Shown: positions 1-64,000 of the stretch, piece by piece | How positions within the stretch are numbered: the stretch's first letter is position 1 | Layout: each line of letters starts with the position of its first letter | Assembly (NCBI RefSeq): GCF_013122565.1 | Contig: NZ_CP053258.1 | Reading direction: 5' to 3' (one strand) | Source of the DNA: Escherichia coli | GTDB taxonomy: Bacteria > Pseudomonadota > Gammaproteobacteria > Enterobacterales > Enterobacteriaceae | DNA: 64,000 nt | Position numbers and translations under genes: made by a program | Notes under the pieces: generated by a model | The model's database searches: none | Told to the model about the DNA's origin: nothing | Seen by the model: only the letters and a program-made list of their open reading frames with translations

Positions 1-375
1 ATAGCTGCCAATTTCAATATTGCTGCACATGACGCCCAGCAGCACCGAACGGTCGTCCGCGAGCACCGAGTAGTTATGCATGGTGTTACCAATGGTGCCA
101 CCCGCAAACTGATGGGTAATCAGGTTTTTCTGTTTTAGTTCCTGATAAAGCGCTTCGGCTACGTCATCCTCAATCACCAGTGAATGCCCGGCGCTTAATC
201 CATAACGCTCAATGAATTCATCATCCACTTTCGCTTCAATATCGACCAGCGTTTGATCGATACCCACTACCCAGGCAGCGCTGGTTTCGTTTTCTGGCTG
301 GAATTGCTGAAGCAGCGGATCGCGTGCATTTACGGGGAAGTAATGTTTGGATTTACGTTTACCGGGAAATTTCAT
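1..375 (-). CDS. gsk: inosine-guanosine kinase, N-terminal part (gene continues beyond window start)
   Basis: Reverse-complement translation from ATG at 373-375 reads MKFPGKRKSKHYFPVNARDPLLQQFQPENETSAAWVVGIDQTLVDIE..., recognised as Gsk; divergent from aes as in K-12. Absent from ORF track because it runs off the edge. Confidence 0.85.
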   Translation of the reverse strand, partial: MKFPGKRKSKHYFPVNARDPLLQQFQPENETSAAWVVGIDQTLVDIEAKVDDEFIERYGLSAGHSLVIEDDVAEALYQELKQKNLITHQFAGGTIGNTMHNYSVLADDRSVLLGVMCSNIEIGSY

Positions 376-526
376 GGTTGTTTTTACGGGTGGTTAACTG
401 AGCGGCGAATGTTAACACAATCTGACGGGAGCGCGCGAGACGCAGCCAGTTTCAATATCAGCAGGCGGGATCGCATTTTCATGGCAGTGGTTCCTTACAA
501 TGACGTCATTTGAAAGGAGTTTTTGC

Positions 527-1486
527 ATGAAGCCGGAAAACAAATTACCCGTTCTGGACCTTATCTCTGCTGAAATGAAGACCGTTGTGAATACTCTTCA
601 GCCGGATTTACCGCCCTGGCCCGCTACGGGAACGATTGCTGAGCAACGACAGTATTACACGCTTGAGCGCCGAATCTGGAATGCGGGCGCTCCAGAAATG
701 GCAACCAGAGCTTACATGGTTCCAACAAAATATGGGCAGGTGGAAACACGTCTCTTTTGTCCGCAGCCAGATAGCCCGGCGACGCTATTTTATTTGCATG
801 GCGGTGGTTTTATTCTCGGCAATCTCGATACCCACGATCGCATCATGCGCCTTTTGGCAAGCTACAGCCAATGTACGGTGATTGGCATTGATTACACCCT
901 TTCACCTGAAGCGCGTTTTCCGCAAGCGATAGAGGAAATTGTGGCTGCCTGTTGTTATTTCCACCAGCAGGCGGAGGATTATCAAATCAATATGTCCCGC
1001 ATTGGCTTTGCCGGTGATTCCGCAGGTGCCATGCTGGCGCTCGCCAGTGCGTTGTGGTTGCGTGATAAACAGATCGATTGCGGTGAAGTTGCGGGCGTTT
1101 TGCTGTGGTATGGGCTTTACGGATTACGGGATTCCGTGACACGTCGTCTGTTGGGCGGTGTCTGGGATGGCTTAACGCAACAGGAGTTGCAGATGTATGA
1201 AGAGGCGTATTTAAGCAACGACGCGGACCGCGAGTCGCCGTATTACTGTCTGTTTAATAATGATCTCACTCGCGAAGTTCCGCCCTGTTTTATTGCCGGG
1301 GCGGAGTTCGATCCGCTGCTGGATGACAGCCGTCTGCTTTACCAGACGTTAGCGGCGCATCAGCAGCCCTGTGAGTTCAAACTCTACCCAGGCACGCTGC
1401 ACGCCTTTTTGCATTATTCACGGATGATGAAAACCGCCGACGAGGCTCTTCGCGACGGCGCTCAGTTCTTTACCGCTCAGCTTTAG
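527..1486 (+). CDS. aes: acetyl esterase (alpha/beta hydrolase, HGGGF oxyanion motif, GDSAG nucleophile motif)
   Basis: ORF 500-1486; internal Met giving [12 protein letters not shown]... and 319 aa matches Aes; HGGG and GDSAG motifs visible. Confidence 0.93.
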
Positions 1487-2445
1487 CGATACGCGGCAAC
1501 AAGATTAGCCATCATTTCGATATGTTCCGGCGTGGCATTAAGCGCCGGAATATATTCATATTTTTTCCCGCCCGCACCGAGGAAGACCTCACGGTTTTGC
1601 TCGGCAATCTCTTCCAGCGTCTCCAGACAATCCGCAGCAAAGCCCGGGCACATCACCTGAATATGACCTACGCCTTTTTCTCCGAGCATTTTCAGCGTTT
1701 CGTCGGTATAAGGCATCAGCCAGGGTTCCCGGCCAAAGCGCGACTGAAAGGTCATCATCACTTTTTCCGGTGCCATCCCCAATGCGGAAGCCAGTTCACG
1801 AGTCGTTGTGCGGCAACGTTGCGGGTAATCATCGCCTTCATCGGCATAACGCTGGGGAATGCCATGATAAGAGAGCAGCAGCAGATCCGGTTCGCCATGT
1901 TTGGCAAAAGAAGCGCGTACGCTGTTCGCCAGTGCATTAATGTAATCGTGGTTATCGGCGTAATCACGTATAAACGATATCCCCGGAATGCTACGTTTGC
2001 GCGCCAGAATGCGTGCCAGTTCATCCCATACCGCACCGACCGTTGAACAGGAGTATTGCGGATAAAGCGGCAGCACCACAATATGATCTACATGCTCTGC
2101 CAGGAGTTCATCTACGGCGCTTTCCAGTGATGGCGAGCCGTAGCTCATTCCCAGCGCTACGGGCGTCTCCGGTAAACGTTGTGCCAGCGCCTGCTGTTGC
2201 TGGCGGCTGTAAACCATCAGTGGCGAGCCACCTTCCATCCAGACAGAGGCATACAGCTTCGCCACACGCGGCGAGCGCAGCGGCAAAATCACGCCGCGCA
2301 GCAATGGCCACCATAACAACCGTGAGGTATCAACCACGCGTCTGTCGCTTAAAAATTGTTTCAGATAGCGTTTTACCGCTTCAGGTGTGGGGGCATCGGG
2401 CGTACCCAGGTTTGCCAGCAGGATACCGGTTTTAGTCTGACGCAT
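1483..2445 (-). CDS. hemH: ferrochelatase
   Basis: 320-aa [31 protein letters not shown]... recognised as HemH; position between aes and adk as in K-12. Confidence 0.95.
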
Positions 2446-2576
2446 TACCGCCTCTTATCGATTCAACTTGTTGATAATTGTAGCGGAAAAGTGAAGAAGA
2501 AGAACTAATTGCTGTAAGAGGTATTGCCTGAGGAGGATGAGCAGACCTGCCCGAAAGCAGATCTGCTGCGGCTTGA

Positions 2577-3293
<717 letters not shown>

Positions 3294-3401
3294 TCAAGAA
3301 AGGCACCTGAGGCTGAAACGGTTAATGGCGAGATAATTTGCGGAAAGTGCAGATGATGAAAAGAAAAATGCCGGATGACACAAAGGTCATCCGGCATGAC
3401 A

Positions 3402-5276
3402 TCAGGAAACCAGCAGCTGGTTCATACGACGAATAAACAGGTTCGGATCTTCCAGCGTGCCGCGTTCTGCCAGCAGCGCCTGATCCAGCAGCAGTTCTAC
3501 CCACTCGCTGAACTTGGCTTCATCTTCAGTCTCTGCCGCACGTTTCACCAGTACGTGATCCGGGTTCAGTTCGAAGATGTATTTCACTTCTGGCACTTTC
3601 TGGCCCGCCGCAGCGAACAGTTTCGCCATCTGGGTGCTCATTTCATCCGCGTCGGTCGAAACGATCGCTGGCGTATCGGTCAGACGGTGAGTGAGACGGA
3701 CATCTTTCACGCGCTCGCCGAGCAGGGCTTTCACACGGTCGATGAACGGAGTCAGTGCTTTCTCCGCTTCTTTCGCGCTCTCATCAACTTCGTCAGCCAG
3801 TTTTTCCAGCGACTCGTCAACTTTAGACACCGACTGGAACGGTTTACCGTCGAACTCAGTCAGATAGTTCATCATCCACTCATCGATGCGGTCGGAAAGC
3901 AGCAGAACTTCGATGCCTTTCTTACGCAGCAGTTCCAGGTGCGGGCTGCTCTTCGCTGCCGCATAGCTGTCTGCAGTGATGTAGTAGATTTTCTCCTGCC
4001 CTTCTTTCATGCGGGAAACGTAGTCTTCCAGAGACACGGTCTGCGCAGAAGAATCGGTATGAGTAGAAGCAAAACGCAGCAGTTTGGCGATCGCTTCCTG
4101 GTTAGCGAAATCTTCTGCCGGACCTTCTTTCAGTACCAGGCCAAACTGTTGCCAGAAGGTCTGGTATTTTTCCGCGTCGTCTTTGGCCAGTTTTTCCAGC
4201 ATTTGCAGCACACGCTTGGTCAGCGCATTGCGCAGGTTACGCGTTACCGTGCTGTCCTGGAGGATTTCACGGGAAACGTTCAGCGGCAGATCGCTGGAGT
4301 CAATCAGACCACGCACGAAGCGCAGATAGTTCGGCATGAACTGTTCTGCGTCGTCCATGATGAACACACGCTGAACATACAGTTTCAGGCCGTGTTTATG
4401 ATCACGGTTCCACATATCCCACGGAGCCTGGGACGGGATGTACAGCAGGCTGGTGTACTCCTGCTTACCTTCAACACGGTTGTGGCTCCAGGTCAGCGGA
4501 TCGTTAAAGTCGTGGGCGATGTGTTTGTAGAACTCTTTGTACTCTTCATCGGTGATTTCCGACTTGTTACGAGTCCACAGCGCCTGCGCTTTGTTAATTT
4601 TCTCCCAGGAGATAACGGTTTCGCCGTCTTTCTCTTCGCGTTTTTCGATCTCTACCGGCAGCGCGATATGGTCGGAGTATTTGCTGATGATGGAACGCAC
4701 GCGCCAGTCATCGAGGAACTCGTCTTCGCCTTCACGCAGATGCAGGGTGATTTCAGTACCACGATCTTCTTTGGTGATGTCGGCAACGGTATATTCACCT
4801 TCGCCAGCCGATTCCCAGAACACGCCATTTTCTGGTTTTTCGCCTGCCGCGCGAGTACGCACGGTCACTTTGTCGGCCACGATAAACGCAGAGTAGAAAC
4901 CAACACCAAACTGACCGATCAGCTGGCTGTCTTTCGCCTGGTCAGAACCCAGGGATTCGAGGAATGATTTGGTACCGGATTTAGCGATAGTCCCCAGATG
5001 GTCGATCACTTCGTCGCGGGTCATCCCCACGCCGTTATCGGAGATGGTCAGCGTGCGCTTGTCTTTATCGAAAGAGACACGAACGCGCAGTTCGCCATCA
5101 CCTTCGTACAGGTCCGGGTTAGAGAGCGCACGGAAACGCAACTTGTCCGCCGCATCGGAGGCGTTAGAGATAAGCTCACGCAGGAAGATTTCTTTATTGG
5201 AATAGAGAGAATGGATCATCAGGTGCAGAAGCTGTTTCACTTCTGACTGAAAACCGCGAGTTTCTTGTCCTTTCAT
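3402..5276 (-). CDS. htpG: Hsp90-family molecular chaperone HtpG
   Basis: 624-aa [45 protein letters not shown]... recognised as HtpG. Confidence 0.97.
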
Positions 5277-5327
5277 GTAGGTCTACCTCAATAATGCCAT
5301 TTTAAGGTTAAAAACAGGATGAGGGAG

Positions 5328-5356
5328 AGATGGGGACAAGGGAGAATAATTTCAAG
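5328..5356 (-). promoter_or_regulatory. sigma32 (heat-shock) promoter of htpG
   Basis: Minus strand reads CTTGAAA-14 nt-CCCCATCT about 30 nt upstream of the htpG start, matching the sigma32 consensus CTTGAA/CCCCATnT. Confidence 0.7.
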
Positions 5357-5380
5357 CGAGAGCAGGTGATCCTGCTCTCG
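5357..5380 (-). terminator. perfect 10-bp stem hairpin (cgagagcagg/cctgctctcg, loop tgat) downstream of recR, abutting the htpG promoter -35
   Basis: Inverted repeat read directly; lies between recR stop and the htpG promoter; flanking U-richness is moderate. Confidence 0.5.
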
Positions 5381-5385
5381 TTTGC

Positions 5386-5990
5386 TTAAAAACGAATCTT
5401 ATGACGCCCGGCAAGGGAATGCGACAACGTGGTGCCGTCGACCATTTCCAGCTCGCCGCCAACCGGTACGCCATGAGCGATTCGGCTGGCTTCCACGTCA
5501 TATTGCGCGCAAAGCTCGGCAATGTAGTTAGCGGTAGCTTCACCTTCAACCGTGGGATTGGTGGCGAGGATCACTTCAGTGATTTTTTCCTCTGCCAGAC
5601 GCTGTTCCAGACGATCAAGCCCGATATCATCCGGACCGATGCCGTCCAGCGGTGACAGATGCCCCATCAACACAAAATAACGACCTGAAAACTGCCCCGT
5701 CTGCTCAATGGCGTAAATGTCCGCCGGACTCTCCACCACGCAGATTTGACCGTTTTCCTGACGACGCGGATTCGAACAGATGTTACAGACTTCCTGTTCG
5801 GTGAAGGTGCGGCAATCGGCGCAGTGGCCGATTTCCGACATCGCCCGGGTGAGCGCCTGCGCCAGACGCATCCCGCCGCTACGATCGCGCTGAAGCAGCG
5901 TGAACGCCATACGCTGCGCCGACTTCGGGCCAACGCCCGGCAGACAGCGCAGTGCTTCCATAAGCTGTGTTAACAGCGGGCTGGTTTGCA

Positions 5991-5991
<1 letters not shown>
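5386..5991 (-). CDS. recR: recombination protein RecR
   Basis: 201-aa [33 protein letters not shown]... with C4 zinc-finger cysteines; start overlaps ybaB stop. Confidence 0.96.
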
Positions 5992-6335
<344 letters not shown>

Positions 6336-6372
6336 TCACGTTAAGGATGACGAACGTAAGCTGTGCTTACGA

Positions 6373-8304
6373 TCAAATGGGGCGGATACTTTCTTCATCC
6401 AGCTCCGCATCGAAAAACCGACGCAGGGTCTGAATATTATTATCCGCAATAATGGACTCGCGCGCCTGCGCAAGTTTTTCTTCGTATATCGCCTGACGCC
6501 ACTCCAGCGGCGTACGCACCGCGGGATTATCATCTTCAACGATAGTCAGTTCAACCGTTGAACCTTTTAACATGCTCAACGCTTCAGCCAGTTTTTGCTG
6601 TGCACCGCGGTTGTTCAAATGCCGCTGAGAGGAGCGCAAATGCAGACATACTGCGTTATCACTCTCCTCTTTCCAGGCATTTAACGCCACCTGTTCGACC
6701 AGTTTTGGTAGCGAAAGTTGACTCACCTGAGCCGCCCACGCGTCGCGCTCAATGGCTTCTGCCGCCAGCTTCGCCGCCAGTTCCGGCGTTTTTTCATGTT
6801 CCAGCGCTTTTTTCAGCGCCTTCGGCGTGGCGACCACTTCTTTTTGCTGCATCACTGGAGTGGTCGCCTTCCAGCGATACGCTTCTTTTTTAGCTGGCGC
6901 TTTTTCCAGCGCCGATGGCACCGGACGCGCCTGAACGCGATCTGTGACCGAAGCCAGTCTTTCCAGCGCAGCGTTATTCACCGGCCGCGCGCGGGTAGCG
7001 GCTGCCGGTTCACTCTTTTTTGCTTTGGTTGCTCCCTGCACGCGCTGCAACTGCTGGCGCGCCGCCAGCACCTGGCTGGTGGTTTCCGGGAGCGGTACAG
7101 TCGGTGCCTGCTGCGGCGCTGATTGCGGTTGCGGCGGCACCTGGGTTGGGGTCATTACTGCCGTTGGCGCGACGGGTGCAAAGGACTGTCGTGGCACTTC
7201 TGGCTCAGGCAGCGGCATACGCGGATGGAATGCCAGCGCGCGCAGCAGCGTCATCTCAACGCCCATGCGGCGGTCCGGCGCATACGGTAATTCTTTGCGA
7301 CCAATCAACAGCGTCTGATAGTAAAGCTGAATATCCGTCGGCGGTATGGTGCGCGCCAGTTCACGCATCCGCAGCTCGATGGCGGCCATGTCGTTGCCAA
7401 GTGCAGCAGGCGAAAGTTGTACCATCGCAATACGATGCAACAGACCGAGCATTTCCACCAGCAACGCTTCCCACTCGATACCACGGGCAGCGGCTTCATT
7501 AATCAGCGCCATTACGCGCTCGCCGTTGGCCTCGACCATCGCTTCAACCAGCGACAGCGCCTGATCGTCGTCAAGCGTACCCAGCATCGTACTGACCGCC
7601 TGGGTTGAAACCTGGCCGTCACCGCTGGCAATCGCCTGGTCGGTCAGACTTAAGGCATCTCGCAGGCTGCCTTCAGCGGCGCGTGCCAGCAATTGCAGCG
7701 CCCGCGGCTCGTGAGCGATATGTTCTTCGTTGAGGATGTGCTCAAGCTGATGGCGAATTTGCTCGACATCCAGCGCCTTGAGATGAAATTGCAGACAGCG
7801 TGACAAAATCGTCACCGGCAATTTCTGTGGATCGGTCGTCGCCAGCAGAAACTTAACGTGCTCCGGCGGCTCTTCAAGGGTTTTTAACAGTGCGTTGAAG
7901 CTGTGGCGCGACAGCATATGCACTTCGTCGATGAGATAAACTTTGAAACGACCACGCGCCGGAGCGTACTGGACGTTATCCAGCAGGTCGCGGGTATCTT
8001 CAACTTTGGTGCGCGAGGCGGCGTCGATTTCAATCAGATCGACAAAGCGCCCCTGCTCGATTTCACGACAGTTATCGCACACGCCGCACGGCGTCGCGGT
8101 AATGCCGGTTTCGCAGTTTAGCCCCTTCGCCAGCAGTCGGGCGATAGAGGTTTTTCCGACGCCACGGGTACCGGAAAAAAGATAAGCATGATGAATACGC
8201 CCTAACGACAAGCCGTTCGCCAGTGCGGTCAGCACATGTTCCTGGCCGACGACGTCAGCAAAGGTTTGTGGGCGCCATTTTCGGGCTAAGACCTGATAAC
8301 TCAT
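6373..8304 (-). CDS. dnaX: DNA polymerase III tau subunit (gamma produced by -1 frameshift)
   Basis: 643-aa ORF MSYQVLARKWRPQTFADVVGQEHVLTALANGL... with Walker A GTRGVGKTS. Confidence 0.97.
   Translation of the reverse strand: MSYQVLARKWRPQTFADVVGQEHVLTALANGLSLGRIHHAYLFSGTRGVGKTSIARLLAKGLNCETGITATPCGVCDNCREIEQGRFVDLIEIDAASRTKVEDTRDLLDNVQYAPARGRFKVYLIDEVHMLSRHSFNALLKTLEEPPEHVKFLLATTDPQKLPVTILSRCLQFHLKALDVEQIRHQLEHILNEEHIAHEPRALQLLARAAEGSLRDALSLTDQAIASGDGQVSTQAVSTMLGTLDDDQALSLVEAMVEANGERVMALINEAAARGIEWEALLVEMLGLLHRIAMVQLSPAALGNDMAAIELRMRELARTIPPTDIQLYYQTLLIGRKELPYAPDRRMGVEMTLLRALAFHPRMPLPEPEVPRQSFAPVAPTAVMTPTQVPPQPQSAPQQAPTVPLPETTSQVLAARQQLQRVQGATKAKKSEPAAATRARPVNNAALERLASVTDRVQARPVPSALEKAPAKKEAYRWKATTPVMQQKEVVATPKALKKALEHEKTPELAAKLAAEAIERDAWAAQVSQLSLPKLVEQVALNAWKEESDNAVCLHLRSSQRHLNNRGAQQKLAEALSMLKGSTVELTIVEDDNPAVRTPLEWRQAIYEEKLAQARESIIADNNIQTLRRFFDAELDEESIRPI
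7010..7021 (-). promoter_or_regulatory. dnaX: dnaX programmed -1 ribosomal frameshift site (slippery A AAA AAG, then -1 frame stop)
   Basis: Minus strand reads GCA AAA AAG AGT GAA encoding ...KAKKSE...; heptamer A AAA AAG at 7015-7021; shifting -1 gives AAA AAA GAG TGA, so the gamma product ends at TGA 7010-7012. Confidence 0.9.
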
Positions 8305-8432
8305 TGGCAGGCTCTGAAACGCTGGAAGGTGGATTCACGAAGGGGTAATGCTAACACAGCCCCGTCAGAACGGCGAGGCTGAATGCACATCTTGTGCTGT
8401 CCGTAGCGTGGGCAGCACAAGACTGGTGATAA

Positions 8433-8984
8433 TTAATGGCCCGGGAACGGGACAAGGCTGTAGCTGGTAATGCCCTGTTTTTCGAGACGCTGTTCGCCGC
8501 CGAGATCGAACAGGTTGATAATGAACGCAGCGTCAGCCACTTCACCACCCAGACGACGGATCAGTTTAACGGTCGCTTCGATAGTGCCGCCGGTTGCCAG
8601 CAGATCGTCCACCACCAGAACTTTGTCGCCCGGTTTGATGGCATCAACGTGGATTTCCAGCTGATCGGTGCCGTATTCCAGATCGTAAGTTTCACTGATG
8701 GTTTCACGCGGCAGTTTGCCCGGTTTACGGACCGGTACAAAGCCAACGCCCAGACCCAGAGCTACCGGAGCGCCAAACAAGAAGCCACGCGCTTCGGTGC
8801 CGACAACTTTGGTAATGCCCGCATTTTTGTAACGCTCAACCAGCAAGTCGATGCTGAGAGCGTAAGCTTTCGGGTCTTCCAGTAAGCTGGTGACATCGCG
8901 GAAAAGAATGCCGGGTTTTGGGTAGTCCTGAATGCTTTTGATGCTATTTTTGAGATACTCAAGCTGCTGTGCAGTCGCGGTCAT
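8433..8984 (-). CDS. apt: adenine phosphoribosyltransferase
   Basis: ORF 8433-9038; internal start gives [35 protein letters not shown]... (183 aa). Confidence 0.95.
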
Positions 8985-9136
8985 AAGTGTATGCCTGCTT
9001 GTTACGGTGGTACTCACGGCGCGTTTTAAACGTATCAAAAGTAACAGTTGTTTAACCTTTGACCGCCTGCGCCTGTGCTCGAAAACGCCAGAATGTACTG
9101 GCTGTACGCAATAATTGCAACTGCGATTGTTGTGCT

Positions 9137-9514
9137 TCAGTGCTTTTCTTGCTTTTCATCAATCACCGGAATTCGCCACATATAGAAAAGCAAACAGGCG
9201 AGAATTACCAGCAACATGATGCGCACCCATGGCATCTGGACGAACCACAGAGAAATGGCAAACGTGAGCAAAATAAGCAAAATCGCCCGCGGTTTGACGC
9301 CGCGCGGCATCGCATGATGTTTCTGCCAGAAACGTAGATAGCTGCCAAACCATGAGCGGTACAGCAACCAGGCGTGAAAGCGCGGGGAAGAACGGGCAAA
9401 GCACCAGGCCGCCAGCAGGATAAACGGCGTCGTCGGTAATACCGGTAATACCACGCCCAGCGTACCCAGCACTACCGCCAGCCAGCCAATGATGATTAAA
9501 ATGATTCGTTGCAT
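9137..9514 (-). CDS. ybaN: DUF454 inner membrane protein YbaN
   Basis: 125-aa hydrophobic [34 protein letters not shown]...; position matches K-12. Confidence 0.9.
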
Positions 9515-9583
9515 ATTGAGTGTTGTCAGCTTACAGAGTGGCTACTTTAGCATAACAATTATCATTTTCATTGAGGTCTTATC

Positions 9584-10111
9584 GTGAAAACCGCCCTGCT
9601 GCTGGAAAAACTGGAAGGACAGCTCGCCACGCTGCGCCAGCGTTGTGCCCCGGTAGCGCAATTTGCCACGCTAAGTGCCCGCTTTGACAGGCACCTTTTT
9701 CAGACCCGTGCGACAACACTGCAGGCTTGTCTCGATGAGGCGGGCGATAATTTGGCTGCGCTTCGTCATGCGGTTGAGCAGCAACAGCTGCCGCAAGTCG
9801 CCTGGCTGGCAGAACATCTGGCGGCGCAACTGGAGGCTATAGCGCGTGAAGCCACAGCCTGGTCGCTACGCGAGTGGGATAGCGCACCACCCAAAATTGC
9901 CCGCTGGCAGCGTAAACGTATTCAGCATCAGGATTTTGAGCGGCGTCTACGTGAAATGGTTGCCGAACGCAGAGCCCGCCTGGCGCGGGTGACCGATCTC
10001 GTGGAACAGCAAACGCTGCATCGTGAAGTGGAAGCCTATGAAGCGCGCCTGGCGCGGTGTCGCCATGCGCTGGAAAAAATCGAAAACAGGTTAGCGCGTT
10101 TAACCCGCTAG
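9584..10111 (+). CDS. priC: primosomal replication protein N'' (PriC)
   Basis: 175-aa [33 protein letters not shown]...; position matches K-12. Confidence 0.92.
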
Positions 10112-10124
10112 CAATGGAGAGAGT

Positions 10125-10286
10125 ATGTCACTGGAAAATGCCCCCGACGATGTCAAACTGGCCGTCGATTTAATTGTGCTGCTGGAAGAAAATCAGATCC
10201 CAGCCCGCACCGTGCTGCGCGCGCTGGATATTGTAAAACGCGATTATGAAAAGAAATTAACGCGCGATGATGAGGCGGAAAAGTGA
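10125..10286 (+). CDS. ybaM: small DUF2496 protein YbaM (53 aa)
   Basis: Read manually: ATG 10125 ... TGA 10284-10286 encodes [53 protein letters not shown]; below the ORF-track size cut-off; 13 nt after priC. Confidence 0.85.
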
Positions 10287-10339
10287 GAAATAAATGGGGT
10301 GGCTAAATGTCCCCTAAGGTTGCGGGCAAACGCAAAACT

Positions 10340-10437
10340 GCCTGATGCGCTACGCTTATCAGGCCTACACCGCTCCTGCAATATATTGAATTCTTGCGGT
10401 TTCGTAGGCCGGATAAGGCGGTCACGCCGCATCCGGC
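10340..10437. repeat. REP/BIME element (two inverted REP units) between ybaM and mscK
   Basis: gcctgatgcgctacgcttatcaggcctac and inverted partner gtaggccggataaggcggtcacgccgcatccggc are typical E. coli REP sequences. Confidence 0.8.
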
Positions 10438-10497
10438 ATGAACAACGCGCACTTTGTTAGCAATCTCGGGGCAACTAAATGTCGCCCCCTTTTGTTT

Positions 10498-13400
10498 TTA
10501 CCCTACCGCTGGCGTCGGGTCGTCGCCTTTGTAGTCGCGTTTGACTTCCGTCACCTCATCGCCCTTCTCGTTGTGTAGATGCACTTCAAGCTGGTTAAAG
10601 GCAATGTTGATGTCGTTTTCACGGCACAGCTGATCGATAGTACGGTTCAGCTCATCGACAGTACGGCTACGGTCACGCAGTTCACGCACATACAGACGCA
10701 GCTCATGATCCAACGTGCTGGCACCAAATGCCGTAAAGAAGACCTCCGGCATTGGTTCGTGCATCACCCTTGGGTGCTCAGTCGCCGCCTTCAGTAACAC
10801 TTTACGCACTTTTTCCAGATCGGAGCCATAGGCCACGCCGAGACGGATCACCAGACGCGTAGTCGTGTCAGTCAACGACCAGTTGATCAGACGCTCGGTA
10901 ACAAACGCTTTGTTCGGGATGATCACTTCTTTTCGATCGAAATCGGTAATCGTTGTCGCACGAATACGGATCTTACTTACCGTCCCCGAGAAGCTACCAA
11001 TGGTTACCGTATCGCCAATACGCACCGGACGTTCGAACAGGATGATCAAACCAGAGACAAAGTTACCGAAGATCTCCTGTAAGCCAAAACCAAGACCTAC
11101 GGATAATGCTGCCGCCAGCCACTGGAGTTTATCCCACGAGACGCCCAGCGATCCGAACACCGTCATCGCACCAACGGCAATAATGATGTAGTTAAGGATG
11201 GTAGTAATGGCATACGACGCGCCCTGACGCATATTCAGTCGCGAGAGCACCAGCACTTCCAGCAAACCAGGCAGGTTGCGAATCAACGCCCAGGCCACCA
11301 TTGAGGCGATAATCGCAAACAACAGACTGCCCATGGTGACGTTTTTCACCACCGCAGCGCCAGCTTCAGTACCGTTGTAATGCCAGAGCGTAATGCTGTC
11401 GAGATAGCTGAACACGGTGATCAAATCGGACCAAATTGCCCAGAACATGACACCGAACAGCGCAAACATCAGCAACATGGTAATACGCAGCGTCTGCTGG
11501 TTAACTTGCTCCAGTGCAATGGTGGGTTCTTCCGGCGGTTCGGCACCTTCTGCGCCCTCTTTCACCAGATTCTGCCGACGCGCCAGCGCACGACGCCAGG
11601 CGATACGCCGCGCCGCTACGCTTAAGCCGCGCAATACCGTCTGGTACAGCAGGTTCCAGATGATCACCAAATAAACGGTTTCAATCCAACGCCCGGAGAG
11701 GCGCAGCGTGGTGTAGAAGTACCCCGTGGCGGTCAGCACCATCAACGCAATCGGGATAATCGACAGTACGGTAATGGTGACCAGTCGCATGGTGTGCGAC
11801 TCTTTATCACGCCAGCTTTCACGGCACATCGGCCACACCAGGAAGGCAATCAGCAGCAGGTTGAAGAAAATCATCGCCTGCCCCAGCACATCATCCATCA
11901 GATGCAGCGGGGAAAGTTCTGCCACCACAGACCAGAAATGGATGGGCAGCAATGCGAGACTGATGCGGACAATTTGCCGACGCCAGTGGCTGGTCTGCTG
12001 CTCCGGCATGCCGAAGTGACGCACGGCAACGCCGTTTTTCTCCAGTACCTTCCAGCACAGGCCAAACACCAGCCAGAAAATCGCCAGTTTTTTGCTGAAC
12101 GACCATAGCAATTCGCTGATGTTGAGCTGCATGGTCAACAGAATCAGGCCAACCGCGAGAATAATCAGGCACACCGGCAGCGCGCGGATCAGGTCGATAA
12201 GGATCGCTTTTGGTGTGTTGAGCTGGCTGTCGTTACGCAGGGAACCCACAGCGGAAGCCAGTTTCTGTTGATACGCTTTCAGCCAGCCCAGACGCCAGTG
12301 GATCAGTCCGGCAATCAACAGCAGCGGCAAACCAGCGAGGAAAGCGATAAAAACGGCGGGCCAGGCTTTTTCCCAGTTCACCGTGATTTTCATCGACTTA
12401 AATTCATCTTTCAGGCTTTGCGGGAACGCTTTGATCCAGTCCCAGTCCATTGGACGGTTACTGTTCACCCAAAAGATTTGCTGAGTCAGGATGGATTTCA
12501 GGTTTTTCGATACGCTCATTAACTGCTGCTGGTTGATTTGCAAGTTAATGGCCATCATCAATTGGTTACCCAACTGTTTGTTAAGCTGATCCAGCAATTC
12601 GCGACGCATATCAACCACTTGCAATAATGCATCGTGAACTTCGCTGTTGACTTCGTTGGTGTGACCTTCTTCCAGTTTGTTGACGAATGCATCGCTCTGG
12701 AAGAGTGCATCACGCTGCTGGTTAACTTCAAACTGTTCGAGACGCAAATCCGCGATGCGGTTGGTCATGTTTTCCAGTTCATCCGCCGAGGGCAGCGTTT
12801 GTTGTTGCTGGTAAAGGATACGAGACAACAGCAGGCTGCCCTTCAGGACGGCAATCTGCTCTTTAATATTGCGTTCCGATTGCAGCGCCCGCTCCAGCCA
12901 GTTTTTGACTTTAATGTTTTGCTGCATCAACTGATTACCGTTTTCAGTCGCGGTAATCAGACGCTGACTTAACTGCTGGTTAATTTCCAGTTCCTGCTTC
13001 ACCAGCGGATTAGCCTGAATACGCGCGGCTTCATCCGGGGAGATGGCTTCCTGCGCCGTTTTTTCAGTTAAAGTCAGGCGCTTGCTATTTACCGCTTCTT
13101 GCAACAGTTGTAACTGATGCTCCAGACGGGCGCTGTTCGCCGTCACGTAATCACGCTGCTTTTGCAAGGTATCCTGTAAGACAGTGTTCCCTTCCAGGCT
13201 TTTACGCTGCTGGTCAATCTCCGCATTCAGCAACGCCTGCTGGGCCTGCATTAACACTTTCTGGCTGGGACGTAAGGCCGTCTCGCCGACATCAGTCCCA
13301 TCCAGACGACTGCGAATTTGTTGCAGCTGCTGCGAAGCGTTATACATCGCATTTTGCACGCGTTCGGGCTGCGTCTGTAACGAAACCAACTGGCTGTTAT

Positions 13401-13860
13401 AAGACGCCAGATCGTTTTGTGCGTTCTGCAAATCGTCCAGCGCCTGGGCAACGCGAGTTTCCAGCTGGCGCAACGAAAGCGTACTCAGAATTTTGCGCGT
13501 TTCTTCGTCGTTATCGACATCGCTAAGTGCTGTTAACGCTGTGGTCGCCTGACGCATTTTTTCCGGCGCTTCAGCGACTTTTTGCCGTAGCTGAACTGTC
13601 TCTTCTTTTATGCGATCGATTTTATCAAGGGTGGCTAATGTATCTGTCAGATCCTGCTGCACCAGTTTGTCCTGAGCAGAAAGATCTTTTTGTTTATTCA
13701 GTGAGTCAAGTTGCGCCTGCAGGTCCGCTTTTGTCGGTAAATCACCATTCGATGACGCCCGCGCAAACGCCGTGTTCTGGCATAACAAGACAAAAACAAA
13801 AGCAATAAATGCTGAAAAAACAAAATGCCGTGATCGTTTGTAATACTGGAACATAGTCAT
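10498..13860 (-). CDS. mscK: potassium-dependent mechanosensitive channel MscK (KefA)
   Basis: 1120-aa ORF with signal sequence, long coiled-coil periplasmic region, multiple TM helices and C-terminal MscS-like domain. Confidence 0.96.
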   Translation of the reverse strand: MTMFQYYKRSRHFVFSAFIAFVFVLLCQNTAFARASSNGDLPTKADLQAQLDSLNKQKDLSAQDKLVQQDLTDTLATLDKIDRIKEETVQLRQKVAEAPEKMRQATTALTALSDVDNDEETRKILSTLSLRQLETRVAQALDDLQNAQNDLASYNSQLVSLQTQPERVQNAMYNASQQLQQIRSRLDGTDVGETALRPSQKVLMQAQQALLNAEIDQQRKSLEGNTVLQDTLQKQRDYVTANSARLEHQLQLLQEAVNSKRLTLTEKTAQEAISPDEAARIQANPLVKQELEINQQLSQRLITATENGNQLMQQNIKVKNWLERALQSERNIKEQIAVLKGSLLLSRILYQQQQTLPSADELENMTNRIADLRLEQFEVNQQRDALFQSDAFVNKLEEGHTNEVNSEVHDALLQVVDMRRELLDQLNKQLGNQLMMAINLQINQQQLMSVSKNLKSILTQQIFWVNSNRPMDWDWIKAFPQSLKDEFKSMKITVNWEKAWPAVFIAFLAGLPLLLIAGLIHWRLGWLKAYQQKLASAVGSLRNDSQLNTPKAILIDLIRALPVCLIILAVGLILLTMQLNISELLWSFSKKLAIFWLVFGLCWKVLEKNGVAVRHFGMPEQQTSHWRRQIVRISLALLPIHFWSVVAELSPLHLMDDVLGQAMIFFNLLLIAFLVWPMCRESWRDKESHTMRLVTITVLSIIPIALMVLTATGYFYTTLRLSGRWIETVYLVIIWNLLYQTVLRGLSVAARRIAWRRALARRQNLVKEGAEGAEPPEEPTIALEQVNQQTLRITMLLMFALFGVMFWAIWSDLITVFSYLDSITLWHYNGTEAGAAVVKNVTMGSLLFAIIASMVAWALIRNLPGLLEVLVLSRLNMRQGASYAITTILNYIIIAVGAMTVFGSLGVSWDKLQWLAAALSVGLGFGLQEIFGNFVSGLIILFERPVRIGDTVTIGSFSGTVSKIRIRATTITDFDRKEVIIPNKAFVTERLINWSLTDTTTRLVIRLGVAYGSDLEKVRKVLLKAATEHPRVMHEPMPEVFFTAFGASTLDHELRLYVRELRDRSRTVDELNRTIDQLCRENDINIAFNQLEVHLHNEKGDEVTEVKRDYKGDDPTPAVG

Positions 13861-13987
13861 GATGAATGAAGGTTTCTGAACCTGAAGAACGACCTGAAAA
13901 AGTCAAACCGCAAGAATATCACGACGCAATGAACCAGAATAGCAACGACGAAAATGTCCAGGAAAAATCCTGGAGTCAGATTCAGGG

Positions 13988-14635
13988 TTATTCGTTAGTG
14001 GCAGGATTACGAAGCGTGGGGCACAGGAGATACATCTCCAGTAAGATGGCGACGTAATCGCGGGCTTCTTTTTTAAGATCAAAAGATTGCGGGGCAAAGA
14101 GCCAGTTTTCCATCAGGCCGGAAATATAGCCGCGCATAATAATCGCTGCCCGACGCGTCATTAAATCCGCAGGCAACATTTTCGCTTCAATACAATGTTT
14201 TAACGTTTGTTCTATACGGTCATAACTTTCCAGACAGAGATTACGTTGTGCCTGTTGCACAACAGCCATTTCTCCGACAAATTCGCATTTGTGGAATATA
14301 ATCTCCATCAATAATCGACGCCGTTCTTCTGTCACCGTGGATTCAAGAACATGAATTAATATCTCTCTTAATACTGAGAGTGGATCGCCAGGGAATTTTG
14401 CCTGATACTCAAGCTCTAGTTCACCAATATTGGATTCTGACAGTTCCCAGATCTCACTGAACAAATCCGACTTGTCTTTAAAATGCCAGTAGATTGCACC
14501 GCGCGTAACGCCAGCTGCTTTTGCAATCTCGCCCAGCGAGGTGGATGATACCCCCTGCTGTGAGAAAAGACGTAGAGCCACATCGAGGATGTGTTGGCGC
14601 GTTTCTTGCGCTTCTTGTTTGGTTTTTCGTGCCAT
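13988..14635 (-). CDS. acrR: TetR-family repressor AcrR
   Basis: 215-aa [55 protein letters not shown]...; divergent from acrA. Confidence 0.96.
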
Positions 14636-14663
14636 ATGTTCGTGAATTTACAGGCGTTAGATT

Positions 14664-14687
14664 TACATACATTTGTGAATGTATGTA
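14664..14687. promoter_or_regulatory. AcrR operator: 24-bp palindrome TACATACATTTGTGAATGTATGTA in the acrR-acrA intergenic region
   Basis: Palindrome read directly; corresponds to the known AcrR binding site. Confidence 0.85.
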
Positions 14688-14776
14688 CCATAGCACGACG
14701 ATAATATAAACGCAGCAATGGGTTTATTAACTTTTGACCATTGACCAATTTGAAATCGGACACTCGAGGTTTACAT

Positions 14777-15970
14777 ATGAACAAAAACAGAGGGTTTACG
14801 CCTCTGGCGGTCGTTCTGATGCTCTCAGGCAGCTTAGCCCTAACAGGATGTGACGACAAACAGGCCCAACAAGGTGGCCAGCAGATGCCCGCCGTTGGCG
14901 TAGTAACAGTCAAAACTGAACCTCTGCAGATCACAACCGAGCTTCCGGGTCGCACCAGTGCCTACCGGATCGCAGAAGTTCGTCCTCAAGTTAGCGGGAT
15001 TATCCTGAAGCGTAATTTCAAAGAAGGTAGCGACATCGAAGCAGGTGTCTCTCTCTATCAGATTGATCCTGCGACCTATCAGGCGGCATACGACAGTGCG
15101 AAAGGTGATCTGGCGAAAGCCCAGGCTGCAGCCAATATCGCGCAATTGACGGTGAATCGTTATCAGAAACTGCTCGGTACTCAGTACATTAGTAAGCAAG
15201 AGTACGATCAGGCTCTGGCTGATGCGCAACAGGCGAATGCTGCGGTAACTGCGGCGAAAGCTGCCGTTGAATCTGCGCGGATCAATCTGGCTTACACCAA
15301 AGTCACCTCTCCGATTAGCGGTCGCATTGGTAAGTCGAACGTGACGGAAGGCGCATTGGTACAGAACGGTCAGGCGACTGCGCTGGCAACCGTGCAGCAA
15401 CTTGATCCGATCTACGTTGATGTAACCCAGTCCAGCAACAACTTCCTGCGCCTGAAACAGGAACTGGCGAATGGCACGTTGAAACAAGAAAACGGCAAAG
15501 CCAAAGTGTCGCTGATCACCAGTGATGGTATTAAGTTCCCGCAGGACGGTACGCTGGAATTCTCTGACGTTACCGTTGATCAGACCACTGGGTCTATCAC
15601 CCTACGCGCTATCTTCCCGAACCCGGATCACACTCTGCTGCCGGGTATGTTCGTGCGCGCACGTCTGGAAGAAGGGCTTAATCCAAACGCTATTTTAGTC
15701 CCGCAACAGGGCGTAACCCGTACGCCGCGTGGCGATGCCACCGTACTGGTAGTTGGCGCGGATGACAAAGTGGAAACCCGTCCGATCGTTGCAAGCCAGG
15801 CTATTGGCGATAAGTGGCTGGTGACAGAAGGTCTGAAAGCAGGCGATCGCGTAGTAATAAGTGGGCTGCAGAAAGTGCGTCCTGGTGTCCAGGTAAAAGC
15901 ACAAGAAGTTACCGCTGATAATAACCAGCAAGCCGCAAGCGGTGCTCAGCCTGAACAGTCCAAGTCTTAA
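14777..15970 (+). CDS. acrA: multidrug efflux pump periplasmic adaptor AcrA
   Basis: ORF 14741-15970; internal start gives MNKNRGFTPLAVVLMLSGSLALTGCDDKQ (lipoprotein signal), 397 aa. Confidence 0.96.
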   Translation: MNKNRGFTPLAVVLMLSGSLALTGCDDKQAQQGGQQMPAVGVVTVKTEPLQITTELPGRTSAYRIAEVRPQVSGIILKRNFKEGSDIEAGVSLYQIDPATYQAAYDSAKGDLAKAQAAANIAQLTVNRYQKLLGTQYISKQEYDQALADAQQANAAVTAAKAAVESARINLAYTKVTSPISGRIGKSNVTEGALVQNGQATALATVQQLDPIYVDVTQSSNNFLRLKQELANGTLKQENGKAKVSLITSDGIKFPQDGTLEFSDVTVDQTTGSITLRAIFPNPDHTLLPGMFVRARLEEGLNPNAILVPQQGVTRTPRGDATVLVVGADDKVETRPIVASQAIGDKWLVTEGLKAGDRVVISGLQKVRPGVQVKAQEVTADNNQQAASGAQPEQSKS

Positions 15971-15989
15971 CTTAAACAGGAGCCGTTAA

Positions 15990-19142
<3,153 letters not shown>

Positions 19143-19160
19143 TACAACGTGTAATCACTA

Positions 19161-19183
19161 AGGCCGCGCAAGCGGCCTTTTTT
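19161..19183 (+). terminator. rho-independent terminator after acrB
   Basis: Stem aggccgc/gcggcct with loop gcaa followed by T-run tttttt. Confidence 0.8.
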
Positions 19184-19687
19184 ATGCATAACCTACGAAC
19201 ATTAAGGAGTAATTGAACCACCAACTCAGGATCTCATACGAAAACCAGTATTAACCACGGATAAAATTCATAAAAAATACTGATTGTTAGTTAATTTATA
19301 TTAAGTAGCGCTAATAGATTTAATAATCCATAATCATTTAGAGGCTATTCTTAATTATTTGCGGTAATTCTTTATTCATTCCTCGGTTATTACGTCATAT
19401 TCAGAGCAATCCTGGTATTAGTGTCACCAATGTCATCTGGCGATAATCCTGAAATGTTATGAACTGTTCGAGCAAACTGCTTTTACCTACTGCGGGTTGG
19501 TGCTAGTATGAAAAAGTGAGTCCTGTCCCGCTTCCTTCCTAATTGTAATTTTTCGTAATAATGCGATGAAAACCTGCAAAGAGTGGCTTATAGTTAAGCT
19601 AACAAACGAGAGGGCAAGTCCAGGTCAGTAAGTTTTTTCCATCCCGAAAGGTGTCCGTTAGTTCAACCACTAAGAAGGGGACGCGTT

Positions 19688-20062
19688 ATGGATGAATACT
19701 CACCCAAAAGACATGATATCGCACAGCTTAAGTTTCTCTGTGAAACCCTGTATCATGACTGCCTTGCAAACCTTGAAGAAAGCAATCATGGCTGGGTAAA
19801 CGACCCAACCTCGGCGATCAACCTCCAGTTGAATGAACTGATTGAGCATATTGCGACCTTCGCACTTAATTACAAAATTAAGTATAATGAAGACAATAAG
19901 CTCATTGAGCAGATCGACGAATATCTGGATGACACCTTTATGTTGTTCAGTAGTTATGGTATTAATATGCAGGATCTTCAGAAATGGCGGAAGTCAGGTA
20001 ATCGACTATTCCGTTGTTTTGTCAATGCGACAAAAGAGAATCCTGCGAGTTTATCTTGTTAG
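19688..20062 (+). CDS. tomB: Hha toxicity modulator TomB (YbaJ)
   Basis: 124-aa [43 protein letters not shown]...; immediately upstream of hha. Confidence 0.93.
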
Positions 20063-20087
20063 AATTATTACAACCATGGGTAGAAGT

Positions 20088-20306
20088 ATGTCCGAAAAAC
20101 CTTTAACGAAAACCGATTATTTAATGCGTTTACGTCGTTGCCAGACAATTGACACGCTGGAGCGTGTTATCGAGAAAAATAAATACGAATTATCAGATAA
20201 TGAACTGGCGGTATTTTACTCAGCCGCAGATCACCGCCTCGCCGAATTGACCATGAATAAACTGTACGACAAGATCCCTTCCTCAGTATGGAAATTTATT
20301 CGCTAA
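20088..20306 (+). CDS. hha: haemolysin expression modulator Hha (H-NS co-regulator)
   Basis: Internal start of ORF 19842-20306 gives [72 protein letters not shown] (72 aa). Confidence 0.95.
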
Positions 20307-20477
20307 TAAATAATTCGCTTTCGGAGCTATAACCGGCTGTTTATTAAGAATTTTATACTTTTTCGCCATGAAGACATACCCTATGTGATCTTTATCACAC
20401 AGATGTAATGGGAACGTTCTCTTCACTGACTTTTCGTCTTACTGTGTTGCCGCATTTTCAGCAACCAGAGGTCAGTA

Positions 20478-21029
20478 ATGAGCACAGAAAAAGAAAAGAT
20501 GATTGCTGGTGAGTTGTATCGCTCGGCAGATGAGACGTTATCTCGCGATCGCCTGCGCGCTCGTCAGCTTATTCACCGATACAATCATTCCCTGGCGGAA
20601 GAGCACACATTACGCCAGCAAATTCTCGCTGATCTATTCGGTCAAGTGACAGAGGCTTATATTGAGCCAACGTTTCGCTGTGACTATGGCTATAACATTT
20701 TTCTCGGTAATAATTTTTTCGCCAACTTCGATTGCGTGATGCTTGATGTCTGCCCTATTCGCATCGGTGATAACTGTATGTTGGCACCAGGCGTTCATAT
20801 CTACACGGCAACACATCCCATCGACCCTGTAGCACGTAATAGCGGTGCTGAACTGGGGAAACCCGTCACCATCGGTAATAACGTCTGGATTGGCGGACGC
20901 GCGGTCATTAACCCTGGTGTGACCATTGGTGATAACGTCGTGGTAGCCTCAGGTGCAGTTGTCACAAAAGATGTCCCGGACAACGTTGTCGTGGGCGGTA
21001 ATCCAGCCAGAATAATTAAAAGATTGTAA
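20478..21029 (+). CDS. maa: maltose O-acetyltransferase (hexapeptide-repeat)
   Basis: 183-aa [39 protein letters not shown]... with left-handed beta-helix hexapeptide repeats. Confidence 0.94.
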
Positions 21030-21144
21030 TCGGTTTTTCGCAACTGTTATGCAAAATTGTGGTAAATCTGTTACTTTCCCTCTACTATTCCCACGTTAAA
21101 ATAGGGTGTTCCCTGGAAAGTTGCAGATACCACGAAGGCAAACG

Positions 21145-21615
21145 ATGACCGAAATACAACGCCTGCTGACCGAAACGATTGAGTCTCTGAATACCCGCGA
21201 AAAACGCGACAACAAACCCCGCTTTAGTATCAGTTTTATCCGTAAACATCCGGGGCTGTTTATCGGTATGTACGTTGCTTTTTTTGCCACCCTGGCGGTG
21301 ATGTTGCAGTCCGAAACGCTTTCAGGCTCTGTCTGGCTACTGGTGGTATTATTTATCCTGCTTAATGGTTTCTTCTTTTTCGATGTCTACCCACGCTACC
21401 GCTATGAAGATATCGACGTGCTGGATTTCCGCGTTTGCTATAACGGCGAATGGTACAACACGCGCTTTGTACCTGCCGCGCTGGTTGAAGCCATCTTGAA
21501 CTCTCCGCGTGTCGCGGATGTTCAAAAAGAACAACTGCAAAAAATGATCGTCCGTAAAGGTGAATTGTCTTTTTACGATATTTTTACCCTTGCTCGCGCC
21601 GAATCAACATCTTAA
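21145..21615 (+). CDS. ylaC: inner membrane protein YlaC
   Basis: ORF 21106-21615; internal start gives [47 protein letters not shown]... (156 aa). Confidence 0.9.
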
Positions 21616-21772
21616 GTTAGAGTTACATACCAGGCGTAAAGCTCTGCGCCTGGTCAAATGACAACGTTCGTTTCCACCCATCACTTCATGAAATACCGGT
21701 TCTACCTCCTTATCTCCTGCCAGCCTTTTTCCACAATCGGATATACTTTCTCTACACTGTGTTAATAAGGAT

Positions 21773-23329
21773 ATGCTGGTGAGAACACGACATCTGGTCG
21801 GCCTTATTTCGGGAGTACTGATTCTTTCAGTATTGCTGCCTGTCGGCTTAAGCCTCTGGCTGGCCCATCAGCAGGTAGAAACATCATTTATTGAAGAGCT
21901 GAATACCTATTCCTCCCGCGTCGCTATTCGGGCCAATAAGGTGGCGATACAAGGGAAAGATGCGCTGCAAGAGCTGGAAAGATGGCAAGGCGCTGCCTGT
22001 AGCGAAGCCCATCTCATGGAAATGCGTCGGGTATCTTACAGTTATCGCTATATTCAGGAAGTGGTTTATATCGATAACAACGTTCCCCAGTGTTCGTCTC
22101 TGGAGCATGAAAGCCCGCCCGATACCTTCCCCGAGCCAGGTAAAATTTCGAAAGATGGTTATCGTGTCTGGTTAACATCGCATAACGATTTAGGCATTAT
22201 CCGTTACATGGTCGCCATGGGAACGGCACATTATGTCGTCATGATCGACCCCGCTTCCTTTATTGATGTCATTCCCTATAGCTCATGGCAAATTGATGCC
22301 GCCATTATTGGCAATGCCCATAACGTTGTCATAACCAGCAGCGATGAAATTGCTCAGGGAATTATTACCAGGCTACAAAAAACACCCGGTGAGCATATCG
22401 AAAATAATGGAATCATTTACGATATCCTGCCCTTCCCGGAGATGAATATTTCGATCATCACCTGGGCTTCAACGAAAATGTTGCAGAAAGGCTGGCATCG
22501 GCAAGTCTTTATTTGGTTACCGCTCGGGTTGGTGATTGGCCTGCTGGCAGCGATGTTTGTGCTGCGTATTTTGCGCCGTATCCAGTCACCGCATCATCGG
22601 CTGCAGGATGCTATCGAAAATCGTGATATTTGCGTGCACTATCAGCCAATTGTCTCCTTAGCCAATGGCAAAATTGTCGGTGCTGAGGCACTGGCGCGCT
22701 GGCCGCAGACAGACGGTAGTTGGTTGTCACCAGATAGTTTTATTCCGCTGGCACAGCAAACGGGCCTTTCTGAGCCATTGACGCTACTGATTATAAGAAG
22801 TGTCTTTGAAGATATGGGCGACTGGCTGCGTCAGCATCCGCAGCAGCATATTTCGATCAATCTTGAATCCACCGTGCTCACCTCGGAAAAAATCCCGCAA
22901 TTGCTGCGTGAAATGATCAATCACTATCAGGTTAATCCCAGACAGATCGCGCTTGAACTCACTGAACGCGAGTTTGCCGATCCGAAAACCAGCGCCCCGA
23001 TAATTTCTCGCTACCGGGAGGCAGGCCATGAAATTTATCTTGATGATTTTGGTACGGGGTATTCAAGTTTAAGTTATTTACAGGATCTGGATGTCGACAT
23101 TCTGAAGATCGATAAATCTTTCGTTGATGCGCTGGAATATAAAAATGTCACGCCGCATATCATCGAAATGGCAAAAACACTGAAACTGAAAATGGTAGCG
23201 GAGGGAATCGAAACCAGTAAACAAGAAGAGTGGTTACGCCAGCATGGCGTGCACTACGGTCAGGGCTGGCTCTACAGCAAGGCATTACCGAAAGAAGATT
23301 TCTTACGCTGGGCCGAGCAACATTTATGA
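21773..23329 (+). CDS. pdeB: c-di-GMP phosphodiesterase PdeB (YlaB); CSS-motif sensor plus EAL domain
   Basis: 518-aa ORF with N-terminal TM segment, periplasmic CSS-type domain and C-terminal EAL domain (ELTE...DDFGTGYSS); the start may instead be the GTG at 21779. Confidence 0.9.
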   Translation: MLVRTRHLVGLISGVLILSVLLPVGLSLWLAHQQVETSFIEELNTYSSRVAIRANKVAIQGKDALQELERWQGAACSEAHLMEMRRVSYSYRYIQEVVYIDNNVPQCSSLEHESPPDTFPEPGKISKDGYRVWLTSHNDLGIIRYMVAMGTAHYVVMIDPASFIDVIPYSSWQIDAAIIGNAHNVVITSSDEIAQGIITRLQKTPGEHIENNGIIYDILPFPEMNISIITWASTKMLQKGWHRQVFIWLPLGLVIGLLAAMFVLRILRRIQSPHHRLQDAIENRDICVHYQPIVSLANGKIVGAEALARWPQTDGSWLSPDSFIPLAQQTGLSEPLTLLIIRSVFEDMGDWLRQHPQQHISINLESTVLTSEKIPQLLREMINHYQVNPRQIALELTEREFADPKTSAPIISRYREAGHEIYLDDFGTGYSSLSYLQDLDVDILKIDKSFVDALEYKNVTPHIIEMAKTLKLKMVAEGIETSKQEEWLRQHGVHYGQGWLYSKALPKEDFLRWAEQHL

Positions 23330-23370
23330 ATTGTAGGGCTGACGGCACGCCGCACAGCCCGTCACGCTAC

Positions 23371-23724
23371 CTATTCGTCGATGATTGACTCGAATCCGCC
23401 ATAAATCATTCGCTTACCATCAAACGGCATGGACTCGCCGAACTCTTTCATCCGTGGGTCCGACATCATCTTTTGATTAGCAGCGTCGCGGACCTCTTTT
23501 GAAGGGTATTCAATCCAGCTAAAGACAACCTCTTCATTCTCTTCCGCTTTCACTGCCATACGAAAATCGGTCACTTTGCCATCCGGTACATCGCTGGCCC
23601 AGCATTCGACAATACGAAGCGCACCGAACTCTTTAAATAATGGCGCAGCCTTAGCGGCCATTTCCCGATAGGCATCCTTTTTATCGGCAGGAACGGCAAC
23701 CACAAAACCATCAACATACTTCAT
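23371..23724 (-). CDS. ybaA: DUF1428 protein YbaA
   Basis: 117-aa ORF MKYVDGFVVAVPADKKDAYREMAAKAAPLFKEFGALRIVECWASD... Confidence 0.9.
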   Translation of the reverse strand: MKYVDGFVVAVPADKKDAYREMAAKAAPLFKEFGALRIVECWASDVPDGKVTDFRMAVKAEENEEVVFSWIEYPSKEVRDAANQKMMSDPRMKEFGESMPFDGKRMIYGGFESIIDE

Positions 23725-23834
23725 CAGACATACCTCCGAAGCGTACTGCGCAGCCAGACAATTCTTGCGACGTCAGTTGTGGTTAAAGTTTAGCCACGCT
23801 GGGATTTTTTGACGAAACGGTGGGAGGCAGAAAT

Positions 23835-23948
23835 GGGTGGGGGCCCTGCCAGCTACATCCCGGCACACGCGTCATCTGCCTTGGCTGCTTCCTTCCGGAC
23901 CTGACCTGGTAAACAGAGTAGCGTTGCGGGAGAACCAACAGAGCCCCC
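23835..23948 (-). ncRNA. ffs: 4.5S RNA (signal recognition particle RNA)
   Basis: Reverse complement of 23835-23948 reads GGGGGCTCTGTTGGTTCTCCCGCAACGCTACTCTGTTTACCAGGTCAGGTCCGGAAGGAAGCAGCCAAGGCAGATGACGCGTGTGCCGGGATGTAGCTGGCAGGGCCCCCACCC (114 nt), the E. coli ffs sequence as I recall it; location between ybaA and atl matches K-12. Confidence 0.93.
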
Positions 23949-24024
23949 ATTGAGAGCGTTGAGAACCAACGCGCAGGCGCATTATCACTGCTGCCCCGGC
24001 TAATTGCAACCCATTGCGTGCCAG

Positions 24025-24414
24025 ATGCTGGTTTCTTGCGCAATGCGGCTTCACTCGGGCGTTTTTCCAGATTATGCTGAAAAATTACCTCAGGAAGAAA
24101 AGATGGAAAAAGAAGATTCATTTCCCCAACGCGTCTGGCAAATCGTCGCCGCTATTCCCGAAGGCTATGTAACCACTTACGGTGATGTGGCGAAACTGGC
24201 GGGATCGCCCCGCGCCGCGCGCCAGGTGGGCGGTGTGTTAAAGCGTCTCCCCGAAGGCAGCACCTTACCCTGGCATCGGGTGGTTAATCGCCACGGCACA
24301 ATTTCGCTAACCGGACCGGATTTACAGCGTCAGCGACAGGCATTACTGGCAGAAGGTGTGATGGTATCGGGAAGTGGGCAAATTGACTTGCAGCGTTATC
24401 GCTGGAACTACTAA
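24025..24414 (+). CDS. atl: DNA base-flipping alkyltransferase-like protein Atl (YbaZ)
   Basis: ORF 24004-24414; internal start gives MLVSCAMRLHSGVFPDYAEKLPQEEKMEKEDSFPQRVWQIVAAIPEGYVTTYGDVA... (129 aa). Confidence 0.9.
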   Translation: MLVSCAMRLHSGVFPDYAEKLPQEEKMEKEDSFPQRVWQIVAAIPEGYVTTYGDVAKLAGSPRAARQVGGVLKRLPEGSTLPWHRVVNRHGTISLTGPDLQRQRQALLAEGVMVSGSGQIDLQRYRWNY

Positions 24415-24436
24415 CCCTCTCCGGGCGGAGAGGGTT
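24413..24436. terminator. bidirectional hairpin between convergent atl and ybaY
   Basis: Perfect inverted repeat ccctctcc-gggc-ggagaggg (extendable by flanking A/T pairs) in the 30-bp gap between the two stop codons. Confidence 0.7.
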
Positions 24437-24444
24437 AACTTCGC

Positions 24445-25017
24445 TTAATATTGCGTAGGAGCTGGAACTGCCGAAGACGGATTCACCTGAGTTGGTGAAG
24501 TGGAAGGTACAGTAGTCGTTGCGCCACCGCTGGCCTGAACCGGCACGGCGGTTTGCTGCACCGGCACCAATGTCAGGTCGGCTTTAGTTCCGCCCTTGTT
24601 GATCACCGGCTGAACGGTATCGGTAATAAATACCAGTTTGTCATTCACGGTAATCGCCGCACTCAACAGAATACGCGCGTTCGGCTGAACATCTGCCGGG
24701 TTAAATGGCAGAACAAAGCTGAATGGTGACTGTTTACCTTCGGTACGCACCGCTTTCTGCGCCAGCACTTTTGACGGCGCATCGGCTAACGACGCGTCAG
24801 AAAGTGTCACGGTCAGCACAGCATCAGGCGGCAGTGCGACTTTCTGACGGATCCAAACGGTACCGGAGACATTCGGTTGCTGGATAGCAGGTTGTTGTGT
24901 TGCTGAAATAGACGTATTTGCCGCCGGTGCTGGCGTCTGAATATCCGCGCTTTTATCTGCGCAAGCCGCCAACGCAATCGCAACCGCTAAACCACTGGCC
25001 ATGTGCACGAGTTTCAT
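24445..25017 (-). CDS. ybaY: outer membrane lipoprotein YbaY
   Basis: 190-aa ORF MKLVHMASGLAVAIALAACADKSADIQTPAPAANTS... with lipobox LAAC. Confidence 0.92.
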   Translation of the reverse strand: MKLVHMASGLAVAIALAACADKSADIQTPAPAANTSISATQQPAIQQPNVSGTVWIRQKVALPPDAVLTVTLSDASLADAPSKVLAQKAVRTEGKQSPFSFVLPFNPADVQPNARILLSAAITVNDKLVFITDTVQPVINKGGTKADLTLVPVQQTAVPVQASGGATTTVPSTSPTQVNPSSAVPAPTQY

Positions 25018-25234
25018 TCACTTCTCCTTATTATCAATACATCAGCGGGCTAACTTTCCTCGCCGGAAGAGTGGTTAACAAAATAGTAACGTCAACAAGT
25101 GTGGCACACATCACGCATTTCTGCCTGTAATTAGCCCGTAATTCAGATTATTGCACCCATCGGACCAGTGGCAAATTTGCGTTATACTCAACTCACTTTG
25201 GCTTGCTGCGGCAGCTTTGTTACTGGAGAGTTAT

Positions 25235-26095
25235 ATGAGTCAGGCGCTAAAAAATTTACTGACATTGTTAAATCTGGAAAAAATTGAGGAAGGACTCTTT
25301 CGCGGCCAGAGTGAAGATTTAGGTTTACGCCAGGTGTTTGGCGGCCAGGTCGTGGGTCAGGCCTTGTATGCTGCAAAAGAGACCGTCCCGGAAGAGCGGC
25401 TGGTACATTCGTTTCACAGCTACTTTCTTCGCCCAGGCGATAGTAAGAAACCGATTATTTATGATGTCGAAACGCTGCGTGACGGTAACAGCTTCAGCGC
25501 CCGCCGGGTTGCTGCTATTCAAAACGGCAAACCGATTTTTTATATGACGGCCTCTTTCCAGGCACCAGAAGCGGGTTTCGAACATCAAAAAACAATGCCG
25601 TCCGCGCCAGCGCCTGATGGCCTGCCTTCGGAAACGCAAATCGCCCAATCGCTGGCGCACCTGCTGCCGCCAGTGCTGAAAGATAAATTCATCTGCGATC
25701 GTCCGCTGGAAGTCCGTCCGGTGGAGTTTCATAACCCACTGAAAGGTCACGTCGCAGAACCACATCGTCAGGTGTGGATCCGCGCAAATGGTAGCGTGCC
25801 GGATGACCTGCGCGTTCATCAGTATCTGCTCGGTTACGCTTCTGATCTTAACTTCCTGCCGGTAGCTCTACAGCCGCACGGCATCGGTTTTCTCGAACCG
25901 GGGATTCAGATTGCCACCATTGACCATTCCATGTGGTTCCATCGCCCGTTTAATTTGAATGAATGGCTGCTGTATAGCGTGGAGAGCACCTCGGCGTCCA
26001 GCGCACGTGGCTTTGTGCGCGGTGAGTTTTATACCCAGGACGGCGTACTGGTTGCCTCGACCGTTCAGGAAGGGGTGATGCGTAATCACAATTAA
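25235..26095 (+). CDS. tesB: acyl-CoA thioesterase II
   Basis: ORF 25151-26095; internal start gives [52 protein letters not shown]... (286 aa). Confidence 0.95.
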
Positions 26096-26133
26096 AAAAA
26101 TAGCCGGAGGTGAAAACCGTCCGGCTGTTTTTT
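26094..26133. terminator. bidirectional rho-independent terminator between tesB and amtB
   Basis: A-run, then stem agccgga/tccggct, then T-run gtttttt; sits in the 48-bp convergent gap. Confidence 0.75.
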
Positions 26134-26143
26134 GCAGTGCTTG

Positions 26144-27430
26144 TTACGCGTTATAGGCATTCTCGCCGTGACTGTTGACATCCAGCCCTTCTCGCTCCTG
26201 CTCTTCCGGTACACGCAGACCAACCGTCAGATCCGCCAGTTTGTAGCCAATAAATGCCACCACACCGGACCAGACGATCGTAATGGCGATGCTTTCCAGC
26301 TGTACCAGCAACTGATGGCCCATCGTCACACCTTCAGCGAAGCCCACGCCACCCAGCGAACTGGCGGCAAAAATCCCAGTCATGATACAGCCGACAATGC
26401 CACAAACGCCGTGCACACCGAAGACATCGCAGGGATCATCCACCCGCAGCAAGCGTTTGAGCATAGTAACGCCCCACAAGCCCGCCAGACCAGCTACCAC
26501 GCCGATAATCAACGCGCCGCCAACCCCAATGTAGCCACACGCTGGCGTCACGCCGACCAGACCGGCAATCGCGCCAGAACACGCTCCCAGCAGAGAAGGC
26601 TTACCACGCAGCGCCCATTCACCGAAGATCCAGCCAAGAATTGCCGCCGCCGTTGCGACCACAGTATTCACAAATGCCAGTGCCGCGATTTCATTCGCCG
26701 TGCCCGCTGACCCGGCGTTAAAGCCAAACCAACCAATATAGAGAATGGCAGTACCGGTGAAGACCATTGGCAGGTTGTGCGGTTTAAACGCCTCTTTGCC
26801 GAAGCCCACGCGTTTGCCTATCAGATACGCGCCCACCAGACCGGCGATTGCGGCGTTAATATGCACCACCGTGCCACCCGCGAAATCCAGCGCACCGTGA
26901 GAAGCCAGCAAACCACCGCCCCACACCATATGCGCAATCGGAATGTAAGAGAGCGTCAGCCATACCACCACGAAAATCAACACAGCTGAGAAGCGGATTC
27001 GTTCCGCCAGCGCCCCAACGATCAAGCCGACGGTAATGCAGGCAAACGAGCCCTGAAACGCCACGTGGATATACTGATAAATGCTGCCCATCACCGCCGT
27101 CAGTTCGATGTTTTTTAGCATCAACCAGTTAATGTTGCCGAAGAAGTTGTTGCCCTCACCAAACGCCAGCGAGTAACCGTAAACCACCCAGAGAATACAG
27201 ACCAGTGCAAACGTCACCGTCACCTGCGTCAGCATCGACAGCACGTTTTTGCCGCGAATCAACCCACCGTAAAACAGGGCAATCCCCGGAATAGTCATAA
27301 ACAGCACCAGCGCAGTACAAATCATCATAAACGCATTGTCGGCTTTATCGGCCACCGCAGGTGCAGCCATTACCAGTCCCGGCAGCATCGCCAGTGAAGC
27401 AAGCCCAGTTTTTATCGTCGCTATCTTCAT
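26144..27430 (-). CDS. amtB: ammonium transporter AmtB
   Basis: 428-aa polytopic ORF MKIATIKTGLASLAMLPGLVMAAPAVADKADNAFMMICTALVLFMTIPG... Confidence 0.97.
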   Translation of the reverse strand: MKIATIKTGLASLAMLPGLVMAAPAVADKADNAFMMICTALVLFMTIPGIALFYGGLIRGKNVLSMLTQVTVTFALVCILWVVYGYSLAFGEGNNFFGNINWLMLKNIELTAVMGSIYQYIHVAFQGSFACITVGLIVGALAERIRFSAVLIFVVVWLTLSYIPIAHMVWGGGLLASHGALDFAGGTVVHINAAIAGLVGAYLIGKRVGFGKEAFKPHNLPMVFTGTAILYIGWFGFNAGSAGTANEIAALAFVNTVVATAAAILGWIFGEWALRGKPSLLGACSGAIAGLVGVTPACGYIGVGGALIIGVVAGLAGLWGVTMLKRLLRVDDPCDVFGVHGVCGIVGCIMTGIFAASSLGGVGFAEGVTMGHQLLVQLESIAITIVWSGVVAFIGYKLADLTVGLRVPEEQEREGLDVNSHGENAYNA

Positions 27431-27459
27431 TTTTCGTTCCTGTTGCTGTGTGCCAGAGA

Positions 27460-27798
27460 TTACAGCGCCGCTTCGTCGGCTTCGCCGGTACGAATACGAA
27501 TGACGCGTTGCAATTCAGCGACGAAGATTTTGCCGTCGCCAATTTTTCCGGTGTAAGCCGCCTTACTGACGATATCGATCACTTCATCGAGTTGGTCATC
27601 AGCAATCGCCACATCAATTTTTACTTTTGGCAGGAAGTTGACGCTGTATTCCGCCCCCCGGTACAGCTCGGCATGCCCTTTCTGACGCCCGAAACCTTTC
27701 ACTTCGGTGACGGTCAGGCCCTGAATACCAATGGAAGATAACGCTTCACGAACGTCTTCCAGCTTGAATGGTTTGATTATCACGGTCACCAGCTTCAT
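27460..27798 (-). CDS. glnK: nitrogen regulatory protein PII-2 (GlnK)
   Basis: ORF 27460-27936; internal start gives MKLVTVIIKPFKLEDVREALSSIGIQGLTVTEVKGFGRQKGHAELYRGAEYSVNFLPKVK... (112 aa). Confidence 0.96.
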   Translation of the reverse strand: MKLVTVIIKPFKLEDVREALSSIGIQGLTVTEVKGFGRQKGHAELYRGAEYSVNFLPKVKIDVAIADDQLDEVIDIVSKAAYTGKIGDGKIFVAELQRVIRIRTGEADEAAL

Positions 27799-27850
27799 AG
27801 ATCCCCTCCGGTCAGAATTCGGTAATGGTTCTGCTACACGAAGAAGGTAT

Positions 27851-27866
27851 TGCAAGCGGTGTGCCA
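27851..27866 (-). promoter_or_regulatory. sigma54 promoter (TGGCAC-N5-TTGCA) of glnK-amtB
   Basis: Minus strand reads TGGCACACCGCTTGCA about 55 nt upstream of the glnK start, a consensus -24/-12 element; glnK is known to be NtrC/sigma54-dependent. Confidence 0.85.
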
Positions 27867-27978
27867 GAAATGAAAAACGAGAAAGAGAGCAGGAAGTTAA
27901 GAAGTTTGAAAATGAAAACGCACTATGACAGTGCACAGTGCGTTACATTTTTGCACCAACGATGAAATATTGCGCTAT

Positions 27979-31525
<3,547 letters not shown>

Positions 31526-31554
31526 GCGTTGTGTCCTGACCTGATTCTGGATAT

Positions 31555-32013
31555 TTATTCGATGGGTAAAGAAGTGGTGTATTTAATCTGTTCCATCGCG
31601 AAGCTGGAAGTGACGTCCGACAGCCCCGGCACGCTGTTTACCAGACGCTTATAAAACTCGTCGTAGCGTTTCATGTCGGCAACCTGGACGCGCATCAGAT
31701 AATCGTATTCACCAGCCATGCGCCAGAACCCCAGCACTTCTGGCATTTCGGTAACCACCGTGACAAAGCGGCAATACCATTCGCTGCTGTGATGTTGCGT
31801 TTTTATCAGCACAAAGGCGGTCAGGCCGAGGCCTATTTTTTCCGGATCCAGCAGGGCGACCTTGCCGATAAGGATACCGTCGTCCTCCAGCCGTTTCAGA
31901 CGCTTCCAGCAGGGGGTGGTTGTCAGATTAACGGCTTCAGCCAGTGCCTGCAAAGAGAGGGTGCAATCCTGCTGTAGTAAGGCCAGCAGCTTACGGTCAA
32001 TTTTATCTAACAT
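31555..32013 (-). CDS. decR: Lrp/AsnC-family transcriptional regulator DecR (YbaO)
   Basis: ORF 31555-32241; internal start gives [61 protein letters not shown]... (152 aa). Confidence 0.92.
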
Positions 32014-32165
32014 AGCCCTTCCACGGAGAATTTTTTTCTCTTTTAATTCTATTTTAAAGGTGAAATCGCGACAATTTATTCTGTGCGGTTTAAACACCAC
32101 GGCACAAAATGACAAATTCAACGCAAAAAAAACCGGGCAATTGCCCGGTGCTGGAAGGGATCTCG

Positions 32166-32984
32166 TTATTCGGGGGAATAAGGTAGATGTGGATAGTCCA
32201 GCCAGTGCGTCAAATAGTGAGAGACAGCCTGATTTCGGCAATGTCCAATCACCGGTAAATGCGGGAGCTCCGCGCGCAGTTGCGGCATCGCATTGCCCAT
32301 AATAAATCCGCTACCGACGCTGCCTAACATTTCGCGATCGTTCATCGCATCACCAAAGGCCATGCAATCGCGCAACGATAAACCTAAATGTTGGGTCAGC
32401 ACCGTCAATGCAGCGCCTTTATTGCAGCCCACCGGCAGCACTTCGAGGCAATCCGTGGCGGAAAAACACAAATGTGCACGCTCGCCTAATGCTTCGTATA
32501 GCTGGATCTGCAAGCGTGTAAGATCGTCGTGATCGCCACAGAAGCAGATCTTGGTGATGCTGCCGAGTGGCATTTTTTTGACATCGATTATCTGATAACG
32601 AAAACCGCTATAGACAAATGCCTGCAACAACGCAGGGATCTCTTTCCCGGTAAACCAACCGTCGTCATTGAAAATATGCATGCTGGCTCGGGTATCCCAT
32701 TGCTGATACAGCACCAGCTCCGCGACATCCGCAGGTAAATCATCACGATGTAAAAGTTCACCTTCCAGAGAATGCACGCGCGTTCCGTTGCCGGTAATCA
32801 AATATGCATCCAGCGATAGCGCCCCGAGAATATGCTGCATCTCCAGCGCATGACGCCCCGTGGCAAAAGTGAGGGTAATGTCGCGTTCACGCAGTCGCGC
32901 CAAAGTAGAGAGGGTTTTCTCACCTAAATGATGGTCAGGCATCAATAAAGTGCCATCCATATCAAATGCTGCCAGACGAGCCAT
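32166..32984 (-). CDS. cof: HAD-family HMP-PP phosphatase Cof
   Basis: ORF 32166-32996; internal start gives [31 protein letters not shown]... (272 aa), HAD motif DMDGTL. Confidence 0.93.
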
Positions 32985-33083
32985 TTCTTTCTCCACTCTG
33001 TGACACGGTTAATGGTGATTGAGTATCACCTGATATATACGGAAGTAATAGTGAATAGTTAAATAATATTGTTCCGGGTTTAT

Positions 33084-34784
33084 ATGCGACTGCTCAACCG
33101 TCTTAACCAGTATCAACGTCTGTGGCAACCTTCCGCCGGAAAGCCGCAAACCGTCACCGTCAGCGAACTGGCCGAACGCTGTTTTTGCAGCGAACGCCAT
33201 GTTCGTACGCTGTTGCGTCAGGCACAAGAGGCGGGATGGCTGGAGTGGCAGGCGCAGTCAGGACGCGGAAAGCGCGGACAATTACGCTTTCTGGTCACGC
33301 CAGAATCGCTACGCAATGCGATGATGGAACAGGCACTGGAAACCGGAAAGCAGCAAGATGTGCTGGAGCTGGCGCAACTGGCCCCAGGTGAGCTGCGCAC
33401 TCTGTTACAGCCGTTTATGGGCGGACAATGGCAAAACGATACACCCACGTTGCGTATTCCCTACTATCGCCCGCTCGAACCGCTACAACCGGGCTTTTTG
33501 CCCGGCCGTGCCGAGCAGCATCTCGCCGGACAGATATTTTCCGGCCTGACCCGCTTCGATAATAATACCCAGCGCCCGATTGGCGATTTAGCGCATCACT
33601 GGGAAACCTCTACTGACGGATTACGCTGGGACTTTTATCTTCGTTCAACCCTACACTGGCATAACGGCGATGCAGTAAAAGCCTCACACTTACACCAGCG
33701 ATTATTGATGCTGTTACAACTGCCAGCACTGGATCAATTATTTATTAGCGTGAAGCGTATTGAAGTCACCCATCCGCAGTGTCTGACCTTCTTTTTACAT
33801 CGCCCTGATTACTGGCTTGCACACCGGCTGGCGAGCTATTGCAGCCATCTGGCGCATCCGCAATTCCCACTGATCGGCACGGGTCCTTTTCGCTTAACAC
33901 AATTCACAGCGGAGCTGGTGCGCCTGGAAAGCCATGATTATTACCATTTACGTCATCCGCTGCTTAAAGCGGTTGAGTACTGGATAACTCCGCCGCTTTT
34001 CGAAAAAGATTTGGGAACCAGTTGTCGGCATCCCGTGCAAATCACCATCGGCAAACCGGAGGAGCTGCAACGGGTCAGCCAGGTCAGTAGTGGCATCAGT
34101 TTAGGTTTTTGCTATTTAACGTTGCGCAAAAGTCCCCGACTCTCCCTCTGGCAGGCGCGAAAAGTGATCTCCATTATTCATCAATCCGGTTTATTACAAA
34201 CGTTAGAAGTCGGAGAAAACCTGATCACCGCCAGTCATGCATTACTGCCAGGCTGGACTATTCCACAATGGCAAGTACCGGATAAAGTCAAACTACCGAA
34301 AACCTTGACGCTGGTTTATCACCTACCGATAGAACTTCATACCATGGCAGAACGCCTACAGGCGACACTGGCAGCGGAAGGCTGTGAACTCACAATTATT
34401 TTTCATAACGCAAAAAACTGGGACGACACGACCCTACTGGCACACGCAGACCTCATGATGGGCGACAGATTAATTGGCGAAGCACCGGAATATACGCTGG
34501 AGCAATGGCTGCGTTGCGATCCACTGTGGCCACATGTTTTCGACGCTCCAGCATATGCACATTTGCAATCGACACTGGACGCGGTGCAAGTAATGCCTGA
34601 TGAGGAAAACCGATTTAATGCCCTGAAAGCGGTTTTTAGCCAGTTAATGGCAGACGCGACACTGACGCCGCTATTCAACTATCACTATCGCATTAGTGCC
34701 CCTCCCGGCGTGAACGGTGTGCGGCTGACACCGCGCGGCTGGTTTGAATTTACCGAAGCCTGGCTTCCCGCGCCGTCGCAATGA
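33084..34784 (+). CDS. ybaE: solute-binding-protein-like protein YbaE
   Basis: ORF 33069-34784; internal start gives MRLLNRLNQYQRLWQPSAGKPQTVTVSELAERCF... (566 aa). Confidence 0.88.
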   Translation: MRLLNRLNQYQRLWQPSAGKPQTVTVSELAERCFCSERHVRTLLRQAQEAGWLEWQAQSGRGKRGQLRFLVTPESLRNAMMEQALETGKQQDVLELAQLAPGELRTLLQPFMGGQWQNDTPTLRIPYYRPLEPLQPGFLPGRAEQHLAGQIFSGLTRFDNNTQRPIGDLAHHWETSTDGLRWDFYLRSTLHWHNGDAVKASHLHQRLLMLLQLPALDQLFISVKRIEVTHPQCLTFFLHRPDYWLAHRLASYCSHLAHPQFPLIGTGPFRLTQFTAELVRLESHDYYHLRHPLLKAVEYWITPPLFEKDLGTSCRHPVQITIGKPEELQRVSQVSSGISLGFCYLTLRKSPRLSLWQARKVISIIHQSGLLQTLEVGENLITASHALLPGWTIPQWQVPDKVKLPKTLTLVYHLPIELHTMAERLQATLAAEGCELTIIFHNAKNWDDTTLLAHADLMMGDRLIGEAPEYTLEQWLRCDPLWPHVFDAPAYAHLQSTLDAVQVMPDEENRFNALKAVFSQLMADATLTPLFNYHYRISAPPGVNGVRLTPRGWFEFTEAWLPAPSQ

Positions 34785-34848
34785 ATAGCTGGTCCGGGTT
34801 AATCGCAGGCGTTACCATAACGCTTTTATTGTTCAAGCAGGATTATCT

Positions 34849-35544
34849 ATGAAACGTGCTGTCGTTGTGTTCAGTGGAGGCCAGGATTCCACCACCTGTC
34901 TGGTGCAGGCATTACAACAATATGATGAAGTCCATTGCGTGACGTTCGATTACGGTCAGCGCCATCGCGCAGAAATCGACGTGGCACGCGAACTGGCGCT
35001 GAAACTGGGGGCACGCGCGCATAAGGTTCTTGATGTAACGCTGCTCAACGAGCTGGCGGTCAGCAGCCTGACGCGTGACAGCATTCCGGTGCCTGATTAT
35101 GAACCTGAAGCCGATGGTATCCCGAATACGTTTGTCCCAGGGCGTAATATTTTGTTCCTGACGCTGGCGGCAATATATGCGTATCAGGTAAAAGCAGAAG
35201 CCGTAATTACTGGCGTCTGCGAAACGGATTTCTCCGGCTACCCGGATTGCCGCGATGAGTTTGTGAAAGCACTAAACCATGCCGTCAGTTTGGGCATGGC
35301 GAAAGATATTCGTTTTGAAACGCCGCTGATGTGGATTGATAAAGCGGAAACCTGGGCGCTGGCAGATTATTACGGCAAACTGGATTTAGTCCGTAACGAA
35401 ACGTTGACCTGCTATAACGGCATTAAAGGCGACGGTTGCGGTCATTGTGCGGCGTGTAATTTACGCGCCAACGGTTTGAATCATTATCTGGCCGATAAAC
35501 CGACGGTGATGGCAGCGATGAAGCAGAAAACCGGGTTGAAGTAA
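34849..35544 (+). CDS. queC: 7-cyano-7-deazaguanine synthase QueC
   Basis: 231-aa [49 protein letters not shown]... with PP-loop SGGQDS and C-terminal zinc cysteines. Confidence 0.96.
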
Positions 35545-35557
35545 TTATTCCAAGTGT

Positions 35558-35584
35558 TGCCGGATGCGGCTTGAGCATCCGGCA
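35558..35584. terminator. 10-bp perfect hairpin (tgccggatgc/gcatccggca) between convergent queC and fadM
   Basis: Inverted repeat read directly in the 51-bp gap; REP-like hairpin likely acting as bidirectional terminator. Confidence 0.6.
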
Positions 35585-35595
35585 CAACAAAACGT

Positions 35596-35994
35596 TTACT
35601 TGACCATCTGCTCCAGCTTTTCGCGCAATTCCCCTTCCAGAACTAATGCTTTCTGCGTTTTAAGATCAATACAAACAAAGGTAATAAGCGCATCCGCTAC
35701 TACCTGCCCTTCCGGCTCCAGTGTAATGACCTGGCTTAAGATGCCGCTTTTACCGTTTAATTGCTGTAACTGGCTCGTAATGGTTAACAAGTCGCTTAAT
35801 ACCGCCGGGCGACGATAGTTAATATTGATATTCACCACCACGAAAGCGATGTTATGGGCCGTCATCCACTGAAAACTGTCGCTATTTTCCAACCCATCCC
35901 AGCGGGCTTCTTCAAGAAATTCAAGGTAGCGGGCGTTGTTTACGTGCTGGTAAACGTCGAGATGATATCCACGAACTTTGATTTGTGTTTGCAT
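35596..35994 (-). CDS. fadM: long-chain acyl-CoA thioesterase III FadM (YbaW)
   Basis: 132-aa ORF MQTQIKVRGYHLDVYQHVNNARYLEFLEEARWDGLE... (hot-dog fold thioesterase). Confidence 0.93.
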   Translation of the reverse strand: MQTQIKVRGYHLDVYQHVNNARYLEFLEEARWDGLENSDSFQWMTAHNIAFVVVNININYRRPAVLSDLLTITSQLQQLNGKSGILSQVITLEPEGQVVADALITFVCIDLKTQKALVLEGELREKLEQMVK

Positions 35995-36047
35995 AGCGCA
36001 ATAACCTTACGTTGTTGTTATAAGAACTGTTATAAGTACAGAGGTCA

Positions 36048-38493
<2,446 letters not shown>

Positions 38494-38623
38494 GGTGTAA
38501 CAACACTCCGCTGTAGATGACTGTGTACCTCACGCAACGTATCGATGCGCGCAAAGGCCTATTGTGACAAGAAACGGGGGCAATTGTCAGCCCACAAGAC
38601 GCAGAAAGTCACCGAATACAAAT

Positions 38624-38650
38624 AAAAAAGGCACATCAGTAGATGCGCCC
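38624..38650 (-). terminator. rho-independent terminator of hupB
   Basis: On the minus strand: stem ggcgcauc/gaugugcc (one G-U pair), loop uacu, followed by UUUUUU. Confidence 0.7.
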
Positions 38651-38684
38651 TTGAACTTCGTCACATCCCCACTGGGGACAACGC

Positions 38685-38957
38685 TTAGTTTACCGCGTCT
38701 TTCAGTGCCTTACCTGCACGGAAGCTCGGTACTTTAGCGGCAGCGATGGTGATCTCTTTACCGGTCTGCGGGTTGCGACCAGTACGGGCAGCACGCTCTT
38801 TAACGGCAAAAGTACCAAAACCTACCAGTGCTACATCATCCCCTTCTTTCAGAGATTCAGTTACGGAAGCAATAATAGCATCTAACGCACGGCCAGCCGC
38901 AGCTTTAGAGATATCAGCCCCTGCAGCAATCTTGTCGATCAATTGAGATTTATTCAC
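38685..38957 (-). CDS. hupB: DNA-binding protein HU-beta
   Basis: 90-aa [72 protein letters not shown]... Confidence 0.97.
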
Positions 38958-39165
38958 TCTTCTCTTCCTCTTTATAATTTATATCGCACTTGAATCCTTC
39001 AAGGTACGAACGCGCAGCAGTTATATCAGGCCAGCCATCCCCTTACAACACCCCTTAATAAGGGCAAGCCCAATCCGCCATCTAACTTAGCGAGACAAAA
39101 AAAGGCTGGCAAGTCCGAATTAGCCTGCCAGCCCTGTTTTTATTAGTGCATTTTGCGCGAGGTCA

Positions 39166-41520
39166 CTATTTTGCAGTCACAACCTGCATGCCAGACGGTT
39201 CATTTTGCAGCGCCAGAGTCAGAACTTCCTCAATGCGCTTCACAGGATGAATGTCCAGATCGGCAATTACGTTGTCAGGAATCTCTTCCAGATCGCGTTT
39301 ATTTTCGAACGGAATTAACACTGTTTTAATCCCGCCGCGATGCGCTGCCAGTAGTTTTTCTTTCAAACCACCGATCGGCAGTACCTGACCACGCAGAGTG
39401 ATCTCACCGGTCATTGCCACATCGGCACGAACCGGGTTACCGGTCAGGCAAGAAACCAGCGCGGTGCACATAGCAATACCAGCACTCGGACCATCTTTCG
39501 GCGTCGCACCTTCCGGTACGTGGACGTGGATGTCGCGTTTTTCGTAAAAATCAGGGTTGATCCCCAGTTTTTCCGCACGCGCACGAACCACCGTTAATGC
39601 CGCCTGAATGGACTCCTGCATCACTTCGCCGAGCGAACCGGTATAGGTCAATTTGCCTTTCCCCGGAACACATGCGGTTTCAATGGTCAGCAAGTCACCG
39701 CCCACTTCAGTCCACGCCAGACCGGTTACCTGACCGACACGGTTTTCGTTATCCGCGCGTCCATAGTCAAAACGCTGAACACCAAGGTAGTCATGCAGGT
39801 TGTCGCCGTTAATTTCGATATGTTTTAATGACTTATCGAGCAGTAACTGCTTAACCGCTTTACGGCACAGCTTGGAGATTTCACGCTCCAGACCACGCAC
39901 GCCCGCCTCACGGGTGTAGTAACGAATAATGCCGATAATGGCGCTATCGTCGACGGTCAGCTCACCTTTTTTCAGTGCATTACGTTCAATCTGCTTCGGC
40001 AGCAGGTGACGTTTGGCGATGTTCAGTTTTTCATCTTCGGTATAACCGGAGAGGCGAATCACTTCCATACGATCCAGCAGCGGTGCCGGAATGTTCATGG
40101 AGTTCGACGTCGCGACAAACATCACGTCGCTGAGATCGTAATCCACTTCCAGGTAGTGGTCGCTGAACGCTACGTTCTGCTCGGGATCCAGCACTTCAAG
40201 CAGTGCAGAGGCCGGATCGCCTCGCATGTCAGAAGACATTTTGTCGATCTCATCGAGCAGGAACAGAGGGTTTTTCACGCCCACTTTCGCCATTTTCTGG
40301 ATCAGTTTACCCGGCATAGAACCGATGTAAGTACGGCGGTGACCACGGATTTCCGCTTCATCACGCACGCCGCCCAGCGCCATACGGACATATTTACGCC
40401 CGGTGGCTTTGGCAATGGACTGACCCAGGGAGGTTTTACCTACCCCCGGCGGCCCAACCAGGCAGAGGATCGGTCCCTTGATTTTGTTGACACGGCTTTG
40501 AACCGCAAGGTACTCAAGGATGCGATCTTTCACGCGCTCCAGACCATAATGGTCGGTATCAAGGATTTCCTGCGCCTGACGCAGGTCTTTTTTGACCTTG
40601 CTACGCGCATTCCACGGCACCTGAACCATCCAGTCGATATAACCACGCACTACGGTCGCTTCTGCCGACATCGGAGACATCATTTTCAGCTTCTGCAACT
40701 CTGCTTCCGCTTTCTCTTTTGCCTCTTTCGGCATTTTCGCCGCATCGATTTTGCGCTTCAGGGCTTCGTTTTCGTCCGGCGCGTCATCCATTTCACCGAG
40801 TTCTTTCTGAATAGCTTTCATTTGCTCATTCAGATAGTACTCACGCTGGGATTTCTCCATCTGCTTTTTAACGCGGTTGCGAATGCGTTTCTCAACCTGC
40901 AGCAGATCGATTTCCGATTCCATCATTGCCATCAGATATTCCAGACGTTCGTTAACGTCGGACATCTCCAGAACGGACTGTTTGTCAGCCAGTTTCAGCG
41001 GCATATGTGCAGCAATGGTATCCGCCAGACGCGCCGGATCGTCGATGCTATTCAGCGACGTCAGCACTTCTGGTGGGATCTTTTTGTTCAGCTTGATGTA
41101 GCCTTCGAACTGGCTGATTGCAGTACGCACCAGCACTTCCTGTTCCCGCTCATCAATGGTCGGCGACTCCAGATACTCCGCCTTCGCAGAAAAGTGTTCG
41201 CCATTGTCAGAGAGCGCAGAAATACGCGCGCGCTGTAACCCCTCGACCAGCACTTTGACGGTGCCGTCAGGCAGTTTCAGCATCTGCAATATAGAGGCCA
41301 CGGTCCCGACGGTGAAAAGATCGTTTACACCCGGCTCATCCGTTGAAGCTTCTTTCTGCGCGACCAGCATAATTTTTTTATCATGGTCCATCGCCGCTTC
41401 CAGACAACGGATAGATTTTTCCCGCCCGACAAATAAGGGGATGACCATGTGCGGATAAACCACCACATCGCGCAGCGGCAATACGGGGATTTCAATGCGT
41501 TCAGAACGCTCAGGATTCAT
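39166..41520 (-). CDS. lon: ATP-dependent protease Lon
   Basis: ORF 39166-41565; internal start gives [44 protein letters not shown]... (784 aa); Walker [10 protein letters not shown], catalytic PKDGPSAG. Confidence 0.97.
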
Positions 41521-41603
41521 AGAGCTCTCTCTTAGTTTAATTTCCGCCAGGTAATCAGATGACACGACTGTGCTTCACGCCATCTATTAACATGTACGTC
41601 AGT

Positions 41604-41631
41604 ATATGGGGATGTTTCCCCCACATTCAAC
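41604..41631 (-). promoter_or_regulatory. sigma32 (heat-shock) promoter of lon
   Basis: Minus strand reads GTTGAAT-14 nt-CCCCATATA about 85-110 nt upstream of the lon start. Confidence 0.7.
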
Positions 41632-41655
41632 GCCGAGAATAGAGGAAAAATTAAA

Positions 41656-41679
41656 GGGGAGATAAAATCCCCCCTTTTT
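41656..41679. terminator. hairpin with flanking A/T runs in the clpX-lon intergenic region (clpX terminator; may also end the antisense sRNA SraA)
   Basis: gggga-gataaaa-tcccc followed by ttttt on the plus strand, preceded by an A-rich run; an sRNA (SraA/PsrA3) is reported at this locus in K-12, recalled from memory and not confirmed from sequence. Confidence 0.55.
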
Positions 41680-41707
41680 GGTTAACTAATTGTATGGGAA
41701 TGGTTAA

Positions 41708-56012: not shown

Positions 56013-57377
56013 ATGAACGATTATAAAATGACACCAGGTGAGCGGCGCGCGACCTGGGGTTTAGGAACCGTTTTCTCGTTGCGCATGCTGGGCATGTTTA
56101 TGGTTCTGCCGGTTCTGACCACGTACGGCATGGCTCTGCAAGGTGCCAGCGAAGCATTAATCGGTATTGCCATTGGTATTTATGGTCTGACTCAGGCCGT
56201 TTTTCAGATTCCGTTTGGCCTGCTTTCCGACCGCATTGGTCGCAAACCATTAATTGTCGGTGGGCTGGCGGTGTTTGCCGCCGGTAGCGTTATCGCTGCG
56301 CTTTCTGACTCCATCTGGGGAATTATTCTGGGCCGGGCGCTACAAGGCTCCGGTGCGATTGCCGCTGCCGTTATGGCGCTGCTTTCCGATCTCACGCGCG
56401 AACAAAACCGCACCAAAGCGATGGCGTTTATCGGCGTGAGCTTTGGCATTACCTTCGCCATTGCGATGGTGCTTGGCCCAATCATCACTCACAAACTTGG
56501 GCTGCACGCGCTGTTCTGGATGATCGCTATTCTGGCAACGACCGGCATTGCATTGACCATTTGGGTTGTGCCCAACAGTAGCACTCACGTACTTAATCGT
56601 GAGTCCGGAATGGTGAAAGGCAGTTTCAGTAAAGTACTGGCGGAACCGCGGCTGCTGAAACTCAACTTTGGCATTATGTGTCTGCACATGCTTCTGATGT
56701 CTACGTTTGTTGCCCTGCCCGGACAGCTGGCTGATGCGGGGTTCCCGGCGGCTGAACACTGGAAGGTCTACCTGGCAACGATGCTAATCGCCTTTGGCTC
56801 GGTCGTGCCTTTCATAATCTACGCTGAAGTTAAGCGCAAAATGAAGCAAGTCTTTGTCTTCTGCGTCGGGTTGATCGTGGTTGCGGAAATTGTGTTGTGG
56901 AACGCACAAACGCAGTTCTGGCAACTGGTAGTCGGCGTGCAGCTTTTCTTTGTGGCGTTTAATTTGATGGAAGCCCTTCTGCCCTCACTTATCAGTAAAG
57001 AGTCGCCAGCAGGTTACAAAGGTACGGCGATGGGTGTTTACTCCACCAGCCAGTTTCTTGGCGTGGCGATTGGCGGTTCGCTGGGCGGCTGGATTGACGG
57101 CATGTTTGACGGTCAGGGTGTATTTCTCGCTGGCGCAATGCTGGCCGCAGTGTGGCTGGCAGTCGCCAGTACCATGAAAGAACCGCCGTATGTCAGCAGC
57201 TTACGCATTGAAATCCCTGCGGACATTGCCGCAAACGAAGCGTTAAAAGTACGTTTGCTGGAAACTGAAGGCGTCAAAGAAGTGTTGATTGCAGAAGAAG
57301 AACATTCAGCTTATGTGAAAATCGACAGCAAAGTGACGAATCGCTTTGAGGTTGAACAGGCAATTCGTCAGGCATAA
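56013..57377 (+). CDS. yajR: MFS transporter YajR
   Basis: ORF 56007-57377; ATG at 56013 gives MNDYKMTPGERRATWGLGTVFSLRMLGMFMVLPVLTTYG... (454 aa). Confidence 0.93.
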   Translation: MNDYKMTPGERRATWGLGTVFSLRMLGMFMVLPVLTTYGMALQGASEALIGIAIGIYGLTQAVFQIPFGLLSDRIGRKPLIVGGLAVFAAGSVIAALSDSIWGIILGRALQGSGAIAAAVMALLSDLTREQNRTKAMAFIGVSFGITFAIAMVLGPIITHKLGLHALFWMIAILATTGIALTIWVVPNSSTHVLNRESGMVKGSFSKVLAEPRLLKLNFGIMCLHMLLMSTFVALPGQLADAGFPAAEHWKVYLATMLIAFGSVVPFIIYAEVKRKMKQVFVFCVGLIVVAEIVLWNAQTQFWQLVVGVQLFFVAFNLMEALLPSLISKESPAGYKGTAMGVYSTSQFLGVAIGGSLGGWIDGMFDGQGVFLAGAMLAAVWLAVASTMKEPPYVSSLRIEIPADIAANEALKVRLLETEGVKEVLIAEEEHSAYVKIDSKVTNRFEVEQAIRQA

Positions 57378-57392
57378 AAAACGCGGCGAATT

Positions 57393-57490
57393 GCCTGCTG
57401 CGCTACGCTTACCAGGCCTACAAAGTTCTTGAGTTACAAACCGTTGTAGGCCGAATTAGCTGTTCATGCTGCATTCGGCATGAACAAAAC
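57393..57490. repeat. REP/BIME element between convergent yajR and yajQ
   Basis: gcctgctgcgctacgcttaccaggcctac followed by gtaggccgaatt... and palindromic tgttcatgc...gcatgaaca; typical REP sequence. Confidence 0.75.
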
Positions 57491-57504
57491 GCACATAGTC
57501 GCGA

Positions 57505-57996
57505 TTAATCGCGGAAGTTTTTGAACTGGAACGGCTGGCCGAGATCGCCACCACGTACCATCGCCATGACAGCCTGCAAATCATCACGAGATTTGCCCGT
57601 TACGCGGATTTCATCGCCCTGAATTTGCGCCTGCACTTTCAGTTTGCTGTCTTTGATCATCTTGACGATTTTTTTCTGGGTCGCGCTCTCAATGCCCTGT
57701 TTCAGTTTCGCTTCCACAAACCAGGTTTTACCGCTATGAACGATATTCTCCGGTACATCCAGTGAACTGCCTTCAATGCCGCGCTTCAGCAGCTTGGCAC
57801 GCAAAATATCCAGCAACTGATTGACCTGGAAATCGGACTCGCTCAACACTTTGATGGTTTTGCTGGCGTCGTTCAGCTCAAATGAGGCTTCAACATTACG
57901 GAAGTCAAAACGGGACTCCACTTCGCGGCTCGCGTTATCGACCGCGTTACGTGCTTCCTGAAGATCAACTTCAGAGACAATATCGAAAGATGGCAT
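57505..57996 (-). CDS. yajQ: nucleotide-binding protein YajQ (UPF0234)
   Basis: ORF 57505-58164; internal start at 57994-57996 gives [57 protein letters not shown]... (163 aa). Confidence 0.93.
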
Positions 57997-58163
57997 CTTT
58001 TCCTCTCCCTTCATTTTTGATGCGAAGCATAATACCCGCAAAGTTAAATAACCGACAGTCCCGCACCAGGACGTATCCCTTAATTGTGCATAGTCACAAC
58101 AGCATGCACAATTAAGGGATAGCCTTATTGAACACCCGGAGTGGTTGCGGGTGAGGAGGAACA

Positions 58164-59628
<1,465 letters not shown>

Positions 59629-59634
59629 TGTCGG

Positions 59635-59668
59635 ATGCGGCAAACGTCGCATCTGACCAGATGCGACG
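59635..59668. terminator. hairpin between convergent yajL and thiI
   Basis: gtcgcatct-gacc-agatgcgac perfect stem (59646-59667) with an overlapping gatgcg/cgcatc repeat; no long T-run. Confidence 0.5.
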
Positions 59669-59681
59669 TAAAAACCACAAA

Positions 59682-61130
59682 TTATGGGCGATACACCTTC
59701 ACATTGTTAAAGCCCTGCTCGCGCAGATAGAGCGCCTGCAGACGGCTCATCACCCCGCGCTCACACCACAGTAGCCAGGTTCTGTTCTGGTCGAGATCGC
59801 CAAATTTGGTGCTCAGTTTATAGAACGGCAGAGAAACCACGTCGATACCTTCAACCTTCAGTGGCTTATCTTCTTGTTCATCGATAGAACGGATATCGAG
59901 GATCACGTCGTTCGGGCCAAAGCCATTGACGGTTTCCACTTCCACAACTTCCTGCTCGGTCTGCTGGGCGATTTCGCGGATATCAACGTTATTCGCTTCC
60001 TCAACCACTTTATCGAGAATACTGAAGTCGAACTTCTCTTCTTCCGCTTCAATCTTCGATTTAACCGCTTTCACCGTCGGGCTTTTGGAGATCACGCCAC
60101 AATATTCCGGCATCGTGCGAGCAAAGTCTTCGGTGCCAATCTGGCGGGCCAGGTTGATGATGTGCTCTTTGTCGTAAGAAATCAGCGGACGCAGGATCAG
60201 CGTATCAGAGACGTTATCAATCAGGCGCAGGTTGGTCAGTGTCTGGCTGGACACCTGGCCGAGCGCTTCACCGGTGACCAGCGCCTGTACGCCGTAACGT
60301 TCTGCCACTTTAGACGCGGCACGCACCATCATACGTTTGAGGATAACGCCCATCTGACCGTCGTCAACTTTTTCCAGGATCTCACCGACCACTGGCTCAA
60401 AGTTGATGGCGACAAAACGCACGCGGTGGGAGCTGCCAAAGCGGTTCCACAGATAATGCGCCACCTGACGCACGCCAATTTCATGCGCCGCGCCGCCAAG
60501 GTTAAAGAAGCAGTAGTGCACCCGGCAGCCGCGACGCATCAACATATAGCTGGATACACCGGAGTCGAAACCACCGGAAATGAGCGACAGCACATCTTCC
60601 TGGGTGCCGATCGGGAAACCACCAATACCTTCGTAGCGGCCTTTAATCAGCAGGAGACGATCGTCTTCAACTTCCAGATGGACAGTGACATCCGGGTTAG
60701 TCAGCTTCACGCGCGCGGATTCAATATGCTGATTTAAACCGCCGCCGACGTAACGTTCCACATCAATCGAGCTAAAATCATGTTTGCCACGGCGCTTCAC
60801 GCGTACGCAGAAGGTTTTCCCTTCCAGCTGATCGCGATACTGAACCAACGCTTTCTCGAAAATATCGTGCATGTCGGTAAACGGCACGTCTTCGACTTCG
60901 AGAATATGGTGGATACCCGGAATACGGGTCAGGGCGTCGCGAATGGCCAGACGCTGGTTCTCATCTTTTGCGCGAACTTCGATGTTATCCCAGTGGCGGA
61001 CGACAGCGAGCGTCTCATCATAGTGCTTTAAAACGTTACGAATGTTCCCGGTAAGGATTTTTATAAAGCGCAAGCGCACAGATTGGCTTTTGATGGTGAT
61101 TTCCGGGAACAATTTAATGATAAACTTCAT
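59682..61130 (-). CDS. thiI: tRNA 4-thiouridine synthase / thiazole biosynthesis sulfur carrier ThiI
   Basis: 482-aa [61 protein letters not shown]... with PP-loop SGGFDS and C-terminal rhodanese domain. Confidence 0.96.
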
Positions 61131-61335
61131 GGCGGCAATGGTTCGTTGGCAAGCCTTAAGCGACTTGTATAGGGAAAAATACAGCAGCCCACACCTGCGG
61201 CTGCATCCAGGCGCGGAAGTATACCACTAACATCGCTTTGCTGCGCACATCACCTTACCATTGCGCGTTATTTGCTATTTGCCCTGAGTCCGTTACCATG
61301 ACGGGGCGAAAAATATTGAGAGTCAGACATTCATT

Positions 61336-61578
61336 ATGCCGAAGAAAAATGAGGCGCCCGCCAGCTTTGAAAAGGCGCTGAGCGAGCTGGAACAGATTGT
61401 AACCCGTCTGGAAAGTGGCGACCTGCCGCTGGAAGAGGCGCTGAACGAGTTCGAACGCGGCGTGCAGCTGGCACGTCAGGGGCAGGCCAAATTACAACAA
61501 GCCGAACAGCGCGTGCAAATTCTGCTGTCTGACAATGAAGACGCCTCTCTAACCCCTTTTACACCGGACAATGAGTAA
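61336..61578 (+). CDS. xseB: exodeoxyribonuclease VII small subunit
   Basis: 80-aa [67 protein letters not shown]... Confidence 0.95.
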
Positions 61579-62477
61579 TGGACTTTCCGCAGCAACTCGA
61601 AGCCTGCGTTAAGCAGGCCAACCAGGCGCTGAGCCGTTTTATCGCCCCACTGCCCTTTCAGAACACTCCCGTGGTCGAAACCATGCAGTATGGCGCATTA
61701 TTAGGTGGTAAGCGTCTGCGACCTTTCCTGGTTTATGCCACCGGTCATATGTTTGGCGTTAGCACAAACACGCTGGACGCACCCGCTGCCGCCGTAGAGT
61801 GTATCCACGCTTACTCATTAATTCATGATGATTTACCGGCGATGGATGATGACGATCTGCGTCGCGGTTTGCCGACCTGCCATGTGAAGTTTGGCGAAGC
61901 GAACGCGATTCTCGCTGGTGACGCTTTACAAACGCTGGCGTTCTCGATTCTAAGCGATGCCGATATGCCGGAAGTGTCGGACCGCGACAGAATTTCGATG
62001 ATTTCAGAACTGGCAAGCGCCAGCGGTATTGCCGGAATGTGCGGTGGTCAGGCATTAGATTTAGATGCGGAAGGCAAACACGTACCTCTGGACGCACTCG
62101 AGCGTATTCATCGTCATAAAACCGGCGCATTGATTCGCGCCGCCGTTCGCCTTGGTGCATTAAGCGCCGGAGATAAAGGACGTCGTGCTCTGCCAGTACT
62201 CGACAAGTACGCAGAGAGCATCGGCCTTGCCTTCCAGGTTCAGGATGACATCCTGGATGTGGTGGGAGATACTGCAACGTTGGGAAAACGTCAGGGTGCC
62301 GACCAGCAGCTTGGCAAAAGTACCTACCCTGCACTCCTGGGTCTTGAGCAAGCCCGGAAGAAAGCCCGGGATCTGATCGACGATGCCCGCCAGTCGCTGA
62401 AACAACTGGCTGAACAGTCACTCGATACCTCGGCACTGGAAGCGCTAGCGGACTACATCATCCAGCGTAATAAATAA
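61578..62477 (+). CDS. ispA: farnesyl diphosphate synthase (geranyltranstransferase)
   Basis: 299-aa ORF with FARM motif IHAYSLIHDDLPAMDDDDLRRG and second Asp-rich motif FQVQDDILD; start overlaps xseB stop. Confidence 0.96.
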   Translation: MDFPQQLEACVKQANQALSRFIAPLPFQNTPVVETMQYGALLGGKRLRPFLVYATGHMFGVSTNTLDAPAAAVECIHAYSLIHDDLPAMDDDDLRRGLPTCHVKFGEANAILAGDALQTLAFSILSDADMPEVSDRDRISMISELASASGIAGMCGGQALDLDAEGKHVPLDALERIHRHKTGALIRAAVRLGALSAGDKGRRALPVLDKYAESIGLAFQVQDDILDVVGDTATLGKRQGADQQLGKSTYPALLGLEQARKKARDLIDDARQSLKQLAEQSLDTSALEALADYIIQRNK

Positions 62478-62501
62478 ACAATAAGTATTAATAGGCCCCT
62501 G

Positions 62502-64000
62502 ATGAGTTTTGATATTGCCAAATACCCGACCCTGGCACTGGTCGACTCCACCCAGGAGTTACGACTGTTGCCGAAAGAGAGTTTACCGAAACTCTGCGAC
62601 GAACTGCGCCGCTATTTACTCGACAGCGTGAGCCGTTCCAGCGGGCACTTCGCCTCCGGGCTGGGCACGGTCGAACTGACCGTGGCGCTGCACTATGTCT
62701 ACAACACCCCGTTTGACCAATTGATTTGGGATGTGGGGCATCAGGCTTATCCGCATAAAATTTTGACCGGACGCCGCGACAAAATCGGCACCATCCGTCA
62801 GAAAGGCGGTCTGCACCCGTTCCCGTGGCGCGGCGAAAGCGAATATGACGTATTAAGCGTCGGGCATTCATCAACCTCCATCAGTGCCGGAATTGGTATT
62901 GCGGTTGCTGCCGAGAAAGAAGGCAAAAATCGCCGTACCGTCTGTGTCATTGGCGACGGCGCGATTACCGCTGGCATGGCGTTTGAAGCGATGAATCACG
63001 CGGGCGATATCCGTCCTGATATGCTGGTGGTTCTCAACGACAATGAAATGTCGATTTCCGAAAATGTTGGCGCGCTCAATAACCATCTGGCACAGCTGCT
63101 TTCCGGTAAGCTTTACTCTTCACTGCGCGAAGGCGGGAAAAAAGTTTTCTCTGGCGTTCCGCCAATTAAAGAGCTGCTCAAACGTACCGAAGAACATATT
63201 AAAGGCATGGTAGTGCCTGGCACGTTGTTTGAAGAGCTGGGCTTTAACTACATCGGCCCGGTTGACGGTCACGATGTGCTGGGGCTTATCACCACGCTTA
63301 AGAACATGCGCGACCTGAAAGGCCCGCAGTTCCTGCATATCATGACCAAAAAAGGTCGTGGTTATGAACCGGCAGAAAAAGACCCAATCACTTTCCACGC
63401 CGTGCCTAAATTTGATCCCTCCAGCGGTTGTTTGCCGAAAAGTAGCGGCGGTTTGCCGAGCTATTCAAAAATCTTTGGCGACTGGTTGTGCGAAACGGCA
63501 GCGAAAGACAACAAGCTGATGGCGATTACTCCGGCGATGCGTGAAGGTTCCGGCATGGTCGAGTTTTCACGTAAATTCCCGGATCGTTACTTCGACGTGG
63601 CAATCGCCGAGCAACACGCGGTGACCTTTGCCGCCGGTCTGGCGATTGGTGGGTACAAACCCATTGTCGCGATTTACTCCACTTTCCTGCAACGCGCCTA
63701 TGATCAGGTGCTGCATGACGTGGCGATTCAAAAACTCCCGGTCCTGTTCGCCATCGACCGCGCGGGCATTGTTGGTGCTGACGGTCAAACCCATCAGGGT
63801 GCTTTTGATCTCTCTTACCTGCGCTGCATACCGGAAATGGTCATTATGACCCCGAGCGATGAAAACGAATGTCGCCAGATGCTCTATACCGGCTATCACT
63901 ATAACGATGGCCCGTCCGCGGTGCGCTACCCGCGCGGCAACGCGGTTGGCGTGGAACTGACGCCGCTGGAAAAACTACCAATTGGCAAAGGCATTGTGAA
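62502..64000 (+). CDS. dxs: 1-deoxy-D-xylulose-5-phosphate synthase, N-terminal ~500 codons (continues beyond window end)
   Basis: Manual translation from ATG 62502: [94 protein letters not shown]... with TPP motif [18 protein letters not shown]; frame open to window end; absent from ORF track because it runs off the edge. Confidence 0.93.

Follow-up and report, generated by a model that had tools for sequence, protein, structure and literature searches.

Convergent overlaps between bacterial genes show a spike at a length of 4 nt, and the published 4-nt overlaps are CTAA, TTAA, CTAG or TTAG tetramers (Lillo and Krakauer 2007, PMC2174442). This pattern, [C/T]TA[A/G], is the modal class of convergent overlaps (PMC2174442). 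According to the tables of that study, which covered 58 genomes, 672 of the 1890 convergent overlaps (1890 minus 1218) have a length under 5 nt, for which geometry leaves 4 nt as the only option. E. coli contributed 58 convergent overlaps; rho-independent terminators were predicted inside the partner coding sequence in 21 E. coli overlaps, 19 with one such terminator and 2 with two (PMC2174442). A second way in which transcripts are ended has been described for Rho-dependent genes, in which termination is diffuse and occurs past a rut-like region, after which the RNA is trimmed 3'-5' to a protective stem-loop that is free of a U-tract (Dar and Sorek 2018, PMC6061677). Collision-type bidirectional terminators located between convergent genes have been described as Rho-independent (Ju et al. 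2019; 10.1101/2022.10.23.513370).

The convergent genes aes and hemH of E. coli lie in a stretch of 64,000 nt (contig NZ_CP053258.1 of assembly GCF_013122565.1), which was analysed as a whole and is referred to here as the window. It starts in the core region of E. coli, where the gene order is gsk (minus strand), aes (plus), hemH (minus), adk (minus) and htpG (minus). The features discussed below are listed in Table 1.

Table 1. Positions in the window of the two genes, their overlap and the RNA features assigned to the ends of their transcripts
Feature	Position	Strand	Remarks
aes CDS (acetyl esterase, 319 aa)	527..1486	+	RefSeq and family model; stop TAG at 1484-1486
hemH CDS (ferrochelatase, 320 aa)	1483..2445	-	stop TAA; plus-strand TTA at 1483-1485
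TTAG tetramer with both stop codons (4-nt tail-to-tail overlap of the ORFs)	1483..1486	.	sequence
Published steady-state 3' terminus of hemH-sense RNA	1268..1277	-	K-12 499223-499232, dominant 499229 = window 1271
Stem-loop on hemH-sense RNA (CUCCGCC...GGCGGAA), without a U-tract	1279..1305	-	antisense to aes codons 251-260
hemH-sense RNA stretch rich in C and poor in G	1033..1233	-	C/G 1.67-2.24; contains the published Rho region
15-bp hairpin, predicted stem of an aes intrinsic terminator	1519..1556	+	arms 1519-1533 and 1542-1556, loop 1534-1541; antisense to hemH E297-I309
CATATTTTTT tail, T6 at 1561-1566	1557..1566	+	antisense to hemH K294-K295-Y296

The plus strand ends aes with CAG CTT TAG (1478-1486) and the minus strand ends hemH with TAT (Tyr319), CGC (Arg320) and TAA. 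Positions 1483-1486 are shared by the ORFs and positions 1484-1485 by the stop codons, each of which is the first in-frame stop of its gene. The two opposite-strand stop codons have the central TA in common, as in the [C/T]TA[A/G] pattern. A sequence-only reading of the window had placed both stops at these positions and had noted that the genes leave no space for a terminator between them; the coordinates are exact, and the shared TTAG, which is also present in RefSeq, leaves zero intergenic DNA. In the list of ORFs, the entries are 500..1486 (+) and 1483..2445 (-), so that the aes ORF starts mechanically at 500, as opposed to the RefSeq start at 527. The aes reading frame extends beyond its annotated start by 27 nt, up to an ATG (window 500-526), and similar extensions occur in other Escherichia loci; the start at 527 is backed by the family model and by RefSeq.

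The same 4-nt overlap is found in the RefSeq annotations of strain 120899 and of K-12 MG1655 (b0475/b0476; hemH 498055..499017, aes 499014..499973). Among 5426 complete E. coli genomes, a 501-nt query that spanned the junction had matches in 5424, and a 46-mer centred on TTAG was present without any change in at least 5017. Two of 5426 matching places for the aes-hemH junction were on plasmid-labelled records, which may reflect pieces of chromosome carried by large plasmids or the labelling of the assemblies. The overlap would be an artefact of annotation if Aes or HemH ended earlier than assumed. Arguing against this possibility are full-length matches of both proteins to their families, since Aes scores 624 bits against the NCBIfam acetyl-esterase equivalog NF007547 (residues 1-319, 321-position profile) and HemH 448 bits against the equivalog TIGR00109 (residues 1-319, 322-position profile). 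Moreover, the C-terminus of crystallised E. coli Aes (4KRX/4KRY) is identical (...FFTAQL), and HemH ends with ...YR at residue 320 in nearly all sampled Enterobacteriaceae, including genera that lack aes. Both proteins reach the stops in question, no re-annotation of a gene end opens a gap, and the artefact, to which we attach next to no probability, is effectively refuted. The overlap is genuine and conserved, and it joins two core genes of E. coli that are unrelated to each other. It is also already known, being annotated in the reference and belonging to a class the cause of which has been published.

The TTAG geometry follows from the partial self-complementarity of stop codons in convergent genes that abut. 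With a pyrimidine directly before it, a TAA makes the opposite strand read TA[G/A] at an offset of one base, and an abutting ORF in this frame must stop there. At the end of hemH, CGC-TAA is read as TTA-G on the opposite strand, which provides an in-frame TAG for aes one base over. The aes/hemH overlap is therefore ordinary once convergent genes abut.

A scan with HemH as query, restricted to one genome per species, yielded 72 loci. Convergence of aes and hemH was found in Escherichia, in Salmonella enterica (subsp. arizonae and diarizonae) and in Citrobacter, and one Trabulsiella strain has an aes homologue of 53% identity at the same position. The stops abut, with a 4-nt overlap in most aes-bearing loci, those of Salmonella and most of those of Citrobacter included; the variants are overlaps of 10 or 11 nt, a gap of 0 nt and a gap of 2 nt. 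The length of Aes ranges from 319 to 324 aa across the loci and its stop is still flush with that of hemH. The Aes tails vary in length and sequence, with for example ...ARIKMLR in Salmonella and ...QQLDGAQR in some Citrobacter; in two Salmonella loci and in six Citrobacter loci the aes stop is -10 to +2 nt from the hemH stop. Varied tails with flush stops are consistent with repeated re-capture of stops from the antisense strand of the hemH end. Aes is absent from Pluralibacter, Superficieibacter, Pantoea, Rosenbergiella, Mixta and most Trabulsiella, in which a co-directional gsk is located 55-145 nt after hemH. As gsk comes directly after hemH in these genera, the position of aes between the two, turned against hemH and without a spacer, reflects a gain of this gene or its loss elsewhere. 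Two Escherichia loci deserve separate mention. In Escherichia albertii NBRC 107761, aes appears to be split into ORFs of 233 aa and 112 aa, the distal one of which overlaps hemH by 26 nt; in Escherichia sp. E1V33, aes appears to be disrupted, with approximately 83 N-terminal residues left, and HemH is two residues longer (...AAYRQS). The hemH hairpin described below is retained in both loci (-21.7 and -21.4 kcal/mol, respectively).

Without a spacer, any termination signal, and hence the end of each transcript, must be located inside the coding sequence of the partner. The sequence-only reading had named 3' untranslated regions embedded in the neighbouring coding region as one consequence of the overlap. 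This interpretation is supported, since the published 3' end of hemH-sense RNA lies inside aes and the predicted aes hairpin lies inside hemH.

For hemH, the end of the transcript is shown by public data and by base composition. Window positions equal 500500 minus the K-12 coordinate, with no indels and with 25 substitutions over hemH and aes. RNAtag-seq of cells grown in LB revealed a terminus labelled 'aes, Antisense', significant in three libraries (PMC10687069 Supplementary Data 3), which is 212 nt past the hemH stop. This steady-state 3' end comes immediately after a stable stem-loop with a free energy of -17.6 kcal/mol and a maximum U-run of 2 (PMC10687069 Supplementary Data 3), likely the structure that protects the 3' end of hemH mRNA against exonucleases. 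Farther downstream, the untranslated RNA is C-rich and G-poor and thus rut-like. A Rho termination region was mapped to K-12 499332 (+), 'antisense aes', with a Rho score of 4.07 and p = 6e-10 (Adams et al., PMC7815308 Supplementary file 2), which corresponds to window position ~1168, approximately 100 nt beyond the hemH-sense terminus; as the Rho regions were derived from data with and without bicyclomycin in 800-nt windows, this position is coarse. In the published data, readthrough at the hemH 3' end is increased by bicyclomycin. By this account, hemH transcription runs antisense into aes, where it is stopped by Rho approximately 300 nt downstream in the C-rich, G-poor stretch, and the RNA is then trimmed to the stem-loop that lacks a U-tract. 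Synonymous entropy in aes shows a mild dip over this stem-loop (0.84, rank 3 of 174, the mean being 1.11), too little to make a convincing case for a constraint imposed by the hemH structure. A canonical hemH terminator closer to the stop, GCGCCGUCGCGAAGAGCCUCGUCGGCGGUUUUCAUCAU with its GGUUUU (~1455-1424, minus strand), was also considered; it was not called by the terminator scan and was dropped because it folds no better than shuffled sequences (z = -0.9), the published Rho region and terminus being preferred.

At the other end of hemH, the spacer that separates it from adk (window 2446-2576) comprises 131 nt, compared with 235 nt in K-12 and strain 120899. The spacer of the latter two contains a GC-rich repeat (CCCCTCGCCCCCTCGGGGAGAGGGTTAGGGTGAGGGG) and a hairpin, GGCCGGATATTCATTCGGCCTTTT, which has been labelled an adk 'distant primary' 3' end (PMC10687069). 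In the window, the spacer contains a different short hairpin (AGCAGATCTGCTTTCGGGCAGGTCTGCT) without a T-run on the adk strand. Strains may therefore differ in how adk is terminated and in the 5' leader of hemH. In K-12, Rho termination was mapped to a region at 498060 (score 4.0, p = 1e-17), barely within the start of hemH (window ~2440), and Term-seq detected a 3' end at K-12 497939, 116 nt ahead of the hemH ORF (PMC7815308). These data suggest that hemH transcription is attenuated or prematurely terminated in the leader. The 3' end upstream of hemH falls in the segment that is missing from the strain of the window.

The end of the aes transcript we infer from a hairpin within the last 27 codons of hemH. 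Hairpin and tail together (1519-1566) occupy the region 33-80 nt past the aes stop and correspond to hemH codons 294-309. With 15 pairs, 6 of them G-C, and a free energy of -23.3 kcal/mol (z = -5.6), to which none of 200 shuffled sequences came up, the nascent aes RNA contains a predicted stem-loop that is stable and GC-rich. Among 331 sites in the 64-kb window that combine a hairpin with a T-rich stretch it ties for the most stable, and it equals or exceeds in stability canonical terminators elsewhere in the window, for example that downstream of htpG. The site with which it ties, at ~4117-4172 on the plus strand and antisense inside htpG, has a hairpin of -23.3 kcal/mol followed by TATTTTTC and may be due to chance. 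The strand opposite to the aes hairpin, i.e. the hemH-sense RNA, folds with only -14.5 kcal/mol, because three G.U pairs turn into A.C mismatches, and it is without a U-rich tail. The tail after the aes stem reads CAUAUUUUUU. The site was flagged by a simple terminator scan, but its U6 begins 4 nt past the extended stem and 11 nt past the GC-rich core, whereas a textbook terminator would have 7-8 U-rich nt right after the stem. An interrupted T-run (ATATTGCTT) is seen in loci of the Citrobacter freundii complex in which HemH has KQ or QQ. An aes-sense 3' end at the hairpin is contained neither in supplementary file 1 of PMC7815308 nor among the listed entries of PMC10687069, a result that low aes expression would equally produce. 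The SMRT-Cappable-seq and TERMITe supplements have no entries for hemH or aes, an Rfam scan of window positions 1-4000 at E <= 1 returned zero matches, and a literature search on hemH, aes, gsk and adk yielded nothing relevant.

The hairpin might have arisen solely as a by-product of the ferrochelatase motif (YEYIPALN...PEHI), of codon bias and of ancestry. According to this scenario, aes would be terminated elsewhere, for example by Rho in the region 1537-1686 or through decay. Synonymous recodings of the same HemH peptide indeed fold with a mean of -12.8 kcal/mol and occasionally reach -25 kcal/mol. The peptide alone thus predisposes to a hairpin, which in part is a by-product of the HemH motif. 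The observed hairpin, however, is more stable than 99.7% of the recodings, and every aes-bearing locus lies in the lower tail of this null distribution; the fraction of recodings at or below the observed value is 0-0.22 in all aes-bearing loci and 0.05-0.98 in loci without aes.

A second line of evidence concerns synonymous sites. In the 26 hemH sequences from aes-bearing loci, the 15-codon windows that start at codons 294-299 have the lowest synonymous entropy of the gene (0.48-0.52, which takes ranks 1-6 of 278; the mean of the gene is 1.00). Codons I299, P300 and A301 are invariant in this clade, as are only 7% of comparable codons, and the P-E of PEHI is invariant in aes-bearing loci and variable elsewhere. 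In 13 Enterobacteriaceae without aes, the entropy of the same window is 0.98, equal to the gene mean of 0.98 (rank 101 of 243). The synonymous minimum therefore coincides exactly with the hairpin and is confined to aes-bearing genera, although the divergence of the two sets is similar (1.00 vs 0.98). Two further points speak against a mere by-product of the peptide: the G.U pairs make the hairpin specific for aes-sense RNA, and it ties for the strongest combination of hairpin and T-tract in 64 kb.

Other observations favor the by-product. In 25 distinct sequences the helix retains 94% pairing, but compensatory double changes amount to one cell, which is no better than in shuffles; in the absence of support by covariation, conservation of the structure rests on the constraint at synonymous sites. 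This constraint is confounded with phylogeny because the aes-bearing genera form one clade. The hairpin is kept in two Trabulsiella loci that lack aes, the U-run is broken in several Citrobacter, and aes 3' ends are missing from the listed published termini. In addition, the aes-sense RNA past the hairpin (1537-1686) has a C/G ratio of 1.7-1.9, which would suit Rho. When these arguments are weighed against the clade-specific minimum and the strand specificity, a hairpin that plays no part in ending aes is considered rather unlikely. In what we take to be the more plausible model, hairpin and T-run probably form a functional terminator for aes, such that aes transcription would end at a structure resembling an intrinsic terminator, with a U-rich tail, that is active in the aes direction only. 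Rho could serve as a back-up beyond the hairpin. More tentatively, a near-palindrome of the ferrochelatase motif may have been co-opted in Escherichia, Salmonella and Citrobacter and sharpened, at synonymous sites and at P-E, into a strand-specific intrinsic terminator of aes, a history that we put forward as possible but somewhat doubtful. If it applied, approximately 16 hemH codons (K294-I309) would carry a second function that insulates hemH from antisense transcription.

The sequence-only reading had also mentioned collision of convergent transcription. In such a mechanism, head-on encounters of RNA polymerases would determine both 3' ends and the hairpin would be the site of pausing or collision. 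Convergent genes with zero spacer provide a suitable setting, and a published model assigns to a hairpin element the positioning of head-on collisions (10.1101/2022.10.23.513370). In contrast to what such a mechanism predicts, the hemH-sense end is found in a bicyclomycin-sensitive region, ~212 nt after the hemH stop and ~300 nt farther along than the hairpin; collision would, moreover, need appreciable transcription from both sides. Two 3' ends that are ~300 nt apart do not arise from a single bidirectional element, and a hairpin located upstream of the hemH stop, inside the hemH ORF, cannot serve to terminate hemH. The data can be explained without collision, which is regarded as quite improbable. 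A shared bidirectional terminator was rejected as well: there is zero intergenic DNA to accommodate it, the hairpin on the hemH-sense strand has -14.5 kcal/mol and no U tail, and the hemH end is ~300 nt away.

The account favored here thus has three parts: the overlap results from the complementarity of stop codons, hemH is ended by Rho and trimming inside aes, and aes would be ended at the hairpin inside hemH. As a whole, it is considered reasonably probable. Under these premises the mature aes and hemH RNAs would be complementary over ~300 nt (window ~1271-1566), and 3' untranslated regions that are complementary over such a length might, if they exist, also couple the fate of the two mRNAs.

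The overlap itself has little significance beyond bookkeeping. The locus offers a worked example of how convergent genes cope with zero intergenic space, one transcript being stopped inside the neighbour by Rho and then cut back to a protective stem-loop, the other probably ending at a hairpin the sequence of which also encodes the neighbour's protein. A modest addition to what is known is this dual-coded hairpin in hemH and its clade-specific constraint. For studies that assume synonymous sites to be neutral, the synonymous dip at hemH codons 294-309 is a minor warning, and the locus provides a testable case of an RNA signal located antisense within an important gene, hemH.

In comparison with the systems described at the outset, the aes/hemH overlap is a full instance of the 4-nt class of Lillo and Krakauer and does not differ from it; what is added here is the phylogenetic history of the overlap, with its small variants, in Escherichia, Salmonella and Citrobacter. 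The aes hairpin resembles the embedded terminators of the same authors in that a GC-rich stem and a T-run are located inside the partner gene, in this case for one gene of the pair only. Unlike those terminators, it has a U-tract that is offset from the stem and a clade-specific synonymous constraint. The hemH end follows the pattern of Dar and Sorek, with a stem-loop of -17.6 kcal/mol, a U-run of at most 2, a rise in C/G and bicyclomycin-dependent readthrough downstream, but the 3' untranslated region, the stem-loop and the rut-like region are all antisense within another coding sequence and not intergenic. With pairs of genes served by bidirectional terminators, aes and hemH share convergent transcripts that overlap at their 3' ends. 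They differ from such pairs in that they have no shared intergenic element, in that their transcripts end ~300 nt apart, each beyond the stop of the partner, and in that one of the two ends depends on Rho.

Follow-up and report, generated by a model that had tools for sequence, protein, structure and literature searches.

The recR-htpG spacer and its hairpin

We analyzed a window of 64,000 nt of Escherichia coli DNA (the whole stretch under study), in which dnaX (8304..6373), ybaB (6335..5991), recR (5386..5991) and htpG (3402..5276) all lie on the minus strand. The dnaX and ybaB genes were placed from the list of open reading frames, and the recR coding sequence, which ends in a TAA stop codon at 5388..5386, was placed from that list, the sequence itself and the annotation of K-12 and other E. 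coli; htpG is the gene served by the σ32 promoter described below. The ybaB stop and the recR start share one base (TGATG, 5989-5993, minus strand), an arrangement expected to couple their translation. We found the 3.6-kb stretch around the recR-htpG spacer to be 99.0% identical to K-12 MG1655 and 94% identical to E. albertii at the DNA level, with a 100% match to E. albertii for the RecR protein. The spacer itself was found in 5,424 of 5,426 complete E. coli genomes, and K-12 is identical to the window across the hairpin and both promoter elements.

The spacer holds a hairpin at 5357-5380 (minus strand), with a perfect 10-bp stem and a 4-nt loop in the recR-sense RNA: 5' arm CGAGAGCAGG (5380..5371), loop AUCA (5370..5367) and 3' arm CCUGCUCUCG (5366..5357). 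Read on the coding strand, the recR stop codon is followed by GCAAA (5 nt) and then by the hairpin, whose final base touches the htpG -35 element CTTGAAA (5356..5350), a spacing of 0 nt. Hence, a stable, GC-rich stem-loop lies on the sense strand just 3' of recR, as is required of an intrinsic terminator. The first-pass annotation had described a 10-bp hairpin flush against the -35, and both its coordinates and the zero spacing are exact; the sequence it quoted, CGAGAGCAGG-TGAT-CCTGCTCTCG, is correct for the plus strand and is the complement of the relevant RNA. The pairing of the stem can be extended to 14 nt with one mismatch, and it then includes CTTG of the -35.

The hairpin has a free energy of -17.8 kcal/mol; for the surrounding 71-nt RNA the folding energy is -23.8 kcal/mol (z = -5.3), a stability that none of 200 shuffles reached. 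We found about nine loci with perfect hairpins of at least 10 bp in the 64-kb window, relative to 0.3 expected from block shuffles, and the recR hairpin motif is single-copy in the window and was matched in none of 100 shuffles. An Rfam scan at E ≤ 10 returned only two sub-threshold chance matches (E = 7-9), and with one copy in the window the hairpin does not belong to a REP-type repeat. Elsewhere in the window there are seven more perfect 10-11-bp hairpins (14664-14687, 24412-24437, 35558-35584, 36040-36064, 53609-53632, 53647-53673 and 59644-59669); that at 14664 is AT-rich (TACATACATT/AATGTATGTA), that at 35558 is REP-like (TGCCGGATGC), and the pair within 53609-53673 is 15 nt apart.

Two further features of the fold were considered and set aside. 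The inner stem and loop (5359-5372, minus strand, GGAUCACCU) share 9 identical nt with the 3' end of 16S rRNA, and we take this likeness to be a coincidence because the match is limited to Escherichia-like sequences in the alignment. The MFE fold also predicts a lower stem in which UUUUAAGC (5384..5391, minus strand, including the recR stop codon) pairs with GCUUGAAA (5357..5350), and the TRS supplement (PMC10687069) draws a structure with the same lower stem. We rejected this lower stem as a conserved feature because it is absent beyond Escherichia-like sequences, being lost in Citrobacter and Erwiniaceae on reading the alignment, and has no covariation support.

The htpG promoter consists of the -35 CTTGAAA (5350..5356, minus strand), which adjoins the stem and sits where the U-tract of a terminator would be, and the -10 CCCCATCT (5328..5335), with a 14-nt spacer between them. 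We found no mismatch to CTTGAAA-N14-CCCCATNT, and this is the sole such site in 5250-5800. Hence, the stretch 5356..5328 has the form of a σ32 promoter, that is, CTTGAAA and CCCCATNT separated by 13-15 nt and 5' of a heat-shock gene. Among 34 aligned species, the promoter's CTTGAA and CC.A do not vary, and the spacer between -35 and -10 is 13-15 nt in 33 of 33 species. Corroborating this assignment, ChIP-exo located one predominant RpoH site at htpG (PMC9104697). The htpG promoter is a classical example of its class, and the element adjoining the hairpin resembles other σ32 promoters in its exact consensus match and its invariance across genera; the hairpin, in contrast, is no part of the promoter; its place is 5' of the -35, and other families lack it there.

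A Salmonella htpG reporter fusion begins 45 nt upstream of the AUG (PMC5137417), and together with the promoter geometry this places the htpG start probably at 5320..5321 (minus strand), 45 nt 5' of the ATG at 5276 and about 7 nt past the -10. The hairpin would then span about -59 to -36. The first-pass annotation had also suggested that the hairpin could form the 5' boundary of heat-shock transcripts; this fails because the hairpin is upstream of the -35 and the probable htpG start lies about 36 nt downstream of it. No further σ32-like motif was found upstream of the hairpin (5250-5800 scanned). A consensus promoter and terminator scan missed both the promoter, because it is not of the σ70 type, and the hairpin, because it has no T-run.

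Published recR 3' ends and conservation of the stem

Two K-12 data sets locate the 3' end of the recR message. The Term-seq of Adams et al. (2021) lists a 'primary' recR 3' end at 495042(+), ending ...CUCUCGCUU-3' (PMC7815308 supplementary file 1); its context, ...CCTGCTCTCGCT-T-GAAATTATTC, puts the end 3 nt past the stem and within the -35, at window position 5354. We verified the convention of that table (50 nt, the end nucleotide and 10 nt) on its ChiX entry. The TRS data give a 'Primary' recR terminus at 495044-45 in a cluster of 495038-495053 (PMC10687069 supplementary files 4-6), and show the same recR hairpin. For this terminus R, which is 1 minus local read-through, is 0.927, 0.975 and 0.951 in three data sets (PMC10687069). 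Hence, only about 3-7% of the local signal passes the recR terminus.

Transferred from K-12, the cluster defines a recR 3'-end zone at 5343..5358 (minus strand), with modes at 5354 (Term-seq) and 5352-5351 (TRS), so that RNA 3' ends in vivo fall 3-6 nt past the stem. The first-pass annotation had held that the hairpin probably terminates the dnaX-ybaB-recR transcript and had named 3'-end mapping of recR as the check. The published K-12 maps support the claim, because in both the primary 3' end lies just past the stem, with ends at the hairpin and no free read-through into htpG. We are highly confident that a sense-strand RNA hairpin forms the recR 3' end; these are steady-state 3' ends, in which release of polymerase and trimming of RNA are indistinguishable.

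Conservation was measured on 80 loci from Enterobacterales and Vibrionaceae, obtained by a RecR-based scan that took one genome for each species. recR is followed by htpG in nearly all Enterobacterales. Among 33 species of Enterobacteriaceae and Erwiniaceae, nearly all have a perfect stem of 7-13 bp whose end is 0-3 nt ahead of TTGAA, with 29 species showing a gap of 0 or 1 nt. The stem sequences are unrelated between genera (CGAGAGCAGG, CGGAGGCCGC, CAGGAGGAC, ACGGCACGT, GCCGGCGTT and GCTGATGTT). In an alignment of 20 Enterobacteriaceae, nine of the ten pairs have changed on both sides in a compensatory manner, and standard pairs make up 94.5% of cells relative to 72.8% after shuffling and 40-55% with slid partners. 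This count is limited to Enterobacteriaceae because the Erwiniaceae stems are two columns out of register in the two-family alignment; Erwiniaceae are covered by their per-species stems. Hence, the conservation across Enterobacteriaceae for which the first-pass annotation had asked is found in the pairing.

The strand on which the stem acts was addressed in two ways. We found 18 G·U cells and 3 A·C cells, an excess that points to RNA of the recR-sense strand. Similarly, in 22 of the 33 species the better fold is that of the sense strand (Wilcoxon p = 0.007, with regions fixed by annotation alone); the species are related, so these strand statistics are indications rather than probabilities. 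The wobble and strand-folding tests agree, and they indicate that selection acts on the recR-sense RNA stem and not on the DNA sequence.

Outside the two families, Yersiniaceae, Pectobacteriaceae, Hafniaceae, Morganellaceae and Budviciaceae have a hairpin near recR and the same σ32 promoter 30-90 nt away. Canonical terminators, with a hairpin and a U-run, follow recR in Vibrionaceae, Morganella, Arsenophonus and Acerihabitans, and the three of these that were scored (Morganella, Vibrio and Acerihabitans) reach +17 to +43. Enterobacterales whose hairpin is unfused to the promoter mostly have no U-tracts (Serratia, Dickeya, Pectobacterium and Edwardsiella). From this distribution we infer an ancestral recR terminator whose spacer was compacted in Enterobacteriaceae and Erwiniaceae until the stem met the -35. 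Two of the loci have unusual spacers: Vibrio fluminensis carries tandem repeats of about 48 nt (GGATGCGGGATATGGGAACGTTCGGCTGTCGCCTCACTTAC...) after the recR terminator, and Serratia oryzae has a 278-nt spacer downstream of recR with an additional long inverted repeat that separates the promoter from htpG.

These data bear on three other readings of the palindrome. That it is a chance palindrome or a member of a repeat family (REP/BIME or the end of a mobile element) has nothing in its favor beyond its palindromic form; covariation, with compensatory change keeping the pairing in many genera, the shuffle expectation of 0.3 hairpins per 64 kb, and the single copy in the window without an Rfam match refute it, and we regard it as practically excluded. 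It is also very unlikely that the palindrome is a DNA-level element of the htpG promoter, either a cruciform or a palindromic protein site at -59 to -36, that alters access of the σ32 holoenzyme. Such an element would fill the upstream region of the usual α-subunit contacts, and in 31 of 33 species TTGAA lies at a constant 30-31 nt from the recR stop, in contrast to the 42 to 90 nt between the -10 and the ATG. However, the pairing is conserved while the sequence is free to vary, which argues against a protein site; the preference for G·U over A·C is strand-specific and RNA-like, unlike what is expected of duplex or cruciform DNA; and a 10-bp stem is short for cruciform extrusion. Furthermore, the promoter is the same in Yersiniaceae, Pectobacteriaceae, Morganellaceae and others, where no hairpin adjoins it. 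Since sister families use the promoter in this way, the effect of the hairpin on htpG promoter access that the first-pass annotation had raised appears unsupported on comparison of the sequences.

A terminator for the antisense (plus) strand, or one that works both ways, is similarly improbable. On the plus strand the stem is followed by TTTGCTTA, which gives a score of +9.2, above that of the sense orientation, and the CAA(A/T) that supplies this T-run is conserved in Enterobacteriaceae; the conserved CAAA could just as well serve a sense terminator as its upstream A-tract, however, and the wobble pairs favor the sense strand. In addition, PMC7815308 lists no antisense 3' end at 4949xx-4951xx, and a σ70-type consensus scan found no promoter-like site on either strand in 4500-6200. 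The sense-strand RNA hairpin at the end of recR is the reading that we carry forward.

Termination or trimming at the recR hairpin

The recR hairpin was compared with canonical intrinsic terminators, namely that of htpG (3368-3397) and those of recR in Vibrio and Morganella. It shares with them a GC-rich 10-bp stem with a 4-nt loop at about -18 kcal/mol, a position on the sense strand just past the stop codon, an A-rich lead-in, and 3' ends a few nt past the stem. It differs in that it has no U-run; its tail is the CUUGAAAUU of the promoter. The 7-8 nt after the stem are not a U-rich tract (the tail CUUGAAAUUA has 4 U in 10 and a T-tail score of 1.2), and the d'Aubenton-Carafa-type score is -23.5, relative to +30.1 for the terminator that follows htpG in this window. 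The htpG terminator (minus strand) is a perfect 12-bp hairpin, ATGCCGGATGAC-CTTTGT-GTCATCCGGCAT, followed by TTTTTCTTTTC, and is a canonical intrinsic terminator; it begins 4 nt after the htpG stop codon (3404..3402) and agrees with the published primary htpG terminus at K-12 497034-35.

We consider it an even call that the recR hairpin is a non-canonical, U-poor, Rho-independent intrinsic terminator. By this mechanism, RNA polymerase leaving recR would pass through the GC-rich palindrome into the A/U-rich CUUGAAAUUAUU; the stem would fold, and much of the transcription would end 3-8 nt further on, over the htpG -35, with polymerase released at the hairpin without Rho. The same stem would guard the recR mRNA from 3' exonucleases. 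As an outcome, htpG would be insulated from upstream transcription and would stay σ32-dependent. In Enterobacteriaceae and Erwiniaceae, the spacer would have been compacted so that the -35 hexamer takes the place of the U-tract. Consistent with intrinsic termination, 10 of the 12 nt past the stem are A or U and 5 of the 8 nt ahead of it are A; Dar and Sorek (2018, PMC6061677) give an upstream A-tract as a mark of intrinsic terminators that is absent from Rho-dependent ends. The low local read-through, the 3' ends 3-6 nt past the stem and the canonical terminators after recR in other lineages also speak for it, as does the lack of a listed Rho-termination region at the locus (PMC7815308). Against it count the missing U-tract with its negative score, the failure of the terminator scan to call the hairpin, the excess of C over G downstream and the U-less unfused hairpins of other Enterobacterales; in addition, the stem starts 5 nt past the stop codon, and a terminating ribosome would therefore cover its 5' arm.

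The main alternative, which we hold to be a lesser though serious possibility, is that most polymerases pass the hairpin and the htpG promoter and that PNPase and RNase II trim the RNA back to the protective stem-loop. Rho would load on C-rich RNA and terminate transcription in the htpG leader or early coding sequence, or the read-through RNA would be cleaved. Dar and Sorek (2018, PMC6061677) describe such a class: its stem-loops are stable and have no U-tract, the 3' end follows the stem immediately, and C outnumbers G downstream. In sequence and 3' ends, the recR hairpin resembles this class, since it is a stable U-less stem-loop with a precise steady-state 3' end right after it (just 3 nt past the stem in PMC7815308), its terminator score is negative, and C exceeds G downstream. 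The 70 nt past the hairpin (5287..5356, minus strand), which comprise the promoter and 5' UTR, would give the read-through RNA a Rho-loading-like composition: they hold 20 C and 7 G, a skew of 0.48 (measured on the near-identical loci L002 and L003) relative to a 99th percentile of 0.38 for 70-nt strand windows. There is a second explanation for this C-richness, because the same bases are a σ32 promoter and C-richness is the ordinary look of one; the C-over-G bias of the htpG promoter and 5' UTR is similar in most Enterobacterales loci. Trimming would also fit the unfused hairpins of Serratia, Dickeya, Pectobacterium and Edwardsiella, which are likewise without U-tracts, and the weak expression of the recR operon, Rho-dependence being reported as anti-correlated with expression in PMC6061677.

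On the other side, the recR hairpin differs from this class in the A-rich tract ahead of its stem, which is said there to be missing from the class, and only about 80 nt of untranslated RNA would be available to Rho ahead of the htpG start codon. PMC7815308 lists, in its bicyclomycin data (supplementary file 2), no Rho-termination region between 4948xx and 4951xx, which counts lightly because the transcripts of htpG itself would hide the signal. A literature search for bicyclomycin with recR or htpG found nothing relevant. Overall, we favor intrinsic termination over Rho-dependent termination with processing; under either, the recR message has its 3' boundary at the hairpin. U-poor sites have been proposed, in PMC6061677, to be leaky intrinsic terminators with Rho as back-up, and on our analysis such a mixed state is quite possible at recR.

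Implications for the recR operon and htpG

Two genome-wide studies (PMC7815308 and PMC10687069) had already tabulated the recR 3' terminus with its hairpin. As a gene-end signal the hairpin is ordinary, the promoter beside it is of the classical σ32 kind, and the general class is well described. Only the following is new: the stem is maintained by compensatory change in two families, it is fused to the -35 at a fixed distance, and the -35 replaces the U-tract.

A bolder reading is that the -35 hexamer has a dual use, both as a promoter element in the DNA and as the weak-hybrid tail of the recR terminator RNA, so that termination is coupled to htpG initiation. Nothing supports such coupling, and we think it highly improbable. 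If it were true, each termination event would park a polymerase on the htpG promoter, perhaps occluding it transiently; alternatively, the polymerase would stay on the DNA after termination and re-initiate once it gained σ32, thereby feeding the promoter. Transcription of a replication and repair operon would in that case be coupled to Hsp90 expression, and the fixed 30-31-nt geometry from stop codon to -35 in two families would be selected rather than inherited.

The result is at the level of annotation and adds no novel class of element: a structure-conserved hairpin, fused to the σ32 promoter, lies between the recR operon and htpG. For clones in which the htpG promoter serves to sense burden or heat, it is relevant that the promoter does not include the 24 bp ahead of the -35, which are part of the recR terminator. 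The locus is also a natural example in which the U-tract has been overwritten by a -35 and there is yet a sharp 3' end, with 3-7% local read-through. It is therefore a convenient test case for how far E. coli RNA polymerase depends on a U-tract, and for the drift that has been proposed between an intrinsic and a Rho-backed mode of termination.

Follow-up and report, generated by a model that had tools for sequence, protein, structure and literature searches.

The window analyzed in this study is a stretch of 64,000 nucleotides of Escherichia coli DNA (contig NZ_CP053258.1 of assembly GCF_013122565.1). Its whole length aligns collinearly with the core chromosome of E. coli (100% coverage), and it includes gsk/aes/hemH/adk/htpG/recR/ybaB/dnaX/apt, acrAB, ffs, lon, clpXP, tig, cyo and dxs/thiI. 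The dnaX gene lies on the minus strand at 6373..8304. Its zero-frame open reading frame (ORF) encodes tau, 643 aa in length, as assigned from the ORF itself, from Pfam and from the dnaX annotation in collinear E. coli genomes. The Pfam matches in the product are DNA_pol3_delta2 (PF13177) at residues 20-178, an ATPase lid (PF22608) at residues 182-230, gamma3, or gamma/tau domain III (PF12169), at residues 232-358, the DnaB-binding tau domain IV (PF12168) at residues 417-498 and the alpha-binding tau domain V (PF12170) at residues 500-640. The clamp-loader ATPase domains I-III are followed, in order, by tau domains IV and V. When the gene is compared with that of a K-12-derived strain, 17 positions differ, of which 15 are synonymous and two give the replacements A239T and P522A. 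This ratio of 15 synonymous to 2 non-synonymous substitutions makes the divergence of the window look natural. None of the 17 differences falls inside the 65-nt element described below.

Near the start of the region encoding tau domain IV, a slippery heptamer A_AAA_AAG is located at 7021..7015 on the minus strand, made up of the last base of Ala428 followed by Lys429 and Lys430. It corresponds to nucleotides 1284-1290 of the ORF, where the zero frame reads GCA AAA AAG AGT GAA (A428 K429 K430 S431 E432). The initial annotation had placed A AAA AAG in the tau frame at the KAKKSE codons, and this is correct to the base, with the X_XXY_YYZ phase at Lys429-Lys430. No other heptamer of this type and phase occurs in the whole dnaX ORF. 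The minus strand from 7021 to 7010 is AAAAAAGAGTGA, which splits as AAA AAA GAG TGA. Past the slip, the -1 frame has the codon GAG (7015..7013) and then the stop TGA (7012..7010), so that its earlier description as terminating two codons later holds in the sense of one sense codon followed by the stop. The gamma coding region (7010..8304, minus strand) accordingly runs in the zero frame from 8304 through AAG (7017..7015) and then in the -1 frame, giving a truncated protein of 431 aa that ends in KAKKE. The shift site is 12 residues into the Pfam match of tau domain IV, that is, at its start. Judged from these domain boundaries, gamma (residues 1-431) would retain the clamp-loader domains I-III and would lack domain V entirely and domain IV almost entirely. 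It should be mentioned that two further copies of AAAAAAG are found in the tau-specific part of dnaX, at 6885..6891 and 6807..6813 on the minus strand. Both are in the AAA_AAA_G phase, not the canonical X_XXY_YYZ, and any shift at either of them would touch tau only.

Upstream of the heptamer, an internal Shine-Dalgarno (SD)-like sequence, AGGGAG, is present at 7037..7032 on the minus strand, within the codons CAG GGA G.. of the zero frame. The spacer between it and the heptamer is exactly 10 nt, and the upstream SD-like element for which a check had been proposed is thereby found. Its duplex with the 3' tail of 16S rRNA, the sequence of which we take to be the textbook one as the window does not include the 16S gene, has a predicted energy of -7.4 kcal/mol. 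Pairing to the anti-SD that is as good or better is predicted for 5 of the 1,925 8-mers in dnaX (top 0.26%), AGGGAG included; the other four all come from one different site in the gene. A separate SD-like run, AAGAGGAGAGUG, is seen at 6660..6671 (minus strand) in the tau-only part of dnaX, at nucleotides 1634-1645 of the ORF and over the codons W-K-E-E-S-D. Its predicted anti-SD pairing reaches -9.1 kcal/mol, stronger than the -7.4 kcal/mol of the frameshift SD box.

Downstream, the heptamer is separated from a stem by a purine-rich linker, AGUGA (7010..7014, minus strand), which shares bases with the -1 frame GAG (7015..7013) and includes the -1 stop UGA (7012..7010). The stimulatory stem-loop itself spans 6980..7009 on the minus strand and is assigned from the minimum free energy (MFE) fold, the Rfam consensus pairing and comparative support. 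Its sequence, ACCGGC-A-GCCGC-UACCC-GCG-C-GC-G-GCCGGU, forms 11 bp in two helices, with one C bulged out, an internal A/G mismatch and a loop of 5 nt. Folding of the 45 nt on the 3' side of the heptamer, as had been suggested for the downstream region, returned this 11-bp hairpin (7009..6980) with an MFE of -19.7 kcal/mol, starting 5 nt downstream of the heptamer. When compared with dinucleotide shuffles of the same 45 nt, the energy has a z value of -1.67, and 13 of the 200 shuffles fold as well; for a 111-nt fold the z value is -1.42. The GC-rich composition of the region makes this energy unremarkable against shuffles, and it is the Rfam model and the comparative data, not the folding energy by itself, that support the structure.

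A search against Rfam identifies the complete DnaX ribosomal frameshifting element (RF00382) at 6976..7040 on the minus strand, with all 65 nt aligned to model positions 1-65 of 65. The match scores 96.8 bits against a gathering threshold of 35 (E = 5.8e-20), and its pairing is that of the MFE fold. At least 5,372 of the 5,426 complete E. coli genomes carry these 65 nt at 100% identity. RefSeq/PGAP labels the same 65-nt stretch 'DnaX frameshifting element' inside dnaX of E. coli genomes, and in NZ_OZ282453.1, the best collinear genome, the element is annotated at the same collinear coordinates, 6976..7040. The site had been called a functional element that no ORF caller reports. This stands for a plain ORF caller, which gives the 643-aa ORF only for dnaX, but not for RefSeq/PGAP, which already marks the element. 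That the element is not novel, as the initial annotation also said, is borne out by the RF00382 match, the RefSeq annotation and the identity to the studied E. coli element. The cassette is already known, and the copy found here is without any distinguishing feature. The value of the present result is one of annotation only: dnaX should carry a second, ribosomal-slippage CDS (gamma, 431 aa) and an RF00382 feature.

The bare heptamer is not enriched in the window, with 20 copies of AAAAAAG versus 16.2 ± 3.8 expected. A count so close to chance makes the heptamer alone uninformative, and its phase and context were used instead. The same count would fit a reading in which two Lys codons adjoin by coincidence and the heptamer is a decayed or accidental site with no recoding function in this lineage. 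Also in keeping with such a coincidence are the hairpin z value of only -1.67 and the occurrence of an in-frame AAAAAAG in 104 of 3,000 codon-shuffled dnaX ORFs (~3.5%). However, the number of shuffled ORFs falls to 11 for an in-frame heptamer with a -1 stop within 3 codons, to one when an upstream SD-like site is included and to none when the downstream hairpin is included as well. The absence of all four features at the published spacings from all 3,000 shuffled ORFs speaks against coincidence, as do the Rfam E-value and the 100% identity of the sequence to the experimentally characterized E. coli element. The joint presence of the heptamer, the -1 stop, the SD and the hairpin at the published spacings is more than chance.

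For the comparative analysis, one genome per species was scanned with ACCAANNCAAAAAAGAGTGA, whose 18 fixed bases cover the heptamer, the linker and some of the spacer, with the SD box and stem arms left free. The resulting sample is selected for these fixed parts; it speaks only for site-bearing lineages, and its sequences are related. Among the 74 loci obtained, 52 are in dnaX of Enterobacterales; the remaining 22 come from unrelated phyla, match the pattern by chance and provide an internal control. The SD box is at the same position in all of the dnaX loci, as AGGGAG in 51 of 52 and as AGGGGG in one, versus 0 of 22 controls. The hairpin is found at the same offset in each of the 50 dnaX sites with enough flanking sequence, with energies from -18.3 to -26.2 kcal/mol, whereas the 22 chance matches have a mean MFE of -5.5 kcal/mol and are without hairpin or SD box. 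The single AGGGGG belongs to dnaX of Lelliottia sp. WAP21 (L056 6274..6384). This A-to-G change would convert an A-U pair with the anti-SD to a G-U wobble, and the pairing may be retained.

Constraint at synonymous sites was evaluated on 33 full-length dnaX genes with 74-98% amino-acid identity to that of the window. Compared to a gene-wide synonymous-codon identity of 0.63, the SD codons CAG and GGA are 100% and 97% identical, respectively, and the stem-arm codons CCG, GCA, CGG and CCG are 94-100% identical. The codons of the apical part of the hairpin vary in both nucleotide and amino acid. The preservation of the SD and the stem arms at synonymous sites across genera is a further argument against an accidental Lys-Lys pair, to which, with all of the above taken together, we give almost no credence.

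The pairing itself was examined in the 50 sequences. In the register of the E. coli stem, 92.3% of cells are paired, versus 27-52% in controls with the pairing partner slid, and none of 500 shuffles reaches 92.3%. The cells scored as unpaired come from genera with the inner helix in another register. The closing pair is A:U in 45 of the 50 sequences and G:C in 5 (Erwinia/Pantoea), and one inner G:C is replaced by A:U in an Enterobacter; in all, two pairs are changed on both sides. Compensatory changes are few and, the sequences being related, probably stand for only two or three independent events. When the hairpins were aligned with MAFFT and folded with RNAalifold, the outer helix alone was recovered, because the inner helix shifts in register and loop length between genera. 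In per-sequence folds, the inner helix is rebuilt with a different sequence in each lineage.

The other Enterobacterales (Citrobacter, Salmonella, Enterobacter, Leclercia, Lelliottia, Erwinia and Pantoea) have the same architecture and spacings as the window, and the core of the outer helix, CCGGC/GCCGG, is invariant between the window and the other dnaX genes. The differences are located in the inner helix and loop, where the encoded amino acids also differ between the window and other genera. Unlike in the window, the inner helix is GCGC/GCGC with an 8-nt loop in Enterobacter; in Erwinia and Pantoea it is GCGCA/UGCGC, with a loop of 3-5 nt and G:C as the closing pair; in Pseudescherichia the bulge is shifted. 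It is noted that the Erwinia/Pantoea cassettes (L040, L046, L050, L063 and L071) have a hairpin of -22 to -26 kcal/mol that is more compact and more stable than in E. coli, and in which the inner helix is without bulge or mismatch. A stronger E. coli stem leads to more frameshifting (PMC5009743), so the gamma:tau ratio might differ in Erwinia/Pantoea.

All parts of the cassette are present and conserved, with the phase, the spacing, the predicted fold and the sequence identity established as given above. The heptamer, AGGGAG, the 10-nt spacer, AGUGA, the 11-bp bulged stem-loop and the 431-aa gamma are the same as in the studied E. coli cassette (RF00382), with zero differences within the element; the gene-level differences from the K-12-derived strain lie outside of it. 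The initial annotation took the site for the known recoding event that produces gamma, and the occurrence of all cassette elements with the published sequence and spacing agrees with that view. We regard it as nearly certain that the site is the canonical E. coli dnaX -1 programmed ribosomal frameshift cassette, unchanged. From published experiments on the identical sequence, we infer the slipping, its efficiency and its kinetic route.

Two other ways of making gamma are known from bacteria in which dnaX has the same outcome, a shorter gamma beside tau, but in which other mechanisms operate and the heptamer-SD-hairpin cassette is not used. One is transcriptional slippage, as in Thermus thermophilus dnaX, in which gamma would arise from slippage of RNA polymerase on the A-run. 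A homopolymeric A-run is indeed present at the E. coli site, with nearby stops in both non-zero frames, and the precedent is from another dnaX (PMC5009743). However, the run consists of 6 A (CAAAAAAG), whereas efficient bacterial slippage has been described for 9 A or T (PMC5009743). Slippage of the polymerase would also leave unexplained the conserved SD box and hairpin at ribosome-scale spacings. In addition, mutants of the identical cassette act translationally, in purified systems with defined mRNA (PMC7282821, PMC5389563). We consider this origin of gamma in E. coli to be extremely improbable. The other is proteolysis of tau, as in Caulobacter crescentus, which could supply gamma wholly or additionally, the frameshift then being minor. 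Although gamma is made in this manner in another bacterium (PMC5009743), proteolysis would not account for the conserved SD, heptamer, -1 stop and hairpin, and about 50% of ribosomes shift on the identical E. coli sequence (PMC5009743). There is, in our judgment, hardly any likelihood that it is the source of gamma here.

The programmed ribosomal frameshift would proceed as follows. Ribosomes translating dnaX would place tRNA-Lys on the AAA and AAG of A_AAA_AAG. The stem-loop, 5 nt downstream, would then be positioned at the mRNA entry channel and would hinder translocation, while AGGGAG, 10 nt upstream, would be base-paired behind the ribosome to the 3' end of 16S rRNA. In the course of stalled, repeated attempts at translocation by EF-G, both tRNAs would re-pair one base back on AAA_AAA. 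The slipped ribosome would then decode GAG as Glu and terminate at UGA. In this way about half or more of the ribosomes would be expected to give gamma (431 aa, domains I-III), which would lack both domain IV, to which DnaB binds, and domain V, which binds the alpha subunit of Pol III.

Published work on the E. coli system provides the basis for these steps. The A_AAA_AAG heptamer is especially shift-prone in E. coli, where one tRNA-Lys (anticodon UUU, with a modified U34) reads AAA as well as AAG and forms the better pairing with AAA (PMC5009743). As a check on tRNA-Lys, the window was searched for tRNA genes, and none was found in it. Frameshifting at dnaX has been reported at 50%, with termination one codon later (PMC5009743), and at 50-80% efficiency with a stimulatory hairpin of ~10 bp and the AGUGA linker (PMC7282821). 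The stem-loop hinders translocation and the binding of tRNA at the A site (PMC7282821). In vitro, the efficiency is 84%, and it drops to 2% in the heptamer mutant G_AAG_AAG, to 50% when AGGGAG is mutated to AUAUCA and to 20% upon deletion of the hairpin (PMC5389563). Slippage occurs mainly by a translocation-dependent route that involves both tRNAs, and a single-tRNA 'hungry' route operates when aminoacyl-tRNA is limiting (PMC6771820).

The site sets the tau:gamma ratio in the clamp loader of DNA polymerase III and is a principal model system for -1 frameshifting. We have compared it to other known -1 shifts. IS911 and the IS3 family, as well as HIV-1 gag-pol, share with dnaX an X_XXY_YYZ heptamer followed by a downstream structure, and IS elements often have an upstream SD stimulator, as in dnaX (PMC5009743). 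In the IS911/IS3-family and HIV-1 cases, the shift extends the protein into a new ORF with low to moderate efficiency. In contrast, the dnaX shift shortens the protein, with the stop one codon past the shift site, and its efficiency is ~50% or more (PMC5009743, PMC7282821).

We also considered whether the gamma:tau ratio might be tuned, in this sparsely sampled E. coli-like lineage, by sequences outside the 65-nt cassette. Candidates for such tuning may be the flanking complementarity of the 111-nt fold and the second, stronger SD-like run AAGAGGAGAG, located ~360 nt downstream in the tau-only region. In the 111-nt MFE fold, a long-range helix encloses the cassette. Over the 50 sequences, 72.3% of its cells are paired, 71 of 500 shuffles do equally well, and many pairs are broken. 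This test gave no covariation support for the flanking helix, which was rejected. Tuning from outside the cassette is, in our view, very unlikely.

Some further observations concern the rest of the window. Among the 5,426 complete E. coli genomes, the best identity is 98.8%, 99.0% and 98.6% for three segments of 24-25 kb, with a different best genome for each. The window may stem from a sparsely sampled Escherichia lineage or from a Shigella, a group absent from this genome collection. In Megablast searches, window positions 1..25000 match an E. coli genome at a median of 18 places, compared with 1 for the other two segments. This segment therefore holds some short multi-copy sequence, perhaps REP-type repeats. 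The signal recognition particle RNA ffs (RF00169) is found at 23844..23940 on the minus strand with 68.1 bits, at the same place as in the collinear E. coli genome. The sRNA family sraA (RF02029) is matched over its full length at 41592..41687 on the plus strand, in the gap between the lon and clpX ORFs, with 106.7 bits against a gathering threshold of 56.

Follow-up and report, generated by a model that had tools for sequence, protein, structure and literature searches.

Background

The REP palindromes of Escherichia coli are imperfect, 30-40 nt in length, and non-complementary at one point of the stem. They carry a conserved GTAG (or CTAC) tetranucleotide at their foot (PMC3333891). The arrangement closest to the elements considered here is the BIME-1, in which one z1 and one y palindrome are paired in a single copy around a long, conserved L linker, often with an IHF site (PMC3333891, PMC2817692). 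IHF has been assigned to that linker of BIME-1 (PMC3333891, PMC2817692), while preferential cleavage by gyrase has been documented for BIME-2 (PMC6379681). In 3′ untranslated regions, REP hairpins stop 3′-to-5′ exonucleases and define stable 3′ ends (PMC6061677) and, according to work cited in PMC12306157, REPs no more than 15 nt from a stop codon can reduce translation. The mode of movement of REP and BIME elements is described as unknown (PMC3333891). REPs are said to lack the signatures of MITEs (PMC3184786), and the REP-related Y1 transposases make no flanking repeats (PMC3333891, PMC2817692); Ton-Hoang et al. (PMC3333891) do not use the word “duplication”.

Two other systems bear comparison. 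The REPINs of Pseudomonas, likewise inverted REP doublets, are themselves what replicates and are linked to a Y1 (RAYT) transposase present in single copy, but they belong to another sequence family and host than BIME-1, and neither an IHF-binding linker nor a hairpin duplication is mentioned for them (PMC2817692, PMC5581495). The Correia elements of Neisseria are likewise approximately 150 nt long and intergenic; they end in inverted repeats and contain an IHF site (PMC3184786).

Here we examine two gene junctions in a 64,000-nucleotide stretch of an E. coli chromosome (contig NZ_CP053258.1; hereafter the window), namely ybaM-mscK (site 1) and yajR-yajQ (site 2). The element at site 1 is almost certainly an intact BIME-1 (RIP/RIB) and that at site 2 an old, decaying one. 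Both are ordinary, long-known E. coli intergenic palindromic repeats, already present in K-12, and their listing in an earlier note on this DNA has bookkeeping value only, in that it guards against mistaking known repeats for new structure. The only part that might be new is a duplication of the hairpin flanking the BIME-1 unit, which rests on 10 loci and three pairs of filled and empty alleles.

Locus and gene context

The window is E. coli-like chromosome that runs opposite to K-12, where it corresponds to approximately 435-499 kb. Its top identity to 5426 complete RefSeq E. coli genomes was 98.8% over 8 kb (window positions 11000-19000), so that it comes from a lineage, or a Shigella, missing from that collection. 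At site 1, ybaM (now rsmS; 10125-10286, + strand) and mscK (10498-13860, - strand, stop codon 10498-10500) converge on a spacer of 211 nt; at site 2, yajR (56007-57377, + strand, stop codon 57375-57377) and yajQ (- strand, stop codon 57505-57507) converge on a spacer of 127 nt. The gene names and convergent orientation given in the earlier note were correct when checked against gene coordinates and strands, as was its description of both junctions as REP/BIME elements. Each holds a Z-linker-Y inverted pair, the scan for the REP consensus that had been named beforehand as a check found matches at both, and comparison with K-12 located the same elements at the same junctions. The note had also set the sites apart from CRISPR-like structure, and each indeed consists of just two inverted palindromes, without regularly spaced direct repeats and unique spacers. 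It had listed the two sites together, but they are not equivalent, site 1 being an intact BIME-1 and site 2 a decayed relic. Neither site gave an Rfam match at the gathering threshold.

Anatomy of the element at site 1

The REP units that had been placed at 10340-10437 are real, but the element is not confined to those 98 nt: it extends to approximately 153 nt (10315-10467), with conserved outer motifs. On the + strand it begins with a left outer motif, TAAGGTTGCGGGCAAACGCAAAACT (10315-10339), which holds the left arm of an imperfect terminal inverted repeat. This is followed by a short Z-type REP (z1 in BIME nomenclature; 10340-10368, + strand) ending in CTAC at its 3′ end (10365-10368), an L linker of 35 nt (10369-10403), and a Y-type REP (10404-10437, - strand) whose + strand reading begins with GTAG (10404-10407). 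The right outer motif, ATGAACAACGCGCACTTTGTTAGCAATCTC (10438-10467, + strand), is conserved in other copies and holds the right arm of the terminal inverted repeat. The ends of the unit thus form a 14-nt imperfect inverted repeat, with arms GGTTGCGGGCAAA and TTTGTTAGCAATC in the window and a cleaner match in other copies. Megablast matches to other loci ran from approximately 10327 to 10466.

The Z REP has no mismatches to the short Z consensus GCCTGATGCGCTACGCTTATCAGGCCTAC and the Y REP has a single mismatch to the Y consensus, and shuffled windows yielded no such matches for either. Both consensus strings were borne out by independently retrieved copies. The two REPs are inverted, so that their CTAC and GTAG feet face the linker, and fold at -13.2 (Z) and -22.3 kcal/mol (Y), with z of approximately -4.3; the hairpin of the Y REP contains an internal 2 × 2 mismatch. 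Within the linker, the - strand at 10379-10391 reads ATTCAATATATTG, one mismatch from the IHF consensus WATCAANNNNTTR, a match that is weak alone given a background of around one per kilobase at no more than one mismatch. The linker core CCTGCAATATATTGAATT is identical at ybaM-mscK in six Escherichia lineages, and over its REP part the element does not differ from the copy that K-12 carries at this junction.

Membership of the BIME-1 family

The linker core CCTGCAATATATTGAATT also served as the probe with which nine other loci were retrieved by exact match. Scanning of metagenome contigs for this 18-mer returned 120 loci; about 15 of 29 metagenome contexts were dropped as chance 18-mer matches in unrelated DNA, and the final sample comprised 10 distinct BIME-1 contexts drawn from the metagenome loci, the window and Escherichia loci. 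The nine others have the same Z(29)-35 nt-Y(34) arrangement and outer motifs as site 1, giving a family layout of a left motif (~25 nt), Z (29 nt), linker (35 nt), Y (34 nt) and right motif (~30 nt). Exceptions to this layout are yajR-yajQ, with its 24-nt linker, and the three copies fbaA-mscS, L097 and L208, each of which lacks one outer motif. A short Z accompanied the L linker at all 10 sampled loci. The left outer motif is common to the entD-fepA, metE-ysgA, chbG-katE and fruA-psuK copies, among others, and across loci the family ends form the inverted repeat AGAYTGMTGACAAA (left) ... TTTGTCARCAATCT (right). A 140-nt sequence of site 1 recurs elsewhere at ~89% identity, for example at entD-fepA. 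In an E. coli genome, the site 1 sequence gives matches at a median of 19 places, as against a median of one for a 311-nt query across site 2, which occurs whole only once.

Both sites display the consensus match, the GTAG/CTAC foot, the imperfect palindromes and the extragenic position of REPs, and each has one Y and one z1 in inverse orientation as a single unit. Site 1 is no different from described BIME-1/RIP/RIB elements, with its inverted Y and short Z, a long conserved linker containing an IHF-like site at one mismatch, a single unit and a position at gene 3′ ends. Site 2 differs from them in its linker of 24 nt, from which the IHF-like core is deleted, and in its Y REP.

It is scarcely conceivable that the palindromes are ordinary, locus-specific terminators that resemble REPs by chance. 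They do lie at the 3′ ends of genes that converge, and true terminator-like hairpins adjoin the unit at site 1 (10296-10314 and 10468-10499), but neither of its REPs is followed by a T-run, consensus matches of 29 and 34 nt have a chance expectation of zero, and the recurrence of the 140-nt sequence at other loci rules out a locus-specific origin. Nor are the sites at all likely to be of the BIME-2 type, that is, strong gyrase sites built of tandem Y and long Z2 REPs, an assignment that we rate as very improbable. The Y REP and the GTAG/CTAC feet are common to BIME-2 and the sites described here, and gyrase prefers Y-type REPs within BIME-2 (PMC6379681). However, the long Z2, the short variable linkers and the tandem copies of BIME-2 are absent: each site has a single REP pair with a short Z, the L linker is long (35 nt at site 1), and published gyrase enrichment is documented for BIME-2 only. 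The description “gyrase/IHF sites” in the earlier note was too generic; of the two sites, only site 1 has a match to the IHF consensus.

Duplication of the flanking hairpin

Two direct copies of a hairpin, at 10296-10314 and 10468-10486 (+ strand), lie exactly against the two ends of the site 1 unit. The left copy of this local terminator hairpin, GGGGTGGCTAAATGTCCCC (-9.9 kcal/mol on the + strand, -5.9 on the - strand), still has, upstream, the A-rich tract that belonged to the ancestral bidirectional terminator, but no T-run after it. The right copy (-11.8 to -14 kcal/mol on the + strand) is followed by CTTTTGTTTTT. It has the T-run, with which it spans 10468-10499 and which overlaps the stop codon of mscK. 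In the empty allele, one homologous hairpin carries both tracts. A simple terminator scan missed the flanking hairpins because a loop of more than 8 nt with a 5-pair stem exceeds its loop limit.

Duplication of the flanking hairpin was found at five of the 10 independent BIME-1 loci (ybaM-mscK, metE-ysgA, fbaA-mscS, fruA-psuK and chbG-katE). The duplicated hairpins are locus-specific, abut the unit and match in their loops as well as in their stems; matched left and right flanks scored 9-18, whereas mismatched pairs averaged 6.8 (sd 1.4). Their folding energies range from approximately -6 to -25 kcal/mol depending on the strand, and all copies but one fall below -9 kcal/mol on at least one strand. 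For three loci (ybaM-mscK, metE-ysgA and fbaA-mscS), filled and empty alleles could be paired, and the empty site contained exactly one copy of the hairpin. The metE-ysgA and fbaA-mscS pairs are both clean. The duplication spans ~19-21 nt at metE-ysgA and ~35 nt, including the T-run, at fbaA-mscS, where the left junction lies in short homology with the left motif of the element.

The two remaining loci were considered as filled/empty pairs and rejected. The “empty” allele of chbG-katE contains an unrelated hairpin, and at fruA-psuK a decayed relic lies between the same two hairpins in K-12. In the K-12-like fruA-psuK spacer (955-1377 of the region compared) the relic is heavily decayed, its REPs being eroded, and the same hairpins bracket an intact BIME-1 in 1194 other genomes.

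The duplication is possibly the footprint of BIME-1 insertion. We tentatively propose, as a reading with rather less than an even chance of being correct, that a ~153-nt inverted-repeat unit spreads, lands at the foot of a terminator hairpin and duplicates the whole hairpin over a variable length of 19-35 nt. The presence of the hairpin on both sides indicates that the insertion, or a copying event, doubled 19-35 nt of the target, whole hairpin included. IS200/IS605-type Y1 transposases work by duplication-free strand transfer, which is usually assumed for REPs. The footprint would not fit such transfer and would point to a hairpin- or replication-dependent copying step.

Two other accounts of the flanking repeats were weighed against this proposal. 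The ~153-nt unit could be a classical MITE, moved by a DDE-type transposase that acts on the 14-nt ends, with the flanking repeats as its target-site duplication and the REPs as cargo. Inverted repeats do form the ends across loci, direct repeats abut those ends at five of 10 loci, and empty sites hold one copy. DDE transposases, however, produce short duplications of fixed length, whereas those seen here are long and variable (~19-21 nt at two loci and ~35 nt at a third) and always include a whole hairpin. The fbaA-mscS copy also lacks the left inverted-repeat arm, and its junction lies in short homology with the target. A MITE in this sense is, on balance, unlikely. Correia elements, which are comparable in size and ends, have a fixed TA duplication and no REP palindromes. 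Alternatively, the hairpins may be no insertion footprints at all, if BIME-1 survives best beside terminators and neighbouring terminators simply look alike. Transcription units are known to have REPs and BIMEs at their 3′ ends, and the hairpin stems are GC-rich and of low complexity. Against it, the repeats are locus-specific and match in loops and stems, matched flanks outscore mismatched ones by the margin given above, and in three allele pairs exactly one copy stands at the same position in the empty site. We regard differential survival as quite improbable, more so than the MITE.

If the duplication is indeed left by insertion, the bidirectional terminator would be split, with one copy on each side of the BIME-1, so that two one-sided copies replace what was one bidirectional terminator. 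The convergent transcripts would in that case both read across the element, and 3′-end formation of both genes may change. The same flanking repeats would allow later precise loss of the unit, which would explain precise “excisions” of whole BIME-1s. A reproducible target duplication of a whole hairpin, seen alongside empty alleles that match it, would concretely limit the ways in which REP and BIME elements could move, and the footprint model is open to a genome-wide check in existing genomes.

No description of flanking repeats of BIME-1 was found in a search of the more recent papers and reviews. In 1997, Bachellier et al. reportedly described “excisions of a whole BIME-1” as well as insertions of BoxC, and of IS1397 in BIMEs. 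The types of polymorphism seen here were thus already known, and the flanking repeats may also have been noted there.

Decay of the element at site 2

The Z-type REP of site 2 (57393-57421, + strand; CTAC at 57418-57421) begins 15 nt past the yajR stop codon. It has two mismatches to the consensus and a weakened hairpin (-9.5 kcal/mol, z -1.35). The linker that follows is shortened to 24 nt (57422-57445) by loss of the 11 nt that carry the IHF-like core, a deletion that is evident against site 1 and the entD-fepA copy and is common to all five E. coli lineages aligned; no match to the IHF consensus was found in site 2 at one mismatch or fewer. The degenerate Y REP (57446-57479, - strand; GTAG at 57446-57449) differs from the consensus at 7 of 34 positions when read directly, and its remnant still folds at -15 kcal/mol in the window but hardly at all elsewhere: K-12, O157 and the remaining lineages in the comparison gave only -5.5 to -9 kcal/mol. 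Beyond it, alignments place a remnant of the right outer motif, ATGAACAAAACGCAC..., at 57480-57509 (+ strand), overlapping the yajQ stop codon. The REP units had been reported at 57393-57490 and are real; the pair, however, ends at 57479, and the claimed end lies 11 nt inside the motif that flanks it, apparently through reuse of the 98-nt span of site 1.

Over the 161 nt aligned to K-12 (57360-57520), there were 11 differences, all of them between 57412 and 57478, and the element is far more variable between strains than its flanks. Judged by its sequence, site 2 is a single-copy, decaying BIME-1 relic. As the IHF-like core is missing and both REPs have lost most of their pairing, IHF binding is unlikely, and the site would provide at most a weak RNA structure near the yajR stop codon.

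For the 5′ arm of the site 2 Z REP, the end of the yajR coding sequence is a better pairing partner. Around the yajR stop codon, 57357-57367 and 57387-57397 form an 11-bp perfect inverted repeat (CAGGCAATTCG / CGAATTGCCTG; -21.5 kcal/mol, z -4.4), the right arm of which, along with at least 8 nt of the left arm (57360-57397), is identical in K-12. Because the 5′ arm of the Z REP is part of this inverted repeat, the two structures, the repeat and the weakened REP hairpin, are in competition.

Distribution, age and alleles

Of 5426 complete E. coli genomes, 3880 carry the element at site 1 and 5284 carry that at site 2. The term “core-genome”, applied to both in the earlier note, therefore suits site 2 but not site 1. 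Most of the remaining genomes carry an empty allele at site 1, a 38-nt spacer with a single bidirectional terminator hairpin that is strong on both strands (-22 kcal/mol on each). Any function of the site 1 element is dispensable, since ~28% of E. coli genomes do without it and show no visible effect.

The site 1 element is old. A BIME-1 occupies the same ybaM-mscK junction in E. albertii, E. whittamii and two further Escherichia lineages, and was absent from this junction in Citrobacter, Salmonella, Klebsiella and the others compared. The site 1 unit (10326-10466) is 97.9% identical to that of E. albertii, as against 85.6-94.9% for the adjacent coding DNA, and this high identity suggests constraint on the element or homogenisation among its copies. 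Identity of the unit to that of Escherichia sp. E1V33 is 98.6%. The mscK and priC coding DNA flanking orthologous units is 85.6-95.8% identical to the window, and the Y REP of E. whittamii at ybaM-mscK is decayed (82.9%). In Citrobacter, Salmonella and Klebsiella, an extra ORF starting MERL(P/S)TTPHDAVFRQMLTQKE... lies past ybaM, where Escherichia has the BIME-1 or terminator; this ORF is a putative gene of the YhgA/Rpn type.

Insertion sequences have also targeted both sites. At site 1 in MARGA_3 and at site 2 in WP2-W18-CRE-03, the Z REP holds an insertion of IS621 (IS110 family) at its ATCAGGC-CT-AC tail. The junctions at both sites read ...TTATCAGGCCT / IS621 / CTAC..., with the CT dinucleotide on both sides, and in the site 2 region of WP2-W18-CRE-03 they lie at 200-230 and 1490-1510 of the region compared. 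These insertions agree with the REP target specificity of IS621 (PMC1525189).

A further allele was seen in the divergent E. coli strain E69 (CP089930; 2669-2900 of the region compared), where a GC-rich, BoxC-like palindromic repeat replaces the REP pair at ybaM-mscK while the outer motifs (GATTGCTGACAAAC ... CTTTGTCAGCAATC) are still present, as are the two flanking hairpins. It was considered as a third common allele and rejected, being present in 0 of 5426 complete RefSeq E. coli genomes.

Likely function of the site 1 element

At the level of DNA, the site 1 linker would bind IHF between two cruciform-prone palindromes. At the level of RNA, both convergent transcripts would run into the REP hairpins, which may block exonucleases and provide stable 3′ ends. 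The hairpin and T-run at 10468-10499 are likely the intrinsic terminator of ybaM/rsmS, and the ybaM transcript probably terminates there, just past the unit. As this is the only + strand hairpin with a T-run and it lies beyond the unit, the ybaM transcript should carry the whole BIME-1. No good intrinsic terminator for mscK is present past the unit. The distal hairpin is weak on the - strand (-5.9 kcal/mol), so the mscK 3′ end probably results from trimming to a hairpin, or from Rho. By analogy with other REPs, those of site 1 are also putative substrates of the REP-associated Y1 transposase (TnpA-REP).

Other structured elements in the window

A scan of the whole window found no further canonical REP with a GTAG tail, and two REP-like hairpins without one, at 3371-3397 and 35559-35584. 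The former is an intrinsic terminator with arms that resemble a Y REP (GCCGGATG / CATCCGGC); it lies directly past the stop codon of a 624-aa ORF (- strand, HtpG-like), with a T-run after it on that strand. The latter is a REP-like palindrome, TGCCGGATGCGGCTTGAGCATCCGGCA, with Y-type arms and no GTAG tail, located between convergent ORFs of 231 aa and 132 aa, which by size and position are probably queC and fadM. Immediately after it lies ACAACAAAACG, which resembles the BIME-1 right motif. This palindrome may be a third REP relic, absent from the earlier note. Elsewhere in the window, matches to Rfam at the gathering threshold comprised the dnaX frameshift element (6976-7040), SRP RNA (ffs; 23844-23940) and the sraA sRNA (41592-41687), all of which are expected for this region of K-12.

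Follow-up and report, generated by a model that had tools for sequence, protein, structure and literature searches.

The 64-kb window of Escherichia coli DNA analysed here carries acrB, tomB and hha in that order on the + strand, and the region under study is the gap between the first two genes. From the acrB stop codon to the ATG of tomB this gap measures 545 bp (19143-19687), or 504 bp when counted from 19184, the position just past the acrB terminator hairpin at which the interval flagged in the initial annotation begins. The genes, the terminator and the spacer that follows it are these:

15993-19142, + strand: acrB coding sequence, a 1049-aa open reading frame to which K-12 and other E. 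coli annotations give this name
19160-19187, + strand: intrinsic terminator of acrB, an 8-bp stem (AAGGCCGC/GCGGCCTT) followed by a T-run, located by terminator scan
19188-19260, no strand assigned: unconserved spacer, with a per-column identity to the window of about 0-0.2 over 77 Enterobacteriaceae gaps
19688-20062, + strand: tomB, a 124-aa open reading frame identified from annotation; TomB is 89-100% identical across Enterobacteriaceae
20088-20306, + strand: hha, identified from the sequence and equal in length to K-12 hha (219 bp)

The overall layout agrees with the initial annotation, which had described an acrB terminator followed by a long, visibly AT-rich gap devoid of open reading frames of 60 aa or more. 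The terminator hairpin combines a stem with 6 GC pairs among its 8 bp and a 4-nt loop (GCAA) with a downstream TTTTTTAT, and is kept across 77 species in the alignment described below; the terminator scan returned no second terminator inside the gap. The GC content of the gap is 0.382, as compared with 0.514 for the whole 64-kb window (38% versus 51%), and falls to 0.357 over 19184-19539. The minimum over 200 bp, 0.28-0.29 at about 19181-19399, ranks third among the deepest troughs of the 64 kb, and just 0.4% of all 200-bp segments are as low. In the list of open reading frames, those of at least 20 aa within or overlapping the gap run to 21-44 aa and none reaches 60 aa, while RefSeq annotates no gene in the acrB-tomB gap of K-12.

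To place the gap in a comparative frame, a TomB-based scan that took one genome per species was used, yielding 80 Enterobacteriaceae loci. Wherever both genes were present on such a locus, acrB lay directly upstream of tomB, and across the 77 species compared the gap spanned 435-559 bp at 35-40% GC. The 77 gaps were aligned with MAFFT and conservation was scored for each column. This analysis revealed a near-invariant proximal block (19540-19600), a 5' UTR kept from 19620 to the ATG and, further upstream, patchy conserved AT-rich blocks at 19263-19305, 19320-19334, 19398-19415 and 19452-19463. The resulting base-resolution conservation map of the gap over 77 Enterobacteriaceae species is a modestly useful by-product. 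During the search we also noted a contig labelled E. coli SCPM-O-B-8794 (NZ_JAATUR010000032.1), with a gap of 556 bp that is strongly divergent from the window; since it clusters apart from E. coli, together with Escherichia sp. E1V33 and E. whittamii, it probably represents a cryptic-clade Escherichia.

The tomB-hha promoter and the 5' UTR

The proximal part of the gap contains the following features:

19545-19559, + strand: CpxR-type direct repeat GTAAT-TTTTC-GTAAT, directly upstream of the -35 hexamer and beginning 56 bp upstream of the start site
19566-19594, + strand: tomB-hha promoter found by promoter scan, with -35 ATGAAA (19566-19571), a 17-bp spacer and -10 TATAGT (19589-19594)
19601-19687, + strand: 87-nt tomB 5' UTR, running from the start site mapped in K-12, with the Shine-Dalgarno sequence AAGGGGA at 19675-19681
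19639-19645, + strand: CCAUCCC, complementary to AUGGAUG at the start codon in Escherichia or to the Shine-Dalgarno GGGGAUG in other genera

The promoter scan returned a single + strand candidate within the gap, a sigma-70-type ATGAAA-17-TATAGT with 9 of 12 consensus matches. Its hexamers are exactly those reported for tomB-hha by Shimada et al. 2014 (PMC3946193), and they are kept across the family, the -10 being invariant in all 77 species and the -35 reading ATGAAA or GTGAAA in 74 of them. Kim et al. 2012 (supplementary file 2; PMC3415461) mapped the K-12 tomB start site to 480019 (NC_000913.2), with an 87-nt UTR; their upstream 50-mer is found verbatim in the window, which puts the start at 19601, 7 nt past TATAGT. 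In the same study, Klebsiella pneumoniae ybaJ is transcribed from this promoter too (TTTCGTAATAGCACGATGAAAT...GGATTATAGT), its UTR being 97 nt long. For these comparisons, window coordinates were taken as 500396 minus the K-12 version 3 coordinate, version 3 being version 2 plus 776 (a relation verified against tomB and the start site). With this conversion, a sigma-S RNA polymerase ChIP-seq peak labelled tomB (PMC4447067) falls at 19505-19700, over the promoter.

The initial annotation called the gap a leader of about 500 bp. This is inaccurate, since only the last 87 nt (19601-19687) lie downstream of the mapped start, leaving 19184-19600 upstream of it. The evidence on additional transcripts is likewise negative: E. 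coli and Klebsiella each have a single mapped start in the gap, the tables of PMC3415461, which cover limited conditions and gene-assigned sites only, list no other start site in the gap for either E. coli or K. pneumoniae, and the gap has no Rfam match.

Kim et al. 2012 additionally assigned two start sites to hha, 115 and 16 nt upstream of that gene (PMC3415461). The first, at about 19973 in the window, falls inside tomB and the second, at about 20072, in the tomB-hha spacer; given these two sites, hha may also be transcribed without tomB. The promoter scan picked out a TTCGCA-18-TATAAT match inside tomB as well (19859-19888).

Within the 5' UTR, CCAUCCC is nearly invariant, CATCCC(G/A) being found in 64 of the 77 species. 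Its pairing partner differs between genera: in Escherichia the Shine-Dalgarno reads GGGGACG and codon 2 (GAU) gives AUGGAUG as an alternative partner, while Citrobacter has both. Partition-function folding predicted that CCAUCCC pairs with the ribosome-binding region, with a probability near 0.66 in the window and of similar size in many species. Across 44 species 95.5% of the helix cells are paired, the pattern of an anti-Shine-Dalgarno or anti-start element. Among the same 44 sequences no helix pair changed on both sides (RNAalifold covariation term -0.16), and RNAalifold retained just a 3-bp CCC:GGG contact in the 5' UTR. That CCAUCCC may occlude the ribosome-binding site is best regarded as a reasonable hypothesis. 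Three further ideas about the UTR were discarded or left as not established. A generally structured 5' UTR was rejected, as the minimum free energy shows no extra stability relative to shuffled sequences (z = -0.57); an RNA thermometer was rejected, as the predicted pairing is about equal at 25, 37 and 42 C; and an inner hairpin (UUAGU/ACUAA), in which the Enterobacter clade exchanges UA for GC but whose pairing is lost in 10-11 of 44 sequences, was not established.

Regulatory inputs and conserved upstream DNA

Published work ties several regulators to this region. Genomic SELEX placed an H-NS site in the tomB/acrB spacer (PMC3946193). Garcia-Contreras et al. 2008 (PMC2408971) found that a fragment from -198 to -1, which corresponds to 19490-19687 in the window, drives a GFP reporter with increased activity in an hha mutant and is repressed on Hha overproduction, and that Hha can be cross-linked in vivo to its own promoter. 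The DNA further upstream has the AT content expected of an H-NS-bound silencing region (GC 0.357 with a trough of 0.28, against 0.514 in the window). PdhR has likewise been linked to tomB-hha, with a PdhR box cited in PMC7660256. A PdhR site in the gap itself was rejected, because the published box, AACGGAATCGACCAGCT, sits within the acrB coding sequence (18672-18688); some 920 bp separate this PdhR-box-like sequence from the tomB start site downstream.

A further input is suggested by the direct repeat next to the -35 hexamer. The CpxR motif is quoted in PMC13353760 as TTTAC-N4-8-TTTAC, that is, GTAAA-N4-8-GTAAA on the other strand, and the window copy, GTAAT-N5-GTAAT, matches it at 4 of 5 positions in each repeat. 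GTAAW-N5-GTAAW occurs in 64 of the 77 gaps, as compared with 0.5 expected from shuffled sequences, and in the window it lies inside a near-invariant block (19540-19562). The orthologous ymoB-ymoA operon of Yersinia offers a close parallel in that, by the reported distances, both operons have a CpxR-type motif beginning 56 bp ahead of the proximal start. In Y. pseudotuberculosis, where that proximal ymoB start is TSS2, CpxR-P bound a 200-bp ymoBA promoter fragment carrying the motif in gel shifts, and ymoBA promoter activity rose upon CpxR activation (PMC13353760); Choudhary et al. 2020 are cited in the same paper for CpxR control of E. coli tomB. The 5' UTRs of the two operons are similar (106 nt for Yersinia ymoB, 87 nt for E. 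coli tomB). They differ in that ymoBA has another start, 188 nt from the ATG, whereas no second one is listed for E. coli or Klebsiella. By its sequence and position, 19545-19559 is likely to be a CpxR site.

The conserved distal DNA contains three further features:

19263-19334, + strand: distal AT-rich module with CTGATTG, TTTATATT and a -10-like AATAAT (19322-19327), from the conservation profile and anchored alignments
19346-19375, no strand assigned: two copies of ATTCTTA/ATTCTTT resembling RcsB-type half-sites, read by eye from anchored sequences; ATTCTTAATTA is kept in other genera
19401-19414, no strand assigned: RcsB-box-like pseudopalindrome TCAGAGCAATCCTG with an RGA-N4-TCY core, syntenic in 77 of 77 gaps

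The pseudopalindrome resembles the RcsB box, for which Huesa et al. 2021 (PMC7913699) give the consensus TN(G/A)GAN4TC(T/C)NA. A strict version of this box (T.RGA....TCY.A) was present in 41 of 77 gaps, as compared with 2.9 expected from shuffled sequences, and most genera carry a 14-16 bp palindrome, TAAGAATATTCCTA (CCAGGAATATTCCTGG in Yokenella), at 315-335 bp upstream of the tomB ATG. With the RcsB and RcsAB boxes of flhDC, cps, rprA and osmC the palindrome shares half-sites of the TAAGA/TAGGA type, which RcsB contacts at flhDC (PMC5829831), and the 4-bp spacing. In many genera it fits the RcsB consensus exactly, being sharper outside Escherichia; the window copy has an intact core and one mismatch (the last A replaced by G). 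Its position differs from that of these boxes, about 200 bp ahead of the known start site being an unusual distance for RcsB action; the copy in E. coli also departs from them in its terminal mismatch and its non-AT centre. A full-text literature search gave no obvious published report of a link between Rcs and tomB-hha.

Within the distal module, 48 of 77 species have CTTATTG where the window has CTGATTG. At the hexamer corresponding to 19322-19327, about 75 bp upstream of the palindrome, 35 of the 77 species read TATAAT and 13 read TATCAT, and A2 and T6 are retained in 66. A CTTATTG...AATAAG inverted repeat (19280-19318) precedes this hexamer. Conservation of the hexamer raises the possibility that tomB-hha is also transcribed from a distal promoter at about 19322-19327, with a start near 19334 and a leader of about 350 nt, or by read-through from acrB, so that most of the gap would be 5' UTR, regulated at the RNA level, with the RcsB-like box serving as a roadblock. 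Yersinia ymoBA does have a further start upstream of its proximal one (PMC13353760) and RcsB boxes downstream of starts have been linked to repression (PMC7913699), both of which would fit such an arrangement, but the Yersinia site is only 188 nt from the ATG and not about 350. Moreover, the -35 is weak, the hexamer in Escherichia is AATAAT or AATAAC, no start is listed at this position in E. coli or K. pneumoniae (again among gene-assigned sites under limited conditions), a strong terminator follows acrB, and the proximal 198 bp suffice for both activity and Hha control (PMC2408971). We consider a long leader unlikely, although the -10-like look of one conserved block leaves some small chance of a distal promoter active under certain conditions, and take 19322-19327 to be an unexplained conserved element and not a promoter, since no start has been reported there in E. 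coli or Klebsiella and its -35 is weak.

A still less probable reading, which we judge very unlikely, is that the gap holds an unannotated small protein, encoded by a 15-codon frame at 19460 or a 21-codon frame at 19566-19631, or an independent sRNA. It draws on the block around 19460. There, many genera carry CTAAC-N3-ATGAW-N3-TAAGG at fixed spacing, about 240-262 bp upstream of tomB (19452-19475 in the window), while Escherichia, Salmonella and Citrobacter retain only ATGAW (ATGAA at 19460 in the window); the element looks non-coding. An ATGA(A/T) syntenic with 19460 is kept in most genera, often with TAAGG at fixed spacing, and a review credits an sRNA with positive control of Shigella sonnei tomB mRNA, sRNA1600 being said in review literature to act on tomB mRNA in Shigella. 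Against this, the frame at 19460 has no preceding Shine-Dalgarno sequence, and the frames range from 5 to more than 17 codons, with peptides that vary freely between genera; with neither frame nor peptide conserved, this candidate was rejected. The second frame was rejected because its ATG is the -35 hexamer: as it begins there, ahead of the transcription start, the mRNA does not contain it. As for an RNA gene, there is no terminator in the gap and no RefSeq feature in K-12, and a search for known RNA families in Rfam at E<=10 gave sub-threshold noise on the acrB terminator only.

The acrB-tomB gap is, in sum, the ordinary upstream control region of tomB-hha, already characterised in E. coli, and it very probably has a standard composition of a terminator, one promoter, an untranscribed AT-rich platform for H-NS and Hha, and short conserved motifs. 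In the mechanism we propose, acrB transcription would stop at the intrinsic terminator (19160-19187), and tomB-hha would be transcribed from the single sigma-70/sigma-S promoter ATGAAA-17-TATAGT, starting at 19601 with an 87-nt 5' UTR. The AT-rich stretch of some 350 bp further upstream would be untranscribed regulatory DNA, serving as a platform from which H-NS and Hha exert negative feedback on the promoter, and the CpxR-type repeat by the -35, together with the RcsB-type palindrome about 200 bp upstream, would be putative response-regulator sites. In this scheme, the anatomy, the length shared with K-12, the pattern of conservation and the agreement with the published start site and promoter come from the present analysis, and published work supplies the H-NS site, the autorepression by Hha, the link to CpxR and the sigma-S ChIP peak; we infer both the role of the distal AT-rich DNA in H-NS nucleation and the identities of the proteins at the conserved motifs.

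The initial annotation had suspected complex regulation here, and had set this against a gap of K-12 length with a single mapped promoter and no additional transcripts. Essentially the latter is what we find, as the length is identical to that of K-12 and one promoter is mapped. The suspicion itself is partly upheld, in that published work connects H-NS, Hha, CpxR, sigma-S and PdhR with the operon; the support for such multi-factor regulation comes from the literature and not from anything unusual in this window. As originally flagged, the feature matters little, being a normal, well-conserved tomB-hha upstream region of no extra length.

The platform proposed here resembles H-NS/Hha-silenced regions such as bgl, proU and hly in its AT-rich upstream DNA, its reported H-NS site, its repression by Hha and the occurrence of natural IS insertions between upstream DNA and core promoter. 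Unlike those regions, the tomB-hha gap is core DNA, vertically inherited and kept across 77 species, and not horizontally acquired; its H-NS site is reported, in the literature examined, without a base-resolution footprint or nucleation map.

Judged by the alignment, the cross-genus conservation of the distal blocks (19263-19334, 19401-19414 and 19452-19463) exceeds what a purely compositional H-NS platform would need. One possible, and for now tentative, explanation is a distal regulatory module shared across genera, made up of the RcsB-type palindrome, which keeps a constant spacing of about 315-335 bp to the ATG, the ATTCTTA repeats and the TATAAT-like hexamer. Together with the CpxR-type repeat, such a module would put the H-NS co-regulator Hha and its antitoxin under Rcs and Cpx envelope-stress control, and it would be partly eroded in Escherichia; separately, CCAUCCC might occlude the ribosome-binding site and so set the translation of TomB and Hha. 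The candidate sites would then link Hha, which partners the global silencer H-NS, to regulators of the envelope-stress response, namely Cpx and perhaps Rcs. Our literature search found no earlier description of a distal conserved module. The distal motifs and CCAUCCC are leads for the tomB-hha field and not proof of a new kind of element.

Variation of the gap in E. coli

By megablast, the gap was found in 5,423 of 5,426 complete E. coli genomes, at full length in 5,408, and nearly all of the matches among those listed span exactly 545 bp. Searches with each half of the gap showed that 26 and 27 of the 5,423 genomes are without an intact, one-piece distal or proximal half, respectively. Counting this gap alone, it is thus disrupted in roughly 1% of E. 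coli genomes.

Three of the listed E. coli genomes carry IS1 in the gap, in three different places, and represent independent insertions. In strain C 236-04A, an IS1 flanked by a duplication of about 9-10 bp (19522/23-19531) lies 35 bp upstream of the -35 and parts the core promoter from the AT-rich upstream DNA. The IS1 of strain TUM11356 duplicates 19409-19417 and splits the RcsB-like palindrome. In strain TUM13773, IS1 replaces 19251-19630, which has cost this strain its distal region and promoter as well as the start site with the initial 30 nt of the UTR. A transposon insertion in the same gap is also among those recovered after 700 generations of laboratory selection (PMC5010248). The recurrence of IS1 in natural isolates, in one case with deletion of the native promoter, could alter Hha levels and thereby H-NS-dependent silencing.

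The window itself matches K-12 closely. In MG1655 (NC_000913.3), acrB ends at 481254 and tomB starts at 480708, which again gives a gap of 545 bp, and end-to-end alignment with the window yields 7 substitutions, 0 indels and 98.7% identity. The K-12 tomB-hha promoter region thus has the same length, hexamers, start-site context and flanking genes, and differs by its seven substitutions (at 19169, 19432, 19464, 19465, 19489, 19499 and 19669 in the window), all of which lie outside the promoter hexamers, the CpxR-type repeat and CCAUCCC. An insertion or rearrangement specific to this strain and lengthening the gap relative to K-12, for which there spoke the impression of extra length in the initial annotation and the occurrence of IS1 here in some natural strains, is refuted by this gapless alignment of two 545-bp gaps and can be set aside.

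A minor point concerns the allele of the window strain. The proximal half of its gap (19431-19687) is matched at >=99% identity in only 119 genomes, as compared with 3,572 for the distal half, and the strain therefore carries a rarer promoter-proximal allele, with substitutions at 19432, 19464-5, 19489, 19499 and 19669; PT62, an isolate from a pigeon, matches it at 100%. Three complete E. coli genomes were without any match to the gap, and two of the matching places were on plasmid-classed records.

Follow-up and report, generated by a model that had tools for sequence, protein, structure and literature searches.

The 4.5S RNA gene ffs of Escherichia coli and the 112-codon open reading frame that runs through it

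Introduction

In a stretch of 64,000 nucleotides from Escherichia coli (contig NZ_CP053258.1 of assembly GCF_013122565.1; hereafter the window), an open reading frame (ORF) of 112 codons passes through a segment of 114 nt that resembles the RNA of the bacterial signal recognition particle (SRP). Does this locus encode an RNA, a protein or both? An earlier note on this DNA, which a model had made from the letters and a list of ORFs, drew attention to the overlap. The ORF is present in that list exactly as the note described it, on the minus strand at 23783-24121, with 112 amino acids and an ATG start. The note had left open how the two are oriented; the ORF and the RNA gene lie on the same strand, and the ORF reads through the RNA in sense. 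The evidence set out below indicates that 23835-23948 is almost certainly ffs, the single-copy 4.5S RNA gene of E. coli, and that the ORF across it is a frame that happens to be open. Coordinates of the features at the locus are collected in Table 1.

Table 1. Features of the ffs locus, in positions of the window.
Feature	Coordinates	Strand	Remarks
ffs, mature 4.5S RNA, the RNA subunit of the bacterial signal recognition particle	23835..23948	-	114 nt, 100% identity to K-12 b0455
Core matched by Rfam RF00169 (ffs nt 9-105)	23844..23940	-	Full model; the same 97-nt span is the SRP_RNA of PGAP in strain R1
Domain IV core GGUCAGGUCCGGAAGGAAGCAGCC (as RNA/DNA also GGTCAGGTCCGGAAGGAAGCAGCC), ffs nt 43-66	23883..23906	-	Exact 24-mer across phyla
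GGAA (GNRA-type) tetraloop, ffs nt 53-56	23893..23896	-	Position from sequence and fold
Motif GGAAGCAGCCAAGGCAGA of the earlier note, ffs nt 57-74, 3' half of domain IV just past the GGAA tetraloop	23875..23892	-	Single exact match
Putative 5' leader of the 4.5S precursor, GCGUUGGUUCUCAACGCUCUCAAU	23949..23972	-	Presumed length, 24 nt; processing of the precursor by RNase P from PMC7049720
Sigma-70-type promoter-like site: -35 TTGCAA (24009-24004), 17-nt spacer, -10 GATAAT (23986-23981)	23981..24009	-	Promoter scan
Spurious 112-codon ORF	23783..24121	-	Sense through ffs promoter, leader and RNA; antisense overlap with the 5' end of atl/ybaZ

Identity of the RNA Gene

The RNA, read as the reverse complement of 23835-23948, starts with GGGGGCUCUGUUGG, ends with GGCAGGGCCCCCACCC and is 114 nt long. 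In E. coli K-12, ffs (b0455) lies at NC_000913.3 476448-476561 between ybaZ and ybaA and is annotated as “signal recognition particle 4.5S RNA.” Alignment of the window with the records of K-12 and of strain R1 matched 114 of 114 nt in both, which bears out base for base the claim of the earlier note that a complete 4.5S RNA is present on the minus strand. The leader and the promoter hexamers are likewise identical, the promoter region and flanking genes are the same, and the differences from K-12 in the aligned region all fall outside the gene: one at window 24015, where K-12 has G, on the upstream side of the promoter, and two downstream, 39 and 41 nt beyond the mature 3' end. Translation of the 112-aa ORF implies one further difference from K-12, at its codon 25.

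With the gathering thresholds of Rfam 15, three matches were obtained in the window as a whole. The family RF00169 (Bacteria_small_SRP) is matched on the minus strand at 23844-23940 with 68.1 bits, compared with a gathering score of 40 (E = 5.5e-13), over model positions 1-97 of 97 and untruncated, and Rfam retains it as the best family among the overlapping matches of the SRP clan. The covariance-model search that the earlier note had proposed as a check on its reading therefore does find an SRP RNA. The domain IV motif given in the note also occurs just once in the window, within the segment and on the strand that it named.

Is this RNA of the small or of the large type? The large SRP RNA (Bacillus-type, approximately 270 nt; RF01854) shares the domain IV core, and the identical 24-mer occurs in Bacillus and Paenibacillus loci. 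The large type, however, has an Alu domain, whereas the RNA of the window is a single hairpin of 114 nt that lacks one. This hairpin is of the small type, since it makes up all of the conserved block, which is bounded by the leader on one side and stops 4 nt past the 3' end on the other. Membership of the small SRP RNAs is thus indicated by a score above the gathering threshold, the presence of domain IV, a covarying hairpin, orthology with K-12 ffs and the lack of an Alu domain.

Fold, Domain IV and Covariation

The minimum-free-energy fold of the ffs RNA is one long hairpin (-57 kcal/mol; z = -3.15 relative to dinucleotide shuffles), with domain IV near its tip and the GGAA tetraloop as its cap. 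The Ffh M domain binds to a symmetric loop in the core of domain IV. In a scan of one genome per species, the exact 24-mer of this core was found in at least 120 stretches of DNA, and the matches listed include Alpha-, Beta- and Gammaproteobacteria, Actinomycetota, Bacillota, Chloroflexota, Planctomycetota and others. The pair that flanks the core (alignment columns 37/62) covaries among 101 distinct sequences, being CG in 39, UA in 27, GC in 25 and AU in 5.

A MAFFT alignment of these 101 sequences from many phyla, analyzed with RNAalifold, yielded only 11 pairs around domain IV and was set aside for the covariation test. Outside domain IV the distal stems vary in length from clade to clade and are not kept in register, and for this reason a subset of 26 gamma- and beta-proteobacterial sequences was used instead. 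Covariation was scored on this subset with an Rfam-derived structure projected onto it, so that the structure was independent of the alignment. Standard pairs are formed by 85.1% of cells for the structure as given, compared with 32-53% when the partners are slid by 1-3 columns. The same shift lowers the number of cells changed on both sides from 122 to 20-38 and the covariation score from 0.395 to 0.07-0.16. None of 500 shuffles reached the observed score, and changes on both sides were seen in 15 of the 33 pairs. Base-pair covariation in these 26 sequences thus supports the predicted long hairpin.

The 24-mer occurs twice on one scaffold of Stutzerimonas urumqiensis (NZ_RBZQ01000004.1), in the stretches 36292-46236 and 48437-58694, which start approximately 12 kb apart. 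The second copy equals the first from about nt 10 onward and differs at its 5' end. This pair could be a partial duplication of ffs, such as an element integrating into the gene would leave. For Enterococcus, the title of PMC12540744 reports a phage attachment site in ffs.

Predicted Promoter and Leader, and 3' End

Upstream of ffs, the pairing of TTGCAA and GATAAT at a spacing of 17 nt is the only promoter-like match in 23650-24200, where shuffled sequences lead one to expect 0.3. In a comparison of five enterobacterial sequences, with Escherichia albertii, Citrobacter werkmanii, Enterobacter sp. and Superficieibacter electus among the sources, both hexamers are conserved; the spacer and the upstream DNA vary. 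From the position of this site, transcription would start near 23972-23974. The 5' leader of the 4.5S precursor is presumably some 24 nt long, a length that fits the predicted start. Within it (23956-23972, minus strand) a small hairpin is predicted, GCGUUG-loop-CAACGC, of which the stem is conserved and the loop varies among five enterobacterial sequences. RNase P is known to process the 4.5S precursor (PMC7049720).

At the other end, sequences of different genera cease to be conserved 4 nt beyond the mature 3' end (...CCCACCCAUUU). Between ffs and ybaA a simple scan detected no intrinsic terminator of canonical form, and when the 110-nt 3' flank (23725-23834, minus strand) was folded, no convincing hairpin of high G+C content with a U-run after it was seen. 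The one terminator-like match in the scan, at 23957-23943 on the minus strand, spans the junction of the leader with the 5' end of ffs and was taken as a false positive.

The start of the neighboring gene atl/ybaZ (24004-24414, plus strand) is annotated inconsistently. In K-12 the protein has 129 aa and begins at 24025, PGAP gives 103 aa from 24104, and the mechanically called ORF has a TTG at 24004 as its first codon. Counted in the 129-aa form, the Pfam domain starts with residue 33. The longer forms start within 16 nt of the ffs -35 hexamer.

The 112-Codon Open Reading Frame

Could the ORF be a real gene, either in its full length of 112 aa or as an inner part of 55 codons that begins at an AUG made up of leader nt -2 and -1 and ffs nt 1? 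The locus would then have a dual function. Such a reading is very improbable. In its favor, the frame is uninterrupted in the window, in K-12 and in other E. coli. Against it, a stop codon 16 nt upstream of ffs closes the frame in E. albertii, and the limits of the open stretch on both sides are different in Citrobacter, Enterobacter and Superficieibacter. Within E. coli, all four of the differences between the ORF of the window and that of K-12 are non-synonymous, a count that comes from few sites.

A second point in favor of a coding role is that the ORF has been deposited as a protein. The earlier note had predicted that it would be called hypothetical, and the K-12 allele has indeed been entered as “hypothetical protein” in at least four GenBank genomes, namely E. 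coli P12b (AFG39350.1), S88 (CAR01799.1) and O25b:H4 (ANK05803.1) and Shigella dysenteriae WRSd3 (ESU77918.1). In a collection of 15 billion proteins, however, this allele belongs to a cluster of only 9 members, those four entries among them, set against DNA that is present in more than 5400 E. coli genomes. The 112-aa product of the window itself has no exact entry in the same collection, nor does either of two inner ORFs of 55 aa. The ORF is not annotated in the RefSeq record of K-12, in the PGAP-annotated strain R1 or under the match in the ten best-matching genomes.

The cluster also contains fragments of the ORF that have been deposited as partial hypothetical proteins under the names “Staphylococcus aureus” (a contig of 551 bp) and “Klebsiella pneumoniae” (a contig of 373 bp). 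For the S. aureus entry at least, this suggests enterobacterial contamination of the assembly.

The properties of the putative product argue against a protein as well. The 112-aa sequence matched no Pfam family at E <= 1, whereas the products of the neighboring genes do match Pfam, ybaA as DUF1428 and atl/ybaZ as the MGMT DNA-binding domain. In codon usage the ORF scores -0.125 per codon, whereas the lowest value among the 30 long ORFs of the window is 0.122; this is a weak test when taken alone because the real gene atl scores lower still, at -0.42. The central 38 codons lie inside the very stable hairpin of the RNA.

Expression is a further difficulty. Translation of the full ORF would begin at 24121, antisense to atl and upstream of the ffs promoter. 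As this codon precedes the -35 hexamer by approximately 110 nt, the ffs transcript does not include it. In 23650-24200, an interval that reaches only about 80 nt upstream of the start codon, the scan detected no second promoter-like site.

The ORF is thus a chance frame, kept open in part by the G+C-rich and stop-poor sequence of the RNA, and it is not to be annotated as a protein. The recommendation of the earlier note that the ORF be suppressed in favor of the RNA gene is upheld by the lack of a family match and by the lack of conservation of the ORF in E. albertii and in other enterobacterial genera. Low-level translation of the frame across ffs, as the 112-aa product from some upstream transcript or as the 55-codon part from the AUG that spans the RNase P site, is scarcely to be expected; were it so, the locus would encode an RNA and a protein.

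Genomic Setting and Copy Number

The window as a whole is collinear with K-12 438,679-500,499 in reverse orientation, at approximately 98.6% identity, and the order of genes around ffs is that of K-12: pdeB, ybaA, ffs, ybaZ (atl), ybaY and tesB. It belongs to the chromosome of an E. coli strain other than K-12. The genes for the protein partners, ffh and ftsY, lie outside the window. A megablast search with 23700-24150 found the region in 5424 of 5426 complete E. coli genomes; the match covers features annotated as “ffs: signal recognition particle sRNA small type,” as an MGMT family protein and as ybaA. The 114-mer alone is present in exactly one copy in each of 5424 of the 5426 genomes, with at least 99% identity in 5420. 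That the copy in the window is a non-functional duplicate or pseudogene of ffs can be dismissed as extremely improbable, given that all 114 nt are as in the K-12 gene, that promoter hexamers and leader are intact, that the copy sits in the native ybaZ-ybaA interval and that each E. coli genome has exactly one place for ffs.

A few of the genomes searched stand apart. For strain EC77 (NZ_CP196708.1) the match to ffs spans 117 nt at 97.4% identity. An indel in this essential RNA is implied, for which faulty assembly may be responsible. No match to ffs was returned for two of the 5426 genomes, and two matches lie on records labeled as plasmids.

Other Features of the Window

Elsewhere in the window, a segment of 2.37 kb (53637-56002) between cyoE and yajR takes the place of 95 bp of K-12. 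It holds a TacA1-like antitoxin (53712-54089, plus strand; PF08681, E = 4e-17), a GNAT acetyltransferase (54073-54615, plus strand) that overlaps the ORF of the antitoxin, and a Sel1-repeat protein (54671-55666, minus strand). From its sequence, the segment looks like a toxin-antitoxin pair of the TacAT type with one cargo gene, inserted in an interval of the core genome. In the adk-hemH intergenic region, 53 nt at 2523-2575 replace 157 nt of K-12 (497821-497977); one possibility is that the difference in length reflects a repeat element present in K-12.

Two further RNA elements are recognized by Rfam. The small RNA sraA (41592-41687, plus strand; 106.7 bits) lies, by collinearity, in the position of the K-12 clpX-lon interval, and the dnaX programmed-frameshift element (6976-7040, minus strand; 96.8 bits) in that of the K-12 dnaX gene.

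Expression and Role of the 4.5S RNA

How would this gene be expressed and its product used? The promoter-like site at 24009-23981 suggests that ffs is transcribed from a sigma-70-type promoter as a precursor with a short 5' leader, and RNase P would cut off this leader to give the RNA of 114 nt.

Hairpin-shaped 4.5S RNA and Ffh together constitute the SRP, in which the affinity of the Ffh M domain for the RNA is picomolar (PMC4737761). In the “early” targeting complex the NG domain of FtsY docks on the tetraloop of the RNA, and roles have been described both for the tetraloop and for the distal site (PMC4737761). By analogy with the identical RNA of K-12, domain IV of the window's RNA would bind the Ffh M domain to form the particle, and the tetraloop would help to bring FtsY to the ribosome-bound particle. 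The GTPase dimer of Ffh and FtsY would then shift to the distal (5'/3') end of the hairpin, where GTP hydrolysis would be triggered and the nascent membrane protein passed to SecYEG.

Conclusion

The ffs locus is a long-known and ordinary gene of E. coli, and the biology of the SRP gains nothing new from its recognition here. The value of the case is for annotation only: a structured, G+C-rich RNA gene leaves a long open frame, which has entered databases from some pipelines as a “hypothetical protein.” RNA models that are run ahead of ORF calling remove such spurious entries.

Follow-up and report, generated by a model that had tools for sequence, protein, structure and literature searches.

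The window analysed in this study, a stretch of 64,000 nucleotides of Escherichia coli DNA, contains on its minus strand the genes mdlB, glnK and amtB in this order, and our analysis concerns the spacer that separates the first two (Table 1). The features of this spacer include an element with the properties of a sigma-54 promoter, a palindromic dyad and a half-site that both resemble binding sites of the activator NtrC, a terminator-like hairpin that overlaps with the dyad, and a pyrimidine-rich heptamer preceding the predicted start of transcription. Two open reading frames that extend across the promoter, one of 158 residues in which glnK would be prolonged as far as a GTG at 27936, upstream of its own start, and an antisense frame of 65 residues at 27731-27928, were dismissed as mechanical calls.

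Table 1. Positions of genes and sequence elements in the mdlB-glnK-amtB region of the window.
Feature	Position	Strand	Remarks
mdlB stop codon	27981..27979	minus	gene order mdlB, glnK, amtB
NtrC half-site TGGTGCA (candidate)	27952..27958	minus	perfect half-site; would form the right half of a dyad at 27968..27952, centre -120
Alternative register of a second NtrC site, TGCAAAAATGTAACGCA (candidate)	27955..27939	minus	centre -107; 5 mismatches; 20 bp upstream of the dyad
Terminator-like element	27909..27944	minus	hairpin 27944..27917, then TTTTCATTTT at 27918..27909; overlaps NtrC site 1
NtrC site 1 (candidate), 17-bp dyad TGCACTGTCATAGTGCG	27919..27935	minus	centre 27927 = -87; assigned by consensus match and conservation
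Sigma-54 -24/-12 element CTGGCACACCGCTTGCA	27867..27851	minus	GG at 27865-27864, GC at 27853-27852
CT-rich heptamer CCTTCTT	27847..27841	minus	-7 to -1; anti-Shine-Dalgarno insulator (Levy et al. bioRxiv 10.1101/086108)
Predicted +1	27840	minus	rule: motif centre + 19 (Bonocora 2015); 42-nt 5' UTR
glnK Shine-Dalgarno sequence GGAGGGG	27803..27809	minus	within conserved block GGAGGGGATCTATG
glnK coding sequence	27460..27798	minus	112 aa, PII-2
amtB coding sequence	26144..27430	minus	428 aa, second gene of the operon

The sequence-only reading had described a consensus -24/-12 element on the minus strand upstream of glnK, and a motif scan has confirmed this assignment. The sequence TGGCACACCGCTTGCA at 27866..27851 is the sole exact match to TGGCAC-N5-TTGCA in the 64-kb window, and the addition of a C at its 5' end yields the 17-mer listed in Table 1. 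Within the pattern TGGCAC-N5-TTGCW, the GG and GC doublets of the element are placed exactly one helical turn apart, and the centre of the 17-mer (27859) is found on the correct strand, 61 nt upstream of the glnK ATG at 27798. For a quantitative comparison we have used a weight matrix based on the motifs of a sigma-54 ChIP-seq study (Bonocora et al. 2015), 131 of which, from 135 in all, were employed for training. The four motifs left out are the one of glnK and the further high-stringency ChIP sites that fall in the window (yajG, acrR and clpP). In this RpoN scan, which the same reading had suggested as a check, the glnK 17-mer scores 14.66 bits and occupies rank 2 of 128,000 positions in the window, thereby exceeding 58% of the 131 training sites. 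The held-out yajG, acrR and clpP sites were recovered at ranks 3, 5 and 6, and the first rank is held by a match inside ybaV that is contained in the low-stringency ChIP-seq list. Since random sequence of 64 kb would hold on average 1.43 sites of the same or a better score, the motif by itself does not go beyond chance. The chance of finding so good a site on the correct strand in the 180-bp spacer preceding glnK is about 0.002.

The remaining top matches of the matrix are all published ChIP-seq sites and are located at 36269-36285 on the plus strand (antisense to ybaV, from the low-stringency list), at 46376-46392 on the minus strand (antisense to yajG), at 14594-14610 on the plus strand (antisense to acrR) and at 43896-43912 on the minus strand, upstream of clpP. 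A further sigma-54-like 17-mer, CAGGTATGTTTTTTGCA at 55894-55910 on the minus strand, scores 14.15 bits at rank 4 and is absent from the high-stringency ChIP list.

The relation of the described element to published work is immediate. The comparison with the characterised K-12 promoter, which had equally been proposed in the sequence-only reading, revealed a spacer between mdlB and glnK that is identical to the one of K-12 MG1655 at every aligned base (100%), and published data on the glnK promoter thus apply directly to the DNA studied here. The identical 17-mer constitutes the sigma-54 ChIP-seq site OS03, which was assigned to glnK with a signal 18-fold above threshold and a predicted start 42 nt ahead of its ATG (Bonocora 2015), and it is also listed as RpoN gSELEX motif for the mdlB/glnK spacer (Table S2). 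Among 5,426 complete E. coli genomes, 5,423 carry the 401 bases surrounding the promoter, in each case between mdlB and glnK. In four divergent E. coli strains the spacer contains single nucleotide polymorphisms, none of which affects the dyad or the TGGTGCA half-site, and one is located inside the sigma-54 17-mer at a non-consensus position. A wider comparison, comprising 79 loci of close relatives of GlnK and five loci of Enterobacteriaceae obtained by exact-protein look-up, shows that the sigma-54 core is conserved upstream of glnK in all 20 loci of Enterobacterales, where its distance to the ATG amounts to roughly 50-100 nt, and to about 60 nt in Enterobacteriaceae. Collectively, the -24/-12 element is the promoter of glnK.

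The start of transcription in Table 1 is a prediction whose underlying rule was tested on glnAp2 of MG1655, where it places the NtrC dyads at exactly -140 and -108, which are the published positions of these sites. The predicted start at 27840 also agrees with the location of a CT-rich heptamer that is centred at -4 in the work of Levy et al. The element CCTTCTT is the one that was mutated in glnKp in that study (Levy et al. bioRxiv 10.1101/086108), and the only RNA to contain it is the one that reads through from upstream. With respect to the insulators described there, glnKp of the window carries the same CCTTCTT, which is a feature of the read-through RNA and not of the activation mechanism. 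This distinction is reflected in our folding of the read-through RNA, where the heptamer pairs with the GGAGGGG of the glnK ribosome binding site; an RNA starting at 27840 does not contain it. A footprint of NtrC at glnKp or a mapping of its start is reportedly part of earlier work by Atkinson et al. in 2002 and van Heeswijk et al. in 1996.

The activity of the promoter and its dependence on NtrC are documented by several lines of published evidence. The mRNA of glnK was not readily detected in a strain carrying a deletion of glnG and was restored by complementation, and a 39.7-fold peak in NtrC ChIP-seq was assigned to glnK-amtB. An NtrC gSELEX peak is located in the mdlB/glnK spacer. The promoter is described as depending exclusively on the phosphorylation of NtrC, with a specific activity that is 400-fold higher in starved cells, and it drives reporters as a sigma-54 promoter. 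In Salmonella, a fusion of the orthologous glnKamtB promoter increased from 1.1 to 1,778 Miller units upon nitrogen limitation in a sigma-54-dependent manner. These results bear on the question of whether the sigma-54 motif could be a non-productive site, with glnK expression being due to a different promoter or to transcripts that read through from mdlAB. Such a view might be entertained in light of the fact that most sigma-54 ChIP-seq sites of E. coli reside within genes and have no known function (Bonocora 2015), and that the glnK promoter was listed in EcoCyc as 'predicted' at the time of that study. It is countered by the NtrC dependence of the glnK mRNA, by the described exclusive requirement of glnKp for phosphorylated NtrC and by the activity of the promoter in reporters, and equally by the sigma-54 dependence of its Salmonella orthologue with its about 1,600-fold regulation by nitrogen. 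A scan of the mdlB-glnK spacer for sigma-70 promoters has not revealed any sigma-70-like promoter, and both the terminator-like element and the anti-Shine-Dalgarno insulator oppose expression by read-through. We thus regard a non-productive sigma-54 site at this position as extremely improbable.

The second element that had been noted in the sequence-only reading is a palindrome of the form GCACT-N5-AGTGC, which was placed at about 27922-27938. The palindrome is present, although its coordinates were 2-4 bases off: the sequence GCACT-ATGAC-AGTGC (GCACTATGACAGTGC) resides at 27920-27934, inside the 17-bp dyad. The distance of roughly 70 bp that was given in the same reading is accurate, since 68 bp separate the centre of the palindrome at 27927 from that of the sigma-54 17-mer, which follows downstream at 27859. 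Relative to the consensus of NtrC sites, TGCACCAnnnTGGTGCA with its core GCAC-N7-GTGC, the dyad matches at 10 out of 14 positions and contains an exact core. The palindrome is a full dyad of two half-sites, but a weak one. Within the mdlB-glnK spacer it is the best dyad of the NtrC type. Its bare occurrence is weak evidence for a function in the binding of NtrC, as the number of matches is close to the one expected by chance: the window holds 34 17-mers with up to four mismatches from the consensus compared to an expected 30.8, the probability of encountering such a 17-mer in any zone of 100 bp is about 5%, and GCAC-N7-GTGC is found twice where 1.85 occurrences are expected. For the sigma-54 element and the dyad, it is placement and conservation, not the rarity of either motif, that exceed chance. 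The only other GCAC-N7-GTGC match in the window is GCACTTTGACGGTGC at 41250-41264 on the plus strand.

The conservation of the dyad becomes apparent in the comparison of orthologous loci. A dyad of the NtrC type (TGCACy....TrGTGCr) is found upstream of glnK in 20 of 20 loci of Enterobacterales and it is also present in many glnK loci of Pseudomonas and other gammaproteobacteria. At the aligned position, Salmonella, Klebsiella pneumoniae and Enterobacter kobei contain dyads with only one or two mismatches. A candidate NtrC site at the distance of an enhancer, as it had been proposed from the sequence, is thus borne out by the best dyad of the spacer, centred at -87 and kept in all of these 20 loci; enhancers of this kind are expected about 80-150 bp ahead of a sigma-54 start. 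The second pronounced feature of the upstream region is the sequence TGGTGCA, which is located 33 bp upstream of site 1 and which is invariant in alignments of Enterobacteriaceae, with the same offset of 33 bp found in Citrobacter koseri, E. kobei and K. pneumoniae. The active oligomer is expected to nucleate on two or more neighbouring dimer sites, which would here consist of one full dyad and either this half-site at -120 or the weak dyad at -107, leaving the register of the second site ambiguous.

The distance between the dyad and the predicted start differs between species in a way that is reminiscent of the pitch of the double helix. It amounts to -87 in E. coli and E. albertii, -97 in Citrobacter, -108 in E. 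kobei, -117 or -118 in Salmonella and Superficieibacter, -129 to -131 in Klebsiella and Photorhabdus, and -140 to -142 in Enterobacter, Yersinia, Rahnella and Acerihabitans. Taken over all loci whose sigma-54 site is good, this spacing fits best to a period of 10.5-10.7 bp with a Rayleigh R of about 0.7, and the value of -87 is in phase. The nominal p-values of 1e-7 to 1e-11 are inflated by the relatedness of the species, with the data containing six or seven distinct rungs. Such a ladder is predicted if the activator works by looping and has to be on the same face of the helix as the polymerase, and the pattern suggests that evolution may have altered the spacer between dyad and promoter by full turns of the helix only (-87, -97, -108, -118, -130, -141). 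Salmonella, Klebsiella, Citrobacter and Enterobacter have glnK promoters that share with the one of E. coli the gene order mdlA-mdlB-glnK-amtB, the sigma-54 core, the dyad and a run of T following it, whereas their spacers between dyad and promoter are longer by about 10, 21, 31, 42 or 53 bp and their dyads are nearer to the consensus, with one to three mismatches compared to the four found in E. coli. The Salmonella promoter is also distinguished by the lack of the TGGTGCAAAAATGTAACGCAC block.

The window contains a further NtrC-like 17-mer inside the coding region of mdlB. This sequence, AGCACCAGAATGGTGTC at 28121-28137, shows three mismatches to the NtrC consensus and is located at -289 relative to the start of glnK. 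It raises the possibility that the palindrome might be a chance match, with NtrC acting through TGGTGCA at -120 or through the 17-mer in mdlB, which is nearer to the consensus than the palindrome and which recurs in related species, and it was noted above that the palindrome by itself stays within the expectation of chance. The palindrome is present and in phase in every orthologous locus, and it approaches the consensus to within one or two mismatches in Salmonella, K. pneumoniae and E. kobei. The mdlB-internal sequence, in contrast, is found at distances of 193 to 226 bp from site 1 that show no phasing. Moreover, the 17-mer encodes the peptide DTILVL, which is conserved in ABC transporters, and its recurrence is explained by this coding function. 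We have thus rejected 28121-28137 as an enhancer site and consider the match as probably coincidental. That NtrC would bypass the palindrome altogether appears very unlikely, and we regard the palindrome, with considerable confidence, as the main NtrC site of the promoter.

The published NtrC ChIP-seq interval 471741-471821 (coordinates of U00096.2) maps to 27799-27879 of the window, where it covers the core promoter and the 5' UTR and resides 40 bp downstream of the dyad. Due to this location, the experiment confirms NtrC at the locus and does not resolve the palindrome as its site. What is established in the literature for this very sequence is the occupancy of the region by sigma-54 and NtrC and the dependence of the glnK mRNA on NtrC; the bases that would form the NtrC sites, the point where transcription would start and the geometry of looping are predictions of the present analysis. 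In light of the described evidence, there is little doubt that the segment is glnKp, from which the glnK-amtB operon is transcribed in dependence on NtrC and sigma-54, in a form that is identical to K-12. There is no difference to the K-12 promoter, since the segment is the same element in another copy of the genome, and our finding is the already-known glnKp and nothing new.

The arrangement of the elements suggests a mechanism for the activation of glnKp. Prior to activation, sigma-54 RNA polymerase would be held in a closed complex on the 17-mer at 27867..27851. Upon nitrogen limitation, phosphorylated NtrC would bind the dyad at -87, with its binding presumably assisted by the TGGTGCA half-site that is located three helical turns further upstream. 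The protein would then oligomerise and reach the polymerase by looping of the intervening spacer of roughly 60 bp to open the promoter at the expense of ATP, and transcription of glnK-amtB would begin near 27840. With one moderate dyad complemented by weak or half sites, glnKp would need more phosphorylated NtrC than glnAp2, so that glnK would be turned on later in starvation; a higher requirement for NtrC compared to glnAp2 has been described for glnKp.

The comparison with glnAp2 illustrates similarities and differences in the architecture of both promoters. Like glnKp, glnAp2 combines a sigma-54 -24/-12 core with upstream NtrC dyads that are located on the same helical face. The spacing of 32 bp between sites 1 and 2 of glnAp2 is close to the 33 bp that separate the dyad of glnKp from its half-site. 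However, glnAp2 contains weaker sites in addition to two strong dyads at -140 and -108, which have one and two mismatches, whereas glnKp carries a single dyad with four mismatches at -87 and a half-site at -120, thus making its enhancer weaker and moving it closer to the promoter. The weaker enhancer fits the later activation of glnKp compared to glnAp2.

The palindrome is embedded in a second structure that could exert its function on the level of RNA. On the strand of the genes, the arms AACGCACTGTG and CATAGTGCGTT enclose the loop CACTGT to form a hairpin at 27944..27917 that begins 34 nt past the stop codon of mdlB. A scan for terminators has flagged this hairpin with a stem of 11 pairs, a stability of -14.6 kcal/mol and six T in the following eight nucleotides, and an 86-nt RNA of the region folds with -23 kcal/mol, corresponding to a z-score of -2.57 compared to shuffled sequences. 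The palindrome might thus primarily or additionally be the stem of an intrinsic terminator of mdlAB (AACGCACUGUG...CAUAGUGCGUU, followed by UUUUCAUUUU), which would stop read-through into glnK, and we find the chances of this interpretation evenly balanced. Besides the scan and the folding energy, its position behind mdlB speaks in its favour, since mdlA-mdlB precedes glnK in the same orientation in 14 of 14 loci of Enterobacterales tested. So does its distribution: in all 14 loci of Enterobacteriaceae the dyad is part of a hairpin with a stability between -6.6 and -17.8 kcal/mol, and five to eight of the next eight nucleotides are T, whereas the dyad is kept and the T-run is absent in all six loci of other Enterobacterales (Yersinia, Rahnella, Acerihabitans and Photorhabdus). 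The NtrC sites of glnAp2 and nac are also not followed by a T-run.

The dyad that persists in these six loci equally marks the limit of the interpretation, as an element that outlives the T-run, that matches the consensus of NtrC and that stays in helical phase with the promoter cannot owe its conservation to termination as its sole function. In an alignment of eight related sequences, 93% of the cells of the hairpin are paired and one pair covaries, and the observed values of pairing and covariation are reached by 5 of 500 shuffles. The covarying pair 23-36 is CG in four sequences and UA in four, and it is broken in none. The register of the dyad shows no covariation, and its position 12, which is either A or G, covaries perfectly with a base outside of the dyad instead of its dyad partner. 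This evidence in support of a hairpin is tempered by the fact that it concerns a single pair, which among eight related sequences might reflect a single evolutionary event, and by a register of the hairpin that varies between species and that coincides with the register of the dyad in Salmonella and K. pneumoniae. The two searched Term-seq supplement sets, which are perhaps incomplete, contain no entry for a 3' end of mdlB or glnK, and mdlAB is weakly expressed. An Rfam search of the spacer has returned only a spurious sub-threshold match to a snoRNA inside mdlB.

The T-runs themselves might serve a different role. A direct repeat AAATGAAAA, which reads TTTTCATTT on the strand of the genes, is present at 27868-27876 and 27910-27918 with both copies exactly 42 bp apart, one of them abutting the -24 element and the other NtrC site 1. 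As an alternative to a tail of a terminator, the T-runs could be phased A-tracts that bend the loop, and the repeats could be phased T-tracts helping to bend a loop of short length.

The two functions do not have to exclude each other. In Enterobacteriaceae, the 3' arm of the conserved hairpin, with the U-tract placed next to it, would be formed by the right half of the dyad, and some of the sequence conservation in its surroundings may serve the RNA hairpin rather than NtrC. We tentatively consider that in this family one stretch of DNA might be both the enhancer to which NtrC binds at glnK and the intrinsic terminator of mdlAB, which would both shield and activate a promoter of zero background, a proposal whose probability we place slightly below even. 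No publication on the sharing of enhancer and terminator or on spacing in whole turns was found in a limited search of the literature.

The described results are of little weight for annotation, as they re-identify a sigma-54 promoter that is among the best known in E. coli. Their value is that of a positive control, where promoter and enhancer were located to within a few bases from sequence alone. The overlap of the enhancer with a terminator-like hairpin and the quantised spacer could be of interest for the engineering of sigma-54 promoters and the insulation of silent promoters. Both of them, the overlap and the ladder of helical turns, are side observations and would become findings only with experimental support. 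The sequence-only reading had also concluded that nitrogen control of glnK-amtB is intact. This holds for the cis elements and for the reading frames of glnK and amtB, but it overreaches for the control as a whole, which cannot be deduced from the window since ntrBC, rpoN, glnD and glnB are encoded outside of it.

A final observation concerns the genome of strain DH1Ec169 (NZ_CP012127.1), a derivative of K-12 DH1, where the query matches in two pieces with a coverage of 71%. This suggests that the 3' end of mdlB near the glnK promoter was engineered or rearranged in this strain.

Follow-up and report, generated by a model that had tools for sequence, protein, structure and literature searches.

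The window analysed here, a 64,000-nucleotide stretch of Escherichia coli DNA, contains tig, clpP, clpX and lon as four co-directional genes on the minus strand, as judged from the list of open reading frames (ORFs) and the sequence. The clpX and lon genes, the spacer between them and the minus-strand elements within that spacer are as follows.

39166-41520, minus strand: lon coding sequence, with its ATG at 41520-41518 (ORF list)
41521-41707, 187 bp: clpX-lon intergenic spacer (ORF list and sequence)
41521-41598, minus strand: lon 5′ untranslated leader (alignments)
41601-41631, minus strand: lon promoter of the sigma-32 type, with an overlapping sigma-70-like promoter (sequence, scan and conservation)
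41641-41652, minus strand: U-rich tail of the clpX intrinsic terminator, AAUUUUUCCUCU (Term-seq and conservation)
41653-41677, both strands: terminator stem-loop with 11 pairs and a 3-nt loop (terminator scan, folding and covariation)
41708-41710, minus strand: clpX stop codon TAA (ORF list and RefSeq annotation of the identical sequence in MG1655, W3110 and O157)
41708-42982, minus strand: clpX coding sequence (ORF list)

The spacer is a 100% match to positions 458701-458887 of MG1655, and any window position is converted into an MG1655 position by subtracting it from 500408. Among the E. coli records having a match, 5419 of 5425 are at least 99% identical to the spacer, and in about 1% of complete E. 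coli genomes it is not in one piece. Within these 187 bp lie several elements already known from E. coli K-12, namely the clpX terminator, the heat-shock promoter of lon, the SraA RNA and a hot spot for IS186; clpX and lon are the only features that RefSeq annotates at the spacer in MG1655, W3110 and O157. The comparative material consisted of 80 lon loci taken from across the Proteobacteria, in each of which the clpX stop was located, and of an alignment of the clpX-lon spacers of 21 Enterobacterales, reduced symbionts among them. The spacers are 110-240 bp long except in L022 (Budvicia), L053, L060, L069 and L072, where a length of 390-640 bp indicates that something has been inserted. Elsewhere in the window, two plus-strand ORFs (40006-41238, 410 amino acids; 43965-45266, 433 amino acids) lie wholly antisense to lon and tig, and are probably chance antisense frames in these coding sequences and not genes.

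On the minus strand, the terminator stem (41677-41653) reads AAAGGGGGGAU-UUU-AUCUCCCCUUU, includes one G.U pair and is followed by AAUUUUUCC; its G/C core occupies 41656-41674, and A-T pairs extend the stem to 41653-41677. The plus-strand hairpin is the complement of this structure and is followed by CUUUUUGG, so that the G.U pair of the minus strand (41660/41670) becomes an A.C mismatch. On the minus strand the hairpin folds at -15.5 kcal/mol, as against -12.3 kcal/mol for the plus strand (core stem, -11.1 versus -8.3 kcal/mol), and neither strand is exceptional when compared with dinucleotide shuffles (z of -1.8 for the minus strand and -0.6 for the plus strand). Because runs of G and C also pair in the shuffled sequences, these z-scores are indecisive, and covariation was therefore used instead. 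Compensatory changes, in which both sides differ and the pair is kept, occur in 7 of the 11 stem pairs among the 21 Enterobacterales; none of 500 shuffles reached the observed covariation score, and controls in which the pairing partner was slid gave far fewer paired cells.

Read in the clpX sense, the 11-pair stem and the tail AAUUUUU have the make-up of an intrinsic terminator, and the minus-strand tail is conserved, with 6-9 T per 10 nt in 20 species. The dominant 3′ end on the clpX strand in published Term-seq data is at MG1655 458758, which is window position 41650, with 2765 reads in LB at an OD of 0.4, 3013 reads in M63 and an intrinsic terminator score of 6.2 against a threshold of 3; the same 3′ end is flagged as lying within a Rho region too (Adams et al., 2021). 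This identifies the hairpin at 41653-41677 as the intrinsic terminator of clpX. Minus-strand Rfam matches in this region (sraA reversed, DapZ and the L20 leader), all with E of at least 1, were rejected as merely the terminator hairpin.

The lon promoter begins 22 nt from the terminator stem and about 85 nt upstream of the lon ATG. Its sigma-32 elements are a -35 element, (G)TTGAAT, at 41631-41625, a 13-nt spacer and a -10 element, CCCCATAT, at 41611-41604; a sigma-70-like promoter, TTGAAT-18-TATACT, overlaps them, sharing the -35 element and placing TATACT at 41606-41601. From this arrangement, lon transcription would be expected to start at about 41595-41599. The lon (capR) gene is a heat-shock gene and a member of the sigma-32 regulon in E. 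coli, and the arrangement GTTGAAT-13-CCCCATAT matches the sigma-32 consensus, CTTGAAA followed after a 13-15-nt spacer by CCCCATnT; no difference in sequence from the known E. coli lon heat-shock promoter was seen. Read on the plus strand, ATATGGGG and CATTCAA are invariant columns in 21 of 21 Enterobacterales, and 46 of the 76 clpX-lon spacers from Proteobacteria contain TTGAA-N-CCCCAT, among them those of Vibrio, Pseudoalteromonas and Colwellia. The preliminary description had placed a hairpin with A/T runs on both sides at 41656-41679, had suggested that it could terminate both clpX on the minus strand and a short plus-strand transcript, and had set the lon sigma-32 promoter close to it. 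The hairpin was found there, its termination of clpX accords with sequence, covariation and the published 3′ end, and the promoter was borne out by the invariance of its motif among the Enterobacterales and its recurrence beyond them.

Downstream of the promoter, the lon leader contains two conserved blocks, ACCTGGCGGAA (41552-41542) and CTAAGAGAGAGCTCT (41535-41521), the second directly 5′ of the ATG. Of the 15 nt of CTAAGAGAGAGCTCT, 10 do not vary among the 21 Enterobacterales and another 3 reach at least 90% conservation; ACCTGGCGGAA, about 20 nt further upstream, is well conserved too, and the conservation of both exceeds what a ribosome-binding site needs. The motif AGAG...CUCU could form a 4-bp hairpin across the Shine-Dalgarno region of lon, and Vibrio species retain GCGGAAGAGAGA at a different spacing. 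To judge from these alignments, the conserved end of the leader may be a translational control element of the heat-shock gene. The middle of the leader (41553-41585; orthologous positions in L010-L015) is variable, and the hairpin that it can form differs between genera, being GAUGGCGUG...CGUGUCAUC in E. coli and CUCGUG-UUU-CACGAG in Yersinia, Rahnella, Brenneria and Photorhabdus, which suggests that the position of this hairpin is conserved and its sequence is not. A Rho termination region has also been mapped inside the lon leader, at MG1655 458831 (window position of about 41577), with a Rho score of 1.78 and a significance of 7.7e-8 (Adams et al., 2021). This region could serve either to clean up read-through from clpX or to attenuate lon.

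The spacer between the -35 and -10 elements of lon carries a further element.

41609-41621, both strands: GGGG-N-CCC(C) palindrome in the lon promoter spacer; IS186 hot spot and RF02029 5′ hairpin (see below)

E. coli B strains are deficient in Lon on account of an IS186 insertion in the lon promoter. BL21(DE3) has a 1350-bp insert between window positions 41609 and 41621, with GGGGAAACATCCC duplicated on both flanks, that encodes a transposase of the IS4-like IS421 family (IS186-type). The target in BL21(DE3) lies within GGGGAAACATCCC(C), a palindrome of the GGGG(N6-7)CCCC type used by the element, whereas the same site in the window is intact and uninterrupted. A fresh IS186 insertion adjoining sraA and the lon start site has been described in phage-resistant MG1655 (2026; PMC12844343).

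The elements described above are read on the minus strand or on both strands. The plus strand of the same spacer carries the following.

41587-41616, plus strand: candidate sigma-70-like SraA promoter, with TTAACA at 41587-41592, an 18-nt spacer and GATGTT at 41611-41616
41592-41687, plus strand: match to Rfam RF02029 (sraA sRNA), covering model positions 1-95 of 95 (covariance model)
41675-41679, plus strand: TTTTT run, the putative U-tract for plus-strand (SraA) termination (sequence and terminator scan)

At 106.7 bits (E = 2.2e-18), the RF02029 match exceeds the gathering score of 56, and the model is above cut-off, again antisense in the clpX-lon spacer, at 14 other Enterobacterales loci; the genera represented are Escherichia, Citrobacter, Enterobacter, Klebsiella, Superficieibacter, Mangrovibacter, Yersinia, Rahnella, Brenneria, Pantoea and Acerihabitans. 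In the literature, SraA (psrA/t15) is located between clpX and lon (PMC3384567), and the clpX 3′ end is annotated as "antisense to sraA, G0-8861", the latter being an EcoCyc identifier (Adams et al., 2021). SraA was counted as detected under all conditions in a 2025 study of E. coli, and changes in its expression have been reported in transcriptomes of E. coli and Yersinia ruckeri; a screen for biofilm and motility effects found no phenotype when the RNA was overexpressed. The window agrees with the SraA of E. coli (psrA3, t15; RF02029) in locus, strand and sequence, with no sequence difference. An SraA/PsrA3 RNA had been suggested for this locus beforehand, as a plus-strand transcript of roughly 60 nt expected to end at about 41680; the plus-strand match and the literature uphold this placement of SraA, and the expected end agrees with the 3′ boundary of the match (41687). 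The annotated K-12 gene is presumably 57 nt long, corresponding to 41624-41680, and is thus shorter than the match to the Rfam model. The RNA itself was reportedly observed in experiments by Argaman and colleagues in 2001. No sraA feature is present in the RefSeq records of MG1655, W3110, O157 and BL21, an absence that is uninformative because G0-8861 is apparently an EcoCyc-only entry without a b-number. SraA is, in short, a catalogued RNA, and the case for its independent reality and function is thin.

Plus-strand transcription would probably depend on TTAACA-18-GATGTT, the sole candidate promoter found, which has 8 of 12 consensus matches in a relaxed scan, is below the threshold of the standard scan and lies within the lon promoter on the opposite strand. 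A start near 41623 is predicted from it, which coincides with the beginning of the sraA gene as presumed above. Conservation of this candidate is limited to Escherichia, Citrobacter, Enterobacter and Superficieibacter, and species with a higher promoter score tend to have a better T-run on the plus strand (Spearman 0.67, p = 0.001, in a statistic that ignores phylogeny). At the other end of the putative transcript, an A-rich run (41646-41655) precedes the hairpin and TTTTT follows it, the plus strand reading GGGGAGAUAAAAUCCCC and then CCUUUUUGG, and the terminator scan calls the hairpin on both strands; the element is therefore bidirectional, a word that describes its sequence and not a measured activity. 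Bidirectional intrinsic terminators, composed of an A-tract, a G/C hairpin and a U-tract, have been described from end-mapping studies in E. coli. The clpX hairpin shares their symmetric build, the stem being followed by a T-run whichever strand is read, but differs from them in that the flanking protein genes are co-directional and not convergent, the only convergent partner being the SraA unit, and in that its two strands are unequal, with G.U facing A.C and a better tail on the clpX strand. With its near-symmetric order of A-run, G/C stem and T-run, the terminator could also halt polymerase that arrives on the plus strand, and such termination is plausible given that five U follow the stem. 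The full curated Term-seq list for three conditions includes no 3′ end on the sraA strand (Adams et al., 2021), and no start site on this strand was found in the supplements of Ettwiller 2016, RepRanger and NAR 2025.

If these negative results were taken at face value, together with the missing RefSeq feature and the failure of the standard scan to give a plus-strand promoter, the locus might produce no plus-strand RNA of any consequence. In that case the hairpin would be a one-way clpX terminator, in which the upstream A-run just lengthens the stem, and "SraA" would be an early prediction, made from a promoter-like site and a terminator within a conserved spacer and sustained by annotation and by pervasive or mis-stranded reads; that the opposite strand can account for all of the conservation would fit with this. 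However, the experimental report of 2001, the EcoCyc entry and the detection of SraA in all conditions of the 2025 study speak against it, and the five-U tract right after the G/C stem would be, on paper, a competent terminator. The absence of the RNA is accordingly regarded as highly improbable.

Two small ORFs in the spacer were also considered and rejected. A minus-strand ORF of 32 amino acids, opening at the TTG of the -35 element, starts upstream of the predicted lon transcription start, and a plus-strand ORF of 16 codons was noticed by eye from the ATG at 41592; no ribosome-binding site was seen for either, and the aligned sequences vary freely across both.

A greater challenge comes from the idea that SraA is a genuine regulatory RNA under selection of its own, acting either by pairing in trans or as a cis antisense to the clpX 3′ end and to the lon promoter and leader, in which case the hairpin would be truly bidirectional. 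The high RF02029 scores across many genera of Enterobacterales and the expression changes in E. coli and Y. ruckeri would fit with this idea, and in most members of the Escherichia-Citrobacter-Enterobacter group the plus-strand T-run has 7-9 T per 10 nt and accompanies the conserved TTAACA-18-GATGTT. What has been conserved, however, coincides with elements of the neighbours. There are 17 invariant columns within 41592-41687, of which 15 constitute the two blocks of the lon promoter (its -10 and -35 elements) and 2 belong to the terminator hairpin. In the unpaired body at 41631-41645, which is the sole possible site for a base-pairing seed in the 57-nt SraA, conservation stops at the genus level.

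The two helices of the RF02029 model also behave differently. The 3′ helix, which is the terminator, shows compensatory change in 7 of 11 pairs as described above, whereas the 5′ hairpin, in which the complement of CCCCAT is paired with the lon promoter spacer, shows changes on both sides in 0 of 9 pairs and otherwise only one-sided changes. The lack of compensatory change in the 5′ hairpin is explained by its 5′ arm, which coincides with the invariant -10 element of the sigma-32 promoter. The perfect GGGG/CCCC palindrome is confined to Escherichia.

The terminator, in turn, favours one strand. Stem pairs that are discordant between the strands are G.U on the clpX strand and A.C on the sraA strand in 7 species, the E. 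coli mismatch being one case, and the reverse occurs in none. In the 10 nt after the G/C core, the clpX strand has an average of 8.05 T and the sraA strand one of 6.15 (Wilcoxon p = 0.0004). Of the two, the clpX strand better preserves both stem and U-tract. RF02029 nevertheless scores in genera whose plus-strand tails are poor (3-4 T per 10 nt in Yersinia, 4 in Rahnella, and within 3-5 in the isolate labelled Klebsiella), and it still scores in Yersinia and Rahnella, yet the candidate plus-strand -10 element lacks its final T there. Taken together, these patterns suggest that what is conserved in the sraA family is mainly the lon promoter and the clpX terminator seen in mirror image, and does not reflect selection on the RNA.

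One pattern departs from such a mirror image. On the plus strand of the 5′ hairpin, C or U stands opposite the four invariant G of the -10 complement in 80% of cells, and 20 of 21 species have a pyrimidine facing G at the two inner pairs. A plus-strand hairpin under weak conservation would show just such a pattern, which counts both for a regulatory SraA and against a pure mirror-image reading. The pattern is not explicable from the promoter alone, because it is missing in more distant sigma-32 lon promoters. In window coordinates, the positions in question are 41619-41620 (A2 columns 159-160), which are plus-strand pyrimidines in 20 of 21 Enterobacterales and not in remoter gammaproteobacteria; these pyrimidines may be partners for the GGGG of a plus-strand RNA, or else a promoter feature specific to the lineage. 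When this pattern is set against the ownership of the conserved columns, the 5′ hairpin without compensatory change, the unconserved single-stranded body, the A.C mismatch in the E. coli plus-strand stem, the high scores despite poor tails, the lack of an sraA-strand 3′ end in the curated Term-seq list and the absence of a biofilm or motility phenotype on overexpression, a regulatory SraA under its own selection appears unlikely, though the least so of the alternatives.

There are good grounds, by comparison, for regarding the spacer as a packed and already characterised minus-strand junction, in which SraA is an antisense by-product with little or no independent function, and this explanation is considered quite likely to be correct. 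The clpP-clpX transcript ends at the Rho-independent terminator, with its stem at 41677-41653, its U-rich tail and its 3′ end at 41650. Transcription of lon then begins anew from the sigma-32 promoter, whose -35 element also serves the sigma-70-like promoter, and the resulting leader is about 78 nt long. These two steps are solidly supported by sequence, conservation and the published 3′ end. SraA would be delimited, in E. coli and the species nearest to it, by a weak promoter on the plus strand and the shared hairpin, and would run from about 41623 to about 41680. The RNA is most likely a low-abundance antisense by-product or, at most, a local cis-acting transcript.

The position of the candidate SraA promoter face-to-face with the lon sigma-32 promoter in the Escherichia-Citrobacter-Enterobacter group raises a further possibility, namely that the locus works there as a sigma-70 occlusion switch and not as a source of a base-pairing sRNA, which is regarded as a long shot. 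If it were true, the two holoenzymes would be mutually exclusive at the site, and SraA transcription, ending at the shared terminator, would restrain heat-shock initiation at lon at low temperature.

Under the preferred explanation, that of a minus-strand junction with an antisense by-product, the sraA family carries a caution for the annotation of small RNAs, in that an RNA family may score high across genera just from lying opposite a promoter and a terminator that are themselves conserved. Since the conservation of the promoter and terminator is seen in antisense, a match to the sraA family of Rfam in a new genome should be read as "clpX-lon junction" and not as "functional sRNA". The same overlap affects how phenotypes are to be read, because a deletion of sraA also takes out the lon promoter and the clpX terminator.
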